64,000 bases of DNA from an uncultured Lachnospiraceae bacterium. GTDB lineage: Bacteria > Bacillota > Clostridia > Oscillospirales > CAG-272. The stretch is taken from contig CAZBAR010000004.1 of the NCBI GenBank assembly GCA_964490165.1, positions 12,917 through 76,916 on the forward strand. Reading direction: 5' to 3'. The translations under genes and the position numbers were made by a program. Below are positions 1-64,000 of this stretch, in pieces. The notes beneath the pieces were generated by a model that ran no database searches, was not told where the DNA came from, and saw only the letters and a list, made by a program, of their open reading frames with translations. Numbering within the stretch: the first letter of the stretch is position 1; each line of letters begins with the position of its first letter.

Positions 1-376
1 ATCTTTCTTCTCCCCATGGCTCCGTTGTATCTACGCTGAACAAAATTTCATAGCTTTCCGGCGGTGTTTCGGAATACAGGCTGAATATTTTATCTAACAT
101 CATATTGGTACGCTCCTTTCGTGCGTATACGATATTTTTTATGGTTTCGTGTGACAGATAATACTCCTTCGCAAGATCGTCTATAGATCTTCCCGCTGCA
201 AAGGCACGCCGCAAAGCGGAGTTTCTGTCGTCGATATTTCGGCGCATTCCGGTGCGCTCTCCCCACGGGCGGCGGGTACTGGAGCACGGCACGTAGATAA
301 GCTTTCCGGCGGCGTATTTTTCCACCTCGGCGTAAAGCTGGGGCGGGAGAACATTCTTTGCGTTTTCGTATTTCAT
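1..376 (-). CDS. small HTH DNA-binding protein, CD3324/Mor-like; C-terminus runs off the window edge
   Basis: Hand translation from ATG at 376 gives MKYENAKNVLPPQLYAEVEKYAAGKLIYVPCSSTRRPWGERTGMRRNIDDRNSALRRAFAAGRSIDDLAKEYYLSHETIKNIVYARKE..., open to position 1. It is absent from the ORF track because no stop is reached. The N-terminal motif resembles clostridial CD3324-family proteins. Confidence 0.5.
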   Translation of the reverse strand, partial: MKYENAKNVLPPQLYAEVEKYAAGKLIYVPCSSTRRPWGERTGMRRNIDDRNSALRRAFAAGRSIDDLAKEYYLSHETIKNIVYARKERTNMMLDKIFSLYSETPPESYEILFSVDTTEPWGEER

Positions 377-517
377 AATCGTATCACATCTTTCTGTGGT
401 TTATTTAGCGGATCCATCTGCGCAGACGGTGCAGACCTTTGTCTGTGATATCAGTATAGCATAAAAGGTTAGGGATTAATATAATTAAAACTTATAAATA
501 AATTCTCAGTAAAGAAA

Positions 518-535
518 CCCCCGCCGAAGCGGGGG
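518..535 (-). terminator. intrinsic terminator downstream of paralog 1
   Basis: Hairpin CCCCCGC-cgaa-GCGGGGG. On the minus strand it is followed by TTTCTTT. It lies 75 nt after the stop at 611. Confidence 0.6.
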
Positions 536-610
536 TGGATGAAAAAACGGCAATTGGCCGCGAGCCTTGAATAAGGCGCGGACCATCTGTTGTGCCGCCT
601 TTTCGCTTGT

Positions 611-3073
611 TTAATAATTGATAGTATAAGAACCGAACGCTATTTCTGTGGGCTCGGGAGTGCCGTCCTTTATTTCAGGTACTCTTTCTCCGGTAAGGAA
701 GAAGTTGTTTATTATGTCTCTGCTGCTCGCATTATAAGAGACCTTGGAGCCGCTTACAATACGGTAGACCTGTATAATAGGCGCCTGGTCAAAGGTTATA
801 GTTTCAGGAATTGAGAATACACCGGCATTGTCATACGGTCTGATGCCTTTTTCCTTAACATAGTTCCACATTGCGGTGCAGCGCTCCTCGTACAGCGCCT
901 TTGTCTCGGCGGTCGCTTTTTCGCCCGCGTAAACATCATTGTATACATAGGAGAGTCCGAGAAAATCAAAGAGATAAATTATTGTTTCAAGTCTTGCCTT
1001 GTACTCGGGCTTGTCAGCCAGCTCAAGCGCGGTGGTAAGAAGCGTTCTCATCTCCTCATAATGTGCTCTCATATAGTTGGGAGAGTACATATCGGCAGGC
1101 TTGTCAAAGTTTGAGATAAAGCAGGTTCCGCAGGTCTTAGCAGCCTCGTTCTGCATCAGGATGTACTGGAACAGCTGTTCATAGCCGTCGCCGTAGTACA
1201 TATAAAGGTATTCCTTCATATAGTCGCAGTACTGATCGAAGGTCATTTGGGGTTCCCACATCATCTTCATTACCAGATATGCCTTCAGTGTACCGAAGTT
1301 GTAGGTTCCGCCGCCGCCCTCGTAATAGATACCGCGAACATTAGCCTCGTTGTAAAGGAACTGAACATCGTAGTAGAGGTTGAGGATGTTAGGCATACCT
1401 ACCATCTGATAGCCGTACTGAACGCCGTAGTACCAGTACCACATTTCAGCACCGGTCTCTTTGCACAGCTCACCCCATGCGATAAGGGATGCATTCGTTT
1501 TAACGTTATTTTCCTTTTTATCGGGTCTCTGTCCCATGCAGGTTCCGCAGTCATCAGTGCCGAGATAGTGGTTGTTACAGCCCTGACCGCAGTAGAATAC
1601 GATAACGTTTTTGTCGGGCTTTACTGTTTTGGGTATATCATGGTTGTAGAGGATGCAGTGCACGCGCAAGCCGGCGTATTTTCCGTTGTCATATGTCTGA
1701 AGGTCTCTTGCAGCGCGGTTTGCGAGGTCGATATACAGACCGGAGGCACCCTCGCTTGCTGCCTTAACTCTGCACTTTGAGCAGGTGCAGTAGCTTTCAT
1801 TGTCGCACAGTGAGAAAGATATTGTCTTCTGACCTTCTTCAACGTATTTTCTTGCTCTGCCTGTAAAATCGTAGCAGGCAGAGCGCCATCCGTCACACAG
1901 CATATTGATAGTATCTATCATACCGTTATAAAGGTTTTTATAGCTTGATTCGGAGGAAGCGCAGGGCTGCCAGTTTAATGGATCAAGCTTGGGATCGGCA
2001 TTCCACTTTTCACGGCCCTCTGCAAGCTTTGCCGCATATTTGTCACTCAGGGGCATATTTTCATCAGTGGGCATTGTACCGAGGCTCATCTGCCAGTAAT
2101 AGTCATAGGAATGAGCATTGATGAACTGAGGACCGTAAAGGGTACCGAACTGTGCAGAATCGTTAGTATATATCTGTGTTCCGTTCATTCTTGAAGGGAG
2201 GTAGTATACCTGTGCGTTGTCTCCTTTGACGGTTTCTCCGCAGAATCTGAAGGTCATGGCAGGGATAACGATATCGGTATCAAGACCTTCAGGAATGTCC
2301 ACGGTTCTTGACTTGTAGATAAATGTGTGGTCGTTGTCATAGAAGCGGTAGCCGAGATAATCTTCAAGTATCTCGTAGATAGCGTACATATTACCTCTGT
2401 AGGTACCGTAAACATAAAGGCTGCCGTTTTCTACCTTGTACTGATATCCCTCAACGCCAAGCTCCGCACCGAAATTGTATTTTTTAAGTTCAGCTTCGGT
2501 AAGCTCATCTCGCTTGTCGGGATCTACCTCGGAGATTCTGGGGATCGAATTGAAGACGATCGCGTTACCCTCAGGCTCGCCGGTCTTGACCTCAAGATCA
2601 ACGCCTGTAGCAACTCTTATGTACTTTCTTGCGATCTCAGCCGCATAGGTAGCATTGTTGTTGCTTCCTTCGGGCTCGGGTGCATAAATGGTGAAGTTGG
2701 AAATATCAACACCGCCGATGGTAAGCTTTGCAACCTGATGGTTGTCGCCCAGCTCATCTGTCGTAATGGAATCTACCATAACGGCCTTGAGGTAAAATGA
2801 GTCCTTGGAGTTGATAACACCGTCGGCTGCAAGGTCAGCAGCTTCTGAGTTTACCGCTTCCTCAACACCCTCGCGGCCCAGAATGTAGCTCTTGATAAGA
2901 TTTGAGTCCTTCATATCGATCTCGCCGTCGCCGTTGAGGTCGCCCAGAGTGAAGGTGTCGTCATAGTCGAAATTCTGATTTGCTTCCAGCTTTGCCGCGC
3001 TTGAGACAACACTCAAGCTGCCGATCAGCATGAGCAGTGCAAGGCTGATAGATAACAGTCGTTTCATTTTCAT
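611..3073 (-). CDS. secreted N-terminal-dockerin / DUF4838-like (putative glycoside hydrolase-like) protein, paralog 1
   Basis: 820-aa ORF with a signal peptide (KRLLSISLALLMLIGSLSVVSSA). Duplicated dockerin Ca-loops DLNGDGEIDMKD and DLAADGVINSKD. Then a GH20b-like segment (EGYQYKVENGSLYVYGTYRGNMYAIYEILEDYLGYRFY) and a DUF4838-type CxCxxC motif (CDNESYCTCSKCR). The true start may be the second ATG at 3067. Confidence 0.85.
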   Translation of the reverse strand: MKMKRLLSISLALLMLIGSLSVVSSAAKLEANQNFDYDDTFTLGDLNGDGEIDMKDSNLIKSYILGREGVEEAVNSEAADLAADGVINSKDSFYLKAVMVDSITTDELGDNHQVAKLTIGGVDISNFTIYAPEPEGSNNNATYAAEIARKYIRVATGVDLEVKTGEPEGNAIVFNSIPRISEVDPDKRDELTEAELKKYNFGAELGVEGYQYKVENGSLYVYGTYRGNMYAIYEILEDYLGYRFYDNDHTFIYKSRTVDIPEGLDTDIVIPAMTFRFCGETVKGDNAQVYYLPSRMNGTQIYTNDSAQFGTLYGPQFINAHSYDYYWQMSLGTMPTDENMPLSDKYAAKLAEGREKWNADPKLDPLNWQPCASSESSYKNLYNGMIDTINMLCDGWRSACYDFTGRARKYVEEGQKTISFSLCDNESYCTCSKCRVKAASEGASGLYIDLANRAARDLQTYDNGKYAGLRVHCILYNHDIPKTVKPDKNVIVFYCGQGCNNHYLGTDDCGTCMGQRPDKKENNVKTNASLIAWGELCKETGAEMWYWYYGVQYGYQMVGMPNILNLYYDVQFLYNEANVRGIYYEGGGGTYNFGTLKAYLVMKMMWEPQMTFDQYCDYMKEYLYMYYGDGYEQLFQYILMQNEAAKTCGTCFISNFDKPADMYSPNYMRAHYEEMRTLLTTALELADKPEYKARLETIIYLFDFLGLSYVYNDVYAGEKATAETKALYEERCTAMWNYVKEKGIRPYDNAGVFSIPETITFDQAPIIQVYRIVSGSKVSYNASSRDIINNFFLTGERVPEIKDGTPEPTEIAFGSYTINY

Positions 3074-3240
3074 CTGTCCTTTGATAAGATTTTGATTGAA
3101 TTTTGCTTATATAGCAATTTAACATAATAATATCATATTGTAAATATAAATTCAAGGACTTTGTTTAATATGTTCAAACAGAGAACTATTTTTGTACATA
3201 ATAGTTATATAAATTGTCTTGCTTTTGGTTAAAACATAAA

Positions 3241-3268
3241 AGCAGGCGCTCCTCGGAGCGCCTGCTTC
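3241..3268 (-). terminator. intrinsic terminator downstream of paralog 2
   Basis: Hairpin AGCAGGCGCTCC-tcgg-(G)AGCGCCTGCT with an A-run on the plus side, which is a T-run on the minus strand. Confidence 0.7.
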
Positions 3269-3278
3269 AGTTTGTCTA

Positions 3279-5609
3279 TTAAATTCCGGGTTCTGTGCCG
3301 TTAAGGAAGAATTCGTTTATCACAGCACGGCGGCTTGCATCTGAATATACGTTTCCTTGTTTGTCAACTCCTCCGTATACCTGTACGATAGGGCAGATAT
3401 CAAAGTTGATAGTTGAGGGGAAGTAGTAATATCCGCTGTCGTCGAACGCATCAAAGTTCTTTGATCTTACGTAGTTCCACATCTCAGTATAGCGCTGCTC
3501 GTACAGTGCTCTGGTTTCCTCTGTGCCGTTTGTGTACCAGTCATGGTATACATAGGAGAGTCCAAGGAAGTCAAAGAGATAAAGCAAAGTCTTGAGACGG
3601 TCTATATGCTCAGGCTTTTCTGCCATATCAAGAGCGGTAGAAAGCAGTTTTCTCATTTCCTCGTAATTCGCTCTCATATAAGAGGGAGAGTACATATCAC
3701 CGGGACGGTCGAAGTTTGAGATAAAGCAGGTTCCGCAGGACTTTCCGGCGTCGTTCTGCATCAGGATGTACTGGAACAGCTGCTCATAGCCGTCACCGTA
3801 GTACATATACAGATATTCCTTCATATAGTCGCAGTACTTGTCAAAGGACATTGTGGGCTCCCACATCATCTTCATTGCAAGATACTCTTTGAGCTTGCGG
3901 AAATTATACGAGCGTCCGCCGCTTTCGTAGTAGATACCGCGAACGTTAGCCTCGTTGTAGAGGAACTTAATATCGTAGTAGAAGTTGAGAATATTGGGCA
4001 TACCTACAAGCACATAGTGATATGTTACGCCGTAGTACCAGTACCACATTTCAGCGCCTGTCTCTTTGCACATTTCGCCCCATGCTTTAAGGGACTCGGT
4101 TGTAATAACGTTGTTTTCCTTGTTAAGCTGACCCATGCAGGTTCCGCAGTCATCAGTGCCGAGATAGTGGTTGTTACAGCCCTGACCGCAGTAGAATACG
4201 ATAAGGTTCTTGTCAGGTCTTACGGTTTTGGGAATAGCGTGGTTATAGAGAATGCAGTGTACGCGCAAGCCGGCGTATTTTCCGTTGTCATATGTCTGAA
4301 GGTCTCTTACAGCGCGGTTGGCGAGGTCGATATACAGACCGGAGGCACCCTCGCTTGCTGCCTTGACTCTGCACTTAGAACAGGTGCAATAGCTTTCGTT
4401 GTCACACAGGGAGAAGGATATAGACTTCTGACCGTATACAACCTTTTCTCTTTGAGTTGTGCGGAACTGATAGAAGTAGTGGTTCCAGCCCTCGTCTATC
4501 ATTCTGATAGTGTCTATCATACCTTCGAAAAGCTTTTTATAGCTTGACTCGGAGGTAGCGCAGGGCTGCCAGTTATATTCGTCAAGCTTAGGATCGGCAG
4601 CCCACTTTTTCTCACCGTCTGCAATCTTTGCGTTGTACCTATCGTTAAGTTTCATTGAGTCATCGTCGGGCATTGTGCCGAGGCTCATTCTCCAGTAGTA
4701 GCCGAATGAATGTGCATTGATGAACTGGGGACCGTACAAAGAGCCGTAGAAGTCTTCGGAATATCCGTTTACCTGAGTGCCGTTCATACGGGAGGGGAAG
4801 TAGTATACCTCTGCATTGCCGCCTCTTACTCCTCCGCAGTATCTGAATCTCATAGCAGGAATGAATATTTCGCGGTCAAGCCCTTCGGGGATGTCTACTG
4901 TTCTTGTCTTGTAGATAAAAGTATAATCGCTGTCATAGAAGCGGTAGCCGAGATAGTTTTCAAGTATCTCGTAGATAGCGTACATATTGCCTCTGTAAGT
5001 ACCGTAAATGTAAAGACTGCCGTTTTCTACCTTATAGGTGTAGCCCTCTTCGCCCAGCTCATCGCCGAAATCGGAAGCGCGGGGAACTGAATTGAAAACG
5101 ATAGCATGACCTTCAGGCTCGCCGGTCTTGATCTGAAGATCAACTCTGGTAGCAACTCTTATGTACTTTCTTGCAATCTCAGCTGCATAAGTAGCGTTGT
5201 TATCGTTGCTGCCCTCGGGTGTGGGTGCATAAATTGAAAACTCGGAAATATCAACGCCGCCGATAGTAAGCTTTGCGATCTGCTTGTTGTCGCCCAGCTC
5301 ATCGGTCGTGATGGATTCAACCATAACGGCTTTGAGGTAATATGAGTCCTTGGAGTTGATAACACCGTCGGCTGCAAGGTCAGCGGCGTCTGTGTTTATC
5401 GCGTCCTCAGCACCCTCGCGGCCTAAAATATAGCTTTTGAGCAGGTTTGAGTCCTTCATATCGATCTCGCCGTCGCCGTTGAGGTCGCCCAGATCGAAGG
5501 TGTCATCATAGTCAAGATGCTGATCAACGTTCAGCGCTGCACTTGATAAGGAGGAAAGGCTTCCCACCAGCATAACAAGTGCAAGACATACAGATAACAG
5601 TTTTTTCAT
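3279..5609 (-). CDS. secreted N-terminal-dockerin / DUF4838-like protein, paralog 2
   Basis: The ORF extends to 5645. The preferred start is ATG at 5609 (MKKLLSVCLALVML), preceded by AAAGGAC with 8-nt spacing. Architecture matches paralog 1. Confidence 0.85.
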   Translation of the reverse strand: MKKLLSVCLALVMLVGSLSSLSSAALNVDQHLDYDDTFDLGDLNGDGEIDMKDSNLLKSYILGREGAEDAINTDAADLAADGVINSKDSYYLKAVMVESITTDELGDNKQIAKLTIGGVDISEFSIYAPTPEGSNDNNATYAAEIARKYIRVATRVDLQIKTGEPEGHAIVFNSVPRASDFGDELGEEGYTYKVENGSLYIYGTYRGNMYAIYEILENYLGYRFYDSDYTFIYKTRTVDIPEGLDREIFIPAMRFRYCGGVRGGNAEVYYFPSRMNGTQVNGYSEDFYGSLYGPQFINAHSFGYYWRMSLGTMPDDDSMKLNDRYNAKIADGEKKWAADPKLDEYNWQPCATSESSYKKLFEGMIDTIRMIDEGWNHYFYQFRTTQREKVVYGQKSISFSLCDNESYCTCSKCRVKAASEGASGLYIDLANRAVRDLQTYDNGKYAGLRVHCILYNHAIPKTVRPDKNLIVFYCGQGCNNHYLGTDDCGTCMGQLNKENNVITTESLKAWGEMCKETGAEMWYWYYGVTYHYVLVGMPNILNFYYDIKFLYNEANVRGIYYESGGRSYNFRKLKEYLAMKMMWEPTMSFDKYCDYMKEYLYMYYGDGYEQLFQYILMQNDAGKSCGTCFISNFDRPGDMYSPSYMRANYEEMRKLLSTALDMAEKPEHIDRLKTLLYLFDFLGLSYVYHDWYTNGTEETRALYEQRYTEMWNYVRSKNFDAFDDSGYYYFPSTINFDICPIVQVYGGVDKQGNVYSDASRRAVINEFFLNGTEPGI

Positions 5610-5662
5610 TGTTATTTGTCCTTTCATTTTTTGCTTTTGCGACAATGCCGCACATTAACATA

Positions 5663-5691
5663 ATGATAACATAATGGTGTTTATTTTGCAA
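5663..5691 (-). promoter_or_regulatory. sigma-70-type promoter of paralog 2
   Basis: Minus strand reads TTGCAA-17 nt-TATCAT. An almost identical block precedes paralog 3. Confidence 0.5.
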
Positions 5692-5770
5692 TATATTTTT
5701 GTGTAAATCATTCAAAGTGTGAGGCAGAATAATATAGAGAGGTCAAAAATTTGATCTTGTATTATGGATA

Positions 5771-5797
5771 AAAAACCGCCCTTTTCGGACGGTTTTT
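5771..5797 (-). terminator. intrinsic terminator downstream of paralog 3
   Basis: AAAAACCGCCC-ttttc-GGACGGTTTTT, an imperfect stem flanked by an A-run and a T-run. Confidence 0.6.
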
Positions 5798-5807
5798 ATA
5801 GGTTAAA

Positions 5808-8141
5808 TCAAATTCCGGGCTCTGTGCCGTTAAGGAAGAATTCGTTTATTGCAGCACGGCGGCTCGCATCGGAGGTTACGTTTCCGTCTGAGTATACATG
5901 ACCGTAAACCTGTACGATAGGACAAATATCAAAGTTGATAGTTGAAGGGAAGTAATATACATTTTCCGAGCCAAACACATCAAAATTACCTGCCCTGATA
6001 TAGTTCCACATATCAGTGTAGCGCTGCTCGTACAAAGCTCTTGTCTCGTCAGTACCGTTTGTGTACCAGTCGTGGTATACATAGGAAAGGCCGAGAAAGT
6101 CGAAGAGATAAAGCAAAGTTTCAAGTCTTTCCTTGTACTCAGGCTTATCTGCAAGTTCAAGCGCTTCTACAAGAAGCTTTCTCATTTCCTCGTAATTTGC
6201 TCTCATATAAGAGGGAGAGTACATATCGCCGGGACGGTCGAAGTTTGAGATAAAGCAGGTTCCGCACTGCTTTGCGCATTCATCCTGCATTTGTATATAC
6301 TTGAATATCTGCTCATAGCCATCGCCGTAATACATATAGAGGTATTCCTTCATATAGTCGCAATACTGCTCGAAGGTCATTTTGGGCTCCCACATCATCT
6401 TCATAGCGAGATACTCTTTCAGCTTGCCCAAGTTGTAGGGGCGTCCGCCGCCATCGTAGTAGATACCGCGTACATTAGCCTCGTTGTAGAGGAACTGAAT
6501 ATCGTAGAAAAGATTGAAAACATTAGGCATACCTACAAGCACATAGTGATATGTTACGGCATAGTACCAGTACCACATCTCAGCGCCTGTCTCTTTGCAC
6601 ATTTCACCCCATGCTTTAAGGGATTCGGTTGTGATAACGTTGTTTTCCTTGTTAAGCTGACCCAGGCAGGTTCCGCAGTCGTCAGTGCCGAGACAATGGT
6701 TGTTACAGCCCTGACCGCAGTAGAATACGATAAGGTTCTTGTCAGGTCTTACGGTCTTGGGAATAGCGTGATTATAGAGAATGCAGTGAACGCGCATGCC
6801 CTTATAAATACCGTCGTTATATGTCTGAAGATCTCTTACAGCGCGGTTGGCGAGGTCGATATACAGACCGGAGGCACCCTCGTTTGCTGCCTTTCCTCTG
6901 CACTTTGAGCAGGTGCAATAGCTTTCGTTGTCGCACAGGGAGAAGGACATAGACTTCTGACCGTATTCAACTTTTTCTCTTTGAGTTGTGCGGAACTGAT
7001 AGAAGGGGTGCTCCCATCCCTCGTCTATCATTCTGATAGTGTCTATCATACCTTCGAAAAGCTTTTTGTAGCTTGACTCGGAGGAAGCGCAGGGCTGCCA
7101 GTTATATGGATCGAGCTTTGGGTCTGCAGCCCATTTTTTCTGACCGTCTGCAAGCTTTGCCGCATATTTGTCACCCAGCTTCATGTCTTCATCAGTGGGC
7201 ATTGAGCCGAGGCTCATCTGCCAGTAAAAGTCATAGGAATGTGCATTCAAAAACTGAGGACCGTACAAAGAGCCGTAGACGTCTTCGGAATATCCGTTTA
7301 CCTGAGTTCCGTTCATTCTTGAGGGGAAGTAGTATACCTGTGCATTCTGACCTGCAACAAAGTCACCGCAGAATCTGAATCTCATGGCAGGGATAAATAT
7401 TTCGCGTTCAAGTCCTTCGGGGATGTCCACGATTCTTGTCTTGTAGATAAAAGTGTAATCGCTGTCATAGAAGCGGAAGCCGAGATAATCTTCGAGTATC
7501 TCGTAGATAGCGTACATATTGCCTCTGTAGGTACCGTAAATATAGAGGCTGCCGTTTTCTACCTTATAGGTATAACCTTCTTCGCCCAGCTCATCGCCGA
7601 AATCGGAAGCGCGGGGGATAGAGTTGAATACGATCGCATTCCCTGTCGGCTCTCCTGTTGTGATCTGAAGATCAACGCCTGTAGCAACTTTTATGTAATT
7701 TTTCGCGATCTCAGCTGCATAAGTAGCGTTGTTATTGAAGCTGTTCTCGGGTGTGGGTGCATAAATGGTGAAGTTTGAAATATCAACGCCGCCGATAGTA
7801 AGCTTTGCAACCTGATGGTTGTCGCCAAGCTCGTCGGTCGTGATAGATTCAACCATAACGGCTTTGAGGTAATATGAGTCTTTGGAGTTGATAACACCGT
7901 CAGCTGCAAGGTCTGCGGCTTCTGAGTTTATCGCGTCCTCAACACCCTCGCGTCCTAAAATATAGCTCTTGATCAGGTTTGAGTCCTTCATATCGATCTC
8001 GCCGTCGCCGTCGAGGTCGCCTAAAGTGAAGGTATCGTCATAATCAATATGCTGATTAGCGTTCAGCGCTGCGCTTGATAAGGTGGAGAGGCTTCCTATC
8101 AGCATAACAAGCGCAAGACATACAGATAACAGTTTTTTCAT
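5808..8141 (-). CDS. secreted N-terminal-dockerin / DUF4838-like protein, paralog 3
   Basis: The ORF extends to 8171. The preferred start is ATG at 8141 (MKKLLSVCLALVML). Same domain order and Cys motifs as the other paralogs. Confidence 0.85.
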   Translation of the reverse strand: MKKLLSVCLALVMLIGSLSTLSSAALNANQHIDYDDTFTLGDLDGDGEIDMKDSNLIKSYILGREGVEDAINSEAADLAADGVINSKDSYYLKAVMVESITTDELGDNHQVAKLTIGGVDISNFTIYAPTPENSFNNNATYAAEIAKNYIKVATGVDLQITTGEPTGNAIVFNSIPRASDFGDELGEEGYTYKVENGSLYIYGTYRGNMYAIYEILEDYLGFRFYDSDYTFIYKTRIVDIPEGLEREIFIPAMRFRFCGDFVAGQNAQVYYFPSRMNGTQVNGYSEDVYGSLYGPQFLNAHSYDFYWQMSLGSMPTDEDMKLGDKYAAKLADGQKKWAADPKLDPYNWQPCASSESSYKKLFEGMIDTIRMIDEGWEHPFYQFRTTQREKVEYGQKSMSFSLCDNESYCTCSKCRGKAANEGASGLYIDLANRAVRDLQTYNDGIYKGMRVHCILYNHAIPKTVRPDKNLIVFYCGQGCNNHCLGTDDCGTCLGQLNKENNVITTESLKAWGEMCKETGAEMWYWYYAVTYHYVLVGMPNVFNLFYDIQFLYNEANVRGIYYDGGGRPYNLGKLKEYLAMKMMWEPKMTFEQYCDYMKEYLYMYYGDGYEQIFKYIQMQDECAKQCGTCFISNFDRPGDMYSPSYMRANYEEMRKLLVEALELADKPEYKERLETLLYLFDFLGLSYVYHDWYTNGTDETRALYEQRYTDMWNYIRAGNFDVFGSENVYYFPSTINFDICPIVQVYGHVYSDGNVTSDASRRAAINEFFLNGTEPGI

Positions 8142-8188
8142 TGTTATTTGTCCTTTCGTTTTTTGCGGCAATGCCGCACATTAGCATA

Positions 8189-8217
8189 ATGATAACATAA
8201 TGATGTCTGTTTTGCAA
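8189..8217 (-). promoter_or_regulatory. sigma-70-type promoter of paralog 3
   Basis: Minus strand reads TTGCAA-17 nt-TATCAT. The block is near-identical to 5663..5691. Confidence 0.5.
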
Positions 8218-8263
8218 TATATTTTTGTATAAATTATTCAAAATTTTGGTCTTGTATTACGGA

Positions 8264-8293
8264 TAAAAAACCGCCCTTTCGGGCGGTCTTTTT
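8264..8293 (-). terminator. intrinsic terminator downstream of paralog 4
   Basis: AAAAAACCGCCC-tttc-GGGCGGTcTTTTT. Confidence 0.7.
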
Positions 8294-8302
8294 AAGTGTA
8301 AA

Positions 8303-10633
8303 TTAAATTCCGGGTTCTGTGCCGTTAATGAAAAATTCGTTTATTGCAGCACGGCGGCTTGCATCTGAAGATATGTTTCCATGTTTGTCAACTTGACCGT
8401 AAACCTGTAAGATGGGACAAATATCAAAGTTTATTTCTTCAGGGAAGTAGTACACATTCTCGGCGTCAAACATATCAAAATCACCTGCGCTGATATAATT
8501 CCACATATCAGTGTAGCGCTGCTCATACAGTGCTCGTGTCTCCTCTGTGCCGTTTGTGTACCAGTCGTGGTATACATAGGAAAGGCCGAGGAAGTCGAAG
8601 AGATAAAGCAGGGTGCTGACTCTCTCTATATGCTCAGGCTTTTCTGCCAGCTCAAGTGCCTTTGCAAGAAGAGTTCTCATTTCATCATAATGTGCTCTCA
8701 TATAAGAGGGAGAGTACATATCACCGGGACGGTCAAAGTTTGAGATAAAGCAGGTTCCGCACTGCTTTGCGCATTCATCCTGCATTTGTATATACTTGAA
8801 TATCTGCTCGTAGCCGTCGCCGTAATACATATACAAATATTCCTTAAGGTGATCGCAGTATTTGTCAAAGGACATTGTGGGTTCCCACAGCATCTTCATA
8901 GCGAGATACTGCTTAAGATTGCGGAAGTTATAATCACGTCCGCCGCTTTCATAGTAGATACCCTTAACGCCTGCGTCATTATAAAGGAACTGAATGTCGT
9001 AGTAGAGATTGAGTATATTAGGCATTCCCACAAGCACATAGTGGTACATTACGGCGTATTCCCAGAACCACATTTCTGCGCCTGACTCTTCACAGATCTT
9101 GCTCCAGGTTTTAATTGATGTATTGGATTCAATATTGTTGCTGCCGTACTGACCAAAGCAGTTGCCGCAGTCCTCTGTTCCTAGGTGGTGATTGTTACAG
9201 CCCTGACCGCAGTATATAACTATCAGTCCCTCGTCAGGTCTTACGGTATCAGGTATCTGGTGATTGTAAAGGATAGTATGTACACGAAGATTTGCATATT
9301 TTCCGCCGTCATACTCACGCAGTGCCTTCATTGCACGGTTTGCAGCATCGATATACAGACCTGAATAGCCTTCTTTTGCTGCCTTGCCTCTGCATTTTGA
9401 ACAGGTGCAGTTGTTTCCGTTATCGCAGATCGAGAAGGATATTGATTTTTGACCGTAATCGACATACTCTTTAATGGTGGTTGTAAAGCTGTAGCCGGGC
9501 GAATGCCAAGCGTTTTCAAGCATATTAACGGTTTCCAGCATACCGTCAATAAGCTCGTTAAAGCTGGAGGTTGTGGACATACAGGGCTGCCAGACCAGAT
9601 TGGGATCTTTGGCATTTACTTTGATCTTTAGCTTTTCAAGACCGTTTTTAACCTTGTAGTCGTATTTTTGAGCCAGAGTCAGGCTGTCGTCATCGGGCCA
9701 GTCGCCGTTTTTCATTTCCCAGTAGTAGTCAAATGAATGTGCATTCAAAAACTGCGGACCGTACTCAGTGCCGTAGCGCTCCTCGTCCCAGCTGTATATT
9801 TGTGTGCCGTTCATTCTTGACGGGAAATACCATATCTGCGGATCGTCCTCGCATACATATCCGCAATACCTGAATTTCAGGGCAGGAATAAATATTTCCC
9901 GTTCAAATCCCTCAGGAATATCTACGGCTCTCTTTTTATATACAAATGTATGGGTGCTGTCATAGAAACGGAAGCCGAGATAATCTTCGAGTATCTCATA
10001 GATAGCGTACATATTGCCTCTGTATGTACCGTATACATACAAACTGCCGTTTTTTACCTTATAGGTATAGCCTTCTTCGCCCAGCTCATCGCCGAATTCG
10101 GAAGCGCGGGGAACAGAGTTGAATACGATCGCGTTGCCTGTCGGTTCACCGGTCGTGATCTGAAGATCAACGCCTGTAGCAACTCTTATATACTTTCTTG
10201 CAAGTTCTGCAGCATAAGTGGCGTTGTTATTGCTTCCCTCAGGTTCGGGTGCATAAATGGTGAAGTTTGAAATATCAACGCCGCCGATAGTAAGCTTTGC
10301 GACCTGATGGTTGTCGCCAAGCTCATCAGAAGTAATATCGCCTACTAAAAGAGCTTTGAGATAGAAAGAATCTTTAGAATTGATAACACTGTCCGCCGCG
10401 AGATCGGCAGCGTCTGTAATTACCTTTTCTTCAATGTCTGTTCTGCCCAAAATATAGCTTTTCATAAGGCTTGAATCCTTCAGGTCTACCTTGCCGTCGC
10501 CGTCAAGGTCGCCTAAAGTGAAGGTGTCATCATAGTCAAGATGCTGATTCAGATTCAGCGCTGCGCTTGAAACTGTGACGAGACTTCCCAGCAGCATAAA
10601 AAGTGAAAGACCTACAGATAACAGTTTTTTCAT
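8303..10633 (-). CDS. secreted N-terminal-dockerin / DUF4838-like protein, paralog 4 (most divergent)
   Basis: 776 aa. Signal peptide, dockerin loops DLDGDGKVDLKD and DLAADSVINSKD, and the same body and Cys clusters (CDNGNNCTCSKCR; CGQGCNNHHLGTEDCGNC). Confidence 0.85.
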   Translation of the reverse strand: MKKLLSVGLSLFMLLGSLVTVSSAALNLNQHLDYDDTFTLGDLDGDGKVDLKDSSLMKSYILGRTDIEEKVITDAADLAADSVINSKDSFYLKALLVGDITSDELGDNHQVAKLTIGGVDISNFTIYAPEPEGSNNNATYAAELARKYIRVATGVDLQITTGEPTGNAIVFNSVPRASEFGDELGEEGYTYKVKNGSLYVYGTYRGNMYAIYEILEDYLGFRFYDSTHTFVYKKRAVDIPEGFEREIFIPALKFRYCGYVCEDDPQIWYFPSRMNGTQIYSWDEERYGTEYGPQFLNAHSFDYYWEMKNGDWPDDDSLTLAQKYDYKVKNGLEKLKIKVNAKDPNLVWQPCMSTTSSFNELIDGMLETVNMLENAWHSPGYSFTTTIKEYVDYGQKSISFSICDNGNNCTCSKCRGKAAKEGYSGLYIDAANRAMKALREYDGGKYANLRVHTILYNHQIPDTVRPDEGLIVIYCGQGCNNHHLGTEDCGNCFGQYGSNNIESNTSIKTWSKICEESGAEMWFWEYAVMYHYVLVGMPNILNLYYDIQFLYNDAGVKGIYYESGGRDYNFRNLKQYLAMKMLWEPTMSFDKYCDHLKEYLYMYYGDGYEQIFKYIQMQDECAKQCGTCFISNFDRPGDMYSPSYMRAHYDEMRTLLAKALELAEKPEHIERVSTLLYLFDFLGLSYVYHDWYTNGTEETRALYEQRYTDMWNYISAGDFDMFDAENVYYFPEEINFDICPILQVYGQVDKHGNISSDASRRAAINEFFINGTEPGI

Positions 10634-10744
10634 AATTGTTTATCCTTTCTTATTTTTTGGCAATGCGCCATACTTCAAAACAATAATAACATAAATGCAA
10701 GCCGCTTTCAATATGATTTTGTGTAAAATATTAAAAAATTTGCT

Positions 10745-10830
10745 ATTGTGGGAATGTACTTGGTCAGTAACATGCAAGCTGCGAAATTCTTTTTGTGCAG
10801 TTTGCTGTTTCTGCGGACTTTTTCTACAAC
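10745..10830 (+). repeat. partial copy (right end) of intergenic repeat family A
   Basis: TGGTCAG..GCGAAATTCTTTTTGTGCAGTTTGCTGTTTCTGCGGACTTTTTCTACAAC aligns with the right ~70 nt of the full copy at 53495..53719. Confidence 0.6.
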
Positions 10831-10831
10831 T

Positions 10832-10860
10832 AAAAAACCGCCCCTTGCAGGCGGTTTTTT
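10832..10860. terminator. bidirectional intrinsic terminator (serves the E1 gene)
   Basis: AAAAAACCGCC-ccttgca-GGCGGTTTTTT, 12 nt beyond the stop at 10872. Confidence 0.7.
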
Positions 10861-10871
10861 ATAGTTATTTA

Positions 10872-13358
10872 TTACAGACCTTTTTTGCTTCTTTCGATAT
10901 GCTCAAGCTCTGATTCGTTTACGGTGCATACTCTGCCGGGCAGGGGCATCAGCTTCTGGCTGATAACATCGATAATGCCGTCAGCCTGCGGGAAGAAGTA
11001 TTTCTCAAACTCAAACGCGGGAGTGATCCAGTTGCGTGAGCCGAATACTACCGGCGGAGCGTCAAGATAGTCAAACGCCATCTCGGTGATGTTGGACGCC
11101 ATGTCTCTCATAATGCTTCCGCGGTCGCACGCATCTCCTACGATCACTATCTTGCCTGTTTTCTTAACGCTCTCAATAACCTTTTCGTAGTTGAAGGGAA
11201 CGATAGAGCGTGCGTCGATGATCTCAGCAGATACGCCGTATTCTTTTTCCAGCTTATCAGCCGCTTCCATAGCGCGGTACAGAACTGCGCCGATAGTGAG
11301 GATAGTTACATCTTTACCCTCGCGTTTAACGTCAGGCTCGCCGAAAGGCACTTCGTAGCTCTCTGCGGGTACTCCGCCCTTGTGGAACTCCTCGCCCTTG
11401 TCGTAAATGCGCTGGCTCTCAAAGAAGATAACGGGGTCAGTGCCGTTAAGGGCAGCTGCCATAAGTCCCTTTGCGTCGTAAGGCGTTGCAGGGAAGCATA
11501 CCTTCAGACCGGGAATGTGTGAGCAGAGTGCCGTCCAGTCCTGGCTGTGCTGTGCGCCGTACTTTGAGCCGACAGATACTCTGACAACTACAGGCATTTT
11601 CAGAATTCCTGCAGACATAGACTGCCACTTGGAGAGCTGGTTGAATATTTCATCGCCTGCGCAGCCGATAAAGTCGGCGTACATAAGCTCAACGATAGCG
11701 CGGCCGCCTGCCATAGCATAGCCGACGGAGGAGCCTACGATAGCAGCCTCGGATATGGGCGCGTTGAAGAAACGGTGATAGGGAAGCGCCTCGGTCAGAC
11801 CGCGGTAAACAGCGAATGCTCCGCCCCAGTCACGGTTGTCCTCACCGTATGCGATAAGTGTGGGATCTTCGTAGAATTTATCGTAGATAGCCTCAAAAAG
11901 ACCGTCGCGCACGCCGTACTGCTTGATCTTCGGCAGGGGCTTGCCGGATTCGTCAAACGCCCAGCGGCTCCTCTGTGCAAGCTGTTTTACTCTGGGGTTG
12001 TCTTCCTTAGGTGCGAGAACCTCAGGCTCACGCTCGGTATCCATTGAAGGAACATGGTTGTTTGAGAACATGATAGAAGATATCATGTCGGGGGTCTTGT
12101 CAAGGTCCATTCTGGGAGATATTTCAAGATCGGTAGCAAGAGCGCAGATCTTTGTAACTCTCTTTATAATGCTCTCCTCGATAGCTGCAAATTCCTCATC
12201 GGTTGCAATGCCGCCCTCAACCATCTTTTTACGGTATGCGGCGATGGGGCAGGAATTCTGCCATTCCTCGATCTCTTCAACGCTTCTGTAGGTGGAGGAG
12301 TCGGAAGGGGAGTGTCCGCTGACACGGTATGTGGCAACTTCAAGCAGTGCGGGACCCTTGCCGTTTACAAGCAAGTCCTTTTTGCGCTGTGTAGCATCGA
12401 TGACCGCAAGAGGATCGTAGCCGTTGACCTTTTCTGCATGGAGCATTTCGGGGTTGAAGCCTGCGCCGAGTCTCGCTGCAACGTCCCAGCCCATGGTCTC
12501 GCCCTTTGTCTGACCGCCCATGCCGTAGAAGTTGTTAAATATATTAAAGAGTATGGGCATTCCGCCGTCATCGTACTTGCCGTCCATGCCCCACAGCTTT
12601 GTGATCTGATCCATGGTGGACATATTGATAGCCTCAAGCACAGGTCCGCGACCCAGCGCGCCGTCGCCGGAGTTTGCAATAACGATGCCTTTCTTGTGAT
12701 TGCTTCTCTTATACAGAGCAGCGCCCAGTGCAACGGGAGCTGCGCCGCCGACTATTGCGTTGTTGGGGAATATACCGAAGGGAATGAAGAACGCGTGCAT
12801 GGAGCCGCCCAGACCTCTGTTAAAGCCTGTGGTGCGGGCAAATATCTCAGCCAGCGCGCCGTAAAGCAGGAAGTCTATGGCAAGATCCTTAACGTCGCCC
12901 TTTTTCTCCTGTCTTTCCTCGACGACCTTTAAGATGCTGCCGTCAAGAAACTCTTTCATAATATCGTAAAGCTCTGTGTCGTCAAGCTTGTAGATAGATG
13001 AAAGACCCTTTGCAAGAATTTCACCGTGGCTGCGGTGAGAGCCGAAAGTAAAGTCGTTTATATCAAGGCAGTATGCCTGACCGACAGCGCTTGCTTCCTG
13101 ACCTATTGAAAGGTGCGCGGGGCCGGGGTTGTTGTACTCAACGCCGTTGTATACGCTTTTTGTCTTGATCTCGTTGAGCATTGTCTCAAACTCGCGGATA
13201 ATGCGCATATCGCGGTAAATGCGGAGAAAATCGTCCTTAGTATAAAGCTTTTTCTCCTGCGCCAGTGTTTTATCGTACTGGCAAAGCGGAATTTTATCGA
13301 ATGAAAGATAGCCCTTTTCAAAAGCTTTTTCAGGGCTGATGTATTGACTCTTCGGCAT
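10872..13358 (-). CDS. 2-oxoacid dehydrogenase E1 component, fused alpha+beta subunits (TPP-dependent)
   Basis: 828 aa. The N-terminal half is E1-alpha-like (GQEA..GSHRSHGE..GGSMH..SGDGALG). The C-terminal half is E1-beta/transketolase-like (ISEAAIVGSSVGYAMAGGRAIVELMYADF..). Confidence 0.85.
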   Translation of the reverse strand: MPKSQYISPEKAFEKGYLSFDKIPLCQYDKTLAQEKKLYTKDDFLRIYRDMRIIREFETMLNEIKTKSVYNGVEYNNPGPAHLSIGQEASAVGQAYCLDINDFTFGSHRSHGEILAKGLSSIYKLDDTELYDIMKEFLDGSILKVVEERQEKKGDVKDLAIDFLLYGALAEIFARTTGFNRGLGGSMHAFFIPFGIFPNNAIVGGAAPVALGAALYKRSNHKKGIVIANSGDGALGRGPVLEAINMSTMDQITKLWGMDGKYDDGGMPILFNIFNNFYGMGGQTKGETMGWDVAARLGAGFNPEMLHAEKVNGYDPLAVIDATQRKKDLLVNGKGPALLEVATYRVSGHSPSDSSTYRSVEEIEEWQNSCPIAAYRKKMVEGGIATDEEFAAIEESIIKRVTKICALATDLEISPRMDLDKTPDMISSIMFSNNHVPSMDTEREPEVLAPKEDNPRVKQLAQRSRWAFDESGKPLPKIKQYGVRDGLFEAIYDKFYEDPTLIAYGEDNRDWGGAFAVYRGLTEALPYHRFFNAPISEAAIVGSSVGYAMAGGRAIVELMYADFIGCAGDEIFNQLSKWQSMSAGILKMPVVVRVSVGSKYGAQHSQDWTALCSHIPGLKVCFPATPYDAKGLMAAALNGTDPVIFFESQRIYDKGEEFHKGGVPAESYEVPFGEPDVKREGKDVTILTIGAVLYRAMEAADKLEKEYGVSAEIIDARSIVPFNYEKVIESVKKTGKIVIVGDACDRGSIMRDMASNITEMAFDYLDAPPVVFGSRNWITPAFEFEKYFFPQADGIIDVISQKLMPLPGRVCTVNESELEHIERSKKGL

Positions 13359-13400
13359 GGTTTTAGCTCCTTTTTAATATTATTGGGATTTATTTCTATT

Positions 13401-14777
13401 TCAAATGGTGAACATTGCTTCTCTTATTACTTCGCAAACAGTGGGGTGGGGGAATACTATCTTCTGAATGTCACCGACGCGCTTTTTCTCGGCTACCATG
13501 GCGGCAGCGCCGTATATTATCTCAGACGCATAAGAGCCTATCATGTGTACGCCGATTATGGTTTTGTGCTCATCGGTAATTATCTTGACTATTCCGTCTC
13601 CGCCCTCGACCTCGGCAACGTATCTGCCGCTGTAACGAAGACTCAGCGTATGCTCTTTGGCATCGATCCCCTGTGCCTTAGCGCTCTCTAAGGTCTCGCC
13701 GACAGTGCCGACTTCAGGCTTTGTATATATAACTGCGGGTATTGCGCGGTAGTCAACGCTGTCCTTTTTGCCCAGCATATCGTTTACTGCCGCCTCACCC
13801 TCGCGGTACGCTGTGTGGGCAAGCATACTCTTGCCGTTTACATCGCCTGCCGCCCAAATTCCGGGTACGGATGTGCGTCCGCACTCTGTGGTGACGATAG
13901 CGCCGCGCTCGCATATAACGCCGACGCTTTCAAGACCGATATTCTTTGTTCTTGCGCGTCTGCCCGTGCTTACAAGTATAGCGTCGCAGTTGATCTTATC
14001 AACAGCATCGCCTTTTTTGTATTCCACGATTCCGTCGCCGCACTTGCCGCTGACAGAGGTAACGCCTGCGCCGAGAATAAATTTAACGCCCTTTTTCTCA
14101 AGGTTTTTCTGAAGGATCGTTGAAATTTCTCTGTCGGTAGGACCCGCTATTTTATCAAGCATTTCAATGACCGTAACCTCAGAGCCTATAGCCTTGAAAT
14201 ATGAAGCGGTCTCAAGACCGATAACGCCGCCGCCGATAACGCACAAATGCTTCGGTACAACTCTCATATCAAGAATCTCGCGGTTGGTCATTGCAAGACC
14301 CTCGGCAACCGCCTCGCGCAGCCCCGTAATGGGGGGAACTGCCGCTTCGCTTCCGGTGCAAATAAGAAGCTTTGCAGCGGTGTACTCTTTGTCAAGGCAC
14401 TTCACCTTAAAGCCGTCTGCACTCTTTCCCGTAATTTCGGCGGTGCCGTCAACAACGGTAACGCCTGCGCCGCGCATTTTCGCGCCGACGCCGCCGACAA
14501 GTGTTTTAACGACCTTGTCCTTGCGGTCTACGACCTTCGCGTGGTCGATAGATGCGCCTGTAACGCTTACGCCGAACGCCTCGGAATGCAGTGCGCTCTC
14601 ATATATTTTAGCGGAATTCAGCAGCGTTTTTGTAGGTATGCAGCCCTCGTTCAGGCATACGCCGCCCAGCGCGCGTTCTTCAAATAGTGCTGTTTTCATT
14701 CCCGCATGGGCTGCCCGTTCTGCCGCGTTATATCCGGCAGGACCGCCGCCCAGAATTATCAGATCATAGCTGTTCAT
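13401..14777 (-). CDS. lpdA: dihydrolipoyl dehydrogenase (E3)
   Basis: MNSYDLIILGGGPAGYNAAERAA..GGVCLNEGCIPTK redox-active disulfide. The start was moved to ATG at 14777, 7 nt after the E2 stop. The ORF-track N-terminal extension is judged spurious. Confidence 0.9.
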   Translation of the reverse strand: MNSYDLIILGGGPAGYNAAERAAHAGMKTALFEERALGGVCLNEGCIPTKTLLNSAKIYESALHSEAFGVSVTGASIDHAKVVDRKDKVVKTLVGGVGAKMRGAGVTVVDGTAEITGKSADGFKVKCLDKEYTAAKLLICTGSEAAVPPITGLREAVAEGLAMTNREILDMRVVPKHLCVIGGGVIGLETASYFKAIGSEVTVIEMLDKIAGPTDREISTILQKNLEKKGVKFILGAGVTSVSGKCGDGIVEYKKGDAVDKINCDAILVSTGRRARTKNIGLESVGVICERGAIVTTECGRTSVPGIWAAGDVNGKSMLAHTAYREGEAAVNDMLGKKDSVDYRAIPAVIYTKPEVGTVGETLESAKAQGIDAKEHTLSLRYSGRYVAEVEGGDGIVKIITDEHKTIIGVHMIGSYASEIIYGAAAMVAEKKRVGDIQKIVFPHPTVCEVIREAMFTI

Positions 14778-14784
14778 ACAAATA

Positions 14785-16059
14785 TTATTTTGCAAGCAGC
14801 AGCCCGAAATTCTCAAGCGCTGTGCAAAGCTCCTTTAAGAATTTTGCTGCGGGCGCACCGTCAACAGCTCTATGGTCTATGGTAAGTGACAGACCCATTG
14901 CCGGGTACACGCTGCCGTCGTCGCGCAGTCTGTTTACCGTAGCACATACTCCGAGGATTGCAACCTGCGGAGGATTTATAACAGGTGTAAAGCTTTCGAT
15001 GCCGAGAGAGCCGAGATTTGTAACGGTAAAGCTGCCGCCGGACATTTCATCGGGGGTCAGCGCGCCGTCTCTCGCCTTTGCAGCCGCTGCCTTGTCAGCC
15101 GCAGCCACTTCGGAAAGTGACATAGTGTCGGCATGGAATATTGTGGGCACCAGAAGTCCGCGATCGGTGTCCACCGCAAGACCGATATTTGCATGACGAT
15201 AAAGTCTTATGGTATTGTCAACAAGATTTGCGTTAAGTGCAGGGTACTTCGGCAGAACTCTGGAGACTGCGAACATTATCATGTCGTTTATTGATATCTT
15301 GCCAAGCCCCATAGCCTCAGCGCCTGCCTTCAGAGCCTTGCGGTACTCCATAAGAGCTGTTGCATCGAAGGAAGCGTTAAGCGTAAGCTGAGCCATTTCG
15401 GAGAGGGACGCGTGCATGGAGCGGGAAATAGCGCGGCGAACGCCGGACATAGGTACTTCCTCGTATTCCGCTGCGGGTACGGCTGCGGGAGCAGCAGCGA
15501 CCTCGACTGTGACGGGCGTCTCGGGTGTTTTTCCTGCAAGAAAATCTTCAACAGCCTGTGTGCCTGCCCTCTTGCCGCTGTCAAGAGCTGCGTTGATGTC
15601 GCGCTCTATTATTCTGCCGTGAGGGCCTGTGGGAGCAACTGCGCTCATATCTACGCCTGTTGTAAGTGCAAGCTTTTTTGCGCGGGGAGAGATCTTTATA
15701 CGCTCTCCCGATACGGGAAGTGTGCCTGTCACCTCAGCTTTGGGTGCGGCTGTCTCCTTTTTTTCCTCCGGTGCCGCTTCAGCTACAGGCGCGGCAGCGC
15801 TGTCGTCGGGAATCTCCTCGCCTGCGTCGCCGATATAGCAAACGGTTTCAAGGCAGGGCACAACGTCGCCTTCCTCAAACAGTATTTTCAGCATAGTTCC
15901 GCTGAAAAGAGATTTTTCGTCAAATGCAGATTTGTCCGTTTCGTAGGAGAAGATAACGTCTCCCTCCGCAACGGCGTCACCTGCCTTTTTATGCCACGCT
16001 GTTATAATGCAGGATTCAACGCTCTGACCCTGACGCGGCATAATTACGGGATTTGCCAT
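14785..16059 (-). CDS. dihydrolipoamide acyltransferase (E2)
   Basis: Lipoyl domain (SYETDKSAF), subunit-binding domain (ISPRAKKLALTTGVDMSAVAPTGPHGRIIERDI) and catalytic motif DHRAVDGAPAAKFL. Confidence 0.9.
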   Translation of the reverse strand: MANPVIMPRQGQSVESCIITAWHKKAGDAVAEGDVIFSYETDKSAFDEKSLFSGTMLKILFEEGDVVPCLETVCYIGDAGEEIPDDSAAAPVAEAAPEEKKETAAPKAEVTGTLPVSGERIKISPRAKKLALTTGVDMSAVAPTGPHGRIIERDINAALDSGKRAGTQAVEDFLAGKTPETPVTVEVAAAPAAVPAAEYEEVPMSGVRRAISRSMHASLSEMAQLTLNASFDATALMEYRKALKAGAEAMGLGKISINDMIMFAVSRVLPKYPALNANLVDNTIRLYRHANIGLAVDTDRGLLVPTIFHADTMSLSEVAAADKAAAAKARDGALTPDEMSGGSFTVTNLGSLGIESFTPVINPPQVAILGVCATVNRLRDDGSVYPAMGLSLTIDHRAVDGAPAAKFLKELCTALENFGLLLAK

Positions 16060-16228
16060 ATTAAACCTCGTGCTTTCTTTTGCTTTGTGCTGCGCACAAA
16101 GCGTGCGTGAAAAAGGGTATTTACGACTTGAAGCTCGTATTTTTCACGCTGTCATTCCTTTCGTGATTGGTTTTGAATATATTAACTGAATTCTCGCTTG
16201 TTTGCGAGGTTTGTTTTTACCATATTTC

Positions 16229-16257
16229 AGTATATCAGTCAAATGTTAGCCTGTCAA
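16229..16257 (-). promoter_or_regulatory. sigma-70-type promoter of the dehydrogenase operon
   Basis: Minus strand reads TTGACA-17 nt-TATACT, giving a ~165-nt leader that contains two long hairpins. Confidence 0.5.
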
Positions 16258-16518
16258 CCGAAAAATTGCATTTTTTATGTTAAAATTAACATAAAAAATA
16301 ATTAAAGCGCTAATGTTTATGGGATTATTGATATAAGAGGGGGATTTTTCGGAGAAATCAGTGAAGCTTTGCTGAAGTTTTAAGTACGGTCAATTAAAAT
16401 AATAATGTAATTTACAAAGAAATTTCGACGCTTGCGGCGTTTAGACATATTTTATTCATATTTTTGGGATATACTGTTATAGTTAAATGCTATTACAATT
16501 AAAGAATGGAGATAAATA

Positions 16519-18168
16519 ATGAGCACACTTAAAAAACTTGACGCTCCTATCGGCGTAAAGGGTCCCGTACTTACTATCGTTATGGACGGCGTAGGTATTG
16601 CCGCAGATAACGAGGGCAACGCTGTTAAAAGAGCGTATACCCCTACTCTTGACGCTATTATGGAAAAATACCCCATGGTACGTCTGAAAGCACACGGCAC
16701 CGCTGTAGGTCTGCCCTCTGACGACGATATGGGCAACTCTGAGGTAGGTCACAACGCCCTCGGCAGCGGACAGGTATTTGCGCAGGGCGCTAAGCTTGTT
16801 TCAAATTCTATTGAGTCCGGCAAGCTTTTCACCTCCGACGCATGGAAGGCTGAGATCGACAACGTAAAAGAGAACGGCAGCACCCTGCATTTCCTCGGAC
16901 TTTTCTCCGACGGAAACGTTCACTCTCACATTGACCATCTGAAGGCGCTTATCGTAAATGCAAAAAAAGACGGCGTCTCAAAGGTTCGCGTTCACATTCT
17001 GCTGGACGGCAGAGATGTGGGCGAGACAAGCGCGCTTGAATATGTTGAGCCTTTTGAAGCATTTTTGGACGAGCTGCGCGATGACAGCTTTGACATTATG
17101 ATAGCATCCGGCGGCGGCCGTATGACTATAACCATGGACCGCTATGAGGCTAACTGGTCAATGGTAGAGCTGGGCTGGAAGACCCACGTGCTGGGCGAGG
17201 GCAGACAGTTTGCAAGCGCAGCCGAGGCTATCAAGACCTACAGAGAAGAAACAAAGGTCATCGACCAGGATCTGCCCCCCTTCGTTATTGCAAAGGACGG
17301 CGAGCCTGTAGGTACTGTTGAGGACGGCGACAGCGTAATATTCTTCAACTTCCGCGGCGACCGTTCTATTGAGATATCCAAGACCTTTGAGGCAGGCGAG
17401 GACTTTGACAAGTTCGACCGCGTCCGCGCACCCAAGGTTGCATACGCAGGTATGCTTGAATATGACGGAGACCTGCACATTCCTTCACGTTACCTTGTTT
17501 CTCCTCCTGAGATCACCAACACAATGGGCGAGTATCTTTCCGACAGCGGAGTTGCACAGTACGCTATTTCCGAAACTCAGAAGTACGGTCACGTGACATA
17601 TTTCTGGAACGGCAACAAGTCCGGCAAGTTCTCTGAGGAGCTGGAGACCTACGTTGAGGTTCCCTCCGATGTTGTTCCCTTTGAGCAGCGCCCCTGGATG
17701 AAGTGCGCAGAGATCACCGATAAGCTTATCGATGCTATGAGAAGCGGCAAGTATCCTGCAATGCGCGTAAACTTCCCCAACGGCGACATGGTAGGCCATA
17801 CAGGCAGCCTTGAGGCTACTATCTGCTCTATGGAAGCACTTGATCTTCAGCTTGCAAGACTTCTTCAGGTAGTTGACGAGCTGGAGGGCGTAGCGCTTAT
17901 TACAGCTGACCACGGTAACGCGGACGAAATGTACGAGACCGATAAGGCGGGCGCAGCGAAGAAGAATAAGGACGGCTCTTTCAAGGCAAAGACCAGCCAC
18001 ACTCTCAATCCCGTTCCTTTCATTATTTACGATAACTTCTACTCTGACAAGTACACCGTAAAGGCTGACGAGGGCGCGTTCGGTCTGTCAAATGTTGCGG
18101 CAACTGCTGTCAACTTCCTCGGATACGAGGCTCCCGATATGTGGGATGAGTCCATTATCAACGCGTAA
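16519..18168 (+). CDS. gpmI: 2,3-bisphosphoglycerate-independent phosphoglycerate mutase (long ~550-aa form)
   Basis: 549 aa. MGNSEVGHNALGSG metal/Ser motif and ADHGNADEM. GGAG lies 8 nt upstream of the ATG. Confidence 0.9.
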   Translation: MSTLKKLDAPIGVKGPVLTIVMDGVGIAADNEGNAVKRAYTPTLDAIMEKYPMVRLKAHGTAVGLPSDDDMGNSEVGHNALGSGQVFAQGAKLVSNSIESGKLFTSDAWKAEIDNVKENGSTLHFLGLFSDGNVHSHIDHLKALIVNAKKDGVSKVRVHILLDGRDVGETSALEYVEPFEAFLDELRDDSFDIMIASGGGRMTITMDRYEANWSMVELGWKTHVLGEGRQFASAAEAIKTYREETKVIDQDLPPFVIAKDGEPVGTVEDGDSVIFFNFRGDRSIEISKTFEAGEDFDKFDRVRAPKVAYAGMLEYDGDLHIPSRYLVSPPEITNTMGEYLSDSGVAQYAISETQKYGHVTYFWNGNKSGKFSEELETYVEVPSDVVPFEQRPWMKCAEITDKLIDAMRSGKYPAMRVNFPNGDMVGHTGSLEATICSMEALDLQLARLLQVVDELEGVALITADHGNADEMYETDKAGAAKKNKDGSFKAKTSHTLNPVPFIIYDNFYSDKYTVKADEGAFGLSNVAATAVNFLGYEAPDMWDESIINA

Positions 18169-18225
18169 CTAAAATATTTTGCAAATGCATAAAATGTGCT
18201 TGCGGATCTAATTAAAGACAATTGT

Positions 18226-18260
18226 AAAAAGCCGAGTTTCCCGATGAAGCTCGGTTTTTT
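18226..18260 (+). terminator. intrinsic terminator of gpmI
   Basis: A 13-bp stem (two G-U pairs), AAAGCCGAGTTTC-ccgat-GAAGCTCGGTTT, followed by a T-run. Confidence 0.65.
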
Positions 18261-18286
18261 GCTTGTAAATGAATTGGGGCATAAAC

Positions 18287-18314
18287 AAAAGGCTCCCCGC
18301 AGGGGGAGCCTTTT
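18287..18314 (-). terminator. intrinsic terminator of ruvX
   Basis: AAAAGGCTCCCC-gcag-GGGGAGCCTTTT, 11 nt beyond the ruvX stop. Confidence 0.7.
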
Positions 18315-18324
18315 GCAAATCACA

Positions 18325-18738
18325 TCACTTCATATTTCTGTCGATATAATCCTGCAATATAATAGTTGCCGACAGCTCGTCTACGTTATCCTTACGCTTT
18401 TTGCCGCGGACATTTATTTCGGAAAGAATGTTGTGGGCGCTTACGGTAGTCAGACGCTCGTCATACAGCTCTACGGGTATGCCTGACATTTCGGAAAGCA
18501 TAGCGGCGAAGGCACGGCATTTTTCGCTGCGCGGTCCCTCTGTTCCGTTCATGTTCAGAGGATTTCCCACAACTATAAGCTCGGCTTTTTTCTCCGCGGC
18601 AGCTGCTGCCACAGCCTCGGCAGTTTTCTTCATGCCCTCCTGCCGCACACAGCCTGCACCGAATGCAAAGGTGCCCGCATTAGTTGCAAGTCCCGTTCTT
18701 GCATCGCCGTAATCGACGCCCAATAGTATTTTTGCCAT
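18325..18738 (-). CDS. ruvX: Holliday junction resolvase-like nuclease RuvX/YqgF
   Basis: 137 aa starting MAKILLGVDYGDARTGLA, the typical YqgF N-terminus. Confidence 0.9.
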   Translation of the reverse strand: MAKILLGVDYGDARTGLATNAGTFAFGAGCVRQEGMKKTAEAVAAAAAEKKAELIVVGNPLNMNGTEGPRSEKCRAFAAMLSEMSGIPVELYDERLTTVSAHNILSEINVRGKKRKDNVDELSATIILQDYIDRNMK

Positions 18739-18761
18739 TTATTATATACCTTTCTGTACGT

Positions 18762-19700
18762 TTATCTTCCTGCTTCTTTTATACTTTTTGCGAAAAGCTT
18801 AACTTCCTTCAGGGTGGGTACTGAGCTTGACGCCCCGGCTCTCGTTACGGATATTGCCGCCGCGATAGTGGCAAAGCGTGCGCCCTCCAGAATATCTCCG
18901 CGCTGCAAATACGCATATGTCAGAGCAGCGGTAAACACGTCTCCTGCCGCAGTTGTGTCGACTGTCTGTACCTTATGGGCAGGTATGATGTGGTAGTATT
19001 TGCCGTCGTACACAAAGCAGCCGCGGCGGCCGAGCTTCAGCACTACATAGCTTGTTTCTATCATAGATGCAATTCGTATGGCGGCTCGCAGGCAGTTTTC
19101 AACTGAGTCGGGCATAATACCTGTAAGGGCGAAGCATTCCGTTTCATTGGGGGACACTACCTCGGCTTTTTCAAGTGCGGACAGGTCAAAGCCCTCGTGC
19201 ACGGGGCCGGCGTCTACAAACAGGGGTATCTCGCGCTCTCTTGCAAAGCGCGCAGCGGCAATCACAGCCTCGTCAGGTGCTTCAAGCTGAACGAAAACAC
19301 CGTCTGGATAGCAGTTGAAAGCCTCCTCAACGTCGTCCTCCGTAAGGCGAGTGCCTGCTCCCGGATATACTATAATGCGGTTTGTGCCGTCGTCCTCAAC
19401 CAGTATAGATGCAAGTCCTGTGGACAGCTCTCTGTCGCGAACTATAAAGCGGGTGTCAATGCCCTCGTTTTTGTACAGCTCCAAAAGGCGGTCTCCGTTG
19501 TCGTCCCGCCCTATACGGGTGCAAAACACACTGTCGCCGCCCAGGCGCGCAAAAGTAACGGCGCTGTTGGCGCCCTTGCCTCCGGGCACATAGCTGTAGG
19601 TGTTTTCCTCCACAACAGTTTCGCCTGCCGCAGGCAGCTTGGCGACTCTTTGAACAAAATCCATATTTGCCGAGCTTACAACGAGTATTCTGCGTTTCAT
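18762..19700 (-). CDS. rbsK: ribokinase / PfkB-family sugar kinase
   Basis: 312 aa with SSANMDF..PGGKGANSAV..DTTAAGDVF motifs. Confidence 0.8.
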   Translation of the reverse strand: MKRRILVVSSANMDFVQRVAKLPAAGETVVEENTYSYVPGGKGANSAVTFARLGGDSVFCTRIGRDDNGDRLLELYKNEGIDTRFIVRDRELSTGLASILVEDDGTNRIIVYPGAGTRLTEDDVEEAFNCYPDGVFVQLEAPDEAVIAAARFAREREIPLFVDAGPVHEGFDLSALEKAEVVSPNETECFALTGIMPDSVENCLRAAIRIASMIETSYVVLKLGRRGCFVYDGKYYHIIPAHKVQTVDTTAAGDVFTAALTYAYLQRGDILEGARFATIAAAISVTRAGASSSVPTLKEVKLFAKSIKEAGR

Positions 19701-19850
19701 TATGACCTGACCTGCCTTTCTGCCGATGATAAATGTCTATATTAAATTATATAACTTTTTTCGCACTTTTTCAAGTATATAGCGTATATTTGGTTGCAAT
19801 ACGAATTATCCTGTGTTAAAATTATAAAAAAAGCACAGGAGACATTGTAT

Positions 19851-21509
19851 ATGCCGAATATTATATTCAAAACTATTGCCGAAACCGAGAAATGCTTTCT
19901 TGATGAGAGGATAGAAACTAAAAAAGAATATACCGAGGGCTCAATGCTTCTCGGCGAACGCTTCAGCTTTCAGCTTTGCTGGCAGTTTGCCGAGGAGGAC
20001 AAAAACGAGCAGAGAACTATAGGATATCTGAAGGTGGAAAGCCCTGTTTCGGACTGGGTAAGCGTGCAGCGTGTAGATCACGTGCCTGTCAGAATGACGA
20101 CAAATCCCGGTGTTACCGACGAGAATTATCTTCGCAAGGAGCCGGGAATTTATCCCGACCTGCTTCGCCCTATGAACGAAAAAACAAGAATTACCGCAAA
20201 CAGCGCGCTGTATTCCGCATGGGTGGATATCCGTGTGCCTGAGGACGCTGAGGGCGGCAGATATCCTATAACCTTCACCTTTGTCGATCTTGAGGGAAAT
20301 ACTGTCGCAGAGTGTACTTTTACTGCCGAGGTAATTCCGGCGCTGCTGCCTGATCAGGAGATAGCAGTAACACAGTGGTTCCACGCCGACTGCCTTGCGG
20401 CATACTACGGTGTTGAGATGTTCTCCGAGGAGCACTGGGCGATCATTTCGCGGTTTATCGACACCGCTGTTGACAACGGCATCAATATGATACTCACTCC
20501 CGTTCTCACTCCCGCACTGGATACCTACATCGGCGGCGAGCGCCCTACAACTCAGCTTGTAGATATATCCTGCAAGGGCGGCAAGTGGTCCTTTGGTTAC
20601 GATAAGCTGGAAAGATGGGTAAATATGTGTCTTGACCTCGGCGTTGAGTATTTTGAGATCGCTCATCTGTTCACGCAGTGGGGGGCGCATCATGCTCCTA
20701 AGGTCATGGTGGACACAGACTACGGATATATTCGTATGTTCGGATGGGATACGGACGCCTGCGGCGAGGAGTATCGCGCGTTTCTGGCAGCTTTTCTGCC
20801 GTCCTTGCTTGAAAAGCTTGAGGAGCTTGGAGTTAAGGACGTTTGCCGCTTCCACATCTCCGACGAACCGGGCGGAGATAAGCTGGAGAGCTATCTTGCG
20901 GCAAAAAGCGTTGTCGCCGATCTTCTTGACGGCTGCATCATAATGGACGCTCTTTCCGATTACAGCTTCTACGAGCAGGGCGTTGTGGAGAAGCCCGTTG
21001 TATCTATCGATCATATGCAGCCCTATCTTGACGCAGGTGTTGAAGATCTTTGGACATACTACTGCTGCTGTCAGGACACAGGTGTTTCAAACCGTTTTCT
21101 GTCTATGCCCACTTCGCGCAACAGAATAATCGGTCAGCAGTTCTATAAATATAATATCGAGGGATTTTTGCATTGGGGCTATAACTTCTACTTTGCCCAC
21201 GAGTCTACCGAGTTCTGCGACCCGTATATCTGCACTGACGGCGGCTTCTGGGTTCCCGCTGGAGACGCGTTCTCCGTATACCCCGCACCCGGCGGCAGCG
21301 CATACGAAACGATCCACCTGCTTGGCTTTACTGCGGCGCTGTACGACCTCAGAGCCTTTAAGCTTTGCGAGGAGCTGTGCGGCAGAGACGCGGTTATGGA
21401 GGTAATCGAGGAAGCCGGCGAAGTAGGATTTAAGGAATATCCCACAGGTGACGAGCAGGTGCTCGCGGTGCGTGAGAGAATAAACAGACTTATTGCAGAA
21501 AATGCGTGA
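19851..21509 (+). CDS. DUF4091 (GH123-like) domain protein, cytoplasmic form
   Basis: The ORF runs from 19794. The preferred start is ATG at 19851 (MPNIIFKTIAETEKCFLDE), preceded by AGGAGA. The C-terminal region IEGFLHWGYNFYF..GDAFSVYP is typical of DUF4091. Confidence 0.75.
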   Translation: MPNIIFKTIAETEKCFLDERIETKKEYTEGSMLLGERFSFQLCWQFAEEDKNEQRTIGYLKVESPVSDWVSVQRVDHVPVRMTTNPGVTDENYLRKEPGIYPDLLRPMNEKTRITANSALYSAWVDIRVPEDAEGGRYPITFTFVDLEGNTVAECTFTAEVIPALLPDQEIAVTQWFHADCLAAYYGVEMFSEEHWAIISRFIDTAVDNGINMILTPVLTPALDTYIGGERPTTQLVDISCKGGKWSFGYDKLERWVNMCLDLGVEYFEIAHLFTQWGAHHAPKVMVDTDYGYIRMFGWDTDACGEEYRAFLAAFLPSLLEKLEELGVKDVCRFHISDEPGGDKLESYLAAKSVVADLLDGCIIMDALSDYSFYEQGVVEKPVVSIDHMQPYLDAGVEDLWTYYCCCQDTGVSNRFLSMPTSRNRIIGQQFYKYNIEGFLHWGYNFYFAHESTEFCDPYICTDGGFWVPAGDAFSVYPAPGGSAYETIHLLGFTAALYDLRAFKLCEELCGRDAVMEVIEEAGEVGFKEYPTGDEQVLAVRERINRLIAENA

Positions 21510-21638
21510 AAATTACATTAGATTAGACTCTATGTACAATTATTTCACGCCCAAATTCACTTAAAAATGGACCAAGCCATTTTTAAGTGAATTTCGTTAC
21601 TGTTTGTACCGCCGCAAGGCGTCGGAATGGAGATTAAA

Positions 21639-23102
21639 ATGAAAAAGCTTTCATTGATACTTGTGATACTTGCTGCCGTGCTGCTGATCACGTCCCTTGC
21701 GGGATGCAAGGGCAGCAGCGGCACAGGCGGGCGCGACAGCAATGCGGATTTTACGCCTGAGGACGGCGAGGAGTATGCCGATGTGCCCGTAAAAGACTGG
21801 AAGGGAACGCATTTCGTTATCCTGAACTCAAATACCGACTCCCCTGCCTCAAAGCTTACTATGGAGGAGACGGACGGCAACAACCTTAACGACGCCATTT
21901 TCCGCCGCACCACCAATGTTGAAGCAAGACTGAACATTACTATAGAGGAACTGCGGGACAGTGATGAGAATATTTATGATATGACTGTGCAAAGCTGCCT
22001 TGCCAACGAGGCGGCGTATGACGCGGTCTGTATGAGCGCGCGCCGTATGTCATCATTGGCGGTCAGCGGCTATCTTGCAGAGGATAAGAAGCTTGACGGC
22101 ATTGATCTTTCAAAGCCTTGGTGGAATTCTGAGGTGACAGACGAGGCTAATGTTGATGACGTAAACTATTACTTTTTCGGCGATATGCAGCTTTCGTTTT
22201 TTGATGCTCACAGTATGGTCGGCGTAAATATGGATATGGCAGAGAACATAGCTTCTGTAGTAGATCCGTATAAGGCTGTTTGCAACGGAAGCTGGACTAT
22301 TGATAAAATGCTGGCAATGGCGGCGGAGGCGGCGAATGATCTTGACGGCAACGGAAGTGTTACGTCTGACGATATTTTCGGTATTTCTCTGGAGCAGTCG
22401 TCATTGCTTCCTGCGATCTACGGATGCGGCGTGCGGCTTTCGCGATCTGACGAGTACGGATTGCCGGAGCTTGAATATCCGCAGAACGAAGCCTTTTACG
22501 ATGTGTTCAAGAAAGTATCAGACTCTCTGTTCTCCGGCGGAGATGTGGTGTATGACCCCGAGCGGGTCGCGGGTGATACGGTAAGTGCGGCGTCCCAGTT
22601 TAAGCGCGGCAGCAGTCTGTTCTTTATTACTGATATCGGCAGCCTGTATTCTCTGAGAACTATGGAATATGAGTTCGGAGTGCTTCCGATGCCCAAATAC
22701 AGCGAAATCCAAAAGGACTATGTCTCGCTTATCAGTGCAGAGAACGTAACGGCAGTGGGCGTTCCCGTTACGGCAAAGGGACTGTCCTTCAGCGGGGCAG
22801 TGCTTGAGAATATTGCAGCAGAGTCGCACCGTGAGGGCGGCACGGCGCAGTGTTATGTTGATACGGTGCTTTCATTCAGATATGTAAACGACGAGGCTTC
22901 AAGAGAAAATCTAACAAGCATTCTTCACAGCGGAACTCTTGACACGGCGGATATATATAACTGGGGCGGTGTGTGCGATACTTTGGCAGGCATTGCGGGA
23001 AAGGCTGATGTGTATTCCTCCACACTTGACCGTATAGAGCGCGAGGTCCGGTCGGAGCTTAGCAAGACCGTAACAGAGATAAATAAAAACAGAATGAAGT
23101 AA
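21639..23102 (+). CDS. lipoprotein, extracellular solute-binding-protein-like (orphan)
   Basis: MKKLSLILVILAAVLLITSLAGC lipobox, with GGAG 6 nt upstream of ATG at 21639. The size and composition resemble a sugar-binding protein. No adjacent permease genes. Confidence 0.55.
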   Translation: MKKLSLILVILAAVLLITSLAGCKGSSGTGGRDSNADFTPEDGEEYADVPVKDWKGTHFVILNSNTDSPASKLTMEETDGNNLNDAIFRRTTNVEARLNITIEELRDSDENIYDMTVQSCLANEAAYDAVCMSARRMSSLAVSGYLAEDKKLDGIDLSKPWWNSEVTDEANVDDVNYYFFGDMQLSFFDAHSMVGVNMDMAENIASVVDPYKAVCNGSWTIDKMLAMAAEAANDLDGNGSVTSDDIFGISLEQSSLLPAIYGCGVRLSRSDEYGLPELEYPQNEAFYDVFKKVSDSLFSGGDVVYDPERVAGDTVSAASQFKRGSSLFFITDIGSLYSLRTMEYEFGVLPMPKYSEIQKDYVSLISAENVTAVGVPVTAKGLSFSGAVLENIAAESHREGGTAQCYVDTVLSFRYVNDEASRENLTSILHSGTLDTADIYNWGGVCDTLAGIAGKADVYSSTLDRIEREVRSELSKTVTEINKNRMK

Positions 23103-23106
23103 AAGT

Positions 23107-23150
23107 AAAAGGCATATCCCGTCTGCGAACGCAGATGGGATATGTCTTTT
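23107..23150. terminator. bidirectional intrinsic terminator
   Basis: A 16-bp stem, GGCATATCCCGTCTGC-gaac-GCAGATGGGATATGTC, flanked by AAAA and TTTT. It lies between convergent genes. Confidence 0.75.
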
Positions 23151-23166
23151 ATTAAGTCAAGTGTAT

Positions 23167-23364
23167 TTAATCGTATCGTTTCATTTTTTCAAGGCAGGCG
23201 AGAAGCCAGTTGCATTCATCGCAGCAGCATTCGATAAGATTGCCGTCATCATCCACGGTTTTTCCGTTTCCGCGGCAAATGTCAGGTCTGCCGGGTGAAA
23301 GCACTGTGCCGGTAATGTCAACAAAGCTGTCAGGAAGTTTTTTATCTGAGTTAAAGATATTCAT
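23167..23364 (-). CDS. small Cys-rich hypothetical protein (65 aa)
   Basis: MNIFNSDKKLPDSFVDITGTVLSPGRPDICRGNGKTVDDDGNLIECCCDECNWLLACLEKMKRYD. GGAG lies 6 nt upstream of ATG at 23364, and a terminator lies downstream. No family recognised. Confidence 0.5.
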   Translation of the reverse strand: MNIFNSDKKLPDSFVDITGTVLSPGRPDICRGNGKTVDDDGNLIECCCDECNWLLACLEKMKRYD

Positions 23365-23385
23365 TTTTTTCTCCATAATAAAAAA

Positions 23386-23409
23386 GTGCGCCAACCGAAG
23401 TCAACGCAC
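23386..23409 (-). promoter_or_regulatory. UUCG-capped terminator-like hairpin directly upstream of the small ORF ribosome-binding site (RBS)
   Basis: Minus strand reads GTGCGTTGAC-ttcg-GTTGGCGCAC followed by TTTTTTATTAT, then GGAG and ATG. Confidence 0.45.
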
Positions 23410-23546
23410 CGAAAAACGCAAACCCCGATTGTCGCCAAACAAATCTACGCAGAAAGGGATGTTGTACTACTTGACAGTATAACACACACAATAGAGCTGG
23501 AATTTGCATTTTTACCAAATTTATTTGATTTATTGTCCTGAGAGCC

Positions 23547-24362
23547 TTATTCCTCGCCTGTGTAATTTACAAGGCTTACGAACACTTTTTTGTGCCTTTC
23601 AAGATATGCCTGCCGTTTTTCTTCACTTTTAAGGTCAAGTGCGGCGGGCTGACGCAGACCTATAACCGTATCTGCGGGCATGAACTGTATGTCGGGGTTG
23701 CTTTTGTAAAACTCGGTATCGCCCAGTCTTATGCCGTACTCTCCGTAGGCTGAGGCGGGGATTTCACCGTCAAAAATGTCGGAAAGCGGAATAAACGCGC
23801 CGGACTTTGCCATGGGGTCAAACAGTCCGGGATCAAGCATACATATCATATGCTTTGCCGCTGTCATCTCCATTTGATATCGCTGAAGCGCTGCTGCGTT
23901 GGCGCTTGCGTCGTAGGTGTAGTCGGGATTTGCCTTGCGGCGCTCCTCCAGCAGCTCAGGACTGATATACATATTGTCGGCAAAGCTTATGGCTTTTTTA
24001 CCGTCTCCGTTTACGTCGTCCATAGCAGACAGTATTGTTTTCTCCAGATTTTCATACTGGTAGCCTATCATAGGCTGCGGACCTGTATACATTATATATA
24101 CGTCCGGATCAACGTGAGTAATAAGCTGAACAAGCAGCACCACACCGAAAACCACTGCGGCTATAATAATTCCGGCGTGCCATTTGTGCCTGTACCAAAA
24201 GTCCTCAAGCCTGCCTATTTTTTTGCCGCCTATAGCGCTTTCGTGAGGGTTAGTTGCATCCTCTCCCGTGCCGCGCAAAACCTTCATTGCGTTGGATTCT
24301 TCTATTTCAAAATCCTTCGGCACTGCGTCCTCTCTTTGAGTTTTTCTGTCTTTATCAGTCAT
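23547..24362 (-). CDS. single-pass membrane protein, hypothetical
   Basis: 271 aa with one hydrophobic helix (AGIIIAAVVFGVVLLVQLI). No recognisable catalytic motif. Confidence 0.6.
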   Translation of the reverse strand: MTDKDRKTQREDAVPKDFEIEESNAMKVLRGTGEDATNPHESAIGGKKIGRLEDFWYRHKWHAGIIIAAVVFGVVLLVQLITHVDPDVYIMYTGPQPMIGYQYENLEKTILSAMDDVNGDGKKAISFADNMYISPELLEERRKANPDYTYDASANAAALQRYQMEMTAAKHMICMLDPGLFDPMAKSGAFIPLSDIFDGEIPASAYGEYGIRLGDTEFYKSNPDIQFMPADTVIGLRQPAALDLKSEEKRQAYLERHKKVFVSLVNYTGEE

Positions 24363-24378
24363 ATTTACGACCTCTTAA

Positions 24379-25215
24379 TTATTTAAGATATTCCATCAAA
24401 ACCTCGGCAAGGCTCTCGGCAAATTTGTCCTGCCATACCTCGTTTTTCAGATCGGCGGCGTCGCTCTGATTGGTAGCGTACCCCGTTTCTATAAGGATAG
24501 ACGGTGCATTGGTGTATTTATTCACGACATATGCTTCTTCGTAATTATCCTCAAAAATGCGAACCTCAGAGGAAAACTTGTCAGTGAGCATATTTTCAAT
24601 ACCTTCGGTCAGTCTTCTCAAAAATCCCACAGAGGGATTTTTTTCATAGTAGTCAACGGAAAAGCCTGAGATCTCAGGGTGATCCTCGATGCTGTTGACG
24701 TGAATGGATACGAACAGGTCAAAATGATGTGTTTCGTCCAGAACATTCAGCCATACGCTGCGCTCATACGCGCTGAAAATGTCGTTGTCCTTGATTTTGT
24801 CGGGATCGGCATTTATTCCGAGAGCGGAGGCGGAGGCAAGTATTTCATTCTCATCGGGATAGCTTTTGCCGTCGTGGGTAAGAACGACCTCAGCGCCTTT
24901 TTTCTCCAGCTGAGCCTGTAGTTTTTTTGTTATGACGAGGGTAATGTCCTTTTCGTCAAAGCCGTAGGGCGACTGACATCCGACATCACCGAAACCGTGA
25001 CCTGCGTCAAGGCAGATCACCGTTTTGCCGTCGTCGCGCATATTGCCTGTAATATTTCCGTAATCGGAAAGTAAGGCTTCCGTAATATCAGGCTCGCCTG
25101 AAGTTTCCTCAGTCTCTGCATCTGTATCGGCGTTTCTCCGTACGCACGAAAAAAGTGCAGATGCAGCTGACAGTATCAAAATGCAAAGTACAAGCTTTTG
25201 AATGAATTTTTTCAT
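24379..25215 (-). CDS. N-acetylmuramoyl-L-alanine amidase (Amidase_3), lipoprotein
   Basis: Lipobox ALFSC, then VICLDAGHGFGD..FVSIHVNS..LIETGYATN Zn-amidase motifs. Confidence 0.8.
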   Translation of the reverse strand: MKKFIQKLVLCILILSAASALFSCVRRNADTDAETEETSGEPDITEALLSDYGNITGNMRDDGKTVICLDAGHGFGDVGCQSPYGFDEKDITLVITKKLQAQLEKKGAEVVLTHDGKSYPDENEILASASALGINADPDKIKDNDIFSAYERSVWLNVLDETHHFDLFVSIHVNSIEDHPEISGFSVDYYEKNPSVGFLRRLTEGIENMLTDKFSSEVRIFEDNYEEAYVVNKYTNAPSILIETGYATNQSDAADLKNEVWQDKFAESLAEVLMEYLK

Positions 25216-25234
25216 TTATATTTATTCTTTATTC

Positions 25235-25957
25235 TTATTTTTCTGATCCTTTTTGCTTCATAGCTGCAAACAGTGCCTTCATATCCTCAAATTCCGCATA
25301 GGCACGCTGCCATGTCCAGTGGTTCATACCTTCATATTCTCTGTAGGTCACATCAGTGCCGCCGGCAGCTCTGATAGCCGCTACAATATCTCTTGTACCG
25401 CTTACTGGCACCTCATCGTCAACATCGCCGTGATAGGTAAATATAGGCTTGTCCACCAAGACGCCCGCAGCATCGGGAGCGCCGCTTCCGCAGCAGATAA
25501 AGCCGCCCTTAAATATGTCAGGGTGACGTGAAAGCGCGTCCCATGAGCCGAAGCCGCCCATGGAAATTCCCATAACTGCTACAAGGTCGGTGTCGATATC
25601 GTATTCCTTTATCGCGTTTTCAATAAGCTCAACAGCGGCAGCCAGATAAGGCGTTTCAGGTACATCGGATATTTTATACGCACCTTCTCTCCACGGCGTT
25701 GCGACCCACTGCTTTTCAAGAGGGCACTGGGGAGCTATAATATATGCGTCGTGCAGGGGGCTTTCGGGGTCATTAAGTGCGTCAAGCGCGCCCCAGCGAA
25801 GCTGCATCTCGTTGTCGTCGCCGCGCTCGCCCGCGCCGTGCATAAACAGAACCAGAGGATATTTTTTGCCATCTTCCATAGTCTCAGGCTTATGAAAGCG
25901 GTAGGGAAGTGTGATACCGTGCGACCTGTAAGTCTCTTTTGAAAAACGCTGTGACAT
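25235..25957 (-). CDS. alpha/beta-hydrolase esterase (phospholipase/carboxylesterase or CE1-like)
   Basis: YPLVLFMHGAGERG..GISMGGFGSW (GxSxG nucleophile)..HGDVDDEVP..MNHWTW. The first ATG at 25957 was chosen; the ORF-track start is a TTG. Confidence 0.7.
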   Translation of the reverse strand: MSQRFSKETYRSHGITLPYRFHKPETMEDGKKYPLVLFMHGAGERGDDNEMQLRWGALDALNDPESPLHDAYIIAPQCPLEKQWVATPWREGAYKISDVPETPYLAAAVELIENAIKEYDIDTDLVAVMGISMGGFGSWDALSRHPDIFKGGFICCGSGAPDAAGVLVDKPIFTYHGDVDDEVPVSGTRDIVAAIRAAGGTDVTYREYEGMNHWTWQRAYAEFEDMKALFAAMKQKGSEK

Positions 25958-26004
25958 AGTTATAAAATTCCTTTTCCTTTTCAATTATATATTTATATAT
26001 TATA

Positions 26005-26925
26005 TCAGAAAAATATCAGCCCGGCAGCCGTGCCGAAGGCAAGTCCGCAAATATACAGCAGTATAAGTACGGTAAGGTTTTCTTTTATGCTTTGATTTGT
26101 GCGGAAAAGCACAAGCAGTCCGCTGCCCGCGCCCGTCATAAGTCCGCACAGCATCATAGGCGCGCTTATAATTCCGTCAAGGTAAAATTCTGTCATTGCA
26201 ACCGATACGGCGCAGTTCGGTATAAGACCCAGCAGTGCCGATATCATACAGCCCGGTACGGGATGCTTTCTTAAAAACTCTGCGAGCGCATCGCTGTCGA
26301 CAAAGGCAAATATTATGCCGATAACTACGGAAATTATAAAAATAAATAAAAGTATACGTGCAGTGCGCCGAAGGGCAGACACAAACAAATTGCCGCTGAC
26401 GGCACAGCAGCCGTCAGTGCAGCCGCACTCGGCAGCAGCGTCAGCCGCTTCTTCCTCGTCTATCTCCTCACCGTCCTCAGCCGTGCGCTCGGCACGGCGC
26501 TGTGACAGGGCGTATATCAGTCGTATGATACCGTCAACAAGAAATCCGCATACTATGGCGCAGCCTGCCTTAACGGCAAGTATTTTCAGCATTACTGTAA
26601 GCTCCGTGCGCTGAGACACCATAACGGCTATCATCTCGTCAGAGGTAGACAGATAGACCGCCAAAAGCGTTCCGGTAGTAAGAAGTCCTGCACCGTACAA
26701 ATTGGAGGCTGCTGCGGAAAATCCGCAGGAGGGTATAACGCCGAGCAGTCCCGCCGGCAGAGGCCCTATCTTATCGGCAGCCAGTATAGCACCGACCATT
26801 CGCCGTCCCGCGCCGCGCTCGATCAGTCCGATAACTATAAATGCGGCGAACATAAACGGCAAAATAAGTGCCGTATCCCGAAGCGCGTCCAGCAGAACTT
26901 CGGGCAAAATCTCAAAAAAATTCAT
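26005..26925 (-). CDS. polytopic membrane protein, ArsP_2/DUF2899-like putative metal(loid) exporter
   Basis: 306 aa with about 8-10 hydrophobic helices. N-terminus MNFFEILPEVLLDALRDTALILPFMF. Central acidic, Cys-rich loop ECGCTDGCCAVSG. Confidence 0.45.
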   Translation of the reverse strand: MNFFEILPEVLLDALRDTALILPFMFAAFIVIGLIERGAGRRMVGAILAADKIGPLPAGLLGVIPSCGFSAAASNLYGAGLLTTGTLLAVYLSTSDEMIAVMVSQRTELTVMLKILAVKAGCAIVCGFLVDGIIRLIYALSQRRAERTAEDGEEIDEEEAADAAAECGCTDGCCAVSGNLFVSALRRTARILLFIFIISVVIGIIFAFVDSDALAEFLRKHPVPGCMISALLGLIPNCAVSVAMTEFYLDGIISAPMMLCGLMTGAGSGLLVLFRTNQSIKENLTVLILLYICGLAFGTAAGLIFF

Positions 26926-26926
26926 T

Positions 26927-27364
26927 TTATTTCTTCTCTACAGCGTTCTTCAAAATAAGAATGCCTTCTTTATATCCTTCAAATCCCTTGCCGCAGATCT
27001 TTGCAATGCAGGCAGGGGTAACGAAAGAGTGACGGCGGAACTCTTCACGGCTGTTTACGTCGGAAAGATGCACCTCAACAGCGGGAAGTCCCACTGCCTT
27101 CAGTGCGTCCAGTATCGCCACACTTGTGTGGGTGTATGCCGCGGGATTTATAAGGATCGCGTCAAACTGACCGTATGCAGCCTGTATTTCGTCTACTATG
27201 TCGCCCTCGTGATTTGACTGAAACAGGCGGCACTGTATGCTCTCGCTCTCGCATATATCCGTGACGTAGGCGCAAAGAGATTTGTAGTCCTTCTTGCCGT
27301 ATATATCAGGCTCTCTCAGTCCCAAAAGGTTCAGATTGGGGCCGTTTATTATAAGAAGCTTCAT
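26927..27364 (-). CDS. aroQ: type II 3-dehydroquinate dehydratase
   Basis: MKLLIINGPNLNLLGLREPDIYG..HLSDVNSREEFR. Confidence 0.92.
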   Translation of the reverse strand: MKLLIINGPNLNLLGLREPDIYGKKDYKSLCAYVTDICESESIQCRLFQSNHEGDIVDEIQAAYGQFDAILINPAAYTHTSVAILDALKAVGLPAVEVHLSDVNSREEFRRHSFVTPACIAKICGKGFEGYKEGILILKNAVEKK

Positions 27365-27406
27365 TTACATTTAATACCTTTCATTTCATTTATTACTATT
27401 ATATTA

Positions 27407-28645
27407 CTATTTATTATTCTGACGTCGTATACCCAATAAGCGTATAAGGTCGTTCGCCGTGGCGCCTATTCCGCGATTCACCATTTTTATGTCCGACCAT
27501 TCGTTGTAAAGGGGAACTCTGACCTTTGCCATTTCCTCAAGATCGCTGCTTTGGGAAAGCGGTCGGTTCTTCGTTGCAAGCTTGCTTGTGGGGCGGAACA
27601 GATATACCACCGTTGAGTTTTGACGCAGGTGCGGCTTGTTGCGCTCTCTCGTAACGATTCCGCCTCCTGTGGATATAATGCATCCGCTTTTCTTTCCCGC
27701 TTCGGCAGCGCATTCGGTCTCAATACTGCGAAATACTTCCTCGCCGTCCTCGGCGAAGAGCTCAGGTATGGTCTTGCCTGCTTTCTTTTCGATCTCTGCG
27801 TCAAGGTCTATAAACGGACGCTGCAAAAACCTTGAAAGCTGTCTGCCTATAACTGTTTTTCCGCAGCCGGGCATACCGATAAGCACAATGTTTTTAGTGC
27901 TTGATGAAACAGCTTTTTCAATTTTTTCGGCAATAGCCATATCGTATTTGTTATCGGTAAACATTTCAGCGGACGCTACTGCCTGATACACCAGCATATG
28001 CAGACCGCCTATAGCCTTAATACCCGCCGCCTCGGCGTCCAGTACAAGACGGGTCTTGGAAGGATTGAAAATAATATCTATGACCCCTGAAAGACTGTCA
28101 AATATACTTATGTCGAGGGGAGAGGTGCCGTTGTCGGGATACATTCCCACGGGGGTGGTGTTTACTATTACGTCGGCATTTTTGTGTGTTTCGATATTGT
28201 TATAATTGTTCTCTCCGCCGCGCGATATAACTACTACCTCGCGTGCTCCCATATCGTCAAGAACCGCGCACACGGTGGCGGCAGCGCCTCCGCTGCCCAG
28301 CACCAGCACTTTTGCGCCTTTTATTCTGATCCTGCTTTTTTTGCAGAGGCTGTAAAATCCGAAATAGTCGGCGTTGTCGCCGTAAAGTGTACCGTCTGCG
28401 CGTCTGCGCACAACGTTTACACTGCCTATGGCTTTTGCGCGCTCTGACAGCTCGTCAAGATAGGGGATAACAGCCTTTTTGTAGGGTATCGTTACGTTTA
28501 TTGCCTGAAAATCGCCGTTTTTTATAAAGTCGGCAAGGTTATCGGGCGCGACCTCAAAAAGGCGGTAGTCGTATCCGCCGATCATTGAGTGTATCATTGG
28601 AGAATAGCTGTGGGAGAGGTGCTCCCCCAAAAGTCCGCAGGTCAT
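27407..28645 (-). CDS. aroE/aroK: bifunctional shikimate dehydrogenase / shikimate kinase
   Basis: The N-terminal half is AroE-like (GLLGEHLSHSYSPMIHS..NVTIPYK..GSGGAA). The C-terminal half carries a P-loop (IVLIGMPGCGKTVIGRQLS) and is shikimate kinase-like. Confidence 0.88.
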   Translation of the reverse strand: MTCGLLGEHLSHSYSPMIHSMIGGYDYRLFEVAPDNLADFIKNGDFQAINVTIPYKKAVIPYLDELSERAKAIGSVNVVRRRADGTLYGDNADYFGFYSLCKKSRIRIKGAKVLVLGSGGAAATVCAVLDDMGAREVVVISRGGENNYNNIETHKNADVIVNTTPVGMYPDNGTSPLDISIFDSLSGVIDIIFNPSKTRLVLDAEAAGIKAIGGLHMLVYQAVASAEMFTDNKYDMAIAEKIEKAVSSSTKNIVLIGMPGCGKTVIGRQLSRFLQRPFIDLDAEIEKKAGKTIPELFAEDGEEVFRSIETECAAEAGKKSGCIISTGGGIVTRERNKPHLRQNSTVVYLFRPTSKLATKNRPLSQSSDLEEMAKVRVPLYNEWSDIKMVNRGIGATANDLIRLLGIRRQNNK

Positions 28646-28660
28646 GGTGTGTCCTTTCCT

Positions 28661-29806
28661 TCAGACGGTCTCAGTATAAGAGCCGAGATATCTGAATTCC
28701 TCGCAGGTATTGTCAAGTCCGCAAATGAGCTGTCTGAAGCTGTCAGAATACACAGATGCGTCAAGGTCAAAATAAAACATAAATTCAAAATCCCTGTCAG
28801 GTATGGGGCGGCTTTCAAGCTTTGTAAGGTTTATGCCCAGAGCCTTAAAACGGGACATAACGCTGAACAGTGCGCCGGGGCGGTGAGGAGTGACCAGCAT
28901 AATGCTTGAACGGTCGGCGCCGGGGTATATTTCGGGGTGCTTTGAAATGCATATAAACCGTGTGTGGTTGTTTCCGTTGTCCTGAACGGAGGAGCTCAGC
29001 ACATCAAGTCCGTAAAGGTCGGCGCAGCGGCGGCTTGACAGCGCAGCTATGTCGCTGCGCGGGCTTTGGGCAACGGTCTTTGCAGCCTCAGCCGTGTTGC
29101 GGCATACTGTTACCTCCACGCCGAGGTTCTTCAAAAACTCGCCTGACTGCTCGATAGCCTGCTTGTGTGAGATGACCTCTTTTACATCAGATAGGGATGT
29201 TCCTCTTTTTGCAAGCAGCTGGTGATCGATGTGTATTCTTGTGCTCTTTACAATGTAGAATTTGTATTTCAGCATAAGGTCATATATTGCCTTCACGCTT
29301 CCGGCATTGGAATTTTCAATGGGCAAAACGCCGTAGTCGCATTTGCCGCCCTCTATTGCCTTAAAAACGTCTTCAAAGGTGGCGTAGTAGTTGATAGCGG
29401 GGTACAGAAAAAGCTTTTCCGCCGCTATTTGAGAGTATGCTCCCTCCACGCCCTGACACGCTACCTTGCCGCTTTTGGGAAATTGCTTCGGCGTTTGCGT
29501 CATTGCCTTGTCGATAAGCTCTAAGGTCGCAGAGGTCTTGTATATGCGGTTTTCCTGCTCGGCGCGGCTTACGTCGAAGAGGGTATTGTACAGGGCAAAT
29601 ACATATTCCTGCATATCGGCGGGAGCCTTTGAAGCCACATCGCACAGCTTTTCCCGTTCTCTGTTTGCGTCGTAAACGGGCATAGAATTTCTTATTTTAT
29701 AATCGGCTACGCCGCGCGCCGCTTCCATGCGGCGGCAGAACAGCTTAACCATTTCTTCGTCAATTGCGTCAATTTCCCGACGCAGTTCTTTCAGATCCTT
29801 TTCCAC
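28661..29806 (-). CDS. pheA: bifunctional chorismate mutase / prephenate dehydratase
   Basis: Chorismate mutase (CM) helix LRREIDAIDEEMVKLFCRRM. Prephenate dehydratase (PDT) domain ACQGVEGAYSQIAA..TRFICI. C-terminal ACT domain (SIMLVTPHRPGALFSVMSRF). Confidence 0.88.
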   Translation of the reverse strand: MEKDLKELRREIDAIDEEMVKLFCRRMEAARGVADYKIRNSMPVYDANREREKLCDVASKAPADMQEYVFALYNTLFDVSRAEQENRIYKTSATLELIDKAMTQTPKQFPKSGKVACQGVEGAYSQIAAEKLFLYPAINYYATFEDVFKAIEGGKCDYGVLPIENSNAGSVKAIYDLMLKYKFYIVKSTRIHIDHQLLAKRGTSLSDVKEVISHKQAIEQSGEFLKNLGVEVTVCRNTAEAAKTVAQSPRSDIAALSSRRCADLYGLDVLSSSVQDNGNNHTRFICISKHPEIYPGADRSSIMLVTPHRPGALFSVMSRFKALGINLTKLESRPIPDRDFEFMFYFDLDASVYSDSFRQLICGLDNTCEEFRYLGSYTETV

Positions 29807-29836
29807 AGAAAATACCGTACCTTTTTATTTTTTGAA

Positions 29837-30910
29837 TTAAAGCATCATATCAAGCAGTGCCACAGCTGCCGCAGCCTCGATAACGGGCACGGCGCGGTGA
29901 ACTATGCAGGGATCGTGCCTGCCGCCTATAACAAGGCGCTTCGGCTTCATTTCCGACAGCGAAACGCTGTCCTGCTCAACAGATATAGACGGGGTGGGCT
30001 TCATGGCAACTCTGAAAACAAGGGGCATAGTGCTTGTAATTCCGCCAAGCACTCCGCCGTGATCGTTTTTCATGGTTGCAACCTTGCCGTCTTTTATACA
30101 GAAGGGGTCATTATGCTCGCTTCCGCGCATAGCTGCAGCGCGAAATCCTGCGCCGAATTCTATTCCGCGCACAGCGGGCACGGCAAACACAGCCTCTGCG
30201 ATCCTGCCCTCAACGCCGTCAAACAGAGGACCGCCGATACCGCCTGGAAGCCCGGTAGCCACGCACTCAATAACTCCGCCTACAGAATCGCCGTCGCGGC
30301 GCGCATCAAGTATTCTTTCCTGCATTGCTTCGCCTGCGGCGTCATCTATTACGGGAAAGACTTTTTTTGAAGTGTCCCTGAGCTCTTCCGCCGTTACGTT
30401 TACGGGGTCAAAAGGCTTATCACTGACATCGGCTACGGATGCGATGTGCGCGCCTATGGTAATGCCTTTTTCGCCGAGTATTTGCAGCGCAATTGCTCCG
30501 ATTGCGCACAGGGGAGCGGTCATTCTGCCCGAGAATGGGCCGCCGCCTGCCATATCAACATCCTCACCCCATTTGAGACGCGCGGTATAGTCAGCGTGAG
30601 AGGGGCGGGGGCAGTCGGCAAACTGCGAATAATCGCGGCTGCGCTGATTTGTATTTTTTATCTGCATTTCAATAGTAGTGCCGTCGGTAACTCCGTCAGT
30701 CACACCGCGAACAAATTCTACCTTGTCAGGCTCTTTTCTCTGTGTAGAGAGCAGGCTCTGACCGGGTGCGCGGCGCTGCATAAATTCCTCAAGTGCGGCG
30801 GTGTCTATCTTTAGTCCGGCGGGTATTCCGTCTGCAATAACTCCTATAGCGGGAGCGTGAGACGCGCCGTAAATGCTGATCTTCAGTTTATCTCCGTAGG
30901 TTCTTGACAT
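29837..30910 (-). CDS. aroC: chorismate synthase
   Basis: MSRTYGDKLKISIYGASHAPAIG..GRHDPC. The start is set at ATG 30910, preceded by GGAG. The ORF-track start is a TTG. Confidence 0.92.
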   Translation of the reverse strand: MSRTYGDKLKISIYGASHAPAIGVIADGIPAGLKIDTAALEEFMQRRAPGQSLLSTQRKEPDKVEFVRGVTDGVTDGTTIEMQIKNTNQRSRDYSQFADCPRPSHADYTARLKWGEDVDMAGGGPFSGRMTAPLCAIGAIALQILGEKGITIGAHIASVADVSDKPFDPVNVTAEELRDTSKKVFPVIDDAAGEAMQERILDARRDGDSVGGVIECVATGLPGGIGGPLFDGVEGRIAEAVFAVPAVRGIEFGAGFRAAAMRGSEHNDPFCIKDGKVATMKNDHGGVLGGITSTMPLVFRVAMKPTPSISVEQDSVSLSEMKPKRLVIGGRHDPCIVHRAVPVIEAAAAVALLDMML

Positions 30911-30925
30911 ATCAATCTCCAAAAT

Positions 30926-32128
30926 TTATTCAAAAATTACCGAGCCGCCGAGACGCTTGAAATCCTCCCAGAACGAGGGATAGGATTTTGCGGCGGCCTC
31001 TGCGCCGTCAATAGTAACGCTGCCTGCTGCAACAGATGCGATAGCGGCAGACATTGCGATACGGTGATCACCCCAAGACGATACTCGTGCAGGGTGCAGG
31101 GTCGTGCCTTTTACAGAAAGACCGTCCTCGCGCTCTTTTATATTCGCGCCCATTGCGCCAAGCACCTGACAAATAGTCTTCAGCCTGTCGCTTTCTTTGA
31201 AGCGCAGCCGCCCGGCGTTATAAATAACAGTCTGACCTTGCCGCACACTTGCCGCAACGGCAAGAACAGGCACAAGGTCAGGTATGTCAGCCGCGTCCAG
31301 CAGGACCTTGCCCTCACCGGACAGCCTTTCAAGGCATTCGCACACTGCGCGGTCTCCTTGAAGCGAGTCACGAAGCAGTCCCGTAACTGTAACGGGAGCA
31401 CCGAGAGCGGCGGCGCACAGCCAGAATGCCGCGCCCGACCAGTCTCCCTCAACGGTCGCTTTTACGGGGGATATATAGCGCTGGGATCCGGGGATCTCAT
31501 AGCCGTCCTTTGTTTCCTTTACGGTAATGCCGAAATCGCGAAGCGCCCAAAGGGTCATACCGATATATGATTCAGACTCGCGAGAGCCTGTAAGATGTAT
31601 TTTGCTGTCGCCCTCGCAAAGGGGAAGGGCGAACAAAAGACCTGATATATATTGAGAAGAAACATCGGCGCGAAGAGTGTATTCCCCGCTGCCGAGCTTG
31701 CCGTTCACAAGCATTATTTCTTCGTCCTCGACAATACTCACGCCGTGAGAGCAAAGCTCATCTGTCAAAACGTTCATAGGACGAACACTGAGTCTGCCGC
31801 GGCGAATAAGCTTAGCTTTTGTGCCGAGGGCGGCAGCAACAGGCAAAAGAAAACGCAGCGTAGAGCCTGATTCGGCGCAGTCGAGGGTTGCCGTTTGCGG
31901 GGCAGTACCGCCGTTTACATAAAATTTGCCGTCAGTGTATGATATTTCGGCGCCCAGTGCTTTAAGGCATTTTACGGTTGCGGAGATGTCATCGGACAGG
32001 GTCTCGCAGCATATTTCGCAAGGCTCATCAGACAGCGCTGCGCATATAAGCAGCCGGTGCGCCATTGATTTTGAGGCTATTGCGGGAATAGTTCCGTGAA
32101 GGCCTTTTCCGTTTACGGTAACTGTCAT
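30926..32128 (-). CDS. aroA: 3-phosphoshikimate 1-carboxyvinyltransferase (EPSP synthase)
   Basis: MTVTVNGKGLHGTIPAIASKSMAHRLL.. with GGAG 8 nt upstream of ATG at 32128. The longer ORF-track N-terminus is judged spurious. Confidence 0.9.
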   Translation of the reverse strand: MTVTVNGKGLHGTIPAIASKSMAHRLLICAALSDEPCEICCETLSDDISATVKCLKALGAEISYTDGKFYVNGGTAPQTATLDCAESGSTLRFLLPVAAALGTKAKLIRRGRLSVRPMNVLTDELCSHGVSIVEDEEIMLVNGKLGSGEYTLRADVSSQYISGLLFALPLCEGDSKIHLTGSRESESYIGMTLWALRDFGITVKETKDGYEIPGSQRYISPVKATVEGDWSGAAFWLCAAALGAPVTVTGLLRDSLQGDRAVCECLERLSGEGKVLLDAADIPDLVPVLAVAASVRQGQTVIYNAGRLRFKESDRLKTICQVLGAMGANIKEREDGLSVKGTTLHPARVSSWGDHRIAMSAAIASVAAGSVTIDGAEAAAKSYPSFWEDFKRLGGSVIFE

Positions 32129-32163
32129 AATGATCTCCATTCCGCCGTCCTGCGGCGGTATAA

Positions 32164-32465
32164 GTCGAAAAGTCGAAAAAAACAGCAAGCAGGATTGAGT
32201 TTTTGCCGTTTTTTATTGTTCTGCTGCTTATATTTATCTTTTTCGACAGCCTGAATTATTATAATTGAGTTTGTCGAAAAACCTAACGGTTTTTTCGACA
32301 GAAAGTTCCGTGCGCTCGCGCCGTCGCGCCTCGAAGCTACGCTTCTCGACACTCGCAGAACTGCAAGGTGTGGGCTGGCGGCGGTGTATGTCCGCCTTGC
32401 CCACGGATTTTTATTTGTAATTGTTTACGCATTCATTTTTGTAATACTCATTACTTTTCCGACAG
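32164..32465. repeat. cluster of GTCGAAAAA / TTTTTCGACAG inverted-repeat motifs (family-A end-like) between aroB and aroA
   Basis: Motif copies occur at 32164, 32172, 32239 (inverted), 32272 and 32290 (inverted). Degenerate copies occur at 32342 and 32455. The pair 32272/32290 forms an 11-bp hairpin. Confidence 0.6.
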
Positions 32466-32486
32466 TCATAAACGAATTATCGGGAC

Positions 32487-33551
32487 TTATTCACTGAGTC
32501 CTGCGGCGAAAAATTCCTCAAGACTTGACGCATCTACGGGATATAAAACGGAGTGTCCCACTCTTTCGGGCAGGATAAGGGTGATCTTTTTCCCGTTTTT
32601 CTTTTTGTCGCCCATAGCAGCTGCGGCAAGCTCTGCTGCACTGTATTCGCAGCTCTCGCCGATGCCGTTCTTTTTCAAAAGCTCTGACACCTTTTCGGGA
32701 ACTGAAGCATCGCAAACTCCCAGCTGTGCCGCAGCCTTTGAGACTATAACCATACCGATAGCCACGGCAGCGCCGTGAGATATCTTATAGCTGCTGAGCT
32801 TTTCAATAGAGTGGGCGGCAGTGTGTCCGAGATTCAGCAGCGCGCGGCAGCCTGTGTCGCGCTCATCCTCATTTACTATGTCGCGCTTTATTTCAACGCA
32901 GGCGGTAATAATGTCCTCAAGCTGCTCGCGAATATTTCCGAGAAGCATATCTGGGCTCAGCTTGTCGCTTAAAAATGCGTATTTTATAACCTCGCCCATA
33001 CCGTCTGCAAAGATATCATCGGGCAGGGTATCTGTCATATCAGGGTCGCAGAAAACTGCTTCGGGCTGCCAGAAGCTGCCGCAAAGATTTTTGCCGCCGT
33101 CAAGGTCAACAGCGGTCTTTCCGCCGACTGAGGAGTCCACTGCGGCAAGAAGTGTGGTAGGCACCTGAACAAAGCGTATGCCGCGCATATATGTGGATGC
33201 CGCAAAGCCTGCAAGATCGCCTACAACGCCTCCTCCGAAAGCAACGATCGCGTCGCCGCGGTCAAAGGCATTCTCGCACAGAAAGTTCTGAAGGGACGCC
33301 CATGTGGCGATGCACTTGCTTTCCTCTCCTGCAGGAAATACGAATTTCACATAGTCATAGCCGAAAAGCACATTGCCGAGGCGCTCGCCGTAAAGTCTGT
33401 CAACGTTTGTATCGGTAACGACGCACAGACGCGCTGTGCCGATAACAGAGCGAATACGCTCGCCGAGAGTATCAAACACTCCCCGTCCTATTATAACGTT
33501 GTATGTTTTTGATTCAGCTTCAACTTTAACTGTTTTCATAGTTATGACCAT
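32487..33551 (-). CDS. aroB: 3-dehydroquinate synthase
   Basis: ..VVTDTNVDRLYG..GGGVVGDLAGFAASTYMRGIRFVQVPTTLLAAVDSSVGGKT. The start is ambiguous: ATG at 33551 or 33539. The ORF-track start at 33614 is unlikely. Confidence 0.9.
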   Translation of the reverse strand: MVITMKTVKVEAESKTYNVIIGRGVFDTLGERIRSVIGTARLCVVTDTNVDRLYGERLGNVLFGYDYVKFVFPAGEESKCIATWASLQNFLCENAFDRGDAIVAFGGGVVGDLAGFAASTYMRGIRFVQVPTTLLAAVDSSVGGKTAVDLDGGKNLCGSFWQPEAVFCDPDMTDTLPDDIFADGMGEVIKYAFLSDKLSPDMLLGNIREQLEDIITACVEIKRDIVNEDERDTGCRALLNLGHTAAHSIEKLSSYKISHGAAVAIGMVIVSKAAAQLGVCDASVPEKVSELLKKNGIGESCEYSAAELAAAAMGDKKKNGKKITLILPERVGHSVLYPVDASSLEEFFAAGLSE

Positions 33552-33618
33552 TGCTTCCTTTGAATTTGTTTTCAGACTTTGATCTTTTGATAAAAGCTCT
33601 GTAAAGCTCGGCAAACTT

Positions 33619-33646
33619 AAAAAATCACGCAGCGCTGCGTGATTTT
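33619..33646 (-). terminator. strong intrinsic terminator inside the aro operon leader (candidate attenuator)
   Basis: Minus strand reads AAAATCACGCAGC/GCTGCGTGATTTT, a perfect palindrome, followed by TTTTTT. It sits ~70 nt upstream of aroB. Confidence 0.6.
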
Positions 33647-33683
33647 GACATTATATCAAATTCAATTGCAGCACAAAAAGCTT

Positions 33684-33731
33684 TTACGCGGCGTAAAAGT
33701 AAAAAATGCTGTTGCAAAAGTAATTTTTCAT
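33684..33731 (-). CDS. candidate leader peptide MKNYFCNSIFYFYAA (15 codons, 3 Phe + 3 Tyr)
   Basis: GGAG-7 nt-ATG. The ORF is ATG AAA AAT TAC TTT TGC AAC AGC ATT TTT TAC TTT TAC GCC GCG TAA. Its 3' end lies inside hairpin 33681..33699. Confidence 0.45.
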   Translation of the reverse strand: MKNYFCNSIFYFYAA

Positions 33732-33760
33732 AGTTATGCTCCACTTTTTTTGCTACATAT

Positions 33761-33789
33761 ATTATAAAGCTATGAGCTATTTATGTCAA
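33761..33789 (-). promoter_or_regulatory. consensus sigma-70 promoter of the aro operon
   Basis: Minus strand reads TTGACA-17 nt-TATAAT, an exact consensus. Confidence 0.65.
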
Positions 33790-33892
33790 TACTTTTTCAT
33801 ATTATTTTGACGCCGCAGTCAAAGTATTCTGCATAAAAAAGCTGTCATTGGTAAAAAATATCGTTGAAACCTAAAGAAAGGAATACGAATTT

Positions 33893-34660
33893 ATGAACAA
33901 CAGTCAAAATGAATACGGCAGAGATCCTAAGGGAGGTGCGCGCAGTCTTTACGTAATGCTGCTTGTAATTCTTATGAGCGTTGCTGTAGTAGTTGCAGTG
34001 GCAGGATCTGTAGCAAAAAATGTAAAAAAGCCAACAACAAATACAACTGCCGTAACTACGTCCAAAAGAGACACAGACAGCAAAAGGGCAGATGATGCCT
34101 TGAATCTGAAGGAGGGCAGCGAGACTGACGGTGAGACCATGCCCGACACCGGTAAGGAAACAGAGCCTACTGCCGACGATGTAAACGACACAGAGCCGGC
34201 AGTCGCAGAAGCCGACGTGTTGCCTACATTTTCCGCACCCTGCGGCGGTGAGATAATGCGATGCTATACGGGCACTACTCCTGTTTTTTCAGTTACTATG
34301 GATGACTGGCGTACACATACCGGCATAGACGTTTATGCCGCTGCCGGAACAGAGGTGAGATCAGTAGCTGACGGTGTTATAAAAGACGTGTGGGACGACG
34401 CAATGATGGGAAGCTGCATATCTATAGAGCATTCAGGCGGTGCAGTAAGCGTGTATAAAAACCTGTCGGACGAAATTCCCGAGTGGATAGAAAAGGGCGT
34501 AAGCGTCAAGGCAGGAGATACTATTGCTTTGGCCGGAGAGAGCGCGCTGGAGGAGATCGCAGAGGAGAACCATTTGCATTTTGAATTGCAGGTAAACGGC
34601 GTGTCGGTGGATCCGCAGGCGTATATAGTCTTCTCAGACGAAACAAGCTATGATGAATAG
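33893..34660 (+). CDS. M23/LytM-family metallopeptidase, membrane-anchored
   Basis: N-terminal TM helix (LYVMLLVILMSVAVVVAVAG). HTGIDVYAAAGTEV..HLHFEL M23 motifs. Confidence 0.8.
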   Translation: MNNSQNEYGRDPKGGARSLYVMLLVILMSVAVVVAVAGSVAKNVKKPTTNTTAVTTSKRDTDSKRADDALNLKEGSETDGETMPDTGKETEPTADDVNDTEPAVAEADVLPTFSAPCGGEIMRCYTGTTPVFSVTMDDWRTHTGIDVYAAAGTEVRSVADGVIKDVWDDAMMGSCISIEHSGGAVSVYKNLSDEIPEWIEKGVSVKAGDTIALAGESALEEIAEENHLHFELQVNGVSVDPQAYIVFSDETSYDE

Positions 34661-34665
34661 AAAGC

Positions 34666-34694
34666 AAAAAGGCGCCGAAATTCGGCGCCTTTTT
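34666..34694. terminator. bidirectional intrinsic terminator
   Basis: AAAAAGGCGCCGAA-a-TTCGGCGCCTTTTT, between convergent genes. Confidence 0.75.
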
Positions 34695-34703
34695 CAGTGC
34701 TTG

Positions 34704-36686
34704 TCAATTATTCAGCGGATATCGGGCGGGCATCAGTATATGATACAGCAGGTAAACTGCGTCTCTGTCATCAACGGCGTCATCATTGTTGAAGTCGTAA
34801 GCCTCGTCGGGAACGTCAGTTTCTTCAAGGTAGTTCATAAGGGCTGTTACATCCTTCGTGTCTACATATCCGTTGCCGTCAATATCTCCGGGTATCGCAG
34901 GTACATAGTCTGGGTCGGGCTCTCCGCATATGCTGCAAACGCCGTTTACGAAATCATGCTCGCATACAGTCTCGCTCAAAAGCTCTTCAAGCGCGTTGCC
35001 GAGCGCTGTTCTTGTTTCGTAATAATCCTTGTCGGAGGTAGAGTAGCTGACCATTCCTGTGGTCATGACCTTGATATACTTGTCTGCTGCTCCTTCTCCC
35101 TCTGCTTCTTCAAGCATATGGAACATCTGATAGTCCTCAATGCCGTCGCGCATAGCCTCAAGACGCAGGCTTCCTACGGGAACATCCAAACCGTATTTTG
35201 CACCGGGATATATCAGTATCGATTCTCCGTGGGCGTTGGGGTAGGCAGAGTTGGTAATGTTGTTTGCATAAGGATCGCGGCAGTCACCCAAATAGAAGTT
35301 TGCAAAGTTGTATAAAAATCCCTCAACTCCGTGGTCATACTGCTGCCAGAAAAGAATTCTCTGCGCTACGCCGTCAGTCTGCATATAGTAGTTGATATAT
35401 GGCGCTTCGCTGTCCCAGGAGATAAACCACCAGACCTTGTCGCCGCGCTCCTTCATCTCCTCCATACGCTCCTCAAAGGTGCCGTATTTGCTGTCCCATT
35501 TGGTAGGCTGCAAAAGCTTTGCACCGGAAACCGACAGCTCAGACTTGTCAGTATACGCAAAGGTCTTTACGCACCAGTGATTGATAAAGTCCTTGTAAAA
35601 CTCTATCTGGTCAATAACGGTGCCGTCCTCAAGGGTGTAGTCAATGTCGTTTATATAGGTCGTTATAAGACTGAAGGCATGATCCGAATAGTCGGGCTTG
35701 AGCTTATCCAGTGTTGAAGACATAATGTTGTAGTAGTCCTTCAGCGCATCAAGCTGAGCGGGGGTATCCGCATCAACTATGTTTGAAAAATGATAAGCCT
35801 TGTCAAAGCGATGTGCATTTTCCTCTCCGTTGTAATACTTGTATACAGCCTTCATATATGAATAGTCGGTTGCGTGAGAGGGAGGGCCGGCAAATTCGGT
35901 GTCACCCTGAAATGCTGTAACTCTCGGATTGTCCATATACAATGTAGCTGCTCTGGTAGTAAGCGATACGGGAAGGTAGTATGCGCAAACTCTGTTTTCC
36001 AAAAGGTAATCATAGTATGATTTGTACAGAACGTCAGTTTCTACGCCGCCGTTGCCGTATGCGTTGTTTGAAAGGTATTGGAAGCTCAGATTCATGCTGG
36101 TGGCGCAGGCGGTCTCGTCAGATAGTGCAAAATCCCACACGTGGGCGGATACTGCGGCGCATTTTACTGCTTTGCCGTCGGAGTCGCGCACTGTGAGCAT
36201 AGCTTTGTAGTCGCCTGCAACAGTGTCCGCGGTGGAGGTGAGCTTTATCAAAAACGCCTGACTTTTTCCTGCTGCAAGATCAAATGCCCCGTATGCAGAG
36301 AGGGGCGGGATGGCGTCGGGAACATTGCCGAAGGAGCCGCAGTCGTGGTACAGCTCAATAAATATCTCGGCTTCAAGCACGTTGCCGTCTGAGTCCTTGA
36401 ACTCGCCAAGCTCCGCGCTCATACCGCTTTTATTGCTGTCAGAGGAAAGGACGAACTGAATATCCTCGATCTCGTTTTTTGCCATGTACGCGGTAAAGCT
36501 CTCCATGCCGGTGTCCGACGTGTCACTGTCGGAAATTTTTTCACTGGCGTAGTCGAACCACAGATGAATGCTGCTGTCCTCATATTCTGCGTCAATATGA
36601 GCGGCGTCGGCAGTGCCTGTGCCGGAAATGCATATGGCGCAAAAGACCGTGCAGATCACAAGCGCAGCAGAAATAAATTTTCTCAT
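34704..36686 (-). CDS. secreted DUF4091 (GH123-like) protein with C-terminal dockerin
   Basis: 660 aa with a signal peptide. DUF4091-type region (GFLYNFANFY..GESILIYPG..LEAMRDGIEDYQ). C-terminal dockerin loops DIDGNGYVDTKD and DFNNDDAVDDRD. Confidence 0.8.
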   Translation of the reverse strand: MRKFISAALVICTVFCAICISGTGTADAAHIDAEYEDSSIHLWFDYASEKISDSDTSDTGMESFTAYMAKNEIEDIQFVLSSDSNKSGMSAELGEFKDSDGNVLEAEIFIELYHDCGSFGNVPDAIPPLSAYGAFDLAAGKSQAFLIKLTSTADTVAGDYKAMLTVRDSDGKAVKCAAVSAHVWDFALSDETACATSMNLSFQYLSNNAYGNGGVETDVLYKSYYDYLLENRVCAYYLPVSLTTRAATLYMDNPRVTAFQGDTEFAGPPSHATDYSYMKAVYKYYNGEENAHRFDKAYHFSNIVDADTPAQLDALKDYYNIMSSTLDKLKPDYSDHAFSLITTYINDIDYTLEDGTVIDQIEFYKDFINHWCVKTFAYTDKSELSVSGAKLLQPTKWDSKYGTFEERMEEMKERGDKVWWFISWDSEAPYINYYMQTDGVAQRILFWQQYDHGVEGFLYNFANFYLGDCRDPYANNITNSAYPNAHGESILIYPGAKYGLDVPVGSLRLEAMRDGIEDYQMFHMLEEAEGEGAADKYIKVMTTGMVSYSTSDKDYYETRTALGNALEELLSETVCEHDFVNGVCSICGEPDPDYVPAIPGDIDGNGYVDTKDVTALMNYLEETDVPDEAYDFNNDDAVDDRDAVYLLYHILMPARYPLNN

Positions 36687-36929
36687 AATATATCTCCCGT
36701 ATTTGTTTTATTATAAATATTATACAAATTTTGCGCTGCCGTGTCAATGAATACAAGGGAATTTGTCAGAATTGCCGAAGGCAAAATGTGTTGCCTCAAA
36801 ACAAAAAGCAGAGATCCTTTTTTTACTGAATATTTGGAGCTCGAACAGAGAAAGTGACTTCAAATTTTTACGATTTTTACGGTGCTAAGCTTATTTTTTA
36901 TCAGGTAAAACCAAATGTTATATACAATT

Positions 36930-38078
36930 TTATTCAAAAATTACCTTTATATATCTGTTTTTGCCGCGGCTGACGATTATTTCGCTCTGATCGATTGTCA
37001 CGGAGGGATCATCAACTGTTTTTCCGTCAAGCTTAATACCGCGTCCTGCGATCAGACGGCGCGCTTCGCTTTTAGAGGCTGCAAAGCCGACTGTGCACAG
37101 CAGTTCTACAAGATCGCTGTTTTCTTTAGGCAGTGTCACTGCTTCGACCGTTTTCGGAATAATTCCTCCTGCCACGCTTCTGTACCTGTTTTCCGCAGGT
37201 GCGACCGCATCATTGCCGTGGTACATACGGACTATTTCGCGGGCGTATACAAAATGTGCGTCACGGATGTCTTCCGGCACATTCTGCAATTCTGTGGTAA
37301 GACGGATATAATCCGGCAAAACAGAATCCGGCACACGCATACATTTCTCAAACATAACTTCTGCCGGTTCGTCCAGCCCGACATAATTATCGAGTGATTT
37401 GCTCATCTTTTCTGTACCGTCCAACCCGACTAAGATCGGAAAGGTAATTACGACCTGAGACTCCTGTCCGTAGTCCTTCTGAAGATCTCTTCCGACTAAT
37501 AGGTTGAATGTCTGATCAGTTCCGCCTACCTCTATATCCGCATTCAGCGCAACGCTGTCGTATCCTTGCATTAACGGGTACAACAGCTCGTGCAGACCGA
37601 TTGCACGACCGGAAGCAAAGCGACCTGCAAAATCGTCGCGTTCCATGATCCGTGCAAGTGTGTACTTTCCTGCAAGCGAAAGAACATCGTCAAAATTCAT
37701 CTTTGAAAGCCACTCGGAATTATATACGATCCGTGTTTTGTCCTTATCCAAAATCTTTGTCACCTGCTCAAAATAAGTTTTTCCGTTTATACGCGTTTGT
37801 TCAAATGTCAGCGGCGGACGCGTTTTACTTTTGCCGGAGGGGTCTCCTATCATGCCCGTAAAATCTCCTATTACAAACACTACTTCGTGTCCCAGATCCT
37901 GAAACATACGAAGCTTGCGCAAAACAACAGAGTGTCCCAGATGAAGGTCAGGTCGACTCGGATCGGCACCGAGTTTGATAATAAGGCGCTTGCCGCTGTT
38001 CAGCTTTTCCCTCAGTGCATCTTCCGAGTAGATCGACACTGCGTCCCGCCTGAGGATCTGAAAAAAGTCGTTGATCAT
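36930..38078 (-). CDS. tyrS: tyrosine--tRNA ligase
   Basis: HLGH (HIGH) and KMSKS motifs, GDFTGMIGDPSGKS, and a C-terminal S4-like domain. Confidence 0.92.
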   Translation of the reverse strand: MINDFFQILRRDAVSIYSEDALREKLNSGKRLIIKLGADPSRPDLHLGHSVVLRKLRMFQDLGHEVVFVIGDFTGMIGDPSGKSKTRPPLTFEQTRINGKTYFEQVTKILDKDKTRIVYNSEWLSKMNFDDVLSLAGKYTLARIMERDDFAGRFASGRAIGLHELLYPLMQGYDSVALNADIEVGGTDQTFNLLVGRDLQKDYGQESQVVITFPILVGLDGTEKMSKSLDNYVGLDEPAEVMFEKCMRVPDSVLPDYIRLTTELQNVPEDIRDAHFVYAREIVRMYHGNDAVAPAENRYRSVAGGIIPKTVEAVTLPKENSDLVELLCTVGFAASKSEARRLIAGRGIKLDGKTVDDPSVTIDQSEIIVSRGKNRYIKVIFE

Positions 38079-38120
38079 GTTAGTTCTCTCCTTTTGAAAT
38101 AAAAAATATAAAAATAAAAA

Positions 38121-38148
38121 GGGACCAAAGCCAAAAAGCTTTGGTCCC
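38121..38148 (-). terminator. intrinsic terminator-like hairpin 40 nt upstream of the tyrS start
   Basis: An 11-bp stem, GGGACCAAAGC-tttttg-GCTTTGGTCCC (minus-strand reading), followed by TTTTTATTTTTAT. It is either the recombinase terminator or a tyrS leader attenuator. Confidence 0.6.
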
Positions 38149-38165
38149 TCTGCCTGAAAAAATAA

Positions 38166-39845
38166 TTAAGGCAAACGCAACCAAAGCCTGTTTCCGTAAT
38201 AATAGGAAGCAGACTTAATGCAGTATGCGTATGCCTTAAAGTTAGTCATATTTATAACCATATCTTTCTTTGAAAGTTGTTTTTTGTTTTTCAGCTTTAG
38301 AAAAGCGAAATCGATCGCTACGTTCGCCGCAGGCGAATTTAGTTGAAAAAGTCCAATGCTTTGCATTGGACTTTTCCCTGGCAGAGCGGAAGTGGTCAAA
38401 TCCGAACCCAAATCCGACTTTTCGATTTCGCTCAGACTGACAGTTTCCGAACCTTCTTTGTAGTTGAATGTAATCACCATTTTGTCATCATACAAATAAA
38501 TGGCATTTACAAAACTATCTATCAGTCTGCGTTTATGATCCAAACGGCGAGTATTAAGTTTGCGGAAACGGTGAAACCAAAAGATGATTTGTTCTTTTGT
38601 GAGCAACGGTTTTGCCATTTCTTCTTTTACGATTTGAATGGACAAGTCATTTTTCTGTTTTTCTAAATCTTCAAGGCGCTGTTTGGTAGACGGAGTAATA
38701 ATCCCCTGCTGAATAGCATTAAGTAGATTATTAATTCCTTTTTGTGTTTCTGCGTATTGTTTATGCAATAACGGAAGTACGGTATTTTCAGTACCTTGGA
38801 TTTCCAATACGGCATCAGCAATTTTTTCGATTATGTCATCATCAAATAATACCTTTTCTATCTGCCGTAGAACAAGATTTTCTATCCAATCCTTTTTAAC
38901 TGTTTTCTTATCGCAACCGCTGTGTTTTTTAACACCTGCACACTTATAATAACGATATATATTTGAAGTTTTGCTTGTACCGCTTTCCCCGACCATAAAG
39001 CGATTACATTTTCCACAATAAAGTTTTGCAGTCAATAAATACTCGTCTTCGGCTTTATGTTTAGCTGGAGCTTTTTTGTTTGCTGCCATACGCTCCTGTA
39101 CTCGATCAAAAAGTTCTTGCGGAACAATAACCGGAATACCGTCTGGTTGTACAATATCACGATACTTAAACTCACCAATATAACGGCGATTATGAAGCAT
39201 TCTTGTTACGCTGTCAATACTGATTTTTCCTCCAAAAGCTGAACGCAAGCCCTTTATATTCATTTCATCGGCAATTTCCTTCATAGATGCGCCTTCGGCG
39301 TAAGCCTTAAATGCTTGTAAAACGGCAGGGGCGGTTAACGGATCAATTTGAAAATGTTGTTCGCTGTCAATAGTGTATCCCAAAGGAAGTGTGCCACCGT
39401 TAAATTTGCATTTATAGGCATTTTCCGTAAGCCCACGGATAACCTTTTCGGAAAGCTCAGCAGAATAATATTCCGCCATACCTTCGAGTACTGCTTCCAT
39501 AAGAATTCCTTCCGAACCCTCAGAAATTTTTTCGGTAGCTGATACAACTTTAACACCGTTTTTGCGAAGCACAGCTTTATAGTGGGCGGAATCATAACGG
39601 TCACGGGCGAAGCGGTCAAGTTTCCATACAATGATAAGGTCAAACTTTTTGCTTGCACTATCCTTTATCATTTTCTGAAAATCAGGTCGGTTATCTGTTC
39701 TGGCAGAAAAAGCACGGTCAATGTATGTACCAACGATCTGAATATCATTCTTTTCCGCAAACGCTTTGCATTCCCGCAACTGTCCTTCGATTGACTCCTC
39801 TCGCTGATTATCCGAGGAATAGCGTGCATAGATTACTCCGGTCAT
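38166..39845 (-). CDS. large serine recombinase (integrase)
   Basis: Resolvase N-terminal domain MTGVIYARYSSDNQREESIEGQ, then recombinase and zinc-ribbon region (CGKCNRFMVGESG..YYKC) and a coiled coil. The last ~65 aa look non-native and cross a terminator-like hairpin. Confidence 0.88.
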   Translation of the reverse strand: MTGVIYARYSSDNQREESIEGQLRECKAFAEKNDIQIVGTYIDRAFSARTDNRPDFQKMIKDSASKKFDLIIVWKLDRFARDRYDSAHYKAVLRKNGVKVVSATEKISEGSEGILMEAVLEGMAEYYSAELSEKVIRGLTENAYKCKFNGGTLPLGYTIDSEQHFQIDPLTAPAVLQAFKAYAEGASMKEIADEMNIKGLRSAFGGKISIDSVTRMLHNRRYIGEFKYRDIVQPDGIPVIVPQELFDRVQERMAANKKAPAKHKAEDEYLLTAKLYCGKCNRFMVGESGTSKTSNIYRYYKCAGVKKHSGCDKKTVKKDWIENLVLRQIEKVLFDDDIIEKIADAVLEIQGTENTVLPLLHKQYAETQKGINNLLNAIQQGIITPSTKQRLEDLEKQKNDLSIQIVKEEMAKPLLTKEQIIFWFHRFRKLNTRRLDHKRRLIDSFVNAIYLYDDKMVITFNYKEGSETVSLSEIEKSDLGSDLTTSALPGKSPMQSIGLFQLNSPAANVAIDFAFLKLKNKKQLSKKDMVINMTNFKAYAYCIKSASYYYGNRLWLRLP

Positions 39846-39863
39846 GATATAACTCCTTTTTTC

Positions 39864-40751
39864 TTATAGCAAATCACTTTTTCCGAGGTTACATTTACTA
39901 CATAAGGTCTGTAAATTGTTTATAACGGTTTCGCCACCTTTAGACCAAGGCATAATATGATCAATATGCAAAATTACAGCTGGGTCTTTTGCCGGAGATG
40001 CACCACACATGCAGCATTTAAAATTATCCCTTTGCATAACTTTGAAGCGCAATCGAAGGTTGATTTCTCTGCTCGTCTTGTGGACAACGATTTTGCATTC
40101 TTCGTTGTTTTCAATAGCACTTTTATTCATATCATTTGATTCATCAATAAATGTATCCGAATTTGAGTCACTGTTGATATATTCCACAAACGCTTCAAGT
40201 GCTTTTCGCCAACCTCCAAAACGACGCGCATAGCTTTGTAATGAATATTTTGAAATGCCTTTTTTAATATCCGTTGATGTAGGCTGTCTACCAAGTTCGA
40301 CCCATATTCTCTCAATTTCTTCAAACATTTCTTCATTAGAGAAATTACGATTTAGAATAGGTTTCAAACCTGATAATTCAAGTATCTTATTCCAACCATC
40401 ATATTTTTTCACTAACGTACTTGAAGAGAAAACTCCATTTTGGTCATACTCGTAAGCAGTAATTCCATCAACTCCAAGTTCTTTAGCAACACGACGCACA
40501 TCAGCAATTACTTCATCGTCTGAATACTCACATTTAAAATTATGCCCTGTTGTATTTAGTCCACTTGCCTCTAACGCCTTTTTCCAAGAGCCAAATCTTC
40601 GCCATACGGTAGACGGATGAAAAGAGCCGCTATCTCTATATTCATCCATGGTCAAAGTAGATTTGTTTAGTTTTTTTGCAGTCAGCACTACATCATTTAT
40701 CAAATCTTCATCGGTAGCATTTCTGTGATACTCATTTAATTCAAATTTCAT
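39864..40751 (-). CDS. HNH endonuclease with three N-terminal homing-endonuclease-associated repeats
   Basis: Three ~50-aa repeats each end in RFGSWKKALEASGL, KYDGWNKILELSGL or RFGGWRKALEAFVE. The C-terminal HNH motif is CCMCG..HIDHIMPWSKGG..NLQTLCSKCN. Confidence 0.8.
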   Translation of the reverse strand: MKFELNEYHRNATDEDLINDVVLTAKKLNKSTLTMDEYRDSGSFHPSTVWRRFGSWKKALEASGLNTTGHNFKCEYSDDEVIADVRRVAKELGVDGITAYEYDQNGVFSSSTLVKKYDGWNKILELSGLKPILNRNFSNEEMFEEIERIWVELGRQPTSTDIKKGISKYSLQSYARRFGGWRKALEAFVEYINSDSNSDTFIDESNDMNKSAIENNEECKIVVHKTSREINLRLRFKVMQRDNFKCCMCGASPAKDPAVILHIDHIMPWSKGGETVINNLQTLCSKCNLGKSDLL

Positions 40752-40762
40752 AATGCTTCCTT

Positions 40763-40954
40763 CTATTCTTCATCTTTAGATTGACCGCTGTTGACCCATT
40801 CGTCAATCTCGGAAACTTTAAACTTCCACTTCTTTCCGACCTTATGCGCGGGCATATTTTTCGTAGCGATCCACCGCAGGGCGGTATCTCTACTGATTCC
40901 AAGATATTTCATAATTTCCGGCATGGAATAATAACAATCCGGTATCTCTTTCAT
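40763..40954 (-). CDS. excisionase-family HTH DNA-binding protein
   Basis: MKEIPDCYYSMPEIMKYLGISRDTALRWIATKNMPAHKVGKKWKFKVSEIDEWV, an HTH_17/AlpA-like pattern. Confidence 0.7.
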   Translation of the reverse strand: MKEIPDCYYSMPEIMKYLGISRDTALRWIATKNMPAHKVGKKWKFKVSEIDEWVNSGQSKDEE

Positions 40955-41071
40955 CGTCAGCACCTCTACTTTTTAGTTATCTGTATTATAACACAAAACA
41001 GCGCAAAAGTAAAGTTATTGCATGATATTGTATGGTTTTACTTTATAGATAAAATGAACATTCCAAAGGTC

Positions 41072-41100
41072 TTGACAAAACTTTTGATCTCCAGTATAAT
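41072..41100 (+). promoter_or_regulatory. consensus sigma-70 promoter inside the element
   Basis: TTGACA-17 nt-TATAAT, an exact consensus. No convincing ORF follows for ~440 nt. Confidence 0.55.
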
Positions 41101-41546
41101 AATAACCCAACCAAATAAAACACACATAAGTCTTATGCAGTATCTCGGGCAACGGCTCGATTTGCAACATAAGGCTTATTTTATCCTCTGTCCGTATGTA
41201 CATTGACAAACGCATAAAGAAAATGTAATCCCTGCGCGGATACTGTCAAGGCATACTCATACAGTTTTCATGCAGGGATTTTTACATATCAGTTGAAAGG
41301 AGTTGACGATAAATATGTATGCGGAGATATTCTATCCCGTAGGGATAGGCAAGCATATTGTTTGTATAGACGCCGACCTACCGGCCGCCGCCATACAAAC
41401 AGCTTGTCGGGGCGAACCCCGAACCCCAAAGGAAACACGCAGGGGAAATAAAACGCAGCGGATGAACACCGCTGGTGCGAGTTGTCAGCGGTAATACACC
41501 GTCCGCAGAAAGAGAGGACAAAACTAAAACCGACAACAAAACAAAA

Positions 41547-41840
41547 ATGATCGCTATGCGTTTTCGCGAAAGCGACTACGCGGCGATCAAAAGAAAAGCT
41601 GAAAAAGCAAATATGAACTTCACTGAGTTTGTAACAGCAGCGGCAATGAACAAACCTATTGCCGTCATAAACGGCTTGGAGGATGTACTGAAGGAGCAGA
41701 AAGCCATCGGCAAAAATCTCAATCAGTTGACAACGCTCTGTAATTTGGGGAAGATCGTCTGTCCCGACCTACGGGAACTGAAAGGACAATATACCGATGT
41801 GCTGACCGCACTGAATGAAATCGTCAGGAGGTGTGGTTAA
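41547..41840 (+). CDS. mobC: relaxosome accessory protein MobC
   Basis: MIAMRFRESDYAAIKRKAEKANMNFTEFV..IGKNLNQLTTLCN, a ribbon-helix-helix MobC pattern. The start is uncertain and there is no clear SD site. Confidence 0.7.
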   Translation: MIAMRFRESDYAAIKRKAEKANMNFTEFVTAAAMNKPIAVINGLEDVLKEQKAIGKNLNQLTTLCNLGKIVCPDLRELKGQYTDVLTALNEIVRRCG

Positions 41841-43189
41841 TGGCAACCTTTACTGCAATCCCCGAAAAGACTCAGACTGCAACCGCGATGCGGCGCGTAC
41901 TTGACTATGTGATGCAAGACAAGAAAACTGTAATTGACGGCATCAAACTTGTAAGCAGCCAGAACTGTGTTCCCGAATCATCATACCAAGAGTTTATGAC
42001 AACCAAGCTTCGATACGGTAAAGCGACGGGCGTGTTCTTCAAGCAGTATGTGCAATCCTTTAAACCGAATTGCGGAGCAACGCCGGAGCAGATACACCAA
42101 ATCGGATTGGAAACCGCAAAATACTTTGACGGATTTGAGGTAGTCGTGGCAACACACATTGACCGTGACCACTGGCACAATCATTTTGTTGTCAACTCGG
42201 TCAACTGTGAAACCGGTTTAAAAATTCAAATCAATGAAAAAGGGTTGGAGCAACTAAGGCGACGGTCTGATGAAATCTGTCGGCAGTTTGGTTTGGAAAC
42301 ACTGCAACAGTATCAAAAGCCGAAACAGCGGTCTATGAATCAGCGGGAGTACAGAGCCGCTTTGCGAGGTAACAGCAAAAAGCTGAAGCTGACAAACGCC
42401 ATAGACTATGCGGTAGCTAAAAGCCGGACAAAAGAGCAGTTTATCGAGCAGTTACAAAAGCTCGGATACGGTGTAAAGTGGATCGATCATTACAAATATA
42501 TCACCTACACCACGCCGGGCGGTCAGCGGTTTCGGGATAACCGATTACTTGATGACAAATATTTAAAGAATAATATGGAGGAACTATTTGCTTATGAATA
42601 TGGAACAGTTGAAACAAATCAATCAAATACAGGCGATAACCGATCAGACGGTAGAAGCATTAACAGAACCTATACAGCCGATATATCTGATGCTCAAACC
42701 GGAGCAATACAATCTGTTGGCACAGCACATCTCACAGACTGGGAACGCCATTGTGCAAAGCACGGATTTGATATCCGAACTGCCGACACAGGAGTCGTTA
42801 GACGAAATGATGAGAATGACTGTCAAAGACAATCTGTTTCAGGCACGGAGAATAATGGACGAAAATATGAAGTCGATCCGATATTCGGTCGAGGTAGGGT
42901 CATCGAATCAGACGAACCGTTTGAGAGAGATGATGCATTCCGAGCTGAAGGATATGATGAACGAGCTGAAAGCCAAGGATCTGAAGCCGTGGAAACTCAA
43001 ACTGAAATGGGCTGCGGTTGGAGCGATATTGCCGTCAATGGTCTGTATCTTGCAGCTGATCTTGCGATGATCGGAGGTACGGATAATGACGAACCAAAGC
43101 CTAAATATGTCCGTGAGCGGAAACACAGTCAGATGAAAAAGAAGCAGGATGAGCAAGGTCAAGATAAAGGCTATGAAATGAAAATGTAA
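41840..43189 (+). CDS. relaxase / mobilization nuclease (MobA/VirD2 family)
   Basis: AGGAGG 8 nt upstream of ATG at 41840, with a TAATG overlap onto mobC. His-triad HIDRDHWHNHFVVNSV. The C-terminal half is disordered and acidic. Confidence 0.85.
   Translation: MATFTAIPEKTQTATAMRRVLDYVMQDKKTVIDGIKLVSSQNCVPESSYQEFMTTKLRYGKATGVFFKQYVQSFKPNCGATPEQIHQIGLETAKYFDGFEVVVATHIDRDHWHNHFVVNSVNCETGLKIQINEKGLEQLRRRSDEICRQFGLETLQQYQKPKQRSMNQREYRAALRGNSKKLKLTNAIDYAVAKSRTKEQFIEQLQKLGYGVKWIDHYKYITYTTPGGQRFRDNRLLDDKYLKNNMEELFAYEYGTVETNQSNTGDNRSDGRSINRTYTADISDAQTGAIQSVGTAHLTDWERHCAKHGFDIRTADTGVVRRNDENDCQRQSVSGTENNGRKYEVDPIFGRGRVIESDEPFERDDAFRAEGYDERAESQGSEAVETQTEMGCGWSDIAVNGLYLAADLAMIGGTDNDEPKPKYVRERKHSQMKKKQDEQGQDKGYEMKM
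42588..43070 (+). CDS. overlapping out-of-frame ORF within the relaxase gene; coiled-coil protein with C-terminal TM helix (MobB-like arrangement)
   Basis: GGAGGA-5 nt-TTG start. 160 aa with natural composition (MEQLKQINQIQAITDQTVEAL...KLKWAAVGAILPSMVCILQLIL). Frame is +1 relative to the relaxase. Confidence 0.5.
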   Translation: MLMNMEQLKQINQIQAITDQTVEALTEPIQPIYLMLKPEQYNLLAQHISQTGNAIVQSTDLISELPTQESLDEMMRMTVKDNLFQARRIMDENMKSIRYSVEVGSSNQTNRLREMMHSELKDMMNELKAKDLKPWKLKLKWAAVGAILPSMVCILQLILR

Positions 43190-43232
43190 AGGTGGGAATG
43201 ACCGACAATAATAACAAACGCCGTGTTGCTTT

Positions 43233-43403
43233 ATGGCAGCGAGCAAATGGAATATACCAAAACACGAATTGGAAACGCTGGCTAGATGCTTCTTGCCGGA
43301 TATACAAGCCTTTTTCGAGAGTGAGGAGGGCAGAAAAGAATACGAGGCATGGAAGGAGGAACAAGACAAAATAAAGGCACAGAGAGCCGATAAAACGCTC
43401 TAA
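43233..43403 (+). CDS. small conserved-looking hypothetical protein (56 aa), not in the ORF track
   Basis: Hand translation gives MAASKWNIPKHELETLARCFLPDIQAFFESEEGRKEYEAWKEEQDKIKAQRADKTL. This is more protein-like than the overlapping track ORF at 43192..43374. Confidence 0.5.
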   Translation: MAASKWNIPKHELETLARCFLPDIQAFFESEEGRKEYEAWKEEQDKIKAQRADKTL

Positions 43404-43409
43404 AACACA

Positions 43410-43475
43410 CAAGAGCGGGAAAGTTTTACTTCCCCGCTCTTGGAGACCGCGGCGCGCACGAAAATTCGTGCCGCC
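43410..43475. terminator. pair of hairpins between convergent genes
   Basis: CAAGAGCGGGAAAG-tttta-CTTCCCCGCTCTTG and GGCGCGCACGA-aaat-TCGTGCCGCC. T-tracts are weak. Confidence 0.4.
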
Positions 43476-43484
43476 ATCAGTTTG

Positions 43485-43703
43485 TTAAGTTTGAGATTTT
43501 GTAAAAAGGAGCTGGGCAAACTCTCTTTGCCTCGTTACAGTTTCGCTTTCCTCTGCACGGAGAATGACTAACTGGAATCTTTTCATGTTGCATACAGTGT
43601 CAATTTCAACATTCCTGGTAATACGGCCTCGGGACATGCCTAATTCTCGTCCTAATCTACGGATTTCTGCAATGCTTGGTTCGTGTTTTTTCCTATTAGC
43701 CAT
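43485..43703 (-). CDS. small putative HTH protein
   Basis: 72 aa. SIAEIRRLGRELGMSRGRITRN looks like an HTH. It starts 6 nt after the upstream stop, with AGAGGAG 10 nt upstream. Confidence 0.45.
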   Translation of the reverse strand: MANRKKHEPSIAEIRRLGRELGMSRGRITRNVEIDTVCNMKRFQLVILRAEESETVTRQREFAQLLFTKSQT

Positions 43704-43708
43704 ACAAA

Positions 43709-44860
43709 CTATACTCCTCTATACATTTCGCTATGTAAATAAGTTAAAAAGTCCGGTAAATCTTTGTCCATTACATAAGACCATGCAGAGTTCATACTAT
43801 CAAAAAATGTACCAAATGTCAATGCTGTTGCATACAAAATATTAGCCGTATTTTTATCAAAGATATCACAATGATATCTTTCATTCAACGCATCGCAACA
43901 AAGGAAACCAAAGATTTGTCTGTCAGACTTATAATCACATATAATTGGTACAACAACTGTACAGTTATAGTGCCGCAAGGAATTAGGAAAGTTTTGATTT
44001 AAATAGTCATCCATTGAATCAGTTATGTTATTCTTGATGTAACATTCCTTAGACAAGCATTTTAGAAAATCTCCATTGAGATCTATGCTGTAATGCTGTT
44101 CACCTATCTCACGCTCTTTTTTATCATATGTTTCCTTATCTCTAAACGCAGTATATATTCTCATACTATTATATTCAGTTCCATCGTGATATGTTGACTC
44201 AAATAACTTTATCGATATGGAAGCATTTAAAGAAATATTTTTGGTCGTTAAATATTGCGTAATTGTCTTCAACATTTCATCTACAACACCACGAGTATAC
44301 CTATTAAAAAGTGTATATAGTGATTTTTTGTATCGTTGACGTGCTTGATCGAGTTGTTGCTTACAAAGCTCAGCAAACTCTGGATCTTCTTTCTTTGCAT
44401 TCAATTTGTCTTGGATACTTGATACATCGTAAAAATACCTATCTGTTTCATCACATATAATCGTCAAGAAATTATTAAGTCGTTTATTAGTATTCTTTTG
44501 GTATATCAAGTGTTTTTCAAAAAAATCAACATTTAAATTAAAAGATTTTTCAATTGCTTCCGATGCAGAATGTTCTTTTTTTATTTCGCTATTACAGTCA
44601 TTCATTGTTTTTTCTAGAAGTGCTTTATTTTTATGAAATGTACCATAAGTAATGCAACACATAACAAGCACAATCAATTGACAACATACAACTGATGTTG
44701 CAACAACCCAATTGTTAGGAGAATATATTACCGTAAGTATAGATATCACGATCCCAAAAATAGTAGAAAAAATCCCTATTTTGAAGTTCCATGATTCACG
44801 ATTGTCTCGATATTTCTCCCGAATTTTCTCAAAAAGCGATACTCTCTCTTGATTATCCAA
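43709..44860 (-). CDS. membrane protein (2 TM) with coiled-coil and C-terminal GAF-like domain; AT-rich cargo gene
   Basis: The ORF is open to 44929. The preferred start is TTG at 44860, preceded by GAAGGAG with 8-nt spacing. TM helices are IGIFSTIFGIVISILTVIY and VVATSVVCCQLIVLVMCCITYG. The C-terminal pattern ..HYNCTVVVPIICDYKSDRQIFGFLCCDALNE.. is GAF-like. Confidence 0.6.
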   Translation of the reverse strand: MDNQERVSLFEKIREKYRDNRESWNFKIGIFSTIFGIVISILTVIYSPNNWVVATSVVCCQLIVLVMCCITYGTFHKNKALLEKTMNDCNSEIKKEHSASEAIEKSFNLNVDFFEKHLIYQKNTNKRLNNFLTIICDETDRYFYDVSSIQDKLNAKKEDPEFAELCKQQLDQARQRYKKSLYTLFNRYTRGVVDEMLKTITQYLTTKNISLNASISIKLFESTYHDGTEYNSMRIYTAFRDKETYDKKEREIGEQHYSIDLNGDFLKCLSKECYIKNNITDSMDDYLNQNFPNSLRHYNCTVVVPIICDYKSDRQIFGFLCCDALNERYHCDIFDKNTANILYATALTFGTFFDSMNSAWSYVMDKDLPDFLTYLHSEMYRGV

Positions 44861-44900
44861 AACAACTACTCCTTCGATAATACGCAAAATTCGACAACTT

Positions 44901-44929
44901 ATGATATCATAAATTTTGGAAATAATCAA
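44901..44929 (-). promoter_or_regulatory. promoter of the GAF-like cargo gene
   Basis: Minus strand reads TTGATT-17 nt-TATCAT with an upstream TGa (extended -10). Confidence 0.45.
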
Positions 44930-44967
44930 GTAGCGCAGAGTTATATAGTAACTTACAAATAAACAAT

Positions 44968-45010
44968 AAATCCGAACGCATCACCTATCACGGTAATAGA
45001 GTTCGGATTT
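44968..45010 (-). terminator. hairpin/terminator immediately downstream of tRNA-Trp
   Basis: Minus strand reads AAATCCGAAC-23 nt-GTTCGGATTT followed by ATTGTTTATTTG. The distal arm coincides with the element-flanking direct repeat. Confidence 0.5.
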
Positions 45011-45018
45011 ATCGCTTT

Positions 45019-45094
45019 TGGCAGGGGCACAAAGATTCGAACTCTGGACACGCGGTTTTGGAGACCGCTGCTCTACCAGCTGAGCTATACCCCT
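45019..45094 (-). tRNA. trnW: tRNA-Trp (anticodon CCA), CCA-3' encoded
   Basis: AGGGGTATAGCTCAGCTGGTAGAGCAGCGGTCTCCAAAACCGCGTGTCCAGAGTTCGAATCTTTGTGCCCCTGCCA. The cloverleaf was folded by hand: 7-bp acceptor stem, GCTC/GAGC D stem, GCGGT/ACCGC anticodon stem, TTCGAAT T-loop. Confidence 0.9.
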
Positions 45095-45113
45095 ATATTT
45101 CTGAAGCTTTGTT

Positions 45114-45142
45114 ATTATATCACATTTTTTTCTATAATGCAA
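45114..45142 (-). promoter_or_regulatory. promoter of tRNA-Trp
   Basis: Minus strand reads TTGCAT-17 nt-TATAAT with TGtga upstream. The -10 element lies 19 nt before the tRNA 5' end. Confidence 0.55.
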
Positions 45143-45186
45143 TATCTTTTTGAAAAATTCTTTTTATACTTTTTTTGATAAATCTA

Positions 45187-45215
45187 TTGACTTTTTCTGC
45201 AAAATACGATAACAT
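45187..45215 (+). promoter_or_regulatory. promoter of the amino-acid ABC operon
   Basis: TTGACT-17 nt-TAACAT. Confidence 0.45.
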
Positions 45216-45316
45216 ATACGTGTCGCTTTAATACTTTATCAAACTAAAGTAAAAGAGTGGGACGCAATGAGCTTCGGCTTATTGCATTATATAATATATT
45301 TGAAAGGGAATTACTT

Positions 45317-46150
45317 ATGAAGTTCACAAAAATTCTTGCAGTTATTATGGCAATGCTTATGATCTGCCTCTCAATGGCAGCTTGTGCGGGCAAGACCTCC
45401 GGTGAGGGCGATGATACCTCTGATGCAGATGCAGCAAAGACTGACAGCGATCTGCAGTACGTTATTGACAAGGGTACTCTTGTTGTAGGTATCACCGATT
45501 TCGCTCCTATGGACTATCAGGACGAGAACGGCGAATGGATCGGCTTTGACGCTGACATGGCAAAAGCATTTGCAAAGAGCCTGGGCGTTGAGGTTGAGTT
45601 CGTTGCTATCGAATGGGACGACAAGATCTTTGAGATAAACGGCAAGACTATTGACTGCGCATGGAACGGTATGACACTTACCGAAGATGTTCTCGCAGCT
45701 ATGGAGTGCTCTAACGCTTACTGCAACAATCAGCAGATCGTTATCGTTCCCGCTGACAAGGCTGACGATTATCAGACAGTTGAAGCTTGCGCAAAGCTTA
45801 ACTTTGCAGTTGAGTCAGGCAGTGCAGGCGAGGAGCAGGTAAACGCTCTCGGATACACCTGCACACCCGTTAAGGACCAGGCAACCGCTCTTATGGAAGT
45901 AAAGTCCGGAACCTGCGACGCAGCTGTTATCGACTCTCTTATGGCAGCAGCTATGGTAGGAGAGGGCACAGCTTATTCCGATCTTACATATACCGTAGGT
46001 CTTAACGACGAGGAGTACGGCGTAGGCTTCCGCAAGGGCAGTGACCTTGCAGCAAAGCTTAACGAGTTCTTCAAGGCAAGCTATGCTGACGGTTCTATGA
46101 TCGCGATGGCAGAGCAGTACGGCGTTGATGCTGCTCTTATCGAGCAGTAA
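45317..46150 (+). CDS. amino-acid ABC transporter substrate-binding lipoprotein
   Basis: MKFTKILAVIMAMLMICLSMAACAG lipobox. SBP_bac_3-like body (LVVGITDFAPMDYQDENGEWIGFDADMAKA). Confidence 0.85.
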   Translation: MKFTKILAVIMAMLMICLSMAACAGKTSGEGDDTSDADAAKTDSDLQYVIDKGTLVVGITDFAPMDYQDENGEWIGFDADMAKAFAKSLGVEVEFVAIEWDDKIFEINGKTIDCAWNGMTLTEDVLAAMECSNAYCNNQQIVIVPADKADDYQTVEACAKLNFAVESGSAGEEQVNALGYTCTPVKDQATALMEVKSGTCDAAVIDSLMAAAMVGEGTAYSDLTYTVGLNDEEYGVGFRKGSDLAAKLNEFFKASYADGSMIAMAEQYGVDAALIEQ

Positions 46151-46175
46151 TTCTGCTAAAAAGCTCATATTAAAT

Positions 46176-46208
46176 ATGCGCAAATCCTGCTTTGCAGGGT
46201 TTGCGCAT
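46176..46208 (+). other. intercistronic 15-bp hairpin between the SBP and permease genes
   Basis: ATGCGCAAATCCTGC-ttt-GCAGGGTTTGCGCAT with no T-tract. Likely an mRNA-stabilising or partial terminator element. Confidence 0.5.
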
Positions 46209-46266
46209 TCTGTACTATATCGGGGCATTTGCCCTTAAAAACCCCATTAAGGCAGGACTTTTAGTA

Positions 46267-46959
46267 ATGTTTGATCAGTTTATAACGCAGTTTCCTATAG
46301 TATTCAGGGCGCTGAACGTGGGATTTCTTCAAACGCTGAAGCTGTTTGTCGTAACGCTTGCAGGCGCTATCCCGCTGGGACTTATAATATCCTTTGGCTC
46401 TATGAGCCGTTTTAAGCCTCTCAGCGGACTGGTAAAAACTCTTATCTGGATAATTCGCGGCACGCCGCTTATGCTTCAGCTGCTCATAATTTTCTATTTT
46501 CCCGGTATTGTGTTCGGAAATCCCATTTGGGGAAGCGGTGAAGGCGGAAGATTTCTGGCGTCGGCTGTGGCGTTCATAATCAACTACGCGTGCTATTTTT
46601 CCGAGATATACCGCGGCGGTATTCAAAGCGTTCCCGTAGGACAGCAGGAAGCGGGACAGGTGTTGGGTATGACAAAATCACAGATATTTTTCAGGGTCAC
46701 GCTGCTTCAGATGATAAAGCGCATCGTGCCGCCTATGTCAAACGAGATCATCACTCTTGTTAAAGACACATCTCTTGCCCGCATCATTGCCTTGCAGGAG
46801 CTGATCTGGGCAGGACAGGCGTTTTTGAAGGGCTCAAACGGCATTGCAGGCGAAATGTGGCCGCTGTTCTTTACAGGTCTTTATTATCTTTTGTTCAGCG
46901 GAATTCTCACCGTGCTTTTGGGTTGGGTCGAGAAAAAGCTGTCCTATTTTAAGGCGTAA
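46267..46959 (+). CDS. amino-acid ABC transporter permease
   Basis: [26 protein letters not shown].. with the EAA-loop region ([24 protein letters not shown]). Confidence 0.88.
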
Positions 46960-46972
46960 GGGGGGCGTTTGT

Positions 46973-47776
46973 ATGTCTATACTTGAAGTGAAAGATCTTT
47001 ATAAAAGCTTCGGACGCACCGAGGTGCTGAAGGGCATCAATTTCAGCGTTGAAAAGGGCGAGGTGCTGACAGTTCTCGGTTCTTCCGGCAGCGGTAAAAC
47101 TACGCTTCTTCGCTGCCTCAACTTTCTTGAAACTCCCACTGCCGGAAGCATATACGTAAACGGTGAGGAAATTTTCTCGGCCAATGGCAAAAATAAGCTG
47201 AGTGACAGGGAGATCAGACAGAGACGTCTGCACTTCGGACTGGTATTTCAGTCCTTCAACCTGTTTCCTCAGTACAGCGTTTTGGGAAATCTGTGCCTTG
47301 CGGCGCGTCTGCGTGCAAATGAGAATATAAAGAGCAGCAGCGGTAAGTTCGGCGGCATGACAAAAAAAGACGCGTATGAGGCAATTGAAGCTCAGGCACT
47401 GGAGGTACTTGAAAGTGTCGGACTTCGCGAAAAAGCCGATGCTTATCCGGGGCAGCTTTCAGGCGGTCAGCAGCAGCGAGTTGCTATTGCGCGTGCGCTT
47501 ATGCTGTCTCCCGATATACTTTGCTTTGACGAGCCTACAAGTGCTCTTGATCCTGAGCTTACGGGCGAGGTGCTTTCAGTTATCAAAAGTCTTGCAAGCC
47601 GCAAAATGACAATGATGATAGTAACTCACGAAATGGCGTTTGCGCGCGAGGTCTCTGATAATATCATATTTATGGACGGCGGCGTTATTGCTGCGTCAGG
47701 CACACCGGAGCAGATATTCTCGGGCGACGGCGGCGAGCGTATGAATAAGTTTATCTCTGCGATGTCGTCAAAATAA
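46973..47776 (+). CDS. amino-acid ABC transporter ATP-binding protein
   Basis: [14 protein letters not shown].., Walker [10 protein letters not shown], signature [15 protein letters not shown], Walker [13 protein letters not shown]. Confidence 0.9.
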
Positions 47777-47793
47777 TTATAGTTGAGTTAAGT

Positions 47794-47822
47794 AAAAAAG
47801 GCTGTTTTCACAGCCTTTTTTT
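47794..47822. terminator. bidirectional intrinsic terminator
   Basis: AAAAAAGGCTGT-tttc-ACAGCCTTTTTTT, between convergent genes. Confidence 0.75.
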
Positions 47823-47825
47823 ATG

Positions 47826-49043
47826 TTATTTTGCAAGGCTTGCGTCAAGTCTGCTCGCAATTTCCTCAAGGAAGGTCTCAGTATCGACAATTCTCTTTTC
47901 GGGGAGATTGCTCATAGGCGCAAGGTTTTTATCCATTACGCCGTCTTCCATGGTCTTAACGGATGCACTTTCAAGCTTATCTGCAAAATCGCAAAGCTCG
48001 GGAATGTTATCAAGCTCTCCGCGCTTTCTCAGCGCGCCGCTCCATGCAAAGATGGTAGCTATGGGGTTGGTAGAAGTCTTTTCGCCCTTCAGATACTTAT
48101 AATAGTGTCTTGTAACAGTGCCGTGCGCAGCCTCATACTCATATACTCCGCCGGGAGAAACCAGCACAGAGGTCATAAGTCCGAGAGAGCCGAATGCAGT
48201 TGCAAGCATATCGGACATAACGTCGCCGTCATAGTTCTTGCACGCCCAGATAAAGCCGCCCTCAGAGCGGATCACGCGGGCAACAACGTCGTCGATAAGG
48301 GTGTAGAAGTATTCAATGCCTGCTTCTTCAAATTTTGCCTTATACTCAGCTTCATATATCTCTGCAAAGATATCCTTAAATCTGTGGTCGTATGTCTTGG
48401 ATATAGTATCCTTAGCGGCAAACCAAAGATCTTCTTTTACGTCAAGCGCGTAGTTAAAGCAGGCTCTTGCGAAGCTTGAGATAGAGTTGTCAAGGTTATG
48501 TACGCCCTGAATTATACCGTCGGAATTTTTGAAATCATGAATGAGAGCGCGTGTCTCGTTGCCCTCTGCATCTGTAACTACAAGCTCAGCCTTGCTGCCC
48601 TTTGCAGCCTTCAGCTCGGTGTTTTTGTAAATATCGCCGTAAGCGTGACGGGCAATGGTGATAGGCTTTGTCCAAGTGGGGATAAACGGAGTTATGCCTT
48701 TAACAAGAATAGGCTTTCTGAAAACAGTACCGTCAAGAATTGCGCGGATGGTGCCGTTGGGGCTCTTCCACATTTCTTTAAGGTTGTATTCTGTCATACG
48801 CGCCGCGTTGGGGGTGATAGTAGCGCACTTGACCGCAACGCCGTATTTGAGAGTTGCCTCGGCAGACTCTACAGTAACCTTGTCGTCGGTAGCGTTTCTG
48901 TTTTCAAGACCGAGGTCGTAATATTCGCTTTTAAGGTCGATGTAAGGATTTATAAGCTTATCCTTTATCATTTGCCAGATAACTCTGGTCATTTCGTCGC
49001 CGTCCATCTCAACGATGGGGGTCTTCATCTGAATTTTAGCCAT
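47826..49043 (-). CDS. icd: NADP-dependent isocitrate dehydrogenase (eukaryote-like ~405-aa type)
   Basis: [47 protein letters not shown].. Confidence 0.9.
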
Positions 49044-49075
49044 TTTTTATACCATGCTTTCTTTAGTTTTGTACA

Positions 49076-49678
49076 TTACTGTCCCATGCTGTAACGACCC
49101 TCAAGGGCACGGCGAAGTGTGATCTCGTCCGCGTACTCAAGGTCGCCGCCCACAGGCATACCGTTGGCAATTCTGGTCGTTTTTATTCCGAGAGGAGCAA
49201 TGAGACGCGACAGATACATCGCCGTTGTCTCGCCCTCCGGAGTGGGATTTGTGGCAATAATAACTTCTTTTACGCTGCCGTCAAGCCGTGAAATAAGCTC
49301 GCGTATCTTCAGCTTTTCCGGTCCGATGCCCTTCATAGGTGAGATAACGCCGTGCAGCACGTGATAAAGTCCTTTGTACTCTCTGACCTTTTCAACTGCC
49401 ATTGCGGCGCGAAAATCCTCTACTACGCAAATAACGCTGCGGTCGCGTCCCTCGTCAGAGCATACGGGGCATATCTCAAAGGAAGAAATATTCTGGCAGA
49501 TTCTGCAAAAGCATATCTCCGTTTTTGCGGCACGCATCGTGTCGGCAAAGTCGGCGACTTCTTCCTCGTTCATATCAAGAACGCTGAAGGCAAGACGCAG
49601 CGCGGTCTTTTTTCCTATGCCGTCAAGACGGCGGAACCAGTCGCTCAGCCGTTCTATCTGTTCTGGGTATTCTGCCAT
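49076..49678 (-). CDS. recR: recombination protein RecR
   Basis: Zn-finger [16 protein letters not shown] and a Toprim domain. Confidence 0.92.
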
Positions 49679-49679
49679 A

Positions 49680-50042
49680 TCAGAACAGGCCGGGCATACC
49701 GAGGCCGCTCATATTAAGGCTGCCTGTGACCTTGCCCATTTCCTCGTTATTTGTATCGGTAACAGTTTTGATAGCCTCGTTTACTGCTGCAACGAGAATA
49801 TCCTGAAGTGTCTCAACATCATCGGGATCAACTACTTCGGGGTCGATAGCTATTTCAGACACCTGAAGCTTGCCGTCGATCTTTATTTTAACGGCGCCGC
49901 CGCCTGCGGCTATGTCGTAAACTCTGGCGTCCAGATCTTCTTGCAGTGCAGCCATATCCTCCTGCATCTTCTGTGCCTGTTTGATCATACTTTGCATATT
50001 GCCGGGTCCGCCTCCGCGTCCCTGAGGAAGTCTTGCTTTCAT
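49680..50042 (-). CDS. ybaB: nucleoid-associated protein YbaB/EbfC
   Basis: [34 protein letters not shown].., followed by the usual dnaX-ybaB-recR synteny. Confidence 0.9.
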
Positions 50043-50072
50043 ATCATAAGTCCTTTCATGAACATCAAATTT

Positions 50073-51656
50073 TTATAATAGCTTGCCAAGCTCGTCTGCC
50101 GGCGCGGTACCCATAGGTGCGCTGCCTTTTTTTACGACCTCGACAGTTGCCTTGCCGTCTGTTATTTTTGCGAGTGCAAAAGCGTCTGCAATAGCGCTTC
50201 GTGCGCCCTCGGGCTTGAACATTGCCTCTGCAAAGCCCTCAACTATCAGACGCAAACGCTTTCCGTCGCGTGAAACATAAGTTTCCGCGCTCATAAGAAA
50301 GCTTGCCAGTCCGCGGTTTGCGCCGTCCAGTCTGCCCACCGCCTCGCTTATGTCGCGCACGCGGTCATATGTGTCGTTCCCTGCATTTGCAGCGGGAACG
50401 GGAGTTTTTTCTGTTTCAGATTCCTTAACAGGATCAACAGGCTCTTTAACTGATTTTTCAGCAGGTGCAGCCTCTGCCTTTGCCTTTGCGGGGGCCGATA
50501 TAGGTGTGCCCAGTGCCACTGCGTCCTCCAACGCTGCTATTCTTGCGCTGAGTGCTTCGGCTGAGGTATCCAGCTCAGGACGGCACATCTTCAGGAGAGA
50601 CAGCTCTGCAACAGAACGTCTTGTTTGGGGAGAGCGCTGCATACGGGCAGCGCCGTCATCAAGAATTTTACATATATAAATGAGCGCGGCGAGATTGAAT
50701 TTTGATGCCGTCTCAAGAAGCACCTCGGCTTCTTTGTCCGTTATATCAAGATATTCAGTGCAGTTATCGTTGTATTTTGACACAAGCATATCTCTTGCAA
50801 AGGATATGAGCTCCTGCCAGAATACGGATATGTCCTTAGCACCTGCAACGATGTCAGCGACTGTGTGAAACAGAGCGGCAACGTCGCGCTCTGCAATGTT
50901 GCGCATTGTAGCTGCGGCAAGGTCGTAGCCTGAAAGACCCAATACTTCTCCGACCTTAGCGGCGGTAACATCGGCGCCGCCTGCTCCGCAAAGCTCCATA
51001 AGACCGATAGCGTCGCGCATTCCGCCCTCTGCCTGTCTTGCAAGTATCAGCGCTGCTTCGTCCTCAAGCACGATGCCTTCGCTGTCGGCAATATATTTAA
51101 GCCTTTTTGCAATAGTGCGCATTTCGATCCGTCTGAAATCGAAGCGCTGGCAGCGGGAAACTATTGTTGCGGGAATTTTATGCAGCTCTGTAGTCGCCAG
51201 AATAAATACGACGTGCTCCGGCGGTTCCTCAATAGTTTTCAGCAGTGCGTTAAATGCGCCCGGGGACAGCATATGTACCTCGTCGATGATGTACACTTTT
51301 TTTCTCAGCATTGCGGGGGTATACATTGCTTCGTCGCAAATAGCCCGGATGCTGTCCACACCGTTGTTGGACGCAGCGTCCATTTCCACAACGTCGGTGG
51401 CAGCGCCTGAGTCGATATCCCTGCATGACTGACATTTAAGGCATGGGCTTCCGTTTTCGGGAGCTTCACAGTTAAGTGCCTTGGCAAGTATTTTTGCACA
51501 GGTAGTCTTGCCCGTACCGCGGGAGCCGCAGAAAAGATACGCGTGCGAGCATTTATTAGCTGCCACCTCGTACCGCAGAACATCGGTAATATGCTCCTGA
51601 CCGCACACATCGTCAAAGGTACGGGGACGGTATTTTCTGTACAAAGCCTGATGCAT
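50073..51656 (-). CDS. dnaX: DNA polymerase III subunits gamma/tau
   Basis: MHQALYRKYRPRTFDDVCGQEH..GSRGTGKTT..Zn module CLKCQSC..IIDEVHMLS. Confidence 0.92.
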   Translation of the reverse strand: MHQALYRKYRPRTFDDVCGQEHITDVLRYEVAANKCSHAYLFCGSRGTGKTTCAKILAKALNCEAPENGSPCLKCQSCRDIDSGAATDVVEMDAASNNGVDSIRAICDEAMYTPAMLRKKVYIIDEVHMLSPGAFNALLKTIEEPPEHVVFILATTELHKIPATIVSRCQRFDFRRIEMRTIAKRLKYIADSEGIVLEDEAALILARQAEGGMRDAIGLMELCGAGGADVTAAKVGEVLGLSGYDLAAATMRNIAERDVAALFHTVADIVAGAKDISVFWQELISFARDMLVSKYNDNCTEYLDITDKEAEVLLETASKFNLAALIYICKILDDGAARMQRSPQTRRSVAELSLLKMCRPELDTSAEALSARIAALEDAVALGTPISAPAKAKAEAAPAEKSVKEPVDPVKESETEKTPVPAANAGNDTYDRVRDISEAVGRLDGANRGLASFLMSAETYVSRDGKRLRLIVEGFAEAMFKPEGARSAIADAFALAKITDGKATVEVVKKGSAPMGTAPADELGKLL

Positions 51657-51715
51657 AATAACACTGCGCCTCTTTCCGAAAAATTAAAACAAAATAACAA
51701 ACAAGCCGTAGGGAA

Positions 51716-52000
51716 AGGCCATACACCCGAAGATCGGGAAAGCGTCGCACACGACGCCGTGTCAACTGCTCAGGGCAGGCGACCCTGCGGCACATCAGCT
51801 AAACTGCTTAATGCTGCTTGGTTCCCCACCTGACATGGTTCACAGCCGCTGATTGCGCTGGAACCCGCCCATCAACACAGTTGAACACGGCACAGACTGT
51901 ACAAAGCAAACCCTCAAAACGGGAATACCACCCCTGCATACAGCGGATTTCAGGTACAGGAGGCCGCTGAACTCCCGGCTGGTATGACCTTACCCTGCGG
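51716..52000 (-). ncRNA. ffs: signal recognition particle RNA, large Bacillus-type with Alu domain (ends approximate)
   Basis: The minus strand contains the domain IV core CATGTCAGGTGGGGAACCAAGCAGCATTAAGCAG and the Alu-domain-like GGGAGTTCAGCGGCCTCCTGTACCTGAAATCCGCTGTATGCAGGGG. The 5' CCGCAGGGTAAGGTCATAC pairs with the 3' GTATGGCCTTTCCCTACGG. It sits upstream of dnaX, as in B. subtilis. Confidence 0.85.
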
Positions 52001-52027
52001 CTTGTTCAGTATTGTTTTATCCATTAA

Positions 52028-52056
52028 ATTATATCACATACTATGGGCTATTGCAA
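52028..52056 (-). promoter_or_regulatory. promoter of ffs
   Basis: Minus strand reads TTGCAA-17 nt-TATAAT with TGa upstream (extended -10). Confidence 0.6.
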
Positions 52057-52108
52057 CAGATTTTGAATATTTTTCTTTGTATTATCAGATGATGTTTTTT
52101 CTTTTTCA

Positions 52109-52390
52109 AACTTTCTTTTTCGTACCAAAAAGAAAGTTACAAAGAAAAGGGTATCCAAGAGGGAGGTATCCCTCTTGGAAAACTCCCTCTGACTTCCCTG
52201 CGGGAAGTATACGTTAGTATCAATCAAACGATATTGGGGCCATTGACCACTAACGCTCTGCTGTAAATCTCGTTATGCTTCCTCCGGAAGCTATAAGGAA
52301 AGTGGGATTTTCAAGGGAGAAAACGCAGTTGTCTCCCTTGAATGATTTTCTTTCGAGCTTTCTTTTTTCACAAAAAGAAAGCGACAAAAA
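52109..52390 (+). repeat. intergenic multi-hairpin repeat family B, copy 1 (longest)
   Basis: Bounded by hairpins CTTTCTTTTT-cgtacc-AAAAAGAAAG and CTTTCTTTTTT-cac-AAAAAGAAAG. Alignable with 57889..58096 and, inverted, with 55436..55560. Confidence 0.7.
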
Positions 52391-52415
52391 ATAGTTACAC
52401 TCCGACAATAAGCTT

Positions 52416-52685
52416 TTATTTCAGCTTAATGTCGTCGCTGTCACCGACTAACCATTCCATAGTAACATCCAATGCTTTTGCAAGCATACGCAGCTCTGCA
52501 TCGCATACATGACGCTGATTTTTCTCAATTCTTGATATGATAAGCGGAGTCATATCTTCCATTCCCATAAATTGAAGCTTTCTCGCAAGCTCTTCCTGTG
52601 TGATAGGCGGTTTTTGAAGTGCTCTGCCCAAACGCACTCTATCAGAACATATATTGCCTTTTATCGTAAACATATTTTTGCCCAT
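52416..52685 (-). CDS. XRE-family HTH transcriptional regulator
   Basis: ITQEELARKLQFMGMEDMTPLIISRIEKNQRHVCDAELRMLAKAL. AAGAGG lies 7 nt upstream of ATG at 52685. Confidence 0.75.
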   Translation of the reverse strand: MGKNMFTIKGNICSDRVRLGRALQKPPITQEELARKLQFMGMEDMTPLIISRIEKNQRHVCDAELRMLAKALDVTMEWLVGDSDDIKLK

Positions 52686-52834
52686 AAAGCAGCCTCTTAT
52701 TATTTTGTTACCCCATTTGGATATTCCCAATCAATACCATTCTATCATATGTAAGAATTTTATTCAATAATAATTTCAGAAATTGCCTTGAAATGATAAA
52801 ACGCAAAAAACTTATAAAATATTCACAAAAACTC

Positions 52835-52863
52835 TAGACTAAATAGATGTAATGTGGTATAAT
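52835..52863 (+). promoter_or_regulatory. promoter of hpf
   Basis: TAGACT-17 nt-TATAAT with TGg upstream (extended -10). Confidence 0.5.
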
Positions 52864-52931
52864 ATAACCGTAGGGAGCAAGGCTTAAATAAAGACTTGCA
52901 GCCTGAGTTTTAGAAAGGCATGGTTAGGATT

Positions 52932-53459
52932 ATGAAGATCACCATTAACGCACGCAGCAAGGTAAACGTTGACCGCGCTCTAAGCGATCACATTGAGAAG
53001 AAGCTTGCCAAGTTCGACAAGTTCTTCCCCAGAGAAGCAGAGGCAGCAGTAAAGCTTTCACGGGTGCGCGACATCGAGCGCGTTGAGGTGACGATATCGG
53101 CAGACTCACTGCTTCTTCGCAGTGAGGACGAAAGTTCTACCTTTATGAATGCGCTTGACTGTTGTATGTATTCACTGGAGAGACAGATAAGAAAGAATAA
53201 AACAAGGCTTGCAAAGAAGCTGAGAGATAATATACACATACCTGAGTATGAGACAGATGATGTGCCGGAGGAGGGCGAATTTGTTTTCCGCAAGAAGTCC
53301 TTCCCCATAAAGCCCATGACAGCCGAAGAGGCGGTGCTGCAAATGAATCTTATAGGACATGAATTTTTCGTATATAAGGATATAGACAGCGGCGAGACCT
53401 GCGCGGTCTATAAGCGCCACGACGGCGCATACGGATTGATCGTGCCGGAAAATACGTAA
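52932..53459 (+). CDS. hpf: ribosome hibernation-promoting factor (long form)
   Basis: MKITINARSKVNVDRALSDHIEKKLAKFDKFF.. and a C-terminal dimerisation domain (KPMTAEEAVLQMNLIGHEFFVYKD). Confidence 0.88.
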   Translation: MKITINARSKVNVDRALSDHIEKKLAKFDKFFPREAEAAVKLSRVRDIERVEVTISADSLLLRSEDESSTFMNALDCCMYSLERQIRKNKTRLAKKLRDNIHIPEYETDDVPEEGEFVFRKKSFPIKPMTAEEAVLQMNLIGHEFFVYKDIDSGETCAVYKRHDGAYGLIVPENT

Positions 53460-53469
53460 TCAGATGAAG

Positions 53470-53494
53470 AGTCGGGAAGCTTTGCTTCCCGGCT
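53470..53494 (+). other. hpf terminator hairpin, copy 1 (separated from its T-tract by the repeat insertion)
   Basis: AGTCGGGAAGC-tttg-CTTCCCGGCT is identical to 53720..53744 but is followed by CAGTCTGTCG rather than a T-run. Confidence 0.7.
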
Positions 53495-53719
53495 CAGTCT
53501 GTCGAAAAACTAAATGGCAGTAGCAAAATAACTAAAAGTTTTGGTCAAGCTTTTTCAAAAGCTTGCGGATTTTTAAGGCAGAGCCTTAAATCGCGCTCCG
53601 CAGAGCGCGAAATTCCTATGACTTCACGGAGTCCAGAGGGTTACCTCTGGTCGCGGCTCGCAAGCCGCGAAATCCCTTTTGTGAAGTTTGCTATTTCTGC
53701 GGACTTTTTCGACAACCTC
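53495..53719 (+). repeat. intergenic multi-hairpin repeat family A, full copy 1
   Basis: Ends CTGTCGAAAAA (53499) and TTTTTCGACAA (53705). Five internal hairpins at 53546-65, 53573-89, 53592-609, 53633-50 and 53653-68. Alignable over its full length with the inverted copy at 62987..63211. Confidence 0.75.
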
Positions 53720-53750
53720 AGTCGGGAAGCTTTGCTTCCCGGCTTTTTAA
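53720..53750 (+). terminator. hpf terminator hairpin, copy 2, with T-tract
   Basis: AGTCGGGAAGC-tttg-CTTCCCGGCT followed by TTTTAA. Confidence 0.7.
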
Positions 53751-53823
53751 TATTGCGGCTATTGACGGTACAATCAAAGTGTGGTACTATTTATATAAAT
53801 AATATCAGGTAGGTTTTCAAGGT

Positions 53824-54090
53824 ATGAAGCAAAAGCTGTTTATGCTGCTGAGGCTGTTTTTATGCTGTGCGTGTATTTTTATATTTATATATCTGTTAGT
53901 GTTTTTTTGGGGCTGGGATTTGATCGGGACCGGCGATCCTGTATTGACGGAGATCGTAGTATCTGTTGTTCTCGGTGCAGTATTTTTCGTATTGCTTGAA
54001 TGCTGCTTATCTCTCCACAAACGAATAACCGAGCTTGAAAATAGACTTGATGTGCTTGAAAAACTAAACGGAAGTGATAAAACCTTATGA
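53824..54090 (+). CDS. small membrane protein, hypothetical
   Basis: 88 aa with two hydrophobic helices and a C-terminal coiled coil. ATGA overlap with the MATE gene. Confidence 0.5.
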   Translation: MKQKLFMLLRLFLCCACIFIFIYLLVFFWGWDLIGTGDPVLTEIVVSVVLGAVFFVLLECCLSLHKRITELENRLDVLEKLNGSDKTL

Positions 54091-55427
54091 GCAGAAATCT
54101 TACAGAGGGCAGTGTTCTTAAAAATACCGTATTTTTTTCGCTGCCGTATATGCTGTCGTATTTTCTTCAGACGCTGTACGGTATGGCGGATCTGTTTATA
54201 ATAGGACAGTTTAATTCTACCGACAGCATTACCGCCGTTTCCGTGGGCAGCCAGATAATGCATATGGTAACGGTAATGATAGTCGGACTTGCCATGGGCG
54301 CTACCGTAACCATAGGTACGGCAGTAGGTGCGGGGGAAAACGGCAAGGCGTCACGTATCGTGGGCAATACCGCTGTTATTTTTATAGCGGGATCTGTGGT
54401 ACTGAGCGGTGTGCTTCTCCTTTTTACAAACAATATCGTAGGACTTATGTCCACTCCCGCAGAGGCGGTAGAGGGCACGGCGGCTTATCTCACTGTGTGC
54501 TTTATCGGTATTCCTTTTATTACTGCGTATAACGTTATAAGCTCTGTTTTCAGAGGTCTCGGAGACAGCAAAACTCCTACATATTTTGTCGCTGTTGCCT
54601 GTGTATGCAATATTGCGCTGGACTATCTTTTTATCGGTGCTCTGGATATGGGGCCTATGGGCGCTGCCCTCGGTACTACACTTTCTCAAACCGTTAGTGT
54701 AATTTTGTCCCTTGCGGTGATATGTATAAAAAAGACGGGAATAAGCCTTAAAAAAGGCGATTTCAGGCTGCACGGAGATACGGTAAAGCCAATAATAAAA
54801 ATAGGTGTACCTGTGGCATTGCAGGACGGCTTTATACAGATAGCTTTTATTGTTATTACGATCATCGCCAACCGCCGCGGACTTAACGACGCCGCTGCCG
54901 TCGGTATTGTGGAAAAGTTCATCGGTATACTGTTTATAGTTCCGTCATCTATGCTGGCGGCTGTGTCTGCGCTGGCGGCACAGAATATCGGTGCAAAAAG
55001 GTTTGACAGAGCGAGAAAGACCTTGTGGTATGCTGTTATGATGACTGTGGGCTTCGGCGTTGTCAGCTCGGTCATAGCGCAGATAGCCGCACCTCAGATC
55101 CTCGGCATATTCGAGGATAACGCAGAGGTCATACGCCTCGGCTCGCAGTATCTCAGGGGATATATATGGGACTGCATTTTTGCCGGTATCCATTTTTGCT
55201 TCAGCGGATATTTCTGCGCTGTGGGGCGCAGCGGCATATCGTTTTTTCACAACGTTATGTCCATTGTCTTTGTCCGTGTTCCCGTTGCGTATTTTATGTC
55301 GTCAGCGTTTGATGATACGCTGTTTCCCATGGGTACGGCAGCGCCCCTCGGATCGCTGCTGTCAGTGATAATCTGCGCTGTGGCGTATTTGCTGATAACA
55401 AGACGCAGTAATAGGGCGTTAAATTAA
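54087..55427 (+). CDS. MATE-family efflux transporter
   Basis: 446 aa with 12 predicted helices. N-terminus LTEGSVLKNTVFFSLPYMLSYFLQTLYGMADLFIIGQ. Confidence 0.88.
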   Translation: MSRNLTEGSVLKNTVFFSLPYMLSYFLQTLYGMADLFIIGQFNSTDSITAVSVGSQIMHMVTVMIVGLAMGATVTIGTAVGAGENGKASRIVGNTAVIFIAGSVVLSGVLLLFTNNIVGLMSTPAEAVEGTAAYLTVCFIGIPFITAYNVISSVFRGLGDSKTPTYFVAVACVCNIALDYLFIGALDMGPMGAALGTTLSQTVSVILSLAVICIKKTGISLKKGDFRLHGDTVKPIIKIGVPVALQDGFIQIAFIVITIIANRRGLNDAAAVGIVEKFIGILFIVPSSMLAAVSALAAQNIGAKRFDRARKTLWYAVMMTVGFGVVSSVIAQIAAPQILGIFEDNAEVIRLGSQYLRGYIWDCIFAGIHFCFSGYFCAVGRSGISFFHNVMSIVFVRVPVAYFMSSAFDDTLFPMGTAAPLGSLLSVIICAVAYLLITRRSNRALN

Positions 55428-55435
55428 AAAATATC

Positions 55436-55560
55436 AAAGAGGGAGGCTTGCCTCCCTCTTTGGCATTGCCCAACGGCTTCATTAAGGAGGGAACCTTATA
55501 AGCCCCCATATTGATTGATAGATACTAACGTGTGCTTCTCCCTTTGGAGAAGCAAAAAAT
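55436..55560 (-). repeat. diverged, inverted partial copy of repeat family B
   Basis: The reverse complement contains CTTCTCC-aaag-GGAGAAG CACACGTTAGTATCTATCAATCAATATGGGGGC. This matches B1 CTTCCC-tgc-GGGAAG TATACGTTAGTATCAATCAAACGATATTGGGGCC. Confidence 0.55.
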
Positions 55561-55667
55561 TTAATAAAAATTCAAAAAAATCTCAAAAATCTCTTGAAGT
55601 TCATATGAACCTGTGATATAATCAATTAAACTCAAAGTGAAAGCGAGACTTTCGGAAAGGAAAATTT

Positions 55668-56567
55668 ATGACACTTGAGCTTAGAAACATCCACAAAAGC
55701 TTCGGCGAGAAAAAAGTGCTGGAGGGTGTGACCGTCAGTGCCGAGGGCGGAGCCGCATTCGGACTTCTCGGCAGAAACGGAGCGGGAAAAACAACGTCTA
55801 TACGTATACTTATGAACGTTTTTCCGTCAGACGGCGGCGAGGTGCTTATAGACGGCGCGCCCATTGACTACAGCAAGGTCGGTATCGGATATCTGCCTGA
55901 GGAGAGGGGACTTTATCCGAAGAAAAAGATAATCGAACAGTTAGTGTATTTTGCCCGTCTTAAAGGTATGAACACTGCCGACGCTGTCGCTGCCATTGAC
56001 TATTGGCTGGAGAGACTGGAAATGTCTCAGTACAGAAACAAGAGGCTGGACACACTGTCAAAGGGCAACCAGCAGAAAATACAGCTTGTAACTGCACTGG
56101 CTCATAACCCCGATATTATAATACTTGACGAGCCTTTTTCGGGACTTGACCCTGTAAACGCCATGCTTCTGAAGGATATTGTAAGGGAAGAAATAGGGCG
56201 CGGCAAAATAGTTCTGTTTTCAAGCCATCAGATGAATTATATTGAGGAGTTTTGCGACAGGATAGCAATACTTAAAAACGGCAAGGTCGCGCTGACAGGC
56301 GACCTGCACGATATCAAGCGCTCATATCCCAGAGACAGGCTGACAGTTCGCAGCGAGGAGGCGGAGCGTATTGCGGCAGAGCGTGAGGACAGCCGTCTTA
56401 TATCCCCGCGAGAGGTCGTTGTTTCGCTGCCCTCTCCCGATAAAAAGAGAGAGTGCGTAATAGCGCTTGCCGAAAAATACGACATTGATGAGATAAAGGT
56501 ATTTGAACCGACACTTAACGATATATTTGTTGAGTACGCGGGAGACGACGAAAAGGAGGGCAAGTAA
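55668..56567 (+). CDS. ABC transporter ATP-binding protein (NatA/ABC-2 type)
   Basis: Walker A GRNGAGKTT, signature LSKGNQQKIQL, Walker B IIILDEPFSGLD. Confidence 0.88.
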   Translation: MTLELRNIHKSFGEKKVLEGVTVSAEGGAAFGLLGRNGAGKTTSIRILMNVFPSDGGEVLIDGAPIDYSKVGIGYLPEERGLYPKKKIIEQLVYFARLKGMNTADAVAAIDYWLERLEMSQYRNKRLDTLSKGNQQKIQLVTALAHNPDIIILDEPFSGLDPVNAMLLKDIVREEIGRGKIVLFSSHQMNYIEEFCDRIAILKNGKVALTGDLHDIKRSYPRDRLTVRSEEAERIAAEREDSRLISPREVVVSLPSPDKKRECVIALAEKYDIDEIKVFEPTLNDIFVEYAGDDEKEGK

Positions 56568-56568
56568 T

Positions 56569-57861
56569 ATGAAGCAATTTGGAACGATACTGGGCTTTGA
56601 GCTTAAAAATTACTTGAAAAACAAGATATTCATCGGCGTAACTTTGTTTCTTGTGGCAGTTATAGCACTTGTAATGTTTGTACCTGCTATACTTGATGCT
56701 GATACTGACATAGAGCAAGCGCCGGTACCGGACAGCACAGGCGAGGTCATTGATGCAGGCGACGCGGCGCCAGTTGAAGCAAACGAAGGTGCACCTGTGA
56801 TGCTTATAGTTTTTGAAGACAGTGAGGGCGCTGAGCTTATACGTCAGACCTTTGCCGGGGTATTCTCAGACTACAGCGTGCAGATTGCCGACAGCAGCGT
56901 TGAAGATATAAAAGCGCAGATAACGGGCGGTGAAGCAGAGTGCGCGTTTGTTTTCTCCTCGCTTACCTCATACACCTACTATGTTGAAAATCTCGGAATA
57001 TATGACGACATTACAATGGTGGCAGATGAGCTGCTTGAAAGCCTGTACCGTGTCAGCGCTATGACTCAGAACGGCATAAGCGCAGATGCTGCTGCCGAGA
57101 TAATGTCCGTTCAGGTAATGCATGAGACAGAGACCTTGGGCAAGGATCAGATGCTGAACTTTTTCTACACTTATATAATGATATTTGCCCTTTATATGGT
57201 CATACTTCTTTACGGACAAATGGTGGCGACCAATGTTGCAACTGAAAAAAGCTCGCGTGCAATGGAGGTGCTTATTACCAGCGCAAATCCTACCTCTATG
57301 ATGTTCGGAAAGGTCATAGCCTCCTGCCTTGCAGGACTTATACAGCTTGTTTGCATATTCGGCTCAGCCTTTGTATGCTTTAATCTTAACAAGTCATATT
57401 GGGGTGACAATATGATAGTAAGATCTATATTTGATATGCCTGCAGACCTGCTTTTGTATATGCTTCTGTTTTTCATGCTGGGCTTCTTTATATATGCGTT
57501 TATGTACGGCGCAGTAGGATCAACGGCGTCAAAGCTTGAGGACATAAATACATCGGTAATGCCCATAACGATGCTGTTTATAGTAGCATTCTTTGTAGTA
57601 ATGTTTTCAATGTCCAGCGGTAATATAGACAATATAATAATGAAGGTATGCTCTTTTGTGCCCTTCACCTCGCCTATGGCGATGTTTACGCGAATAGCTA
57701 TGAGTACGGTAGCGCCGTGGGAGATAATAGTTTCGGTGATTATTCTTATAGGCTCCGTATTCGGCATAGGAGTGCTGGCGGCAAAGATATATCGCGTAGG
57801 AGTGCTTTTGTACGGATCTTCTCCCAAGCTTAGTTCTGTGATAAGAAGTATAAGAAAATAA
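56569..57861 (+). CDS. ABC-2 family permease (NatB-like, large extracytoplasmic loop)
   Basis: Starts at ATG 56569, 1 nt after the ATPase stop. N-terminal TM helix, a ~170-aa loop, then 5 C-terminal helices. Confidence 0.8.
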   Translation: MKQFGTILGFELKNYLKNKIFIGVTLFLVAVIALVMFVPAILDADTDIEQAPVPDSTGEVIDAGDAAPVEANEGAPVMLIVFEDSEGAELIRQTFAGVFSDYSVQIADSSVEDIKAQITGGEAECAFVFSSLTSYTYYVENLGIYDDITMVADELLESLYRVSAMTQNGISADAAAEIMSVQVMHETETLGKDQMLNFFYTYIMIFALYMVILLYGQMVATNVATEKSSRAMEVLITSANPTSMMFGKVIASCLAGLIQLVCIFGSAFVCFNLNKSYWGDNMIVRSIFDMPADLLLYMLLFFMLGFFIYAFMYGAVGSTASKLEDINTSVMPITMLFIVAFFVVMFSMSSGNIDNIIMKVCSFVPFTSPMAMFTRIAMSTVAPWEIIVSVIILIGSVFGIGVLAAKIYRVGVLLYGSSPKLSSVIRSIRK

Positions 57862-57888
57862 GTTTATTTTTGGTATCTATTTTATTTT

Positions 57889-58096
57889 AACTTTCTTTTG
57901 CTACCCAAAAGAAAGTTACAAAGAAAAGGGTATCCAAGAGGGAAGAATCCCTCTTGGAAAACTCCCTCTTACTTCCCTGCGGGAAGTACACCTTAGTTTC
58001 AAGCAAACAATATTGAGGCTATTGACCACTAACGATTTGCTGTAAACTTCGTAATGCATTCTCAGAAAGCAAAAAGAAAGCGTAAAATTAACTTCT
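57889..58096 (+). repeat. intergenic multi-hairpin repeat family B, copy 2 (internally deleted relative to copy 1)
   Basis: AACTTTCTTTTGCTACCCAAAAGAAAGTTACAAAGAAAAGGGTATCCAAGAGGGAAGAATCCCTCTTGGAAAACTCCCTCTTACTTCCCTGCGGGAAGT... is collinear with 52109..52390. Confidence 0.7.
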
Positions 58097-58103
58097 TCTC
58101 CCT

Positions 58104-58143
58104 GACGCAAAAAACGCCCGTAAAAACGGGCGTTTTTTGCGTC
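58104..58143. terminator. bidirectional intrinsic terminator
   Basis: GACGCAAAAAACGCCCG-taaaaa-CGGGCGTTTTTTGCGTC. It overlaps the stop codon of the DUF4340 gene. Confidence 0.75.
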
Positions 58144-59659
58144 AATACTTATCGTGAGCGGTAACGGTCTCACCGTTCAGCACTTTTACAGTATCGTTTT
58201 CGATCTTTTTTATCAGATCGGTAAGCACATAGAATTCTCCCACTCCGTTTACCGTCATAAGCGATCGGCGCGCGGAATACGGATAAAAGCGCAGTGTCGT
58301 TGTTTTATTTGCCAGTGTAGTATACTCAAAGGTGAGATAAGCGCTGTCGGTATCAAGTGCAAGGGCTTCAAGCTCTTCCTCGCTGAGGGGGCAGAATTCG
58401 TCATCCTTACAGTAGCCGCCGATAGCTATAGACAGCAGCGATTTATAATACTGTCGGAAATTATCGCACATAGACTCCGGAATCTCTGATCCGTTTGCAT
58501 TGACGTGAAGCACTTCTTTATCATCGTCGCTGATAGAGTGGCTTAGCTTAAAATCCGCTGCGACATTGTTTGTCGAGATCTTAATGTCAGATATATTCGT
58601 AATGTACTGCTGGAAAATATATTCGTCTATCCAGTCTATAAGCTCATATTCGAGGTACTCAAATTTTTCTGCGTCGCATATGCCGATGACATCGGGATAA
58701 AGATTGGAATAAGCGTAGTATATTCCGTCGCGCTTCTCGCTGAAGCACAGCTCGTACTGTATATTCTTGTAGTCAAGAGTGATCCGGTGGGCAGGGTTTG
58801 ACAGTCCTGTCGCTGTCATATCCTCGGCTGTTGCACCTAATTTGTAGCAGCTTGACGCGGTAAGGTTCATATATGCGTATATGACCTCGTAATATTCCGT
58901 AGAGTTGGGATAATATGCCGTCGGGTAGTCCATAATGTTTTCAGCCAGCGCGTCGGGATTTCTCTGATCCTTTTTATCAAGCAGGCGAATACGCATCATC
59001 ATTTCTTCATCGTGATAAACGGTGAAGTTGTCGCAAACATAGTAGTCGTCCTTTGATATTCCGGCTACAAGCACAGGGGTCACATAGTCCTCTATGGGAC
59101 ACAGCACGGTGTCATATATCTCAGTTCCCAACACATATACGCTGCGTCTGCCTTCAGGCATACAGTAATATCCGCCGCCGGTCAGCAGCCTGTCTCCGAC
59201 AAGTATTTTATAAACATTTCCTTTCTTGTCTGTAACAGTCCAGCTTGCCTTCGGCTCGTCAAGTCCGTATTCGGCGATCTTCTCGTCTGAGAGAGATGAG
59301 CCGACCTTTGACTTGGACAGCGTATTGGAGGTTACATTTATAAGTGTTGCAAGCAGCTCCTGGCTGTAAGCGACTGTTTCGTGACCTTTGATGACATAGC
59401 CGTTGTCGGTATTGTTAAAGGTGAAGCTGCCGTACTCGTTATCAACCTTTATGGAGTCGATCTCATCACGGGTAAGATGGGCAAACATAAACAGTCTGCC
59501 GTTGACCGAGACGGACTCTCCCTCTTCCGTTTCAACGGGCTCGGTCTCTTCTGCCTCTGAGTCGGCAACCGTAAGAGGTCTGATAAAGATAAAATACGAA
59601 ACAGAGGCAAGCACCAGCAGTGCGGCGAATACCGCAATTAAAATATTCTGCCGCTTCAT
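58142..59659 (-). CDS. DUF4340-like membrane-anchored protein
   Basis: The start is set at ATG 59659 (AAGGAG 9 nt upstream; ATGA overlap with the upstream stop), giving MKRQNILIAVFAALLVLASVSYFIF. It has the usual partner position after GldG-type genes. Confidence 0.7.
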   Translation of the reverse strand: MKRQNILIAVFAALLVLASVSYFIFIRPLTVADSEAEETEPVETEEGESVSVNGRLFMFAHLTRDEIDSIKVDNEYGSFTFNNTDNGYVIKGHETVAYSQELLATLINVTSNTLSKSKVGSSLSDEKIAEYGLDEPKASWTVTDKKGNVYKILVGDRLLTGGGYYCMPEGRRSVYVLGTEIYDTVLCPIEDYVTPVLVAGISKDDYYVCDNFTVYHDEEMMMRIRLLDKKDQRNPDALAENIMDYPTAYYPNSTEYYEVIYAYMNLTASSCYKLGATAEDMTATGLSNPAHRITLDYKNIQYELCFSEKRDGIYYAYSNLYPDVIGICDAEKFEYLEYELIDWIDEYIFQQYITNISDIKISTNNVAADFKLSHSISDDDKEVLHVNANGSEIPESMCDNFRQYYKSLLSIAIGGYCKDDEFCPLSEEELEALALDTDSAYLTFEYTTLANKTTTLRFYPYSARRSLMTVNGVGEFYVLTDLIKKIENDTVKVLNGETVTAHDKY

Positions 59660-61140
59660 GAGTTCTTTCTCCTTACCCATACTGCCGTACCGCAAACTGC
59701 GATAAGTGCGGGGACGGCGGTAACAAGCGCTACCGTCCATCTGTTTGCCTCAGCTGTGGTAATGTCAAGGTCGGTATTATCAAGCACCTTGAAGTCTATA
59801 TCGGCAAGAATTCGCTCGCGGCCTGTAATGCGCATTGCACTGTACAGGATATCGCTGTTGGCGTATGCATTCGCAAGCAGATATTCGCTGTTGTTGTAGT
59901 CTGCGCTGCCGCAAACCAAAACATAGGAGTAATAGTAATCATTGTCCACTATTCTTGTCTCTCTTGTGAGAACCATAAGAGGCACGCCTGCTGCATCAAT
60001 CTCCTCGCCGTTCTTTACGGCAACGGCGCTGTCATGGGTGCTGAGTACGGGAGTGCAGTCCTTTACGCCGTCAAGAGCGTCGTCTCTTTCCCAAAGCATC
60101 TGAAGGGGCATAGCGTTTTTGAGAATGGTTTTGGGCTTGGTGTCCAGTTTCGAGATATCAAGGTAGAGGGAAGAGCCGAGACCTTCCTCCTCGTAAGCTG
60201 CTACAACGCTGCGTCCGTCAACAGATACGGAGTTTTTATTGTCCTTTATATATGTGTCGGGCACAAAGGCAATGCCCCATTCCGTAAGAAACTCGCTGAG
60301 GTTCGTAAGCTTTGCCGCGCGTTCGGGAGCGACAAAGACCATAAGGCAGCCGTAGTCGTCTAAAAATGCGTCAAGCTTGTCTATCTCATTGGCACTGTCG
60401 TCTTCGGTGTTAAGACCGCCGAAATCGTAAATAGGGTCGTTTATAATAACGATACGGGTATCCTCAGGCAGATCCTCAGATGTCAGATCTACGCCTTTGA
60501 CATTGTATCCGGCTGAGGCGAAAAGATTTACCAGGGCAGATGCATTTTCTCCGACGGTCTCACCGTGAGAGGTGGTAAAGCATACGGTGGGCATTTCCGA
60601 TGCCGTCATAGACAGTATGGCAGAGACTATGCGGTATTCGCCCTGATAAGCCCAGATATTTCCGTCCTCGTTGGTGATAAAGAAGGACTCAATGCTGAAC
60701 AGTCTGAATTCGTTGCTTGCCGCAACGATCACAGAGGTGGTTTTTATATCCTCTGCTGCGGTGGTGTAATAATCCTTGTAAAATCCGGGGTTTTTGATTA
60801 TATCTATGCATTTAACGTTTACAAAATCAAAGGTGTTCTGCATTTCAAGAGCAGTCTGATACACATAGAAAAGAAAGGGGCTTGCGGAGGCTATTCTGTC
60901 TGCCTCAACGGTGAAATAAATATTTATTTCGTCCTCGGTATCGTGAAGAAGCTCTTTTGTCGCGTCGGAGAGGGAGAATACCTGACCTTCAGACATATCA
61001 AGATACCATCTGAAGTGGCTGCCCAGTGCGGAAACTGCAATATTTATAACTATAACAAGCGCTATGAACAGTGCAACAAGCGCGCCGGAGAGGGCAGTGT
61101 ATTTTCTCTTTCGGGAGTTGTACATTTTACTTTTTTTCAT
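59656..61140 (-). CDS. GldG-like ABC-transporter auxiliary protein (ABC-type uncharacterized transport system)
   Basis: 494 aa with N- and C-terminal TM anchors around a large extracytoplasmic domain. It follows the ABC-2 permease and ATPase genes. Confidence 0.7.
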   Translation of the reverse strand: MKKSKMYNSRKRKYTALSGALVALFIALVIVINIAVSALGSHFRWYLDMSEGQVFSLSDATKELLHDTEDEINIYFTVEADRIASASPFLFYVYQTALEMQNTFDFVNVKCIDIIKNPGFYKDYYTTAAEDIKTTSVIVAASNEFRLFSIESFFITNEDGNIWAYQGEYRIVSAILSMTASEMPTVCFTTSHGETVGENASALVNLFASAGYNVKGVDLTSEDLPEDTRIVIINDPIYDFGGLNTEDDSANEIDKLDAFLDDYGCLMVFVAPERAAKLTNLSEFLTEWGIAFVPDTYIKDNKNSVSVDGRSVVAAYEEEGLGSSLYLDISKLDTKPKTILKNAMPLQMLWERDDALDGVKDCTPVLSTHDSAVAVKNGEEIDAAGVPLMVLTRETRIVDNDYYYSYVLVCGSADYNNSEYLLANAYANSDILYSAMRITGRERILADIDFKVLDNTDLDITTAEANRWTVALVTAVPALIAVCGTAVWVRRKNS

Positions 61141-61155
61141 ACTTATCCGACCTCC

Positions 61156-61860
61156 TTATGCGTATCTGCGCTTTTCATATACGCGCTCACAGAGAAACAG
61201 GAATACTGCGCAAATAGAAATATAATAAACAGCAGCGGGAATATCAAAAATTCCGTAGGTAAAGTTTGAAAAACGTGAGTATATGGATATCCAGCTCAGC
61301 ACCACGCGCACGGCGTAGATATCAATAACTCCGTTAAGGATAGATGTTACCATAAGTCCCGCCAGAACGGCAATGGTGGATATTGCCGCAACAAACTGGT
61401 TCTCCGTAAGAGAGGACATAAAAAGTCCTATAGCGATAAAGCATATGCCGATAAATATCATACCGGCCGTGCAGCCGATGACCTTTGCCCAGTTAGGCTC
61501 GCCGTAAATGCCCAAGGTTACAAATGCAAGGCTTGACAGCACTATAGTGCCGAGAAACATTGTAAGTGCTGCAAGAAACTTTGCGGCTACCATGCTCCAA
61601 AGGCTTACGGGCGAGGTCAGCAGCAGCTGCTCTGTGTGCGACTTCTTTTCTTCTGCAAAGGATTTCATCGTAAGCAGGGGAATTATTATTATATACGCGT
61701 ACATCAGAAGCTGAAAGTACGTTGCCACATCGGAGGACTGCATCTGCAAGGTGCAAAAGCTGTAAAGAAAGCCAGCCGCCACAAGAAATGTTGCGGCGAA
61801 GATGTAGCCGATGGGGGTTGTAAAGTAAGAGCGCATCTCGCGCTTATATATTGCTGTCAT
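61156..61860 (-). CDS. ABC-2 permease (GldF-like)
   Basis: MTAIYKREMRSYFTTPIGYIFAATFLVAAGF, six predicted helices. Confidence 0.8.
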   Translation of the reverse strand: MTAIYKREMRSYFTTPIGYIFAATFLVAAGFLYSFCTLQMQSSDVATYFQLLMYAYIIIIPLLTMKSFAEEKKSHTEQLLLTSPVSLWSMVAAKFLAALTMFLGTIVLSSLAFVTLGIYGEPNWAKVIGCTAGMIFIGICFIAIGLFMSSLTENQFVAAISTIAVLAGLMVTSILNGVIDIYAVRVVLSWISIYSRFSNFTYGIFDIPAAVYYISICAVFLFLCERVYEKRRYA

Positions 61861-62819
61861 TTTGCGCTACCTCCGTTTTTTGTTTTGCGCTCGCCCTGAT
61901 CCGTAAGCTTTATAAATACGTCCTCAAGGCTCACGCCCTCTTCTTCAAGACCGATAATCGCCCAGCCTTTTTCAGCCATTGCAAAAAACAGATTTTTCCG
62001 TGCGTCGGATCCTGTCACTTCTATGTGATATACAAAGCAGTCGCGCTCTCTGTCGCTGGATACCTCGGCATGGCAGATGCCGTCGACTGCCCGAAGCACT
62101 TCAAGGACCTCGCGCTGAGGACCGCTTATTTTAACGCGGTAGCGCGCATTTTCATTTATTGTGCGTGTAATGCTGTCGGTTCTTTCGTCGGCGAGTATTT
62201 TGCCGTCGTTGATTATAACGATGCGGTCGCAAACAGACTGTACTTCTGAAAGAATGTGGGTTGAAAGTATAACCGTGTGGTCTCGTCCGAGAGTACGTAT
62301 AAGGTTTCTGACCTCTATTATCTGCTTCGGGTCAAGACCTACCGTAGGCTCATCGAATATAAGCACCTTAGGGTTGCCGATAAGAGCCTGAGCAATGCCG
62401 ACGCGCTGACGGTATCCCTTTGAAAGATTTTTTATAAGCCTGCCGCCCACGCTTGAAAGGCGGCACACCTTCATTATCTCCTCCAAATGCTTTTTGCGGT
62501 TGAGCTTGCAGCCCTTAAGCTCGTATACAAAGCTGAGGTATTCCAGCACCTTCATATCTGTATACAGGGGCGGCTGCTCGGGCAAAAAGCCTATAAGCTT
62601 TTTTGCCTCGTCAGGCTTTTCCATAATGTCCACTCCGCCTATCTTTACCGAGCCGGAGTTTGCGGACAGATAGCCTGTCATAATATTCATGGTAGTAGAT
62701 TTTCCCGCTCCGTTAGGTCCGAGAAAACCGAGTATTTCTTTTTCACCTACCGTAAAAGAGACGCCGTCCAGCGCAATGTTTGAGCCGTACACCTTTACGA
62801 GATCAGATACTTCGATCAT
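61857..62819 (-). CDS. ABC transporter ATP-binding protein (GldA-like)
   Basis: Walker A GPNGAGKST, signature LSKGYRQRVGIAQAL, Walker B VLIFDEPTVGLD. 4-nt overlap with the permease gene. Confidence 0.88.
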   Translation of the reverse strand: MIEVSDLVKVYGSNIALDGVSFTVGEKEILGFLGPNGAGKSTTMNIMTGYLSANSGSVKIGGVDIMEKPDEAKKLIGFLPEQPPLYTDMKVLEYLSFVYELKGCKLNRKKHLEEIMKVCRLSSVGGRLIKNLSKGYRQRVGIAQALIGNPKVLIFDEPTVGLDPKQIIEVRNLIRTLGRDHTVILSTHILSEVQSVCDRIVIINDGKILADERTDSITRTINENARYRVKISGPQREVLEVLRAVDGICHAEVSSDRERDCFVYHIEVTGSDARKNLFFAMAEKGWAIIGLEEEGVSLEDVFIKLTDQGERKTKNGGSAK

Positions 62820-62986
62820 CGATCATTTCCGTCCTTTTCTGTCGGGGTGTCCCGACGGAATAAATAATTTTCTACAATTAAATATTTTACCATAAATCTC
62901 TTGTATTTGTATAGACAAATAATTAAATTTTCAAGATTTTCACTAAAAAGCAGAAAAAAGAGTGTACAGCATACGCTGCACACTCT

Positions 62987-63211
62987 CAAACTGTCGAAAA
63001 AGTCCACAGAAATAGCAAAATGCACAAAAGGGATTTCGCTCTCTGAGGAGAGCGACCAGAGGTTCCCTCTGGACTCCGGTGCGGCTTAGGCTTTTCGCCC
63101 TCTGCGGAGGGCGATTTAGGGCGTTGCCCTAAAAACCCACAAGCTTTTGAAAAAGCTTGACCAAAACTTTTAGTCATTTTGCTACAGACATTTAGTTTTT
63201 CGACAGTCTGT
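62987..63211 (-). repeat. intergenic multi-hairpin repeat family A, full copy 2 (inverted relative to copy 1)
   Basis: Ends CTGTCGAAAAA (62991) and TTTTTCGACAG (63196). The reverse complement aligns end to end with 53495..53719. Flanked by hairpins at 62959..62986 and 63212..63235. Confidence 0.75.
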
Positions 63212-63261
63212 AGAGAGCTGCATATGCAGCTCTCTATTCAATCTGTTGACAAAGCTAAATA

Positions 63262-64000
63262 TCAGAAAAACGAAAGCTGATTTGTTTCGGACATTCCGTC
63301 CAGAACGCCGTTTTGAGACAGCATTTCTATAACGGATTTCGACAGCTTTCCTGCGATCTTCAAGTCCTCTATAGAGAAGATATCGGCGCTGTCGCGCGCA
63401 GTCATTATATTTTGCGCCGCGCTCTCTCCGAGTCCTCCTATAGATGCAAACGGCAGACGAATGCCGCCCTCCTCTGGCAGAAATTTTGACGCGTGCGATT
63501 TTTTCAGGTCGACCGGCAAAAAGCGGATTCCGCGAACTACTGCCTCGTTGCAAAGCTGCAAGGCACTGAAGGTTTCCTTGTCCTTTGCGGTGGCGTCCTT
63601 ACCCATGGCGGTTATTTCGTCCATTTTATCCTTTATTGCCTGCCGTCCGTGAGCGACTATGCCGGCTTCTACGCCGCCGGGTGCTGCGGTAAAATACGCC
63701 GCGTAAAACTCCTTGGGGTAGTATATCTTATACCAGCCGAGGCGCAGCGCATCAATAACATACGCTGCCGCGTGAGCCTTGGGGAACATATATTTGATCC
63801 GTTTGCAGGATTCTATGTACCAGTCCGGCACGCCTGCTTCAAGCATAGCGCTTTCATATTCGGGCTTAAGTCCCTTACCTTTTCGCACGTCCTCCATTAT
63901 TTTGAAGGACATTGCCTTGTCCATCTGGTGGTTCTGGATAAGGTACAGCATGATGTCGTCACGGCATCCTATAACGTCGGAAATAGTGCAGATGCCATCG
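63262..64000 (-). CDS. polC: DNA polymerase III PolC-type alpha subunit, C-terminal part (N-terminus beyond window)
   Basis: ..CRDDIMLYLIQNHQMDKAMSFKIMEDVRKGKGL..YIESCKRIKYMFPKAHAAAYV... The frame stays open to position 64000. Confidence 0.9.
   Translation of the reverse strand, partial: DGICTISDVIGCRDDIMLYLIQNHQMDKAMSFKIMEDVRKGKGLKPEYESAMLEAGVPDWYIESCKRIKYMFPKAHAAAYVIDALRLGWYKIYYPKEFYAAYFTAAPGGVEAGIVAHGRQAIKDKMDEITAMGKDATAKDKETFSALQLCNEAVVRGIRFLPVDLKKSHASKFLPEEGGIRLPFASIGGLGESAAQNIMTARDSADIFSIEDLKIAGKLSKSVIEMLSQNGVLDGMSETNQLSFF

Follow-up and report, generated by a model that had tools for sequence, protein, structure and literature searches.

A predicted phenylalanine/tyrosine leader-peptide attenuator upstream of aro–pheA operons in Oscillospirales

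T-box riboswitches are the usual means by which Firmicutes control aromatic amino-acid genes and tyrS, and it was on tyrS that the T-box mechanism was discovered. These riboswitches lie in the 5' leader, sense tRNA charging and let either a terminator or an antiterminator form. The leader described here, which precedes an aro–pheA operon in a 64-kb stretch of Oscillospirales DNA (the window, meaning the whole stretch that was analysed), is predicted to respond to the same signal and to make the same choice. In contrast to a T-box, it is only about 135 nt long, which is too short, it carries neither a specifier loop nor a T-box sequence, and its sensor is predicted to be a translated ORF. The T-box model RF00230 gives no match in the 64-kb window, in the aro and tyrS leaders at E ≤ 10, or in 20 related loci.

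The pheL–pheA leader of E. coli contains, like that of pheM–pheST, a 15-codon ORF rich in the codon of the end product, and it places promoter-proximal alternative hairpins (1:2, 2:3 and 3:4) and an intrinsic terminator before the operon for chorismate mutase–prephenate dehydratase (PMC3082878). The window locus has the same layout without sequence or structure homology, as the Rfam Phe_leader model finds nothing at its gathering threshold, nor at E ≤ 10 on 33450..33950. It further differs in that its codons are mixed Phe and Tyr whereas pheL has Phe only, in that the whole common pathway together with pheA would be controlled, with aroF and tyrA added in relatives, and in that the host belongs to the Firmicutes (Oscillospirales) and not to the Gammaproteobacteria. 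The leu-phe_leader of Lactococcus (RF01743) gives no match on the aro leader either. As summarised in PMC11802643, which cites Neshat 2014, aroR lies before aroF of C. glutamicum (Actinobacteria), encodes a Phe-Tyr-Phe leader and is de-attenuated on Phe limitation, the only limitation effective in that account. This experimentally validated leader resembles the present family in placing mixed Phe/Tyr codons on a DAHP-synthase operon to act through ribosome stalling; by description, it has a three-codon aromatic motif, compared with 6–10 aromatic codons here. A candidate uORF with promoter, ribosome-binding site and adjacent terminator, uORFC-13-1, lies 5' of aroF in Acholeplasma, and its U-run encodes Phe, a computational prediction only (Brewer et al. 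2021, PMC8632094). Compared by function and description, its 24 representatives come from Acholeplasma and environmental sequences only, and at least one Phe codon but no Tyr runs are described, whereas the leaders of Oscillospirales have Tyr–Phe runs and a covarying antiterminator. Comparative genomics has also predicted his attenuators in Firmicutes, including Clostridia (Peptostreptococcaceae, Lutispora), where regular leader peptides with terminators and antiterminators stand in place of T-boxes (Naville & Gautheret 2010, PMC2965389; Ashniev et al. 2022, PMC9413887). These concern His, other operons and other lineages, and aromatic-codon leaders are not reported in these two papers. The initial annotation of the window had called its leader an unusual solution for Clostridia; in view of the his predictions and of a family spanning many Oscillospirales, it is no one-off.

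The features of the locus are collected in Table 1. The consensus promoter, the GGAG sequence followed by an ATG and the 15-codon ORF that had been proposed are all found, as are the six Phe or Tyr codons, four of them consecutive. The promoter is the sole promoter-like site detected by a consensus scan within 33300..34100, and a perfect TTGACA-17-TATAAT also occurs in L001, L004, L088, L089, L095, L096 and L066. Most full-length relatives have a Shine–Dalgarno-like motif just ahead of their leader ATG, in the form of GGAG, GGAGG or GAGG at a similar short spacing in seven loci (L004, L045, L049, L051, L061, L062 and L028). The ORF reads ATG AAA AAT TAC TTT TGC AAC AGC ATT TTT TAC TTT TAC GCC GCG TAA, and the last eight bases of its UUU UAC UUU UAC run form the 5' arm of hairpin 1. 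The leader region lies between two divergent genes, those for an M23 peptidase and aroB, so the terminator cannot belong to the upstream gene. The terminator ends about 68–80 nt before aroB, in line with the initial estimate of about 70 nt, depending on whether aroB starts at 33551 (354 aa) or at 33539, the start that aligns with relatives. Within the operon, aroB and aroA are separated by a gap of about 340 nt, of which no further copies were found in the window and the loci.

Table 1. Coordinates of the predicted features of the aro and tyrS leaders in the window.
Feature	Position	Strand	Remark
-35 hexamer TTGACA	33784..33789	minus	sequence match to consensus
-10 hexamer TATAAT	33761..33766	minus	12/12 matches together with -35; spacer 17 nt
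Shine–Dalgarno GGAG	33739..33742	minus	7 nt 5' of leader ATG at 33731
Leader ORF MKNYFCNSIFYFYAA + TAA	33684..33731	minus	15 codons, 3 Phe + 3 Tyr
Region 1 base strand CAGCAU (codons 7-9)	33706..33711	minus	pairs with GUGCUG 33674..33669
Main regulatory codons UUU UAC UUU UAC (codons 10-13), putative	33693..33704	minus	
Hairpin 1 (8 bp, loop CCG), then CUUUUU	33681..33699	minus	contains leader stop codon
Region 2 core GUGCUGC	33668..33674	minus	pairs with region 1 or with terminator 5' arm + loop
Antiterminator hairpin (7 + 3 + 7 bp, -18.5 kcal/mol)	33632..33674	minus	folding + covariation
Intrinsic terminator: 11-bp stem, loop GCGC, U6, -13.4 kcal/mol	33619..33646	minus	
Candidate regulated operon: aroB, aroA, aroC, pheA (CM-PDT-ACT), aroE-aroK fusion, aroQ	26927..33551	minus	Pfam + ORF list
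Second candidate attenuator, 5' of tyrS	38108..38261	minus	separate from aro leader
tyrS leader ORF MTNFKAYAYCIKSASYYYGNRLWLRLP + stop	38249..38166	minus	YYY at 38204..38196
tyrS leader antiterminator strand AGGCUUUGGUU	38189..38179	minus	
tyrS leader terminator	38151..38118	minus	

Downstream of the ORF, the RNA can form mutually exclusive helices. The GC-rich palindrome with a U-tail that had been taken for a terminator is present, although not as 13 + 13 bases: the stem has 11 bp (arms 33646..33636 and 33631..33621) closed by the GCGC loop, and the U-run reaches 33619. The competing pairing of GUGCUGC with GCAGCGC (33638..33632) exists as well, with the former lying one base away from where it had been placed. 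Folding of the alternative structures, a check advised at the outset, extends this pairing to an antiterminator of 17 bp that ties up the entire terminator 5' arm, and adds a 1:2 anti-antiterminator in which region 1 pairs with region 2. Among the motifs of the family, the core of region 2 (UUUGUGCUGC) shows the strongest conservation. When region 1 is masked, the antiterminator is more stable than the terminator, and the whole-state energies are -28.1 kcal/mol for termination and -24.9 kcal/mol for read-through. The minimum free energy (MFE) of the leader has a z-score of -2.9 relative to shuffled sequences, and this value, together with the covariance-model match given below, marks the arrangement as exceeding chance expectation.

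Hairpin 1 followed by CTTTTT is found where it had been described, with 8 bp and a 3-nt loop instead of a 9 + 1 + 9 palindrome. It has an energy of -6.4 kcal/mol alone and of -14.7 kcal/mol together with its base stem, and this longer element, which includes a symmetric U-rich internal loop, is the 1:2 structure. The CAGCAU:GUGCUG stem forms in 7/7 close variants when the segment from the ORF through region 2 is folded by RNAfold, and RNA folding gives an equivalent stem between the ORF and region 2 in most aroF-type leaders. By its geometry, the 5' strand of the 1:2 structure contains the regulatory codons, which a ribosome would occupy, and all across the family Tyr/Phe codon runs make up the hairpin 1 5' arm. 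The leader stop codon of the window clade is 9 nt 5' of GUGCUGC; a terminating ribosome would therefore mask at most 1–2 bases of this motif, so that the block of the antiterminator must rest mainly on re-formation of the 1:2 structure. Most aroF-type relatives have their stop codon nearer region 2, or an ORF that reads through region 2.

Alignment of orthologous leaders, the other check advised in the initial annotation, bears out the prediction, as relatives preserve the leader frame together with its aromatic codons, and covariation supports hairpin 1 as well as the antiterminator. Relatives whose operon begins with aroB (n = 6; AroB 66–83% identical) retain the leader ORF, with synonymous changes, namely TAC/TAT, and Tyr-to-Phe changes. 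The ORF is intact and of equal length in L088, L089, L004 and L094, and in L001 too if read from the equivalent ATG. The peptides (MKNYFINSIFYFYVA, MSIYFYDSIFNFYFA, MNNYFAYSIFYFYFA, MSKYFSYSIFYFYFA and MNKFFAYSIFYFYFA) contain 0 frameshifts and 0 internal stops, and where they vary, the changes tend toward Phe or Tyr. The terminator loop varies among relatives (GCGC, GCAC, AGCACC, AGUGCA, AUGG) with complementarity to GUG kept. In the L001 lineage, an insertion of about 68 nt parts the promoter-proximal Shine–Dalgarno sequence from the leader ATG, making translation of this leader doubtful.

Homologous leaders precede aroF–tyrA–aroB... operons in at least about 30 further Oscillospirales species. 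Short F/Y-rich ORFs lie just 5' of aroF in about 30 of the 80 listed genome loci, with 36 matches in the sense and 10 in the antisense orientation, and one locus has the leader 5' of tyrA. One carrier, L087, comes from the cultured Hominicoprocola fusiformis CLA-AA-H269 and has its leader at positions 1–130. In L096, a homologous leader precedes aroF–tyrA–aroB–aroA–aroC–pheA–aroEK next to the same divergent M23 peptidase gene. An nhmmer search of the 80 loci with the window leader had given marginal matches only, and a first scan of the genome loci for aromatic ATG-initiated ORFs within 1 kb 5' of aroB had given none; both were misleading because aroB is the third gene there and the leader lies 5' of aroF, at the extreme 5' edge of the locus. 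A DNA-pattern scan of metagenome contigs returned one locus, L095. The leader peptides are about 15–35 aa long with 6–10 Phe/Tyr codons each, and their sequence is variable outside the aromatic runs. Among 728 in-frame leader codons, Phe and Tyr together account for 38% and Tyr for 17.7%; the other two frames have 15–16% and 0.9–3.9%, respectively, with 30 and 43 stops.

An automatic finder locates a U-tailed terminator between leader ORF and first gene in 37 of 38 leaders; that of L036 was placed by eye, and the energies range from -9.5 to -25.8 kcal/mol. Region 2 pairs better with the terminator of its own leader than with those of others (z = -5.8, 0/20000 permutations). Since the spacers differ too much, a whole-leader MAFFT alignment was set aside for the terminator/antiterminator, and two motif-anchored 10 + 10-nt segments per leader with an artificial linker were aligned instead. 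In this alignment, the antiterminator is 91% paired with double changes at 6 of 10 pairs, and pairing drops to 27–49% when the register is slid. Hairpin 1, examined separately, is 92.9% paired among 26 relatives with double changes at 6 of 12 pairs, and neither value was reached in 500 shuffles, a statistic that overstates independence because the leader sequences are related. R1, a covariance model trained on 26 aroF-type leaders and on none from the window clade, has its single significant match in the 64 kb at 33716..33665 (38 bits, E = 8e-7), which places the window leader among the F/Y leaders of Oscillospirales aro operons; it also matches all window-clade loci, L095, L096 and L066. The F/Y leaders form a previously undescribed family that is widespread in Oscillospirales and whose predicted mechanism is of a known type.

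The locus combines a promoter-proximal ORF with a ribosome-binding site, end-product codons conserved in frame, a terminator, a covarying antiterminator exclusive with it, and a 1:2 anti-antiterminator whose 5' strand holds the regulatory codons. This in silico evidence agrees with the initial proposal of a Phe/Tyr attenuator of the aro/pheA operon, and the leader is most likely a ribosome-mediated transcription attenuator for which charged tRNA-Phe and tRNA-Tyr are the signal. In such a mechanism, transcription would start from the consensus promoter and a ribosome would translate the 15-codon leader. With ample Phe and Tyr, the ribosome would reach the UAA inside hairpin 1, and once it rests at the stop or has departed, region 1 (CAGCAU..CUUUUACG) would pair with region 2 (CGUAAAAG..GUGCUG). 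With GUGCUGC thus occupied, the terminator (3:4) would form and RNA polymerase would halt at 33619, 5' of aroB. When Phe or Tyr is scarce, the ribosome would stall at UUU UAC UUU UAC or at the earlier UAC UUU and cover region 1, so that region 2 would be released to pair, as the antiterminator, with the loop and 5' arm of the terminator, allowing read-through into aroB–aroA–aroC–pheA–aroEK–aroQ. Such control would presuppose coupling of transcription to leader translation, and hairpin 1 might have a pausing role. RNA polymerase of B. subtilis is reported to outrun ribosomes (Johnson et al. 2020), which, if true here, would disfavour coupling-dependent control. For bmrCD of B. subtilis, experiments have established ribosome-mediated transcription attenuation (PMC4191407). 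A TnaC-type nascent-peptide sensor of a free amino acid was considered and rejected because such a sensor would switch a biosynthetic operon on in the presence of abundant product.

The initial annotation had counted hairpin 1 as a second terminator. If hairpin 1 and CUUUUU were a working first terminator melted by the translating ribosome, the leader would contain two successive checkpoints, and a consensus scan does flag 33699..33681 with its CTTTTT as terminator-like, the hairpin and its U5 tail being kept in all window-clade relatives. However, the hairpin is weak by itself, the MFE structure embeds it in the longer 1:2 structure, and its counterparts in the wider family run into (C/U)(G/A)AUUUGUG, with only AUUUG and no U-run, the U's being part of the antiterminator; two working terminators are therefore unlikely. 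In the folding models, hairpin 1 is the top of the 1:2 anti-antiterminator and no second terminator in any general sense, and it may serve as a pause hairpin.

Firmicutes usually regulate by RNA-binding proteins, tRNA or ligands, and the switch could be worked in trans by a TRAP/PyrR-type protein, an uncharged tRNA or a small ligand, with the ORF incidental to a U-rich structured RNA. Conservation of the RNA core beyond coding needs, the U-rich internal loop of the 1:2 structure as a potential binding site, and the lack of a good Shine–Dalgarno sequence in L001 would fit a trans-acting factor. Yet neither T-box nor other Rfam matches appear even at E ≤ 10, TRAP-type (G/U)AG repeats are absent, and the Tyr codons are strongly specific to one frame, the others being full of stops. 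Moreover, many lineages keep the ATG, the frame and a good Shine–Dalgarno sequence despite variable peptide N-termini, and the drift of variable positions to Phe or Tyr also speaks for a translated ORF, making control in trans improbable. It is more improbable still that the element is a small gene for a 15-aa hydrophobic peptide, or a small RNA, unrelated to an aroB with its own promoter, despite its own consensus promoter, its strong terminator and an extended -10-like TGATATAAT at about 33658..33650. A consensus scan finds no promoter-like site between the terminator and aroB, the peptides vary in length and sequence except for the aromatic runs, and the leader always lies directly 5' of the first gene of the aro operon (aroB, aroF or tyrA) next to differing upstream neighbours; a covarying antiterminator makes sense only for control of read-through.

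The candidate tyrS leader folds with a z-score of -7.4, with a candidate pairing of AGGCUUUGG with CCAAAGC, and is conserved with YYYY in L102; it is absent from a common species whose TyrRS is 68% identical, and against leu-phe_leader RF01743 it scores 19.1 bits, below the gathering score of 70. This second leader suggests that a tRNA synthetase gene is under the same kind of control. Taking the covarying Phe/Tyr leader family in dozens of species together with the Tyr-codon leader of tyrS in the window lineage, there is about an even chance that, in Oscillospirales, leader-peptide attenuation has supplanted T-box regulation of aromatic amino-acid genes altogether.

Well supported by covariation and with about 40 members, the family joins the short list of amino-acid leader-peptide attenuators of Firmicutes, and its model can help annotators to recognise a small ORF that recurs without annotation. 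A leader with both Phe and Tyr codons suits an operon that serves both branches. Functional leaders of this kind would require transcription to be coupled to translation at these sites, unlike in the "runaway transcription" picture of B. subtilis. The family provides a natural test case for coupling in Firmicutes beyond antibiotic-sensing leaders. Oscillospirales are a major Firmicutes order of the gut and rumen, and the leaders probably reveal how the shikimate, Phe and Tyr pathways are controlled in these abundant but poorly studied Clostridia.

The putative Phe/Tyr leader-peptide attenuator upstream of the aroB operon retains every part described in the initial annotation, since the promoter (scoring 12/12), the Shine-Dalgarno (SD) sequence, the leader ORF, the hairpin and the terminator are all present on the minus strand. 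The competing pairing proposed there is also real: GUGCUGC (region 2), one base off the approximate position suggested, pairs with GCAGCGC of the terminator at 33638..33632. No other promoter-like site occurs in 33300..34100. The downstream gene order is aroB, a gap of ~340 nt, aroA, aroC, pheA (CM-PDT-ACT), an aroE-aroK fusion and aroQ.

Coordinates of the aro leader, the tyrS leader and other features of the window
Feature	Position	Strand	Remark
Promoter TTGACA-17-TATAAT	33789..33761	minus	perfect match
SD GGAG	33742..33739	minus	7 nt before ATG
Leader ORF MKNYFCNSIFYFYAA	ATG at 33731, stop 33686..33684	minus	
Hairpin 1	33699..33681	minus	8 bp, 3-nt loop; then CUUUUU
Region 2 GUGCUGC	33674..33668	minus	
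Terminator	stem 33646..33636 with 33631..33621	minus	11 bp, loop GCGC, U-run to 33619
M23 peptidase gene	33893..34660	plus	divergent neighbour
aroB-aroA gap	32189..32486		inverted repeat at about 32239..32281
Shikimate dehydrogenase-kinase fusion	27407..28645	minus	one 412-aa ORF
tyrS	36930..38078	minus	
Candidate tyrS leader attenuator	38108..38261	minus	upstream of tyrS
tyrS leader ORF MTNFKAYAYCIKSASYYYGNRLWLRLP*	38249..38166	minus	three tandem Tyr codons
tyrS leader terminator	38151..38118	minus	15 bp, 3' of leader ORF
Four tandem paralogues	611..~10700	minus	about 2.5 kb each
Dockerin/GH123 genes	19755..21509 and 34704..36686		
Bacterial large SRP RNA	51719..51987	minus	Rfam, 158.8 bits
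tRNA	45022..45094	minus	Rfam

In the minimum free energy (MFE) structure of the complete leader, a 17-bp antiterminator spans 33674..33632; it consists of GUGCUGC/GCAGCGC, UGA/UCA and UUUGAUA/UGUCAAA and buries the entire 5' arm of the terminator. When the nascent RNA is folded from the start codon to the end of region 2, an extended hairpin (1:2) results, in which CAGCAU of the ORF (33711..33706) pairs with GUGCUG (33674..33669), with a symmetric 6x6 U-rich internal loop above this base stem and hairpin 1 on top. The computed energies are -14.7 kcal/mol for 1:2 (base stem plus hairpin 1), -13.4 kcal/mol for the terminator and -18.5 kcal/mol for the antiterminator. The combination of 1:2 and terminator (-28.1 kcal/mol) is more stable than that of hairpin 1 and antiterminator (-24.9 kcal/mol), and therefore termination is the predicted default state. 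When region 1, the ORF strand that includes the four tandem codons UUU UAC UUU UAC, is masked, the antiterminator is more stable than the terminator. These models give the leader the classical 1:2 / 2:3 / 3:4 layout. Hairpin 1 alone reaches -6.4 kcal/mol, too weak for the second terminator that it had been taken to be.

AroB homologues 66–83% identical were traced to their contigs, and the leader was found in every aroB-first orthologue traced. The leader peptide is MKNYFCNSIFYFYAA in the window, MKNYFINSIFYFYVA in L001–L003, MSIYFYDSIFNFYFA in L088, MNNYFAYSIFYFYFA in L089, MSKYFSYSIFYFYFA in L004–L007 and MNKFFAYSIFYFYFA in L094, and the length and frame of the ORF are constant across these relatives. 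Codon 4 shows a synonymous TAC/TAT change as well as a Tyr-to-Phe change, and codons 6, 7 and 14, which vary, tend toward Tyr or Phe. The terminator loop is GCGC, GCAC, AGCACC or AGUGCA, with complementarity to GUG of region 2 always kept, and the perfect promoter is retained wherever the contig extends to it. The lineage closest to the window, L001 (2290..2367), L002 and L003, carries a ~68-nt insertion that separates the leader ATG from the promoter-proximal GGCAG; its ORF has no recognisable SD, and an upstream in-frame ATG (MVII-) is present. This insertion is a weak point for leader translation in the L001 lineage, and the attenuator may be impaired or differently initiated there. A DNA-pattern scan of metagenomes found one more distant member, L095, in which a single extra nucleotide in the loop of hairpin 1 shifts TAA out of frame, so that the ORF (MAKKFFYSSFFCFYRAVKDFCAASNI) reads across region 2 and ends within the antiterminator.

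In relatives whose AroB is at most 61% identical, the genes run aroF-tyrA-aroB. In one of these relatives, L096, a divergent M23 peptidase gene is followed by a leader and aroF-tyrA-aroB-aroA-aroC-pheA-aroEK, and the leader peptide, MMQHKFYIGSYFYFYYEVKAFCAASNI, is clearly homologous to that of the window, so the window lineage has lost the 5' aroF-tyrA and kept the leader. Neither aroF nor tyrA is found in the 64-kb window. The operon is remodelled around a conserved leader: leader-aroF-tyrA-aroB..., leader-tyrA-first (L066) and leader-aroB-... (window clade), as seen in the window, L096, L090–L093 and L066. Among the matches listed, 80 genome loci around aroB start about 100–176 nt upstream of aroF, and roughly 30 of them have F/Y-rich short ORFs at the aroF-proximal edge (for example MTTMSSAAQFYFYYYYFFTQKK, MVAAHVSARFFFYYYYFFPGKR, ..VYFYFYFYFSISKSKSDLCCNR and MFAFAYFYYFYFSLGKRFLCCK); the cultured Hominicoprocola fusiformis CLA-AA-H269 is one of the carriers. 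The scan of these listed loci gave 36 matches on the sense strand versus 10 on the antisense strand. Phe and Tyr together make up 38%, and Tyr 17.7%, of 728 in-frame codons in 38 leaders, versus 15–16% and 0.9–3.9% in the other two frames, which hold 30 and 43 stops; Trp codons are nearly absent. Most leaders uncut by the locus edge have GGAG, GGAGG or GAGG upstream of ATG, and all 38 leaders have a strong terminator with a U-run before the first gene (one placed by hand).

In nascent-RNA folds, the 1:2 fold precedes synthesis of the terminator 5' arm, and in many leaders addition of this arm switches region 2 to pairing with it. Region 2 pairs more strongly with its own terminator than with those of other leaders (summed -453 versus -400 +/- 9.3 kcal/mol; z = -5.8, 0/20000 permutations) and more strongly than shuffled region 2 does (mean z = -3.2). 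An antiterminator alignment of 19 distinct segments was constructed in a fixed register set by the conserved motifs UUUGUGC and GCAC, joining two natural segments per leader by an artificial linker. In this construct of related sequences, 91% of cells pair and 6 of 10 pairs have changed on both sides (20 cells); none of 500 shuffles reaches this covariation, and slid registers pair in only 27–49%. Bases of the terminator loop change in concert with the trinucleotide immediately 5' of UUUGUGC (CGA/UUG, CGC/GCG, UAA/UUA, AAA/UUU and AUU/AAU). For hairpin 1, the 5' arm of which is formed by the run of Tyr/Phe codons, 92.9% of cells are paired, and both sides have changed in 6 of 12 pairs among related leaders.

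Other readings of the element were weighed. Since it lies between the divergent M23 peptidase and aroB genes, the terminator cannot end an upstream gene, and the promoter scan found no promoter-like site between the terminator and aroB, which argues against an independent small gene. The aro leader has no Rfam match even at E<=10, the whole window has none at the gathering threshold to which the element could belong, and no family reaches threshold in 20 related loci; the T-box, the gammaproteobacterial Phe_leader and the Lactococcus leu-phe_leader are excluded by this absence. The sole gathering-level matches in the window are the SRP RNA and one tRNA. A covariance model (R1) trained on 26 aroF-type leaders and no sequence of the window clade matches the window at 33716..33665 (38 bits, E = 8e-7) as its only significant match there, finds L095, L096 and every window-clade locus, and also detects the leader of the tyrA-first operon.

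Searches of the openly accessible literature found no leader family with aromatic codons described for Clostridia or Oscillospirales. Lyubetsky and co-workers have reportedly published comparative-genomics papers on attenuation. Regular leader peptides are predicted for His genes in Firmicutes (PMC2965389, PMC9413887), bmrCD of B. subtilis is a demonstrated case of ribosome-mediated transcription attenuation (PMC4191407), and a candidate uORF with Phe codons that precedes aroF, uORFC-13-1, has been described for Acholeplasma only (PMC8632094). The E. coli pheL/pheA system is a functional match (PMC3082878). According to PMC11802643, citing Neshat 2014, C. glutamicum aroR-aroF has a validated Phe-Tyr-Phe leader and is an especially close functional counterpart.

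A second candidate attenuator lies upstream of tyrS, an archetypal T-box gene in Firmicutes; an Rfam search of the tyrS leader found no T-box. The leader MFE is -62.9 kcal/mol (z = -7.4), and an ORF segment, AGGCUUUGGUU, copies the 3' arm of the terminator and could, from its sequence, serve as the antiterminator strand. The leader is kept in L102 (TyrRS 82% identical), where it has YYYY and a strong SD and where a U-A pair has become C-G by compensatory change, and is absent from L104, a common species (TyrRS 68% identical).

Within the aro operon, the non-coding aroB-aroA gap is unusually long; its counterpart measures only 30–40 nt in L001 and L004 but is of similar length (~346 nt) in L091–L093. 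It has no second copy by blastn in the window and loci and no Pfam match on its small ORFs, and could be an internal regulatory site or an insertion remnant. The shikimate dehydrogenase-kinase fusion (Shikimate_dh_N plus SKI domains) also occurs in the relatives L096 and L100. Elsewhere in the window, the tandem paralogues share roughly 60–90% DNA identity, and the product of the copy examined carries DUF4838 and a dockerin type I domain; such dockerin-type genes suggest a rumen or gut Clostridium that bears a cellulosome. Repeats in direct and inverted orientation are dispersed in the window (57–146 nt, 83–89% identical; 53495..53714/62992..63210, 52117..52300/57896..58079 and 10774..10830/53660..53716), and about 9.3 kb lies between the two copies of the inverted pair. 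They may be REP-like elements or the ends of mobile elements.

Classical leader-peptide attenuation sensing both tRNA-Phe and tRNA-Tyr is the best explanation of the aro leader, and this predicted function is considered quite probable. A ribosome would translate the ORF and stall at the aromatic codons, with transcription coupled to translation at the leader, and hairpin 1 may act as a pause hairpin. In most aroF-type leaders the stop codon lies in the hairpin-1 3' arm near region 2, or the ORF continues across region 2, so that a terminating ribosome would cover the antiterminator strand. The stop codon of the window clade is 9 nt upstream of GUGCUGC, and the antiterminator would there be blocked mainly by re-formation of 1:2. 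Dual Phe/Tyr sensing suits an operon feeding both branches, and the operons of relatives include tyrA and pheA.

Follow-up and report, generated by a model that had tools for sequence, protein, structure and literature searches.

The 225-nt insert that lies behind hpf is very probably a MITE of the IS1182 family, which entered the terminator hairpin of this gene by structure-directed insertion with duplication of the whole stem-loop. The 25-bp duplication around it is the normal footprint of this IS1182 clade. Since the termini of the element match IS1182-family inverted repeats, the mechanism is that of a family already known rather than a novel one; the element is likewise not of a new class, and hairpin targeting by IS1182 relatives has already been published. 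Three features of an IS1182 MITE are present in the insert, namely matching (similar) ends, no coding capacity, and a hairpin as target with the corresponding duplication behaviour. Coordinates given without a locus name refer to the window, the whole 64-kb stretch of DNA that was analysed.

The hpf ORF (52920–53459, plus strand, with an alternative start at 52932) specifies a ribosome hibernation factor, and the identical protein has Pfam matches to Ribosomal_S30AE and S30AE_C (Ribosom_S30AE_C). Its TAA stop codon ends at 53459, and the hairpin AGTCGGGAAGCTTTGCTTCCCGGCT begins 10 nt downstream. This 25-mer folds into an 11-bp stem, including one G-T pair, with the loop TTT, and it occurs exactly twice in the 64 kb, both times on the plus strand and as an exact match: at 53470–53494, the target-site duplication to the left of the MITE, and at 53720–53744, to its right. 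A search allowing up to three mismatches gave no third site in the window (chance expectation 0). Only the right copy is followed by a T-run (TTTTT, 53745–53749), and of the two it is the only one called in the terminator scan. The right hairpin and its T-run are the sole intact intrinsic terminator of hpf, and the terminator of this gene was the target of the insertion. An earlier note, made from the sequence alone, had claimed an exact 25-bp hairpin on either side of a 225-nt element, a T-run behind the second copy only, and the return of the hpf terminator once one copy and the element are removed. The first two claims are borne out by the sequence, the mismatch-tolerant search and the terminator scan, and the third by taking out 53495–53744, which leaves hpf, one hairpin and the T-run.

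As the left hairpin has no T-run, read-through into the MITE is likely, and transcription of hpf now probably passes this hairpin and ends within the MITE or at the right hairpin. The terminator scan also predicts two terminator-like sites within the element (53546–53565 and 53651–53670), each with a T-rich tail after it. No empty hpf site was found, because the flanking proteins form singleton clusters: this applies to both the hpf and the MATE proteins, and the only other public contig with the exact hpf protein (L001, 1.2 kb) stops 25 nt into the MITE (L001 1105–1169). The latter case illustrates how these repeats break short-read assemblies.

The element itself (family A copy 1; 53495–53719, plus strand) is non-coding and contains five internal stem-loops. 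Its left inverted repeat starts with CAGTCTGTCGAAAAACT (longer left end CAGTCTGTCGAAAAACTAAATGGCAGTAGCAAAAT), and its right end reads ...GGACTTTTTCGACAACCTC (longer form ...TTTGCTATTTCTGCGGACTTTTTCGACAACCTC), with GAGGTTGTCGAAAAAGT as the reverse complement. Over about 30 nt, the two ends are imperfect inverted repeats of each other. The fold is very stable (-140 kcal/mol, z = -12.7), and the only ORF is a single 64-aa read-through frame. A search with Rfam 15, which includes the raiA motif known near hpf/raiA genes, gave no match to the element at gathering threshold in a search of the whole window, where the SRP RNA and one tRNA are the only matches; at E ≤ 10 nothing relevant appears in 53400–53800, the best scores being 10–16 bits vs gathering scores of 50–175. 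Homology to an IS1182 transposase is absent from the 64-kb window, as judged by tblastn with IS1182 ORFs. The imperfect terminal inverted repeats described in the earlier note are real (CAGTCTGTCGAAAAACT vs GAGGTTGTCGAAAAAGT), as are the five internal stem-loops, although GAAAT follows two of these rather than "several". Its statement that there are no intron or transposase features holds in so far as no intron match and no transposase ORF exist, but the termini match IS1182-family inverted repeats.

The ends define a large superfamily. One genome per species was scanned for CTGTCGAAAAA followed, after 180–210 nt, by TTTTTCGACA. This gave at least 117 loci, mostly in Oscillospiraceae and Butyricicoccaceae, of which about 18 are evident chance matches in other phyla. 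The genera among the matches listed are Pseudoflavonifractor, Flavonifractor, Dysosmobacter, Agathobaculum, Intestinimonas, Sporobacter, Oscillibacter and Butyricicoccus. Many subfamilies can be told apart by interiors that are unrelated to one another (the largest comprises at least 41 copies), and what is conserved across the superfamily is the ends: (T)CAGG-CTGTCGAAAAA ... TTTTTCGACA-AGCTG(A). No earlier account of such a MITE superfamily in Oscillospiraceae came up in a limited literature search, and nothing specific was found on the combination of MITE, terminator and duplication.

The hairpin duplication seen at hpf is the rule in this superfamily. The set evaluated consists of 96 deduplicated elements from Clostridia-labelled loci of other genomes, among the matches listed. 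A flanking direct repeat is present in 71 of these, exact in 58 and with one or two mismatches in 13; the others have different hairpins on either side (13/96), a hairpin on one side (11/96) or none (1/96). A looser count gives at least 67 copies with exact repeats of at least 14 nt, ranging from 14 to 38 nt (median 26). As a control, mismatched pairs of left and right flanks never score above 12, while 78 of the 133 raw matches listed score at least 14. The duplicated sequence is unlike at every site, and almost all of these sequences fold as hairpins; in the largest subfamily, a site-specific duplicated hairpin surrounds almost every copy. At three loci (L022, L030 and L100) old duplications have diverged with compensatory changes, and both hairpins are retained.

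The geometry of the sites is regular. The duplication tracks the stem, and the junction offsets are constant: the modal position of the repeat border is 4 nt upstream of CTGTCG and 5 nt downstream of CGACA. At their 5' end the duplicated hairpins leave 0–3 bases unpaired, at their 3' end usually none. Among the matches listed, 79 of 81 elements have the 3' end of an ORF (at least 100 codons) no more than 150 nt away (random positions, 43%). Their orientation relative to T-runs and A-runs is mixed, with no preference, and the duplication includes the A/T tracts where these can pair. What is targeted is thus the palindrome as such, rather than the boundary of hairpin and T-tract. The site between hairpin and T-tract and the sense orientation, which the earlier note had listed as features of the element, are therefore incidental, either orientation being found across the superfamily. 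Its main proposal of structure-directed insertion at terminators, with duplication of the whole stem-loop, is supported by the 71/96 copies with duplications and by the 79/81 near ORF 3' ends.

Some loci contain more than one element. L039 (~35–930), L008 (777–1303) and L037 (after 216) carry arrays of the form hairpin-MITE-hairpin-MITE, with one hairpin sequence per array. These arrays fit repeated insertion into targets that were already duplicated, by which the terminator hairpin has been multiplied. Their layout is reminiscent of repeat-spacer arrays. At L060 (element at 3864–4075) the flanking hairpins have identical stems with the loop reverse-complemented (CTGCTTCAG vs CTGAAGCAG), so that one copy is a flipped palindrome; processing of a cruciform or hairpin, or an inversion, may lie behind this.

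The designation of family A as a repeat family is confirmed by two further copies in the window. Copy 2 (62987–63210, minus strand) is full, 85% identical to copy 1 and located downstream of a gene end; a 5'-truncated copy (about 10774–10833, plus strand, 3' end only) has a terminator hairpin directly after it (~10834–10864). The truncated copy sits immediately past the last of four tandem units of ~2.5 kb (~840–10740; 60–92% identical, spacing 2492–2605), presumably paralogous genes on the minus strand. Degenerate remnants of another superfamily member (32160–32400, plus strand) have the end motifs TTTTTCGACAGCCTG and include a 33-nt IR/IR' mini-hairpin, TTGTCGAAAAACC-TAAC-GGTTTTTTCGACAG; they lie between a hairpin at 32143–32159 and a terminator near 32372–32412. 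A different hairpin-rich repeat family, "B" (AACTTTCTTTT...AAAGAAAGTT and others), is present at 52117–52300 and 57896–58079 (86% identical), one copy adjoining the SRP RNA gene (51719–51987, minus strand).

Outside the window, a metagenome scan for family A gave one further copy only (L139), and a single locus among the matches listed, L113 from a MAG labelled Lachnospiraceae, has its 5' half in common with family A. This nearest relative has a 23–24-nt duplication, AAACAGCGCTTTTAAGCGCTGTG. Checking of the flanks of related copies, as the earlier note proposed, comes out in its favour, with duplicated hairpins at 71/96 sites in the superfamily. Within family A itself, only two of the four full copies (copy 1 and L113) have matching flanks. 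Copy 2 is flanked by AGAGAGCTGCATATGCAGCTCTCT (63235–63212), without a T-run, and by AGAGTGTGCAGCGTATGCTGTACACTCT (62986–62959), followed by TTTTTT. In copy 2 and L139 the hairpins on either side are unlike, with the outermost pairs alone in common (AGAG...CTCT; AAAGGC...GCCTTT). These flanks are probably old, diverged duplications or recombinants, and divergence under selection for pairing and recombination between copies are both possible routes. Within the element, 8 of 72 predicted pairs change in compensating fashion among the three family A copies, and the internal stems stay paired. One stem is wholly different in each (53656–53675 in copy 1; 63053–63034, minus strand, in copy 2; ~326–307, minus strand, in L139). 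Its arms are GCGGCT/AGCCGC, GCTCTC/GAGAGC and GACCGC/GCGGTC, always a perfect hairpin between the conserved GGTC and GAAATCCC, while copy 2 and L139 are nearly identical outside it. The change looks like a single-step hairpin replacement rather than gradual drift.

The link to the IS1182 family comes from four full-length ISs with hairpin duplications of 16–29 nt and the termini (C)AGRYTG.TGA.AAAC. Three were typed by NCBIfam or PGAP, and the fourth (L140) by a Pfam DUF772 match alone. The first, annotated by PGAP as "IS1182 family transposase", is carried by Clostridium sporogenes plasmid pRSJ11_1 (L130). It has an exact 29-nt hairpin duplication, GAGCATGTGTTTTAAATTAACACTTGCTC, of which the left copy is preceded by an A-run and the right copy followed by a T-run; the IS starts with AGGCTGTTGATAAACATATTTTGTCAACAGCCT and ends with ...GTTCTTGAACAATCT. 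At L138 the duplicated hairpin is 22 nt and exact (GAATACTAAAATTTTAGTATTC; ends AGGCTGTTGACAAAC and, as reverse complement, AGATTGTTGATAAAG), and at L132 it is ~16 nt with one mismatch (AGAGGTTTCTGCCTCT and AGAGGCTTCTGCCTCT; ends CAGACTGTTGACATACA and, as reverse complement, CAGGTTGTTGAAAAACT). The IS at L140, in a genome of 65% GC, has an exact 21-nt duplication (AAGCCCGCCGGTCGCGGGCTT; ends CAGATTGCTGACAAACC and, as reverse complement, CAGATTGCTGACGAACC). Two additional contigs of 60% GC (L141 and L142) consist of the IS only and start with CAGGCTGTAGACAAAATCC. The IS ends in L130, L132 and L138 read (C)AGRCTGTTGAYAWAC and (C)AGRTTGTTSAWRAAC. The MITE ends CAGTCTGTCGAAAAACT and GAGGTTGTCGAAAAAGT (the latter reverse-complemented) fit this terminal motif, being similar to those of the ISs retrieved and identical to none. 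The best pair is the right end of the window MITE and the right end CAGGTTGTTGAAAAACT of L132, with 14 of 17 positions identical.

Against NCBIfam NF033551 (IS1182 family transposase), the ORFs at L132 and L138 align with profile positions 3–189 and 257–488 at 207–220 bits per ORF half; combined, the halves exceed the 270-bit cut-off. These ORFs also contain the Pfam domains DUF772 and DDE_Tnp_1_6, and a frameshift within an A-run divides them. For this IS1182 clade, the break in the transposase comes after ~196–202 aa at an A-run (KKKKK) (L130 2348–3735; P0001–P0120), and hundreds of database entries consist of the 196–202-aa N-terminal ORF alone, a pattern that suggests programmed frameshifting and not decay. 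The IS itself starts with a perfect local hairpin, in which the left IR is paired with its complement (AGGCTGTTGATAAACA-TAT-TTTGTCAACAGCCT), at L130 2222–2254, L138 2639–2671 and L132 ~2894–2926. In the largest Oscillospiraceae MITE subfamily the left end likewise folds on itself as an IR/IR' hairpin. This means that the element's own end resembles its preferred target.

An IS1182 transposase was found neither in the 64-kb window nor among the at least 117 MITE loci by tblastn with IS1182 ORFs, and all-against-all clustering of the ORFs of the MITE loci gave no transposase. All MITE loci were also searched for matching ends or matching hairpins 0.6–5 kb apart; the resulting candidates for an autonomous element (L012, L018, L029, L049 and L074) have ordinary genes inside. 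No full-length IS with exact CTGTCGAAAAA ends was found, the nearest ends being CAGGCTGTAGACAAAATCC (L141) and CAGGTTGTTGAAAAACT (L132). A scan of viral contigs for the left end gave only chance matches in phage coding sequence. BLAST of plasmids with the IRL/IRR hairpin gave one weak match, to a Vescimonas record with other repeats, and no cognate IS. In PLSDB that record (L127, NZ_AP023416.1 290488–330521) is listed as the "plasmid" pMM35_01 (861 kb) of Vescimonas fastidiosa; as it carries dnaA, dnaN, recF, gyrB, gyrA, rpmH and rnpA, it looks like a chromosome or a chromosome fragment. A different repeat (GTAGGGGC...-type palindromes) abounds between its genes. The neighbourhoods of aph(3')-IIIa, tried as a route to IS1182 elements, contain ISL3 and IS6 elements instead.

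As to mechanism, the published cruciform model most likely applies, in its 5'-feet branch. The transposase would choose its target by DNA structure and not by sequence, so that any inverted repeat able to form a hairpin or cruciform would qualify; in practice, these would mostly be intrinsic terminators. The two 3' ends of the transposon, presumably mobilised in trans, would join the two strands at the feet of the extruded stem-loop. With the ends joined at the feet on both strands, the stagger would equal the length of the stem-loop, and gap repair would copy the entire hairpin to either side of the element. At hpf the outcome would be the order hairpin, MITE, hairpin and T-run.

Other origins of such a structure have been considered, beginning with a structured ncRNA or 3'-UTR module, in which the inverted repeats are the closing RNA helix and the flanking hairpins an upstream stabiliser and the module's own terminator. 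Such a module would account for the very stable fold (z = -12.7 and -11.9), the compensatory change at 8/72 predicted pairs in three copies, the sense orientation of copies 1 and 2 downstream of genes, and the retention of both hairpins through compensatory change at L022, L030 and L100. It is nevertheless very unlikely, as Rfam gives no match either at gathering threshold or at E ≤ 10, the family has many dispersed copies with conserved termini and interiors that are unrelated between subfamilies, the flanking hairpins are exact, site-specific duplicates, the elements are in mixed orientation relative to terminators, and IS1182 elements that bear a transposase have these ends and duplications too. 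Against the IS1182 MITE stand the negative searches for a transposase, for a full-length IS with exact ends and for an empty hpf site, the unlike flanking hairpins of two of the four full family A copies, the deletion of part of the hairpin by IS1272, and the internal stems being kept paired, which a purely selfish element would not obviously need. The duplication could also be independent of the insertion, having arisen by replication slippage or template switching at a palindrome, or by selection that restored the terminator after a duplication-free insertion. Palindromes are prone to slippage, some copies have non-identical hairpins, and at L060 the loop is inverted between copies. However, at dozens of independent sites the repeats adjoin the element with a constant offset (modal 4 and 5 nt), the same constancy is found in the four full-length ISs from distant taxa, and no tandem hairpin was seen without an element, which makes an independent origin very unlikely.

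A hairpin-rich, extragenic element found at gene 3' ends in many copies per genome might also be of the REP/REPIN type or derived from IS200/IS605, moved as single-stranded DNA by a Y1 (HUH) transposase (RAYT/TnpA). Elements of the HUH/Y1 kind insert beside a short specific sequence and are not known to make a target duplication. The present element does duplicate its target, with 14–38 nt of unrelated sequence repeated in 71 of 96 copies, and its termini match a DDE family, so that a REP/RAYT or IS200/IS605 origin must be considered highly improbable. Group IIC introns insert just behind terminator hairpins, and a retroelement or group IIC-intron-like element homing to terminators would therefore be found at such a site. 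This reading is effectively refuted by the lack of an intron RNA in Rfam and of an RT ORF, the size of only 225 nt, the DDE-type terminal inverted repeats and the duplicated hairpin; retrohoming is not known to duplicate a hairpin.

In the IS1182 MITE, the target hairpin rather than the enzyme determines the length of the duplication, making this a transposon whose target is chosen by DNA structure, and the ~70 natural duplications constrain the cruciform model with respect to the stem feet, the offset (0–3 nt) and the lack of an orientation preference. For the host, such elements land almost only in terminators (safe havens); a functional terminator persists after the insertion, and the 3' UTRs of genes like hpf become longer. 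Many assembly breaks and repeat families in the genomes of gut Oscillospiraceae find their explanation in the superfamily as well, and a terminator-seeking insertion tool is a possible use. A wider proposal can be offered tentatively. A large, cross-phylum clade of IS1182 DDE transposases may read DNA shape alone, attacking the 5' feet of an extruded cruciform (or hairpins at replication forks) with the stem-loop as the ruler of the duplication; its MITE derivatives may have colonised, duplicated and in places multiplied the terminators of gut Oscillospiraceae, with hairpin copies and MITE stems then kept by selection. If true, these elements mould the architecture of 3' UTRs and terminators, and represent a natural, sequence-independent, terminator-seeking insertion system.

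For the IS1182 family, ISfinder reportedly gives direct repeats of 0–60 bp. The four full-length ISs are like the window element in terminal motif, in the choice of a hairpin or terminator as target and in the duplication of about the whole stem-loop; unlike it, they are ~1.6 kb (vs 225 nt without a transposase), and the interior of the window element is unrelated. Some IS1182 members target palindromes, according to Siguier et al. 2015 as cited in PMC4923244 and PMC5678879. IS1272 and TnSha1, IS1182-family elements of staphylococci, insert into hairpins, many of them RNA-seq-confirmed terminators, independently of sequence and in both orientations (PMC4923244). The likeness to the window element and its relatives extends to the lack of primary-sequence specificity in a hairpin target, multiple insertions per hairpin and both orientations. 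The difference is that IS1272 deletes or replaces part of the hairpin and leaves no duplication (PMC4923244, PMC5678879), while the window element duplicates it entire. Attack on an extruded cruciform has been proposed by Wan et al., and the 5'-feet branch of their model duplicates the stem-loop (PMC5678879, Fig. 13). In the searchable literature, whole-hairpin duplication by IS1182 relatives appears only as this one branch of a model and, reportedly, within the direct-repeat lengths given by ISfinder.

With bacterial MITEs such as Correia, RUP, BOX, bcr1 and MITEAba12, the element shares its short, non-coding and highly structured nature, terminal inverted repeats, many intergenic copies, transcription into neighbouring mRNAs and mobilisation in trans by the transposase of a cognate IS, the last two presumed for the element at hpf. 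Those and other such MITEs have short, fixed duplications (2–9 bp) at sequence-defined sites, in contrast to the variable 14–38 nt set here by target structure. Group IIC introns and the REP-targeting ISs (IS1397/ISKpn1, ISPa11, IS110/IS621 types) also prefer extragenic hairpins or terminators as safe havens, but they use retrohoming or DEDD and other transposases, are not known to duplicate the hairpin and have sequence or guide-RNA specificity. By analogy only, the outcome resembles spacer integration by Cas1-Cas2 and the action of casposases, where a repeat, often palindromic, is copied in full through two staggered strand transfers at its borders; there, however, the enzymes are unrelated, the unit is of fixed length, and the site is set by a leader or by sequence.

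Follow-up and report, generated by a model that had tools for sequence, protein, structure and literature searches.

A 224-bp hairpin-filled element downstream of polC is probably a non-autonomous IS1182-type transposon targeting terminator hairpins

The window analysed here, a 64,000-nt stretch of DNA, contains two full copies and one truncated copy of a hairpin-rich sequence that we call family A, the parts and flanks of which are collected in Table 1. Copy 1 lies downstream of hpf and copy 2 downstream of polC, whose 3′ end was recognised by its match to NF001688 (positions 1202–1444 of 1445), and both copies are in sense orientation. Copy 1 sits between two perfect 25-bp copies of one hairpin, with a T-run after the second of them only, which is the signature of an insertion that has duplicated a whole terminator hairpin. 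The hairpins around copy 2 are as previously described, the one on the polC side (63212–63235) lacking a T-run and the one on the far side (62959–62986) running into TTTTTT in terminator-like fashion; they differ from each other, and no target duplication was detected (flank repeat score <12). The check proposed in the original prediction, whether the flanking hairpins of each locus are diverged duplicates, gave a perfect repeat (25/25) for copy 1 and two different hairpins for copy 2. Downstream of hpf and polC, the hairpins at 53720–53744 and 62987–62958 have the features of intrinsic terminators, and the latter, taken together with its TTTTTT (62953–62986), is likely the working terminator of polC. 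Exact-protein look-ups with hpf and the ABC ATPase recovered no empty site, because the only other contigs of the organism break at the element. The truncated third copy retains the right end of family A and directly abuts the terminator hairpin AAAAAACCGCCCCTTGCAGGCGGTTTTTT.

Table 1 Coordinates of family A copies, their hairpins and their flanks in the window.
Feature	Position	Strand	Basis
Family A copy 1, complete element, ends CAGTCTGTCGAAAAA and TTTTTCGACAACCTC	53495..53719	+	Alignment to copy 2
Left copy of duplicated target hairpin of copy 1, AGTCGGGAAGCTTTGCTTCCCGGCT	53470..53494	+	Perfect 25/25 direct repeat
Right copy of duplicated target hairpin of copy 1, then TTTTT; hpf terminator	53720..53744	+	25/25 repeat; terminator-like
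Family A copy 2, complete 224-bp non-autonomous element (putative MITE)	62987..63210	-	Alignment to copy 1; IS1182-family ends
Hairpin on polC side of copy 2, no T-run, AGAGAGCTGC-atat-GCAGCTCTCT	63212..63235	-	
Left terminal inverted repeat of copy 2, CAGACTGTCGAAAAA	63196..63210	-	Same 15-nt end as full-length IS (L168, L245-L261)
Interior module in copy 2: AAAGTTTTGGTC, hairpin 1, GTGG, hairpin 2, start of hairpin 3	63102..63173	-	Covariance-model match, 77.4 bits
Hairpin 1 of copy 2, palindrome CAAGCTTTTTCAAAAGCTTG	63140..63159	-	Covaries across metagenome module copies
Hairpin 2 of copy 2, TTTAGGGC-aac-GCCCTAAA	63115..63133	-	One compensated pair versus copy 1
Hairpin 3 of copy 2, TCGCCCTC-cgca-GAGGGCGA	63095..63114	-	One compensated pair versus copy 1
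Hairpin 4 of copy 2, CCAGAGG-gaa-CCTCTGG	63056..63072	-	Stem same in both copies
Hairpin 5 of copy 2, TCGCTCTC-ctca-GAGAGCGA	63036..63055	-	Four adjacent pairs replaced versus copy 1
Right terminal inverted repeat of copy 2, TTTTTCGACAGTTTG (reverse complement CAAACTGTCGAAAAA)	62987..63001	-	
Hairpin and TTTTTT on far side of copy 2	62953..62986	-	Terminator-like site 62987-62958
Truncated third copy, last 56 nt of family A	10774..10829	+	89% identical to copy 1 positions 162-217

Elsewhere in the window, positions 1–10700 hold four tandem repeat units of ~2.5 kb that are 60–92% identical (families D1–D11); these are probably paralogous genes in an array. Another hairpin-rich repeat family, unrelated in sequence to family A, is present in two copies that are ~87% identical (52117–52300 and 57896–58079), with the stems CCAAGAGGGA..TCCCTCTTGG and ACTTCCC-tgc-GGGAAGT. 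Rfam models placed a bacterial large SRP RNA (158.8 bits) at 51719–51987 and a tRNA at 45022–45094, both on the minus strand.

The reverse complement of 62987–63211 aligned with 53495–53719 from end to end, as the original prediction had claimed, with 39 differences in 226 columns. Copy 2 is filled by five hairpins and has no transposase gene. All three paired stem changes that had been reported are present: TTAAGGC/GCCTTAA in copy 1 corresponds to TTAGGGC/GCCCTAA in copy 2, CGCGCTC/GAGCGCG to CGCCCTC/GAGGGCG, and, in hairpin 5, GCGGCT-cgca-AGCCGC to GCTCTC-ctca-GAGAGC, where four adjacent pairs have changed, with GAAATCCC following directly after this last hairpin in both copies. In a joint fold of the two copies, 13 of the differences fell in paired columns and no pair was broken; twelve of them make up six pairs in which both sides changed and pairing was kept (four in hairpin 5 and a single one each in hairpins 2 and 3), and the thirteenth is a one-sided change from A-U to G-U. 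Random placement of 13 substitutions left every pair intact in 0 of 200,000 trials, and the pair-preserving changes are not an artefact of alignment, an error that had been named beforehand as a possible source of the stem differences. Compared with shuffled sequence, the two copies folded with z-scores of −11.0 and −13.4.

Additionally, both family A copies are bounded by 15-nt inverted repeats, starting with CAG-N-CTGTCGAAAAA and ending with its reverse complement, and with up to one mismatch allowed the window contains 11 occurrences of CTGTCGAAAAA, where 1.8 are expected. These terminal repeats, the 25-bp hairpin repeat around copy 1 and the truncated third copy were absent from the original prediction. 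A cluster of short pieces with CTGTCGAAAAA ends also lies at 32160–32465, upstream of an EPSP synthase gene, and includes a bare end-to-end inverted-repeat pair, TTGTCGAAAAACCTAACGGTTTTTTCGACAG, at 32271–32301; a back-to-back end hairpin at one side is present in many other families with CTGTCGAAAAA ends.

By scanning one genome per species for two such ends spaced 180–210 nt apart, we found elements of ~200 bp at no fewer than 117 loci, mostly in Oscillospiraceae, with Pseudoflavonifractor, Flavonifractor, Dysosmobacter, Agathobaculum, Intestinimonas and Sporobacter as hosts among the matches listed. Their interiors are unrelated to family A and make up, among the same listed matches, families with 42, 14, 11 or fewer members. 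A direct repeat in the flanks scored at least 15 in 72 of the 114 elements listed, where mismatched flanks reach a maximum of 12, and 37% of the small elements among these matches lack a target duplication. The duplicated repeat is always a complete hairpin of 20–38 bp that starts exactly 4 nt outside CTGTCG, which places the true element end at CAG-N-CTGTCGAAAAA. Within the 42-copy family, a T-run and/or A-run is present at 32 of 36 targets, identifying these as intrinsic terminators; strict sense orientation found no support in this family, whose members lie 12 versus 7 relative to the terminator T-run, with 13 ambiguous.

The duplicated target hairpins at individual loci show several kinds of divergence. 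Those flanking the elements at L059 3862–4075 and L053 2080–2284 differ only by an inverted loop, GCTTC versus GAAGC and AAAT versus ATTT respectively; those of L104 and L029 carry paired double changes in the stem, and those of L010, L045, L049 and L097 carry uncompensated stem changes.

Full-length partners of these elements were sought with IS1182-family queries obtained via ISKpn6 and IS1272, the IS1272 transposase being taken from a staphylococcal plasmid. Against the ORFs of the collected loci, the latter gave a single match, in L168, directly downstream of a CAGACTGTCGAAAAAGTCC end. This locus came from a scan of viral contigs for the 15-nt end, in which most matches were due to chance, and it holds a full-length IS of ~1.6 kb with the left end CAGACTGTCGAAAAAGTCC, a 496-aa ORF and the matching right end GGGGTTTTTCTACGGTCTG. 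The ORF scored 407.7 bits against NF033551 (IS1182 family; cut-off 270, model positions 8–488 of 488) and matched DUF772, DDE_Tnp_1 and DDE_Tnp_1_6 in Pfam; its relatives number 7151 at E ≤ 1e-30, of which the DNA around two was fetched. In the fetched DNA, every full-length IS has a left end of the form CAG[CT]CTGTCGAAAAAGTCC and a right end of the form GGGTTTCTCGACAG[GA]C[TA]G; over the full-length IS as a whole, the two ends are CAG[ACT]CTGTCGAAAAAGTCC and CAG[CT]CTGTCGAGAAACCC. The ends of copy 2 (CAGACTGTCGAAAAA and CAAACTGTCGAAAAA) match these, as the terminal repeats of a MITE match those of its partner IS. A match to a known IS family was among the outcomes that the original prediction had itself set against its reading, and the idea of an RNA gene specific to this locus is not upheld, since the element has IS1182-family terminal repeats and a whole-hairpin target duplication.

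The full-length IS themselves show perfect whole-hairpin duplications of 25–40 bp at four of ten sites (L247/L248, L252, L255 and L259), and the other sites, about half, have two different flanking hairpins. L246 and L247/L248 contain identical full-length IS and have the right flank, hairpin and downstream gene, in common, while their left flanks are different; this indicates rearrangement by recombination between IS copies. Recombination between copies is thus a possible explanation for the unmatched hairpins around copy 2. All of these partners come from metagenome and viral-collection contigs without a host assignment. Neither the window, the 64 kb of this genome covered here, nor any other contig of the organism yielded a full-length IS; two IS1182-family transposases used as phmmer queries gave no match in the window, and no full-length IS was present among the at least 117 genome loci, where we inspected paired ends 0.6–4 kb apart and orphan ends near long ORFs. 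Candidates raised in those loci, namely two MITEs flanking a MATE gene and the SLH, ODP and EPSP synthase proteins, were false leads.

The interior of family A has a distribution of its own. It contains a module with the consensus order AAAGTTTTGGTC, hairpin 1, GCGG and variable hairpins, and a covariance model of this module matched only the two full family A copies in the window. Scanning metagenome contigs with the 21-nt family A core AAGTTTTGGTCAAGCTTTTTC recovered at least 120 loci, and CTGTCGAAAAA ends were in register at 0 of the 94 unique full-context core instances among the matches listed. The 5′ boundary of the module is sharp, with (A)AAGTTTTGGTC followed by hairpin 1, CAAGCTTTT-tc-AAAAGCTTG, and then [CT]GG; hairpin 2 is variable with a conserved GGC-aga-GCC tip and is often followed by TTTT, and many copies carry a hairpin TCGnnnnn-CGCA-nnnnnCGAAAT of the same type as family A hairpins 3 and 5. 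Besides lone copies there are tandem copies, inverted doublets whose spacer is 16 nt, copies that follow variable terminator hairpins, and dense arrays. The idea that all of them are hidden MITEs was rejected: among the matches listed, a flanking direct repeat is present at 8 of 78 instances, and an IS1182-type end lies near 2 of 55 copies on the left and 4 of 55 on the right. The module is found inside related MITEs with variant ends (L112, L300, L302, L362 and L370), two of which, L112 and L370, have the same ends as family A together with the module. The interior of family A is a widespread hairpin array that does not derive from a transposase gene and that in other Clostridia mostly occurs without these ends.

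Several further features of the module loci were observed. The contig of L324 (QZMK01001573.1, positions 1–12225) carries no fewer than 11 AAAGTTTTGGTC modules within 12 kb, some in each orientation; its first 7 kb contain almost no long ORFs, and a 1.39-kb unit with a convergent module pair is itself duplicated. Outward-facing inverted doublets of two module variants with the 16-nt spacer, seen in L284 (400–550), L285, L295, L307 and L309, form an imperfect palindrome of ~135 nt, in which hairpin 1 of the partner arm is CCACTTTT-ca-AAGTGG. In many contigs (L265, L273, L274, L283, L294, L296, L301 and L312), a conserved stretch, ..CACGTATTGG[CT]TGGGTGG..TACCTCGCGG.., lies ~100 nt upstream of the module, and a related stretch is found a few hundred nucleotides downstream of the module in L267, a locus with a selenocysteine tRNA at 5587–5679; the stretch may belong to some conserved element, tRNA-like or otherwise.

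Rfam searches of both family A copies returned nothing relevant, whether at the gathering score or with E ≤ 10, and gave no match at the gathering score for the module in 18 metagenome loci. Module sequence strings gave no relevant match in the searchable literature. When ORFs lying up to 1.2 kb from 130 module copies were clustered, across 654 kb of metagenome loci, no recurrent transposase-like family emerged; for Y1 transposases this was only a crude test.

This distribution raises the alternative that the module is a REP/BIME- or REPIN-like repeat mobilised by its own enzyme, such as a RAYT-type Y1 transposase, and that family A is a cluster of it later flanked by IS1182-type ends. The arrangement as singlets, inverted doublets, tandem copies and arrays, the sharp 5′ boundary with covarying hairpins, and the scarcity of IS1182-type ends near the listed copies all point in that direction. 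Nonetheless, no protein family recurrently adjoins the module in the 654 kb of metagenome loci and the crude test identified no Y1 transposase, and we regard this alternative as rather improbable.

We next consider whether pairing in these hairpins is constrained. In a model alignment of ~135 unique module copies among the matches listed, at least nine variants of the hairpin 1 stem are fully compensated (for example CCACCTTTT/AAAAGGTGG, CAGCCTTTT/AAAAGGCTG and CGAGCCTTT/AAAGGCTCG), and about five have a broken pair. These pairs were counted by hand from the alignment because the automatic consensus structure chose an alternative pairing of AAGTTT with AAGCTT. In every module copy, as at 53536–53556 in the window, the 5′ segment AAGTTT could pair with AAGCTT, which forms the 5′ arm of hairpin 1, as an alternative to the palindromic hairpin, and both segments are nearly invariant. 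Module hairpin 2 occurs with dozens of distinct stems. In the 42-copy family, which is unrelated to family A and has the same ends, 13 of the 36 predicted pairs have changed in a compensatory way, and one stem is wholly replaced by an A+T-rich stem in two members. Compensation across the module copies and the 42-copy family shows that some constraint on hairpin formation is real; the family A hairpins are under structural constraint, at the level of DNA (single-stranded or cruciform) or of RNA. This constraint applies to the interior module wherever it is present, and between the two window copies it is seen as paired changes. The earlier proposal of a functional structured RNA or DNA is thus supported as regards the pair-preserving stems, in both the listed module copies and the 42-copy family, and not as regards a new RNA gene specific to the locus.

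It could be argued that the element or its module is mainly a functional structured RNA, for example a 3′-UTR stabiliser, a terminator or a small RNA, selected for RNA folding, with the inverted ends incidental. Strong folding (z-scores −11 and −13), compensatory changes in hairpins 1–5 across many copies, the TTTT that often follows module hairpin 2 and the position of both window copies in sense downstream of hpf and polC are consistent with such a role, as is the orientation of the gene upstream of the module, which among the matches listed runs the same way in 48 cases and the other way in 23. The same counts leave one third of the listed module copies in opposite orientation, however, and the sense orientation in a 3′ UTR noted in the original prediction, while true of both window copies, is weak as a general property (12 versus 7 and 48 versus 23). 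One-sided changes in hairpin 1 gave G-T or T-G four times and A-C or C-A five times, showing no strand-specific tolerance of G-U, and dense arrays such as the one in L324 resemble selfish repeats. With transposon ends and a target duplication on the element, and no match in Rfam even at E ≤ 10, a mainly RNA-based explanation appears unlikely.

Alternatively, the paired changes could be mutational in origin, arising by template switching or gene conversion in imperfect palindromes, through copying from arm to arm or import of a whole stem. The block of four adjacent pairs and a loop base in hairpin 5 looks like a single event, and the loop inversions (L059 and L053) and paired double changes (L104 and L029) between duplicated target hairpins, together with the lack of asymmetry between G-U and A-C in hairpin 1, are compatible with such a process. 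In contrast, the window yielded no donor for the hairpin 5 block, and the uncompensated target-hairpin changes in L010, L045, L049 and L097 imply that arm-to-arm correction is not general. The longest word shared by an interior and its own flanking hairpin averaged 6.31, identical to the value for the flanks of other copies (6.31), so that interiors are no closer to their own flanks than to others. Copying of interior stems from the element's own flanking hairpin had been prompted as an idea by GAGAGC/GCTCTC, which occurs in hairpin 5 and again in the flank of copy 2; it was rejected, since sharing a 6-mer is what chance alone would give. The same comparison lends no support to a rewriting of hairpins from their neighbours, one form of the cassette-rewriting mechanism suggested earlier. 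A mutational origin of the paired changes is accordingly, in our assessment, doubtful.

Taken together, we propose, with a probability of roughly 0.85, that family A copy 2 is a ~224-bp non-coding MITE moved in trans by an IS1182-family DDE transposase. Such a transposase would recognise the 15-nt inverted ends CAG-N-CTGTCGAAAAA and join the element at both feet of a DNA hairpin, in most cases that of an intrinsic terminator; once the staggered joints are repaired, a copy of the entire hairpin (20–40 bp) would lie on either side of the element. The inserted element would then be preceded by a hairpin copy that has lost its T-run and followed by one that retains it. With the T-run kept only by the downstream hairpin copy, family A is probably co-transcribed as part of the 3′ UTR. 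That family A itself has moved is suggested by its structure.

Parts of this mechanism have precedents. IS1272, a member of the IS1182 family, targets terminator hairpins by structure and removes them (PMC5678879, PMC4923244), and in a published model, pathway b, joining at the 5′ feet of a cruciform duplicates the whole stem-loop (PMC5678879). The full-length partners described here likewise encode an IS1182-family DDE enzyme, and hairpins or terminators are chosen by structure and not by sequence. Unlike IS1272, which deletes or replaces the hairpin with no duplication, the elements here duplicate the whole hairpin, as pathway b predicts; their ends are CAGNCTGTCGAAAAA as opposed to GAGTCTGGGACATAAA in IS1272, and the window element has no transposase gene. 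For the IS1182 family, ISfinder gives direct repeats of 0–60 bp.

Bacterial MITEs lie between genes and give rise to transcripts with stable stem-loop folds (PMC10969869). Like Correia/NEMIS, RUP, BOX, SPRITE and ERIC elements and the MITEs of Methanosarcina, the elements described here are short, non-coding, multi-copy and intergenic, with terminal repeats that match an IS. Their target duplication, however, is a whole terminator hairpin of 20–40 bp, compared to 2–9 bp in those MITEs, and the interior of family A is a widespread hairpin module in its own right rather than a deleted IS. The IS1182-derived MITEs of Methanosarcina have duplications of 0–4 bp (PMC3852290), and a 2024 review of prokaryotic MITEs mentions neither IS1182 nor hairpin duplication.

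The module resembles REP/BIME sequences and REPINs in having hairpins with conserved flanks and compensated stems, and in occurring in intergenic regions as singlets, inverted pairs and clusters. It differs in that ORF clustering revealed no RAYT-type enzyme nearby, in its unrelated sequence, and in being carried inside a transposon and not only targeted by one. REPs are landing sites for some IS, including IS1397 and IS110-family elements. Integron attC sites are also folded-hairpin recombination sites with conserved short ends and a freely varying paired stem, whereas the window element has no GTTRRRY / RYYYAAC core, integrase or cassette ORFs and has DDE-transposon ends.

What goes beyond a routine MITE assignment is the scale and cleanness of the whole-hairpin duplications, and an abundant, unexplained cargo module that is absent from Rfam. 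We tentatively raise the possibility that this module represents a class of structured repeat not described before and widespread in Clostridia of the gut and of fermenters, a functional counterpart of REP/BIME sequences or a small terminator-like RNA, whose hairpins would be kept by selection and which would spread partly inside hairpin-homing IS1182-type elements, the cargo thus creating landing sites for its carrier.

For annotation, these elements of ~200 bp in the 3′ UTRs of core genes such as hpf and polC can be mistaken for small RNA genes; they also break metagenome assemblies, and their ends together with the duplicated terminator permit them to be masked or counted. For the biology of RNA and repeats, an abundant and sharply bounded cargo module with compensated stems, absent from Rfam, is a candidate for covariation analysis and the study of RNA ends. 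For transposon biology, the elements provide several hundred natural insertions that fit IS1182-family joining at both feet of a terminator hairpin with duplication of the whole hairpin, an outcome drawn as a model before and, in the literature searched, undocumented at this scale.
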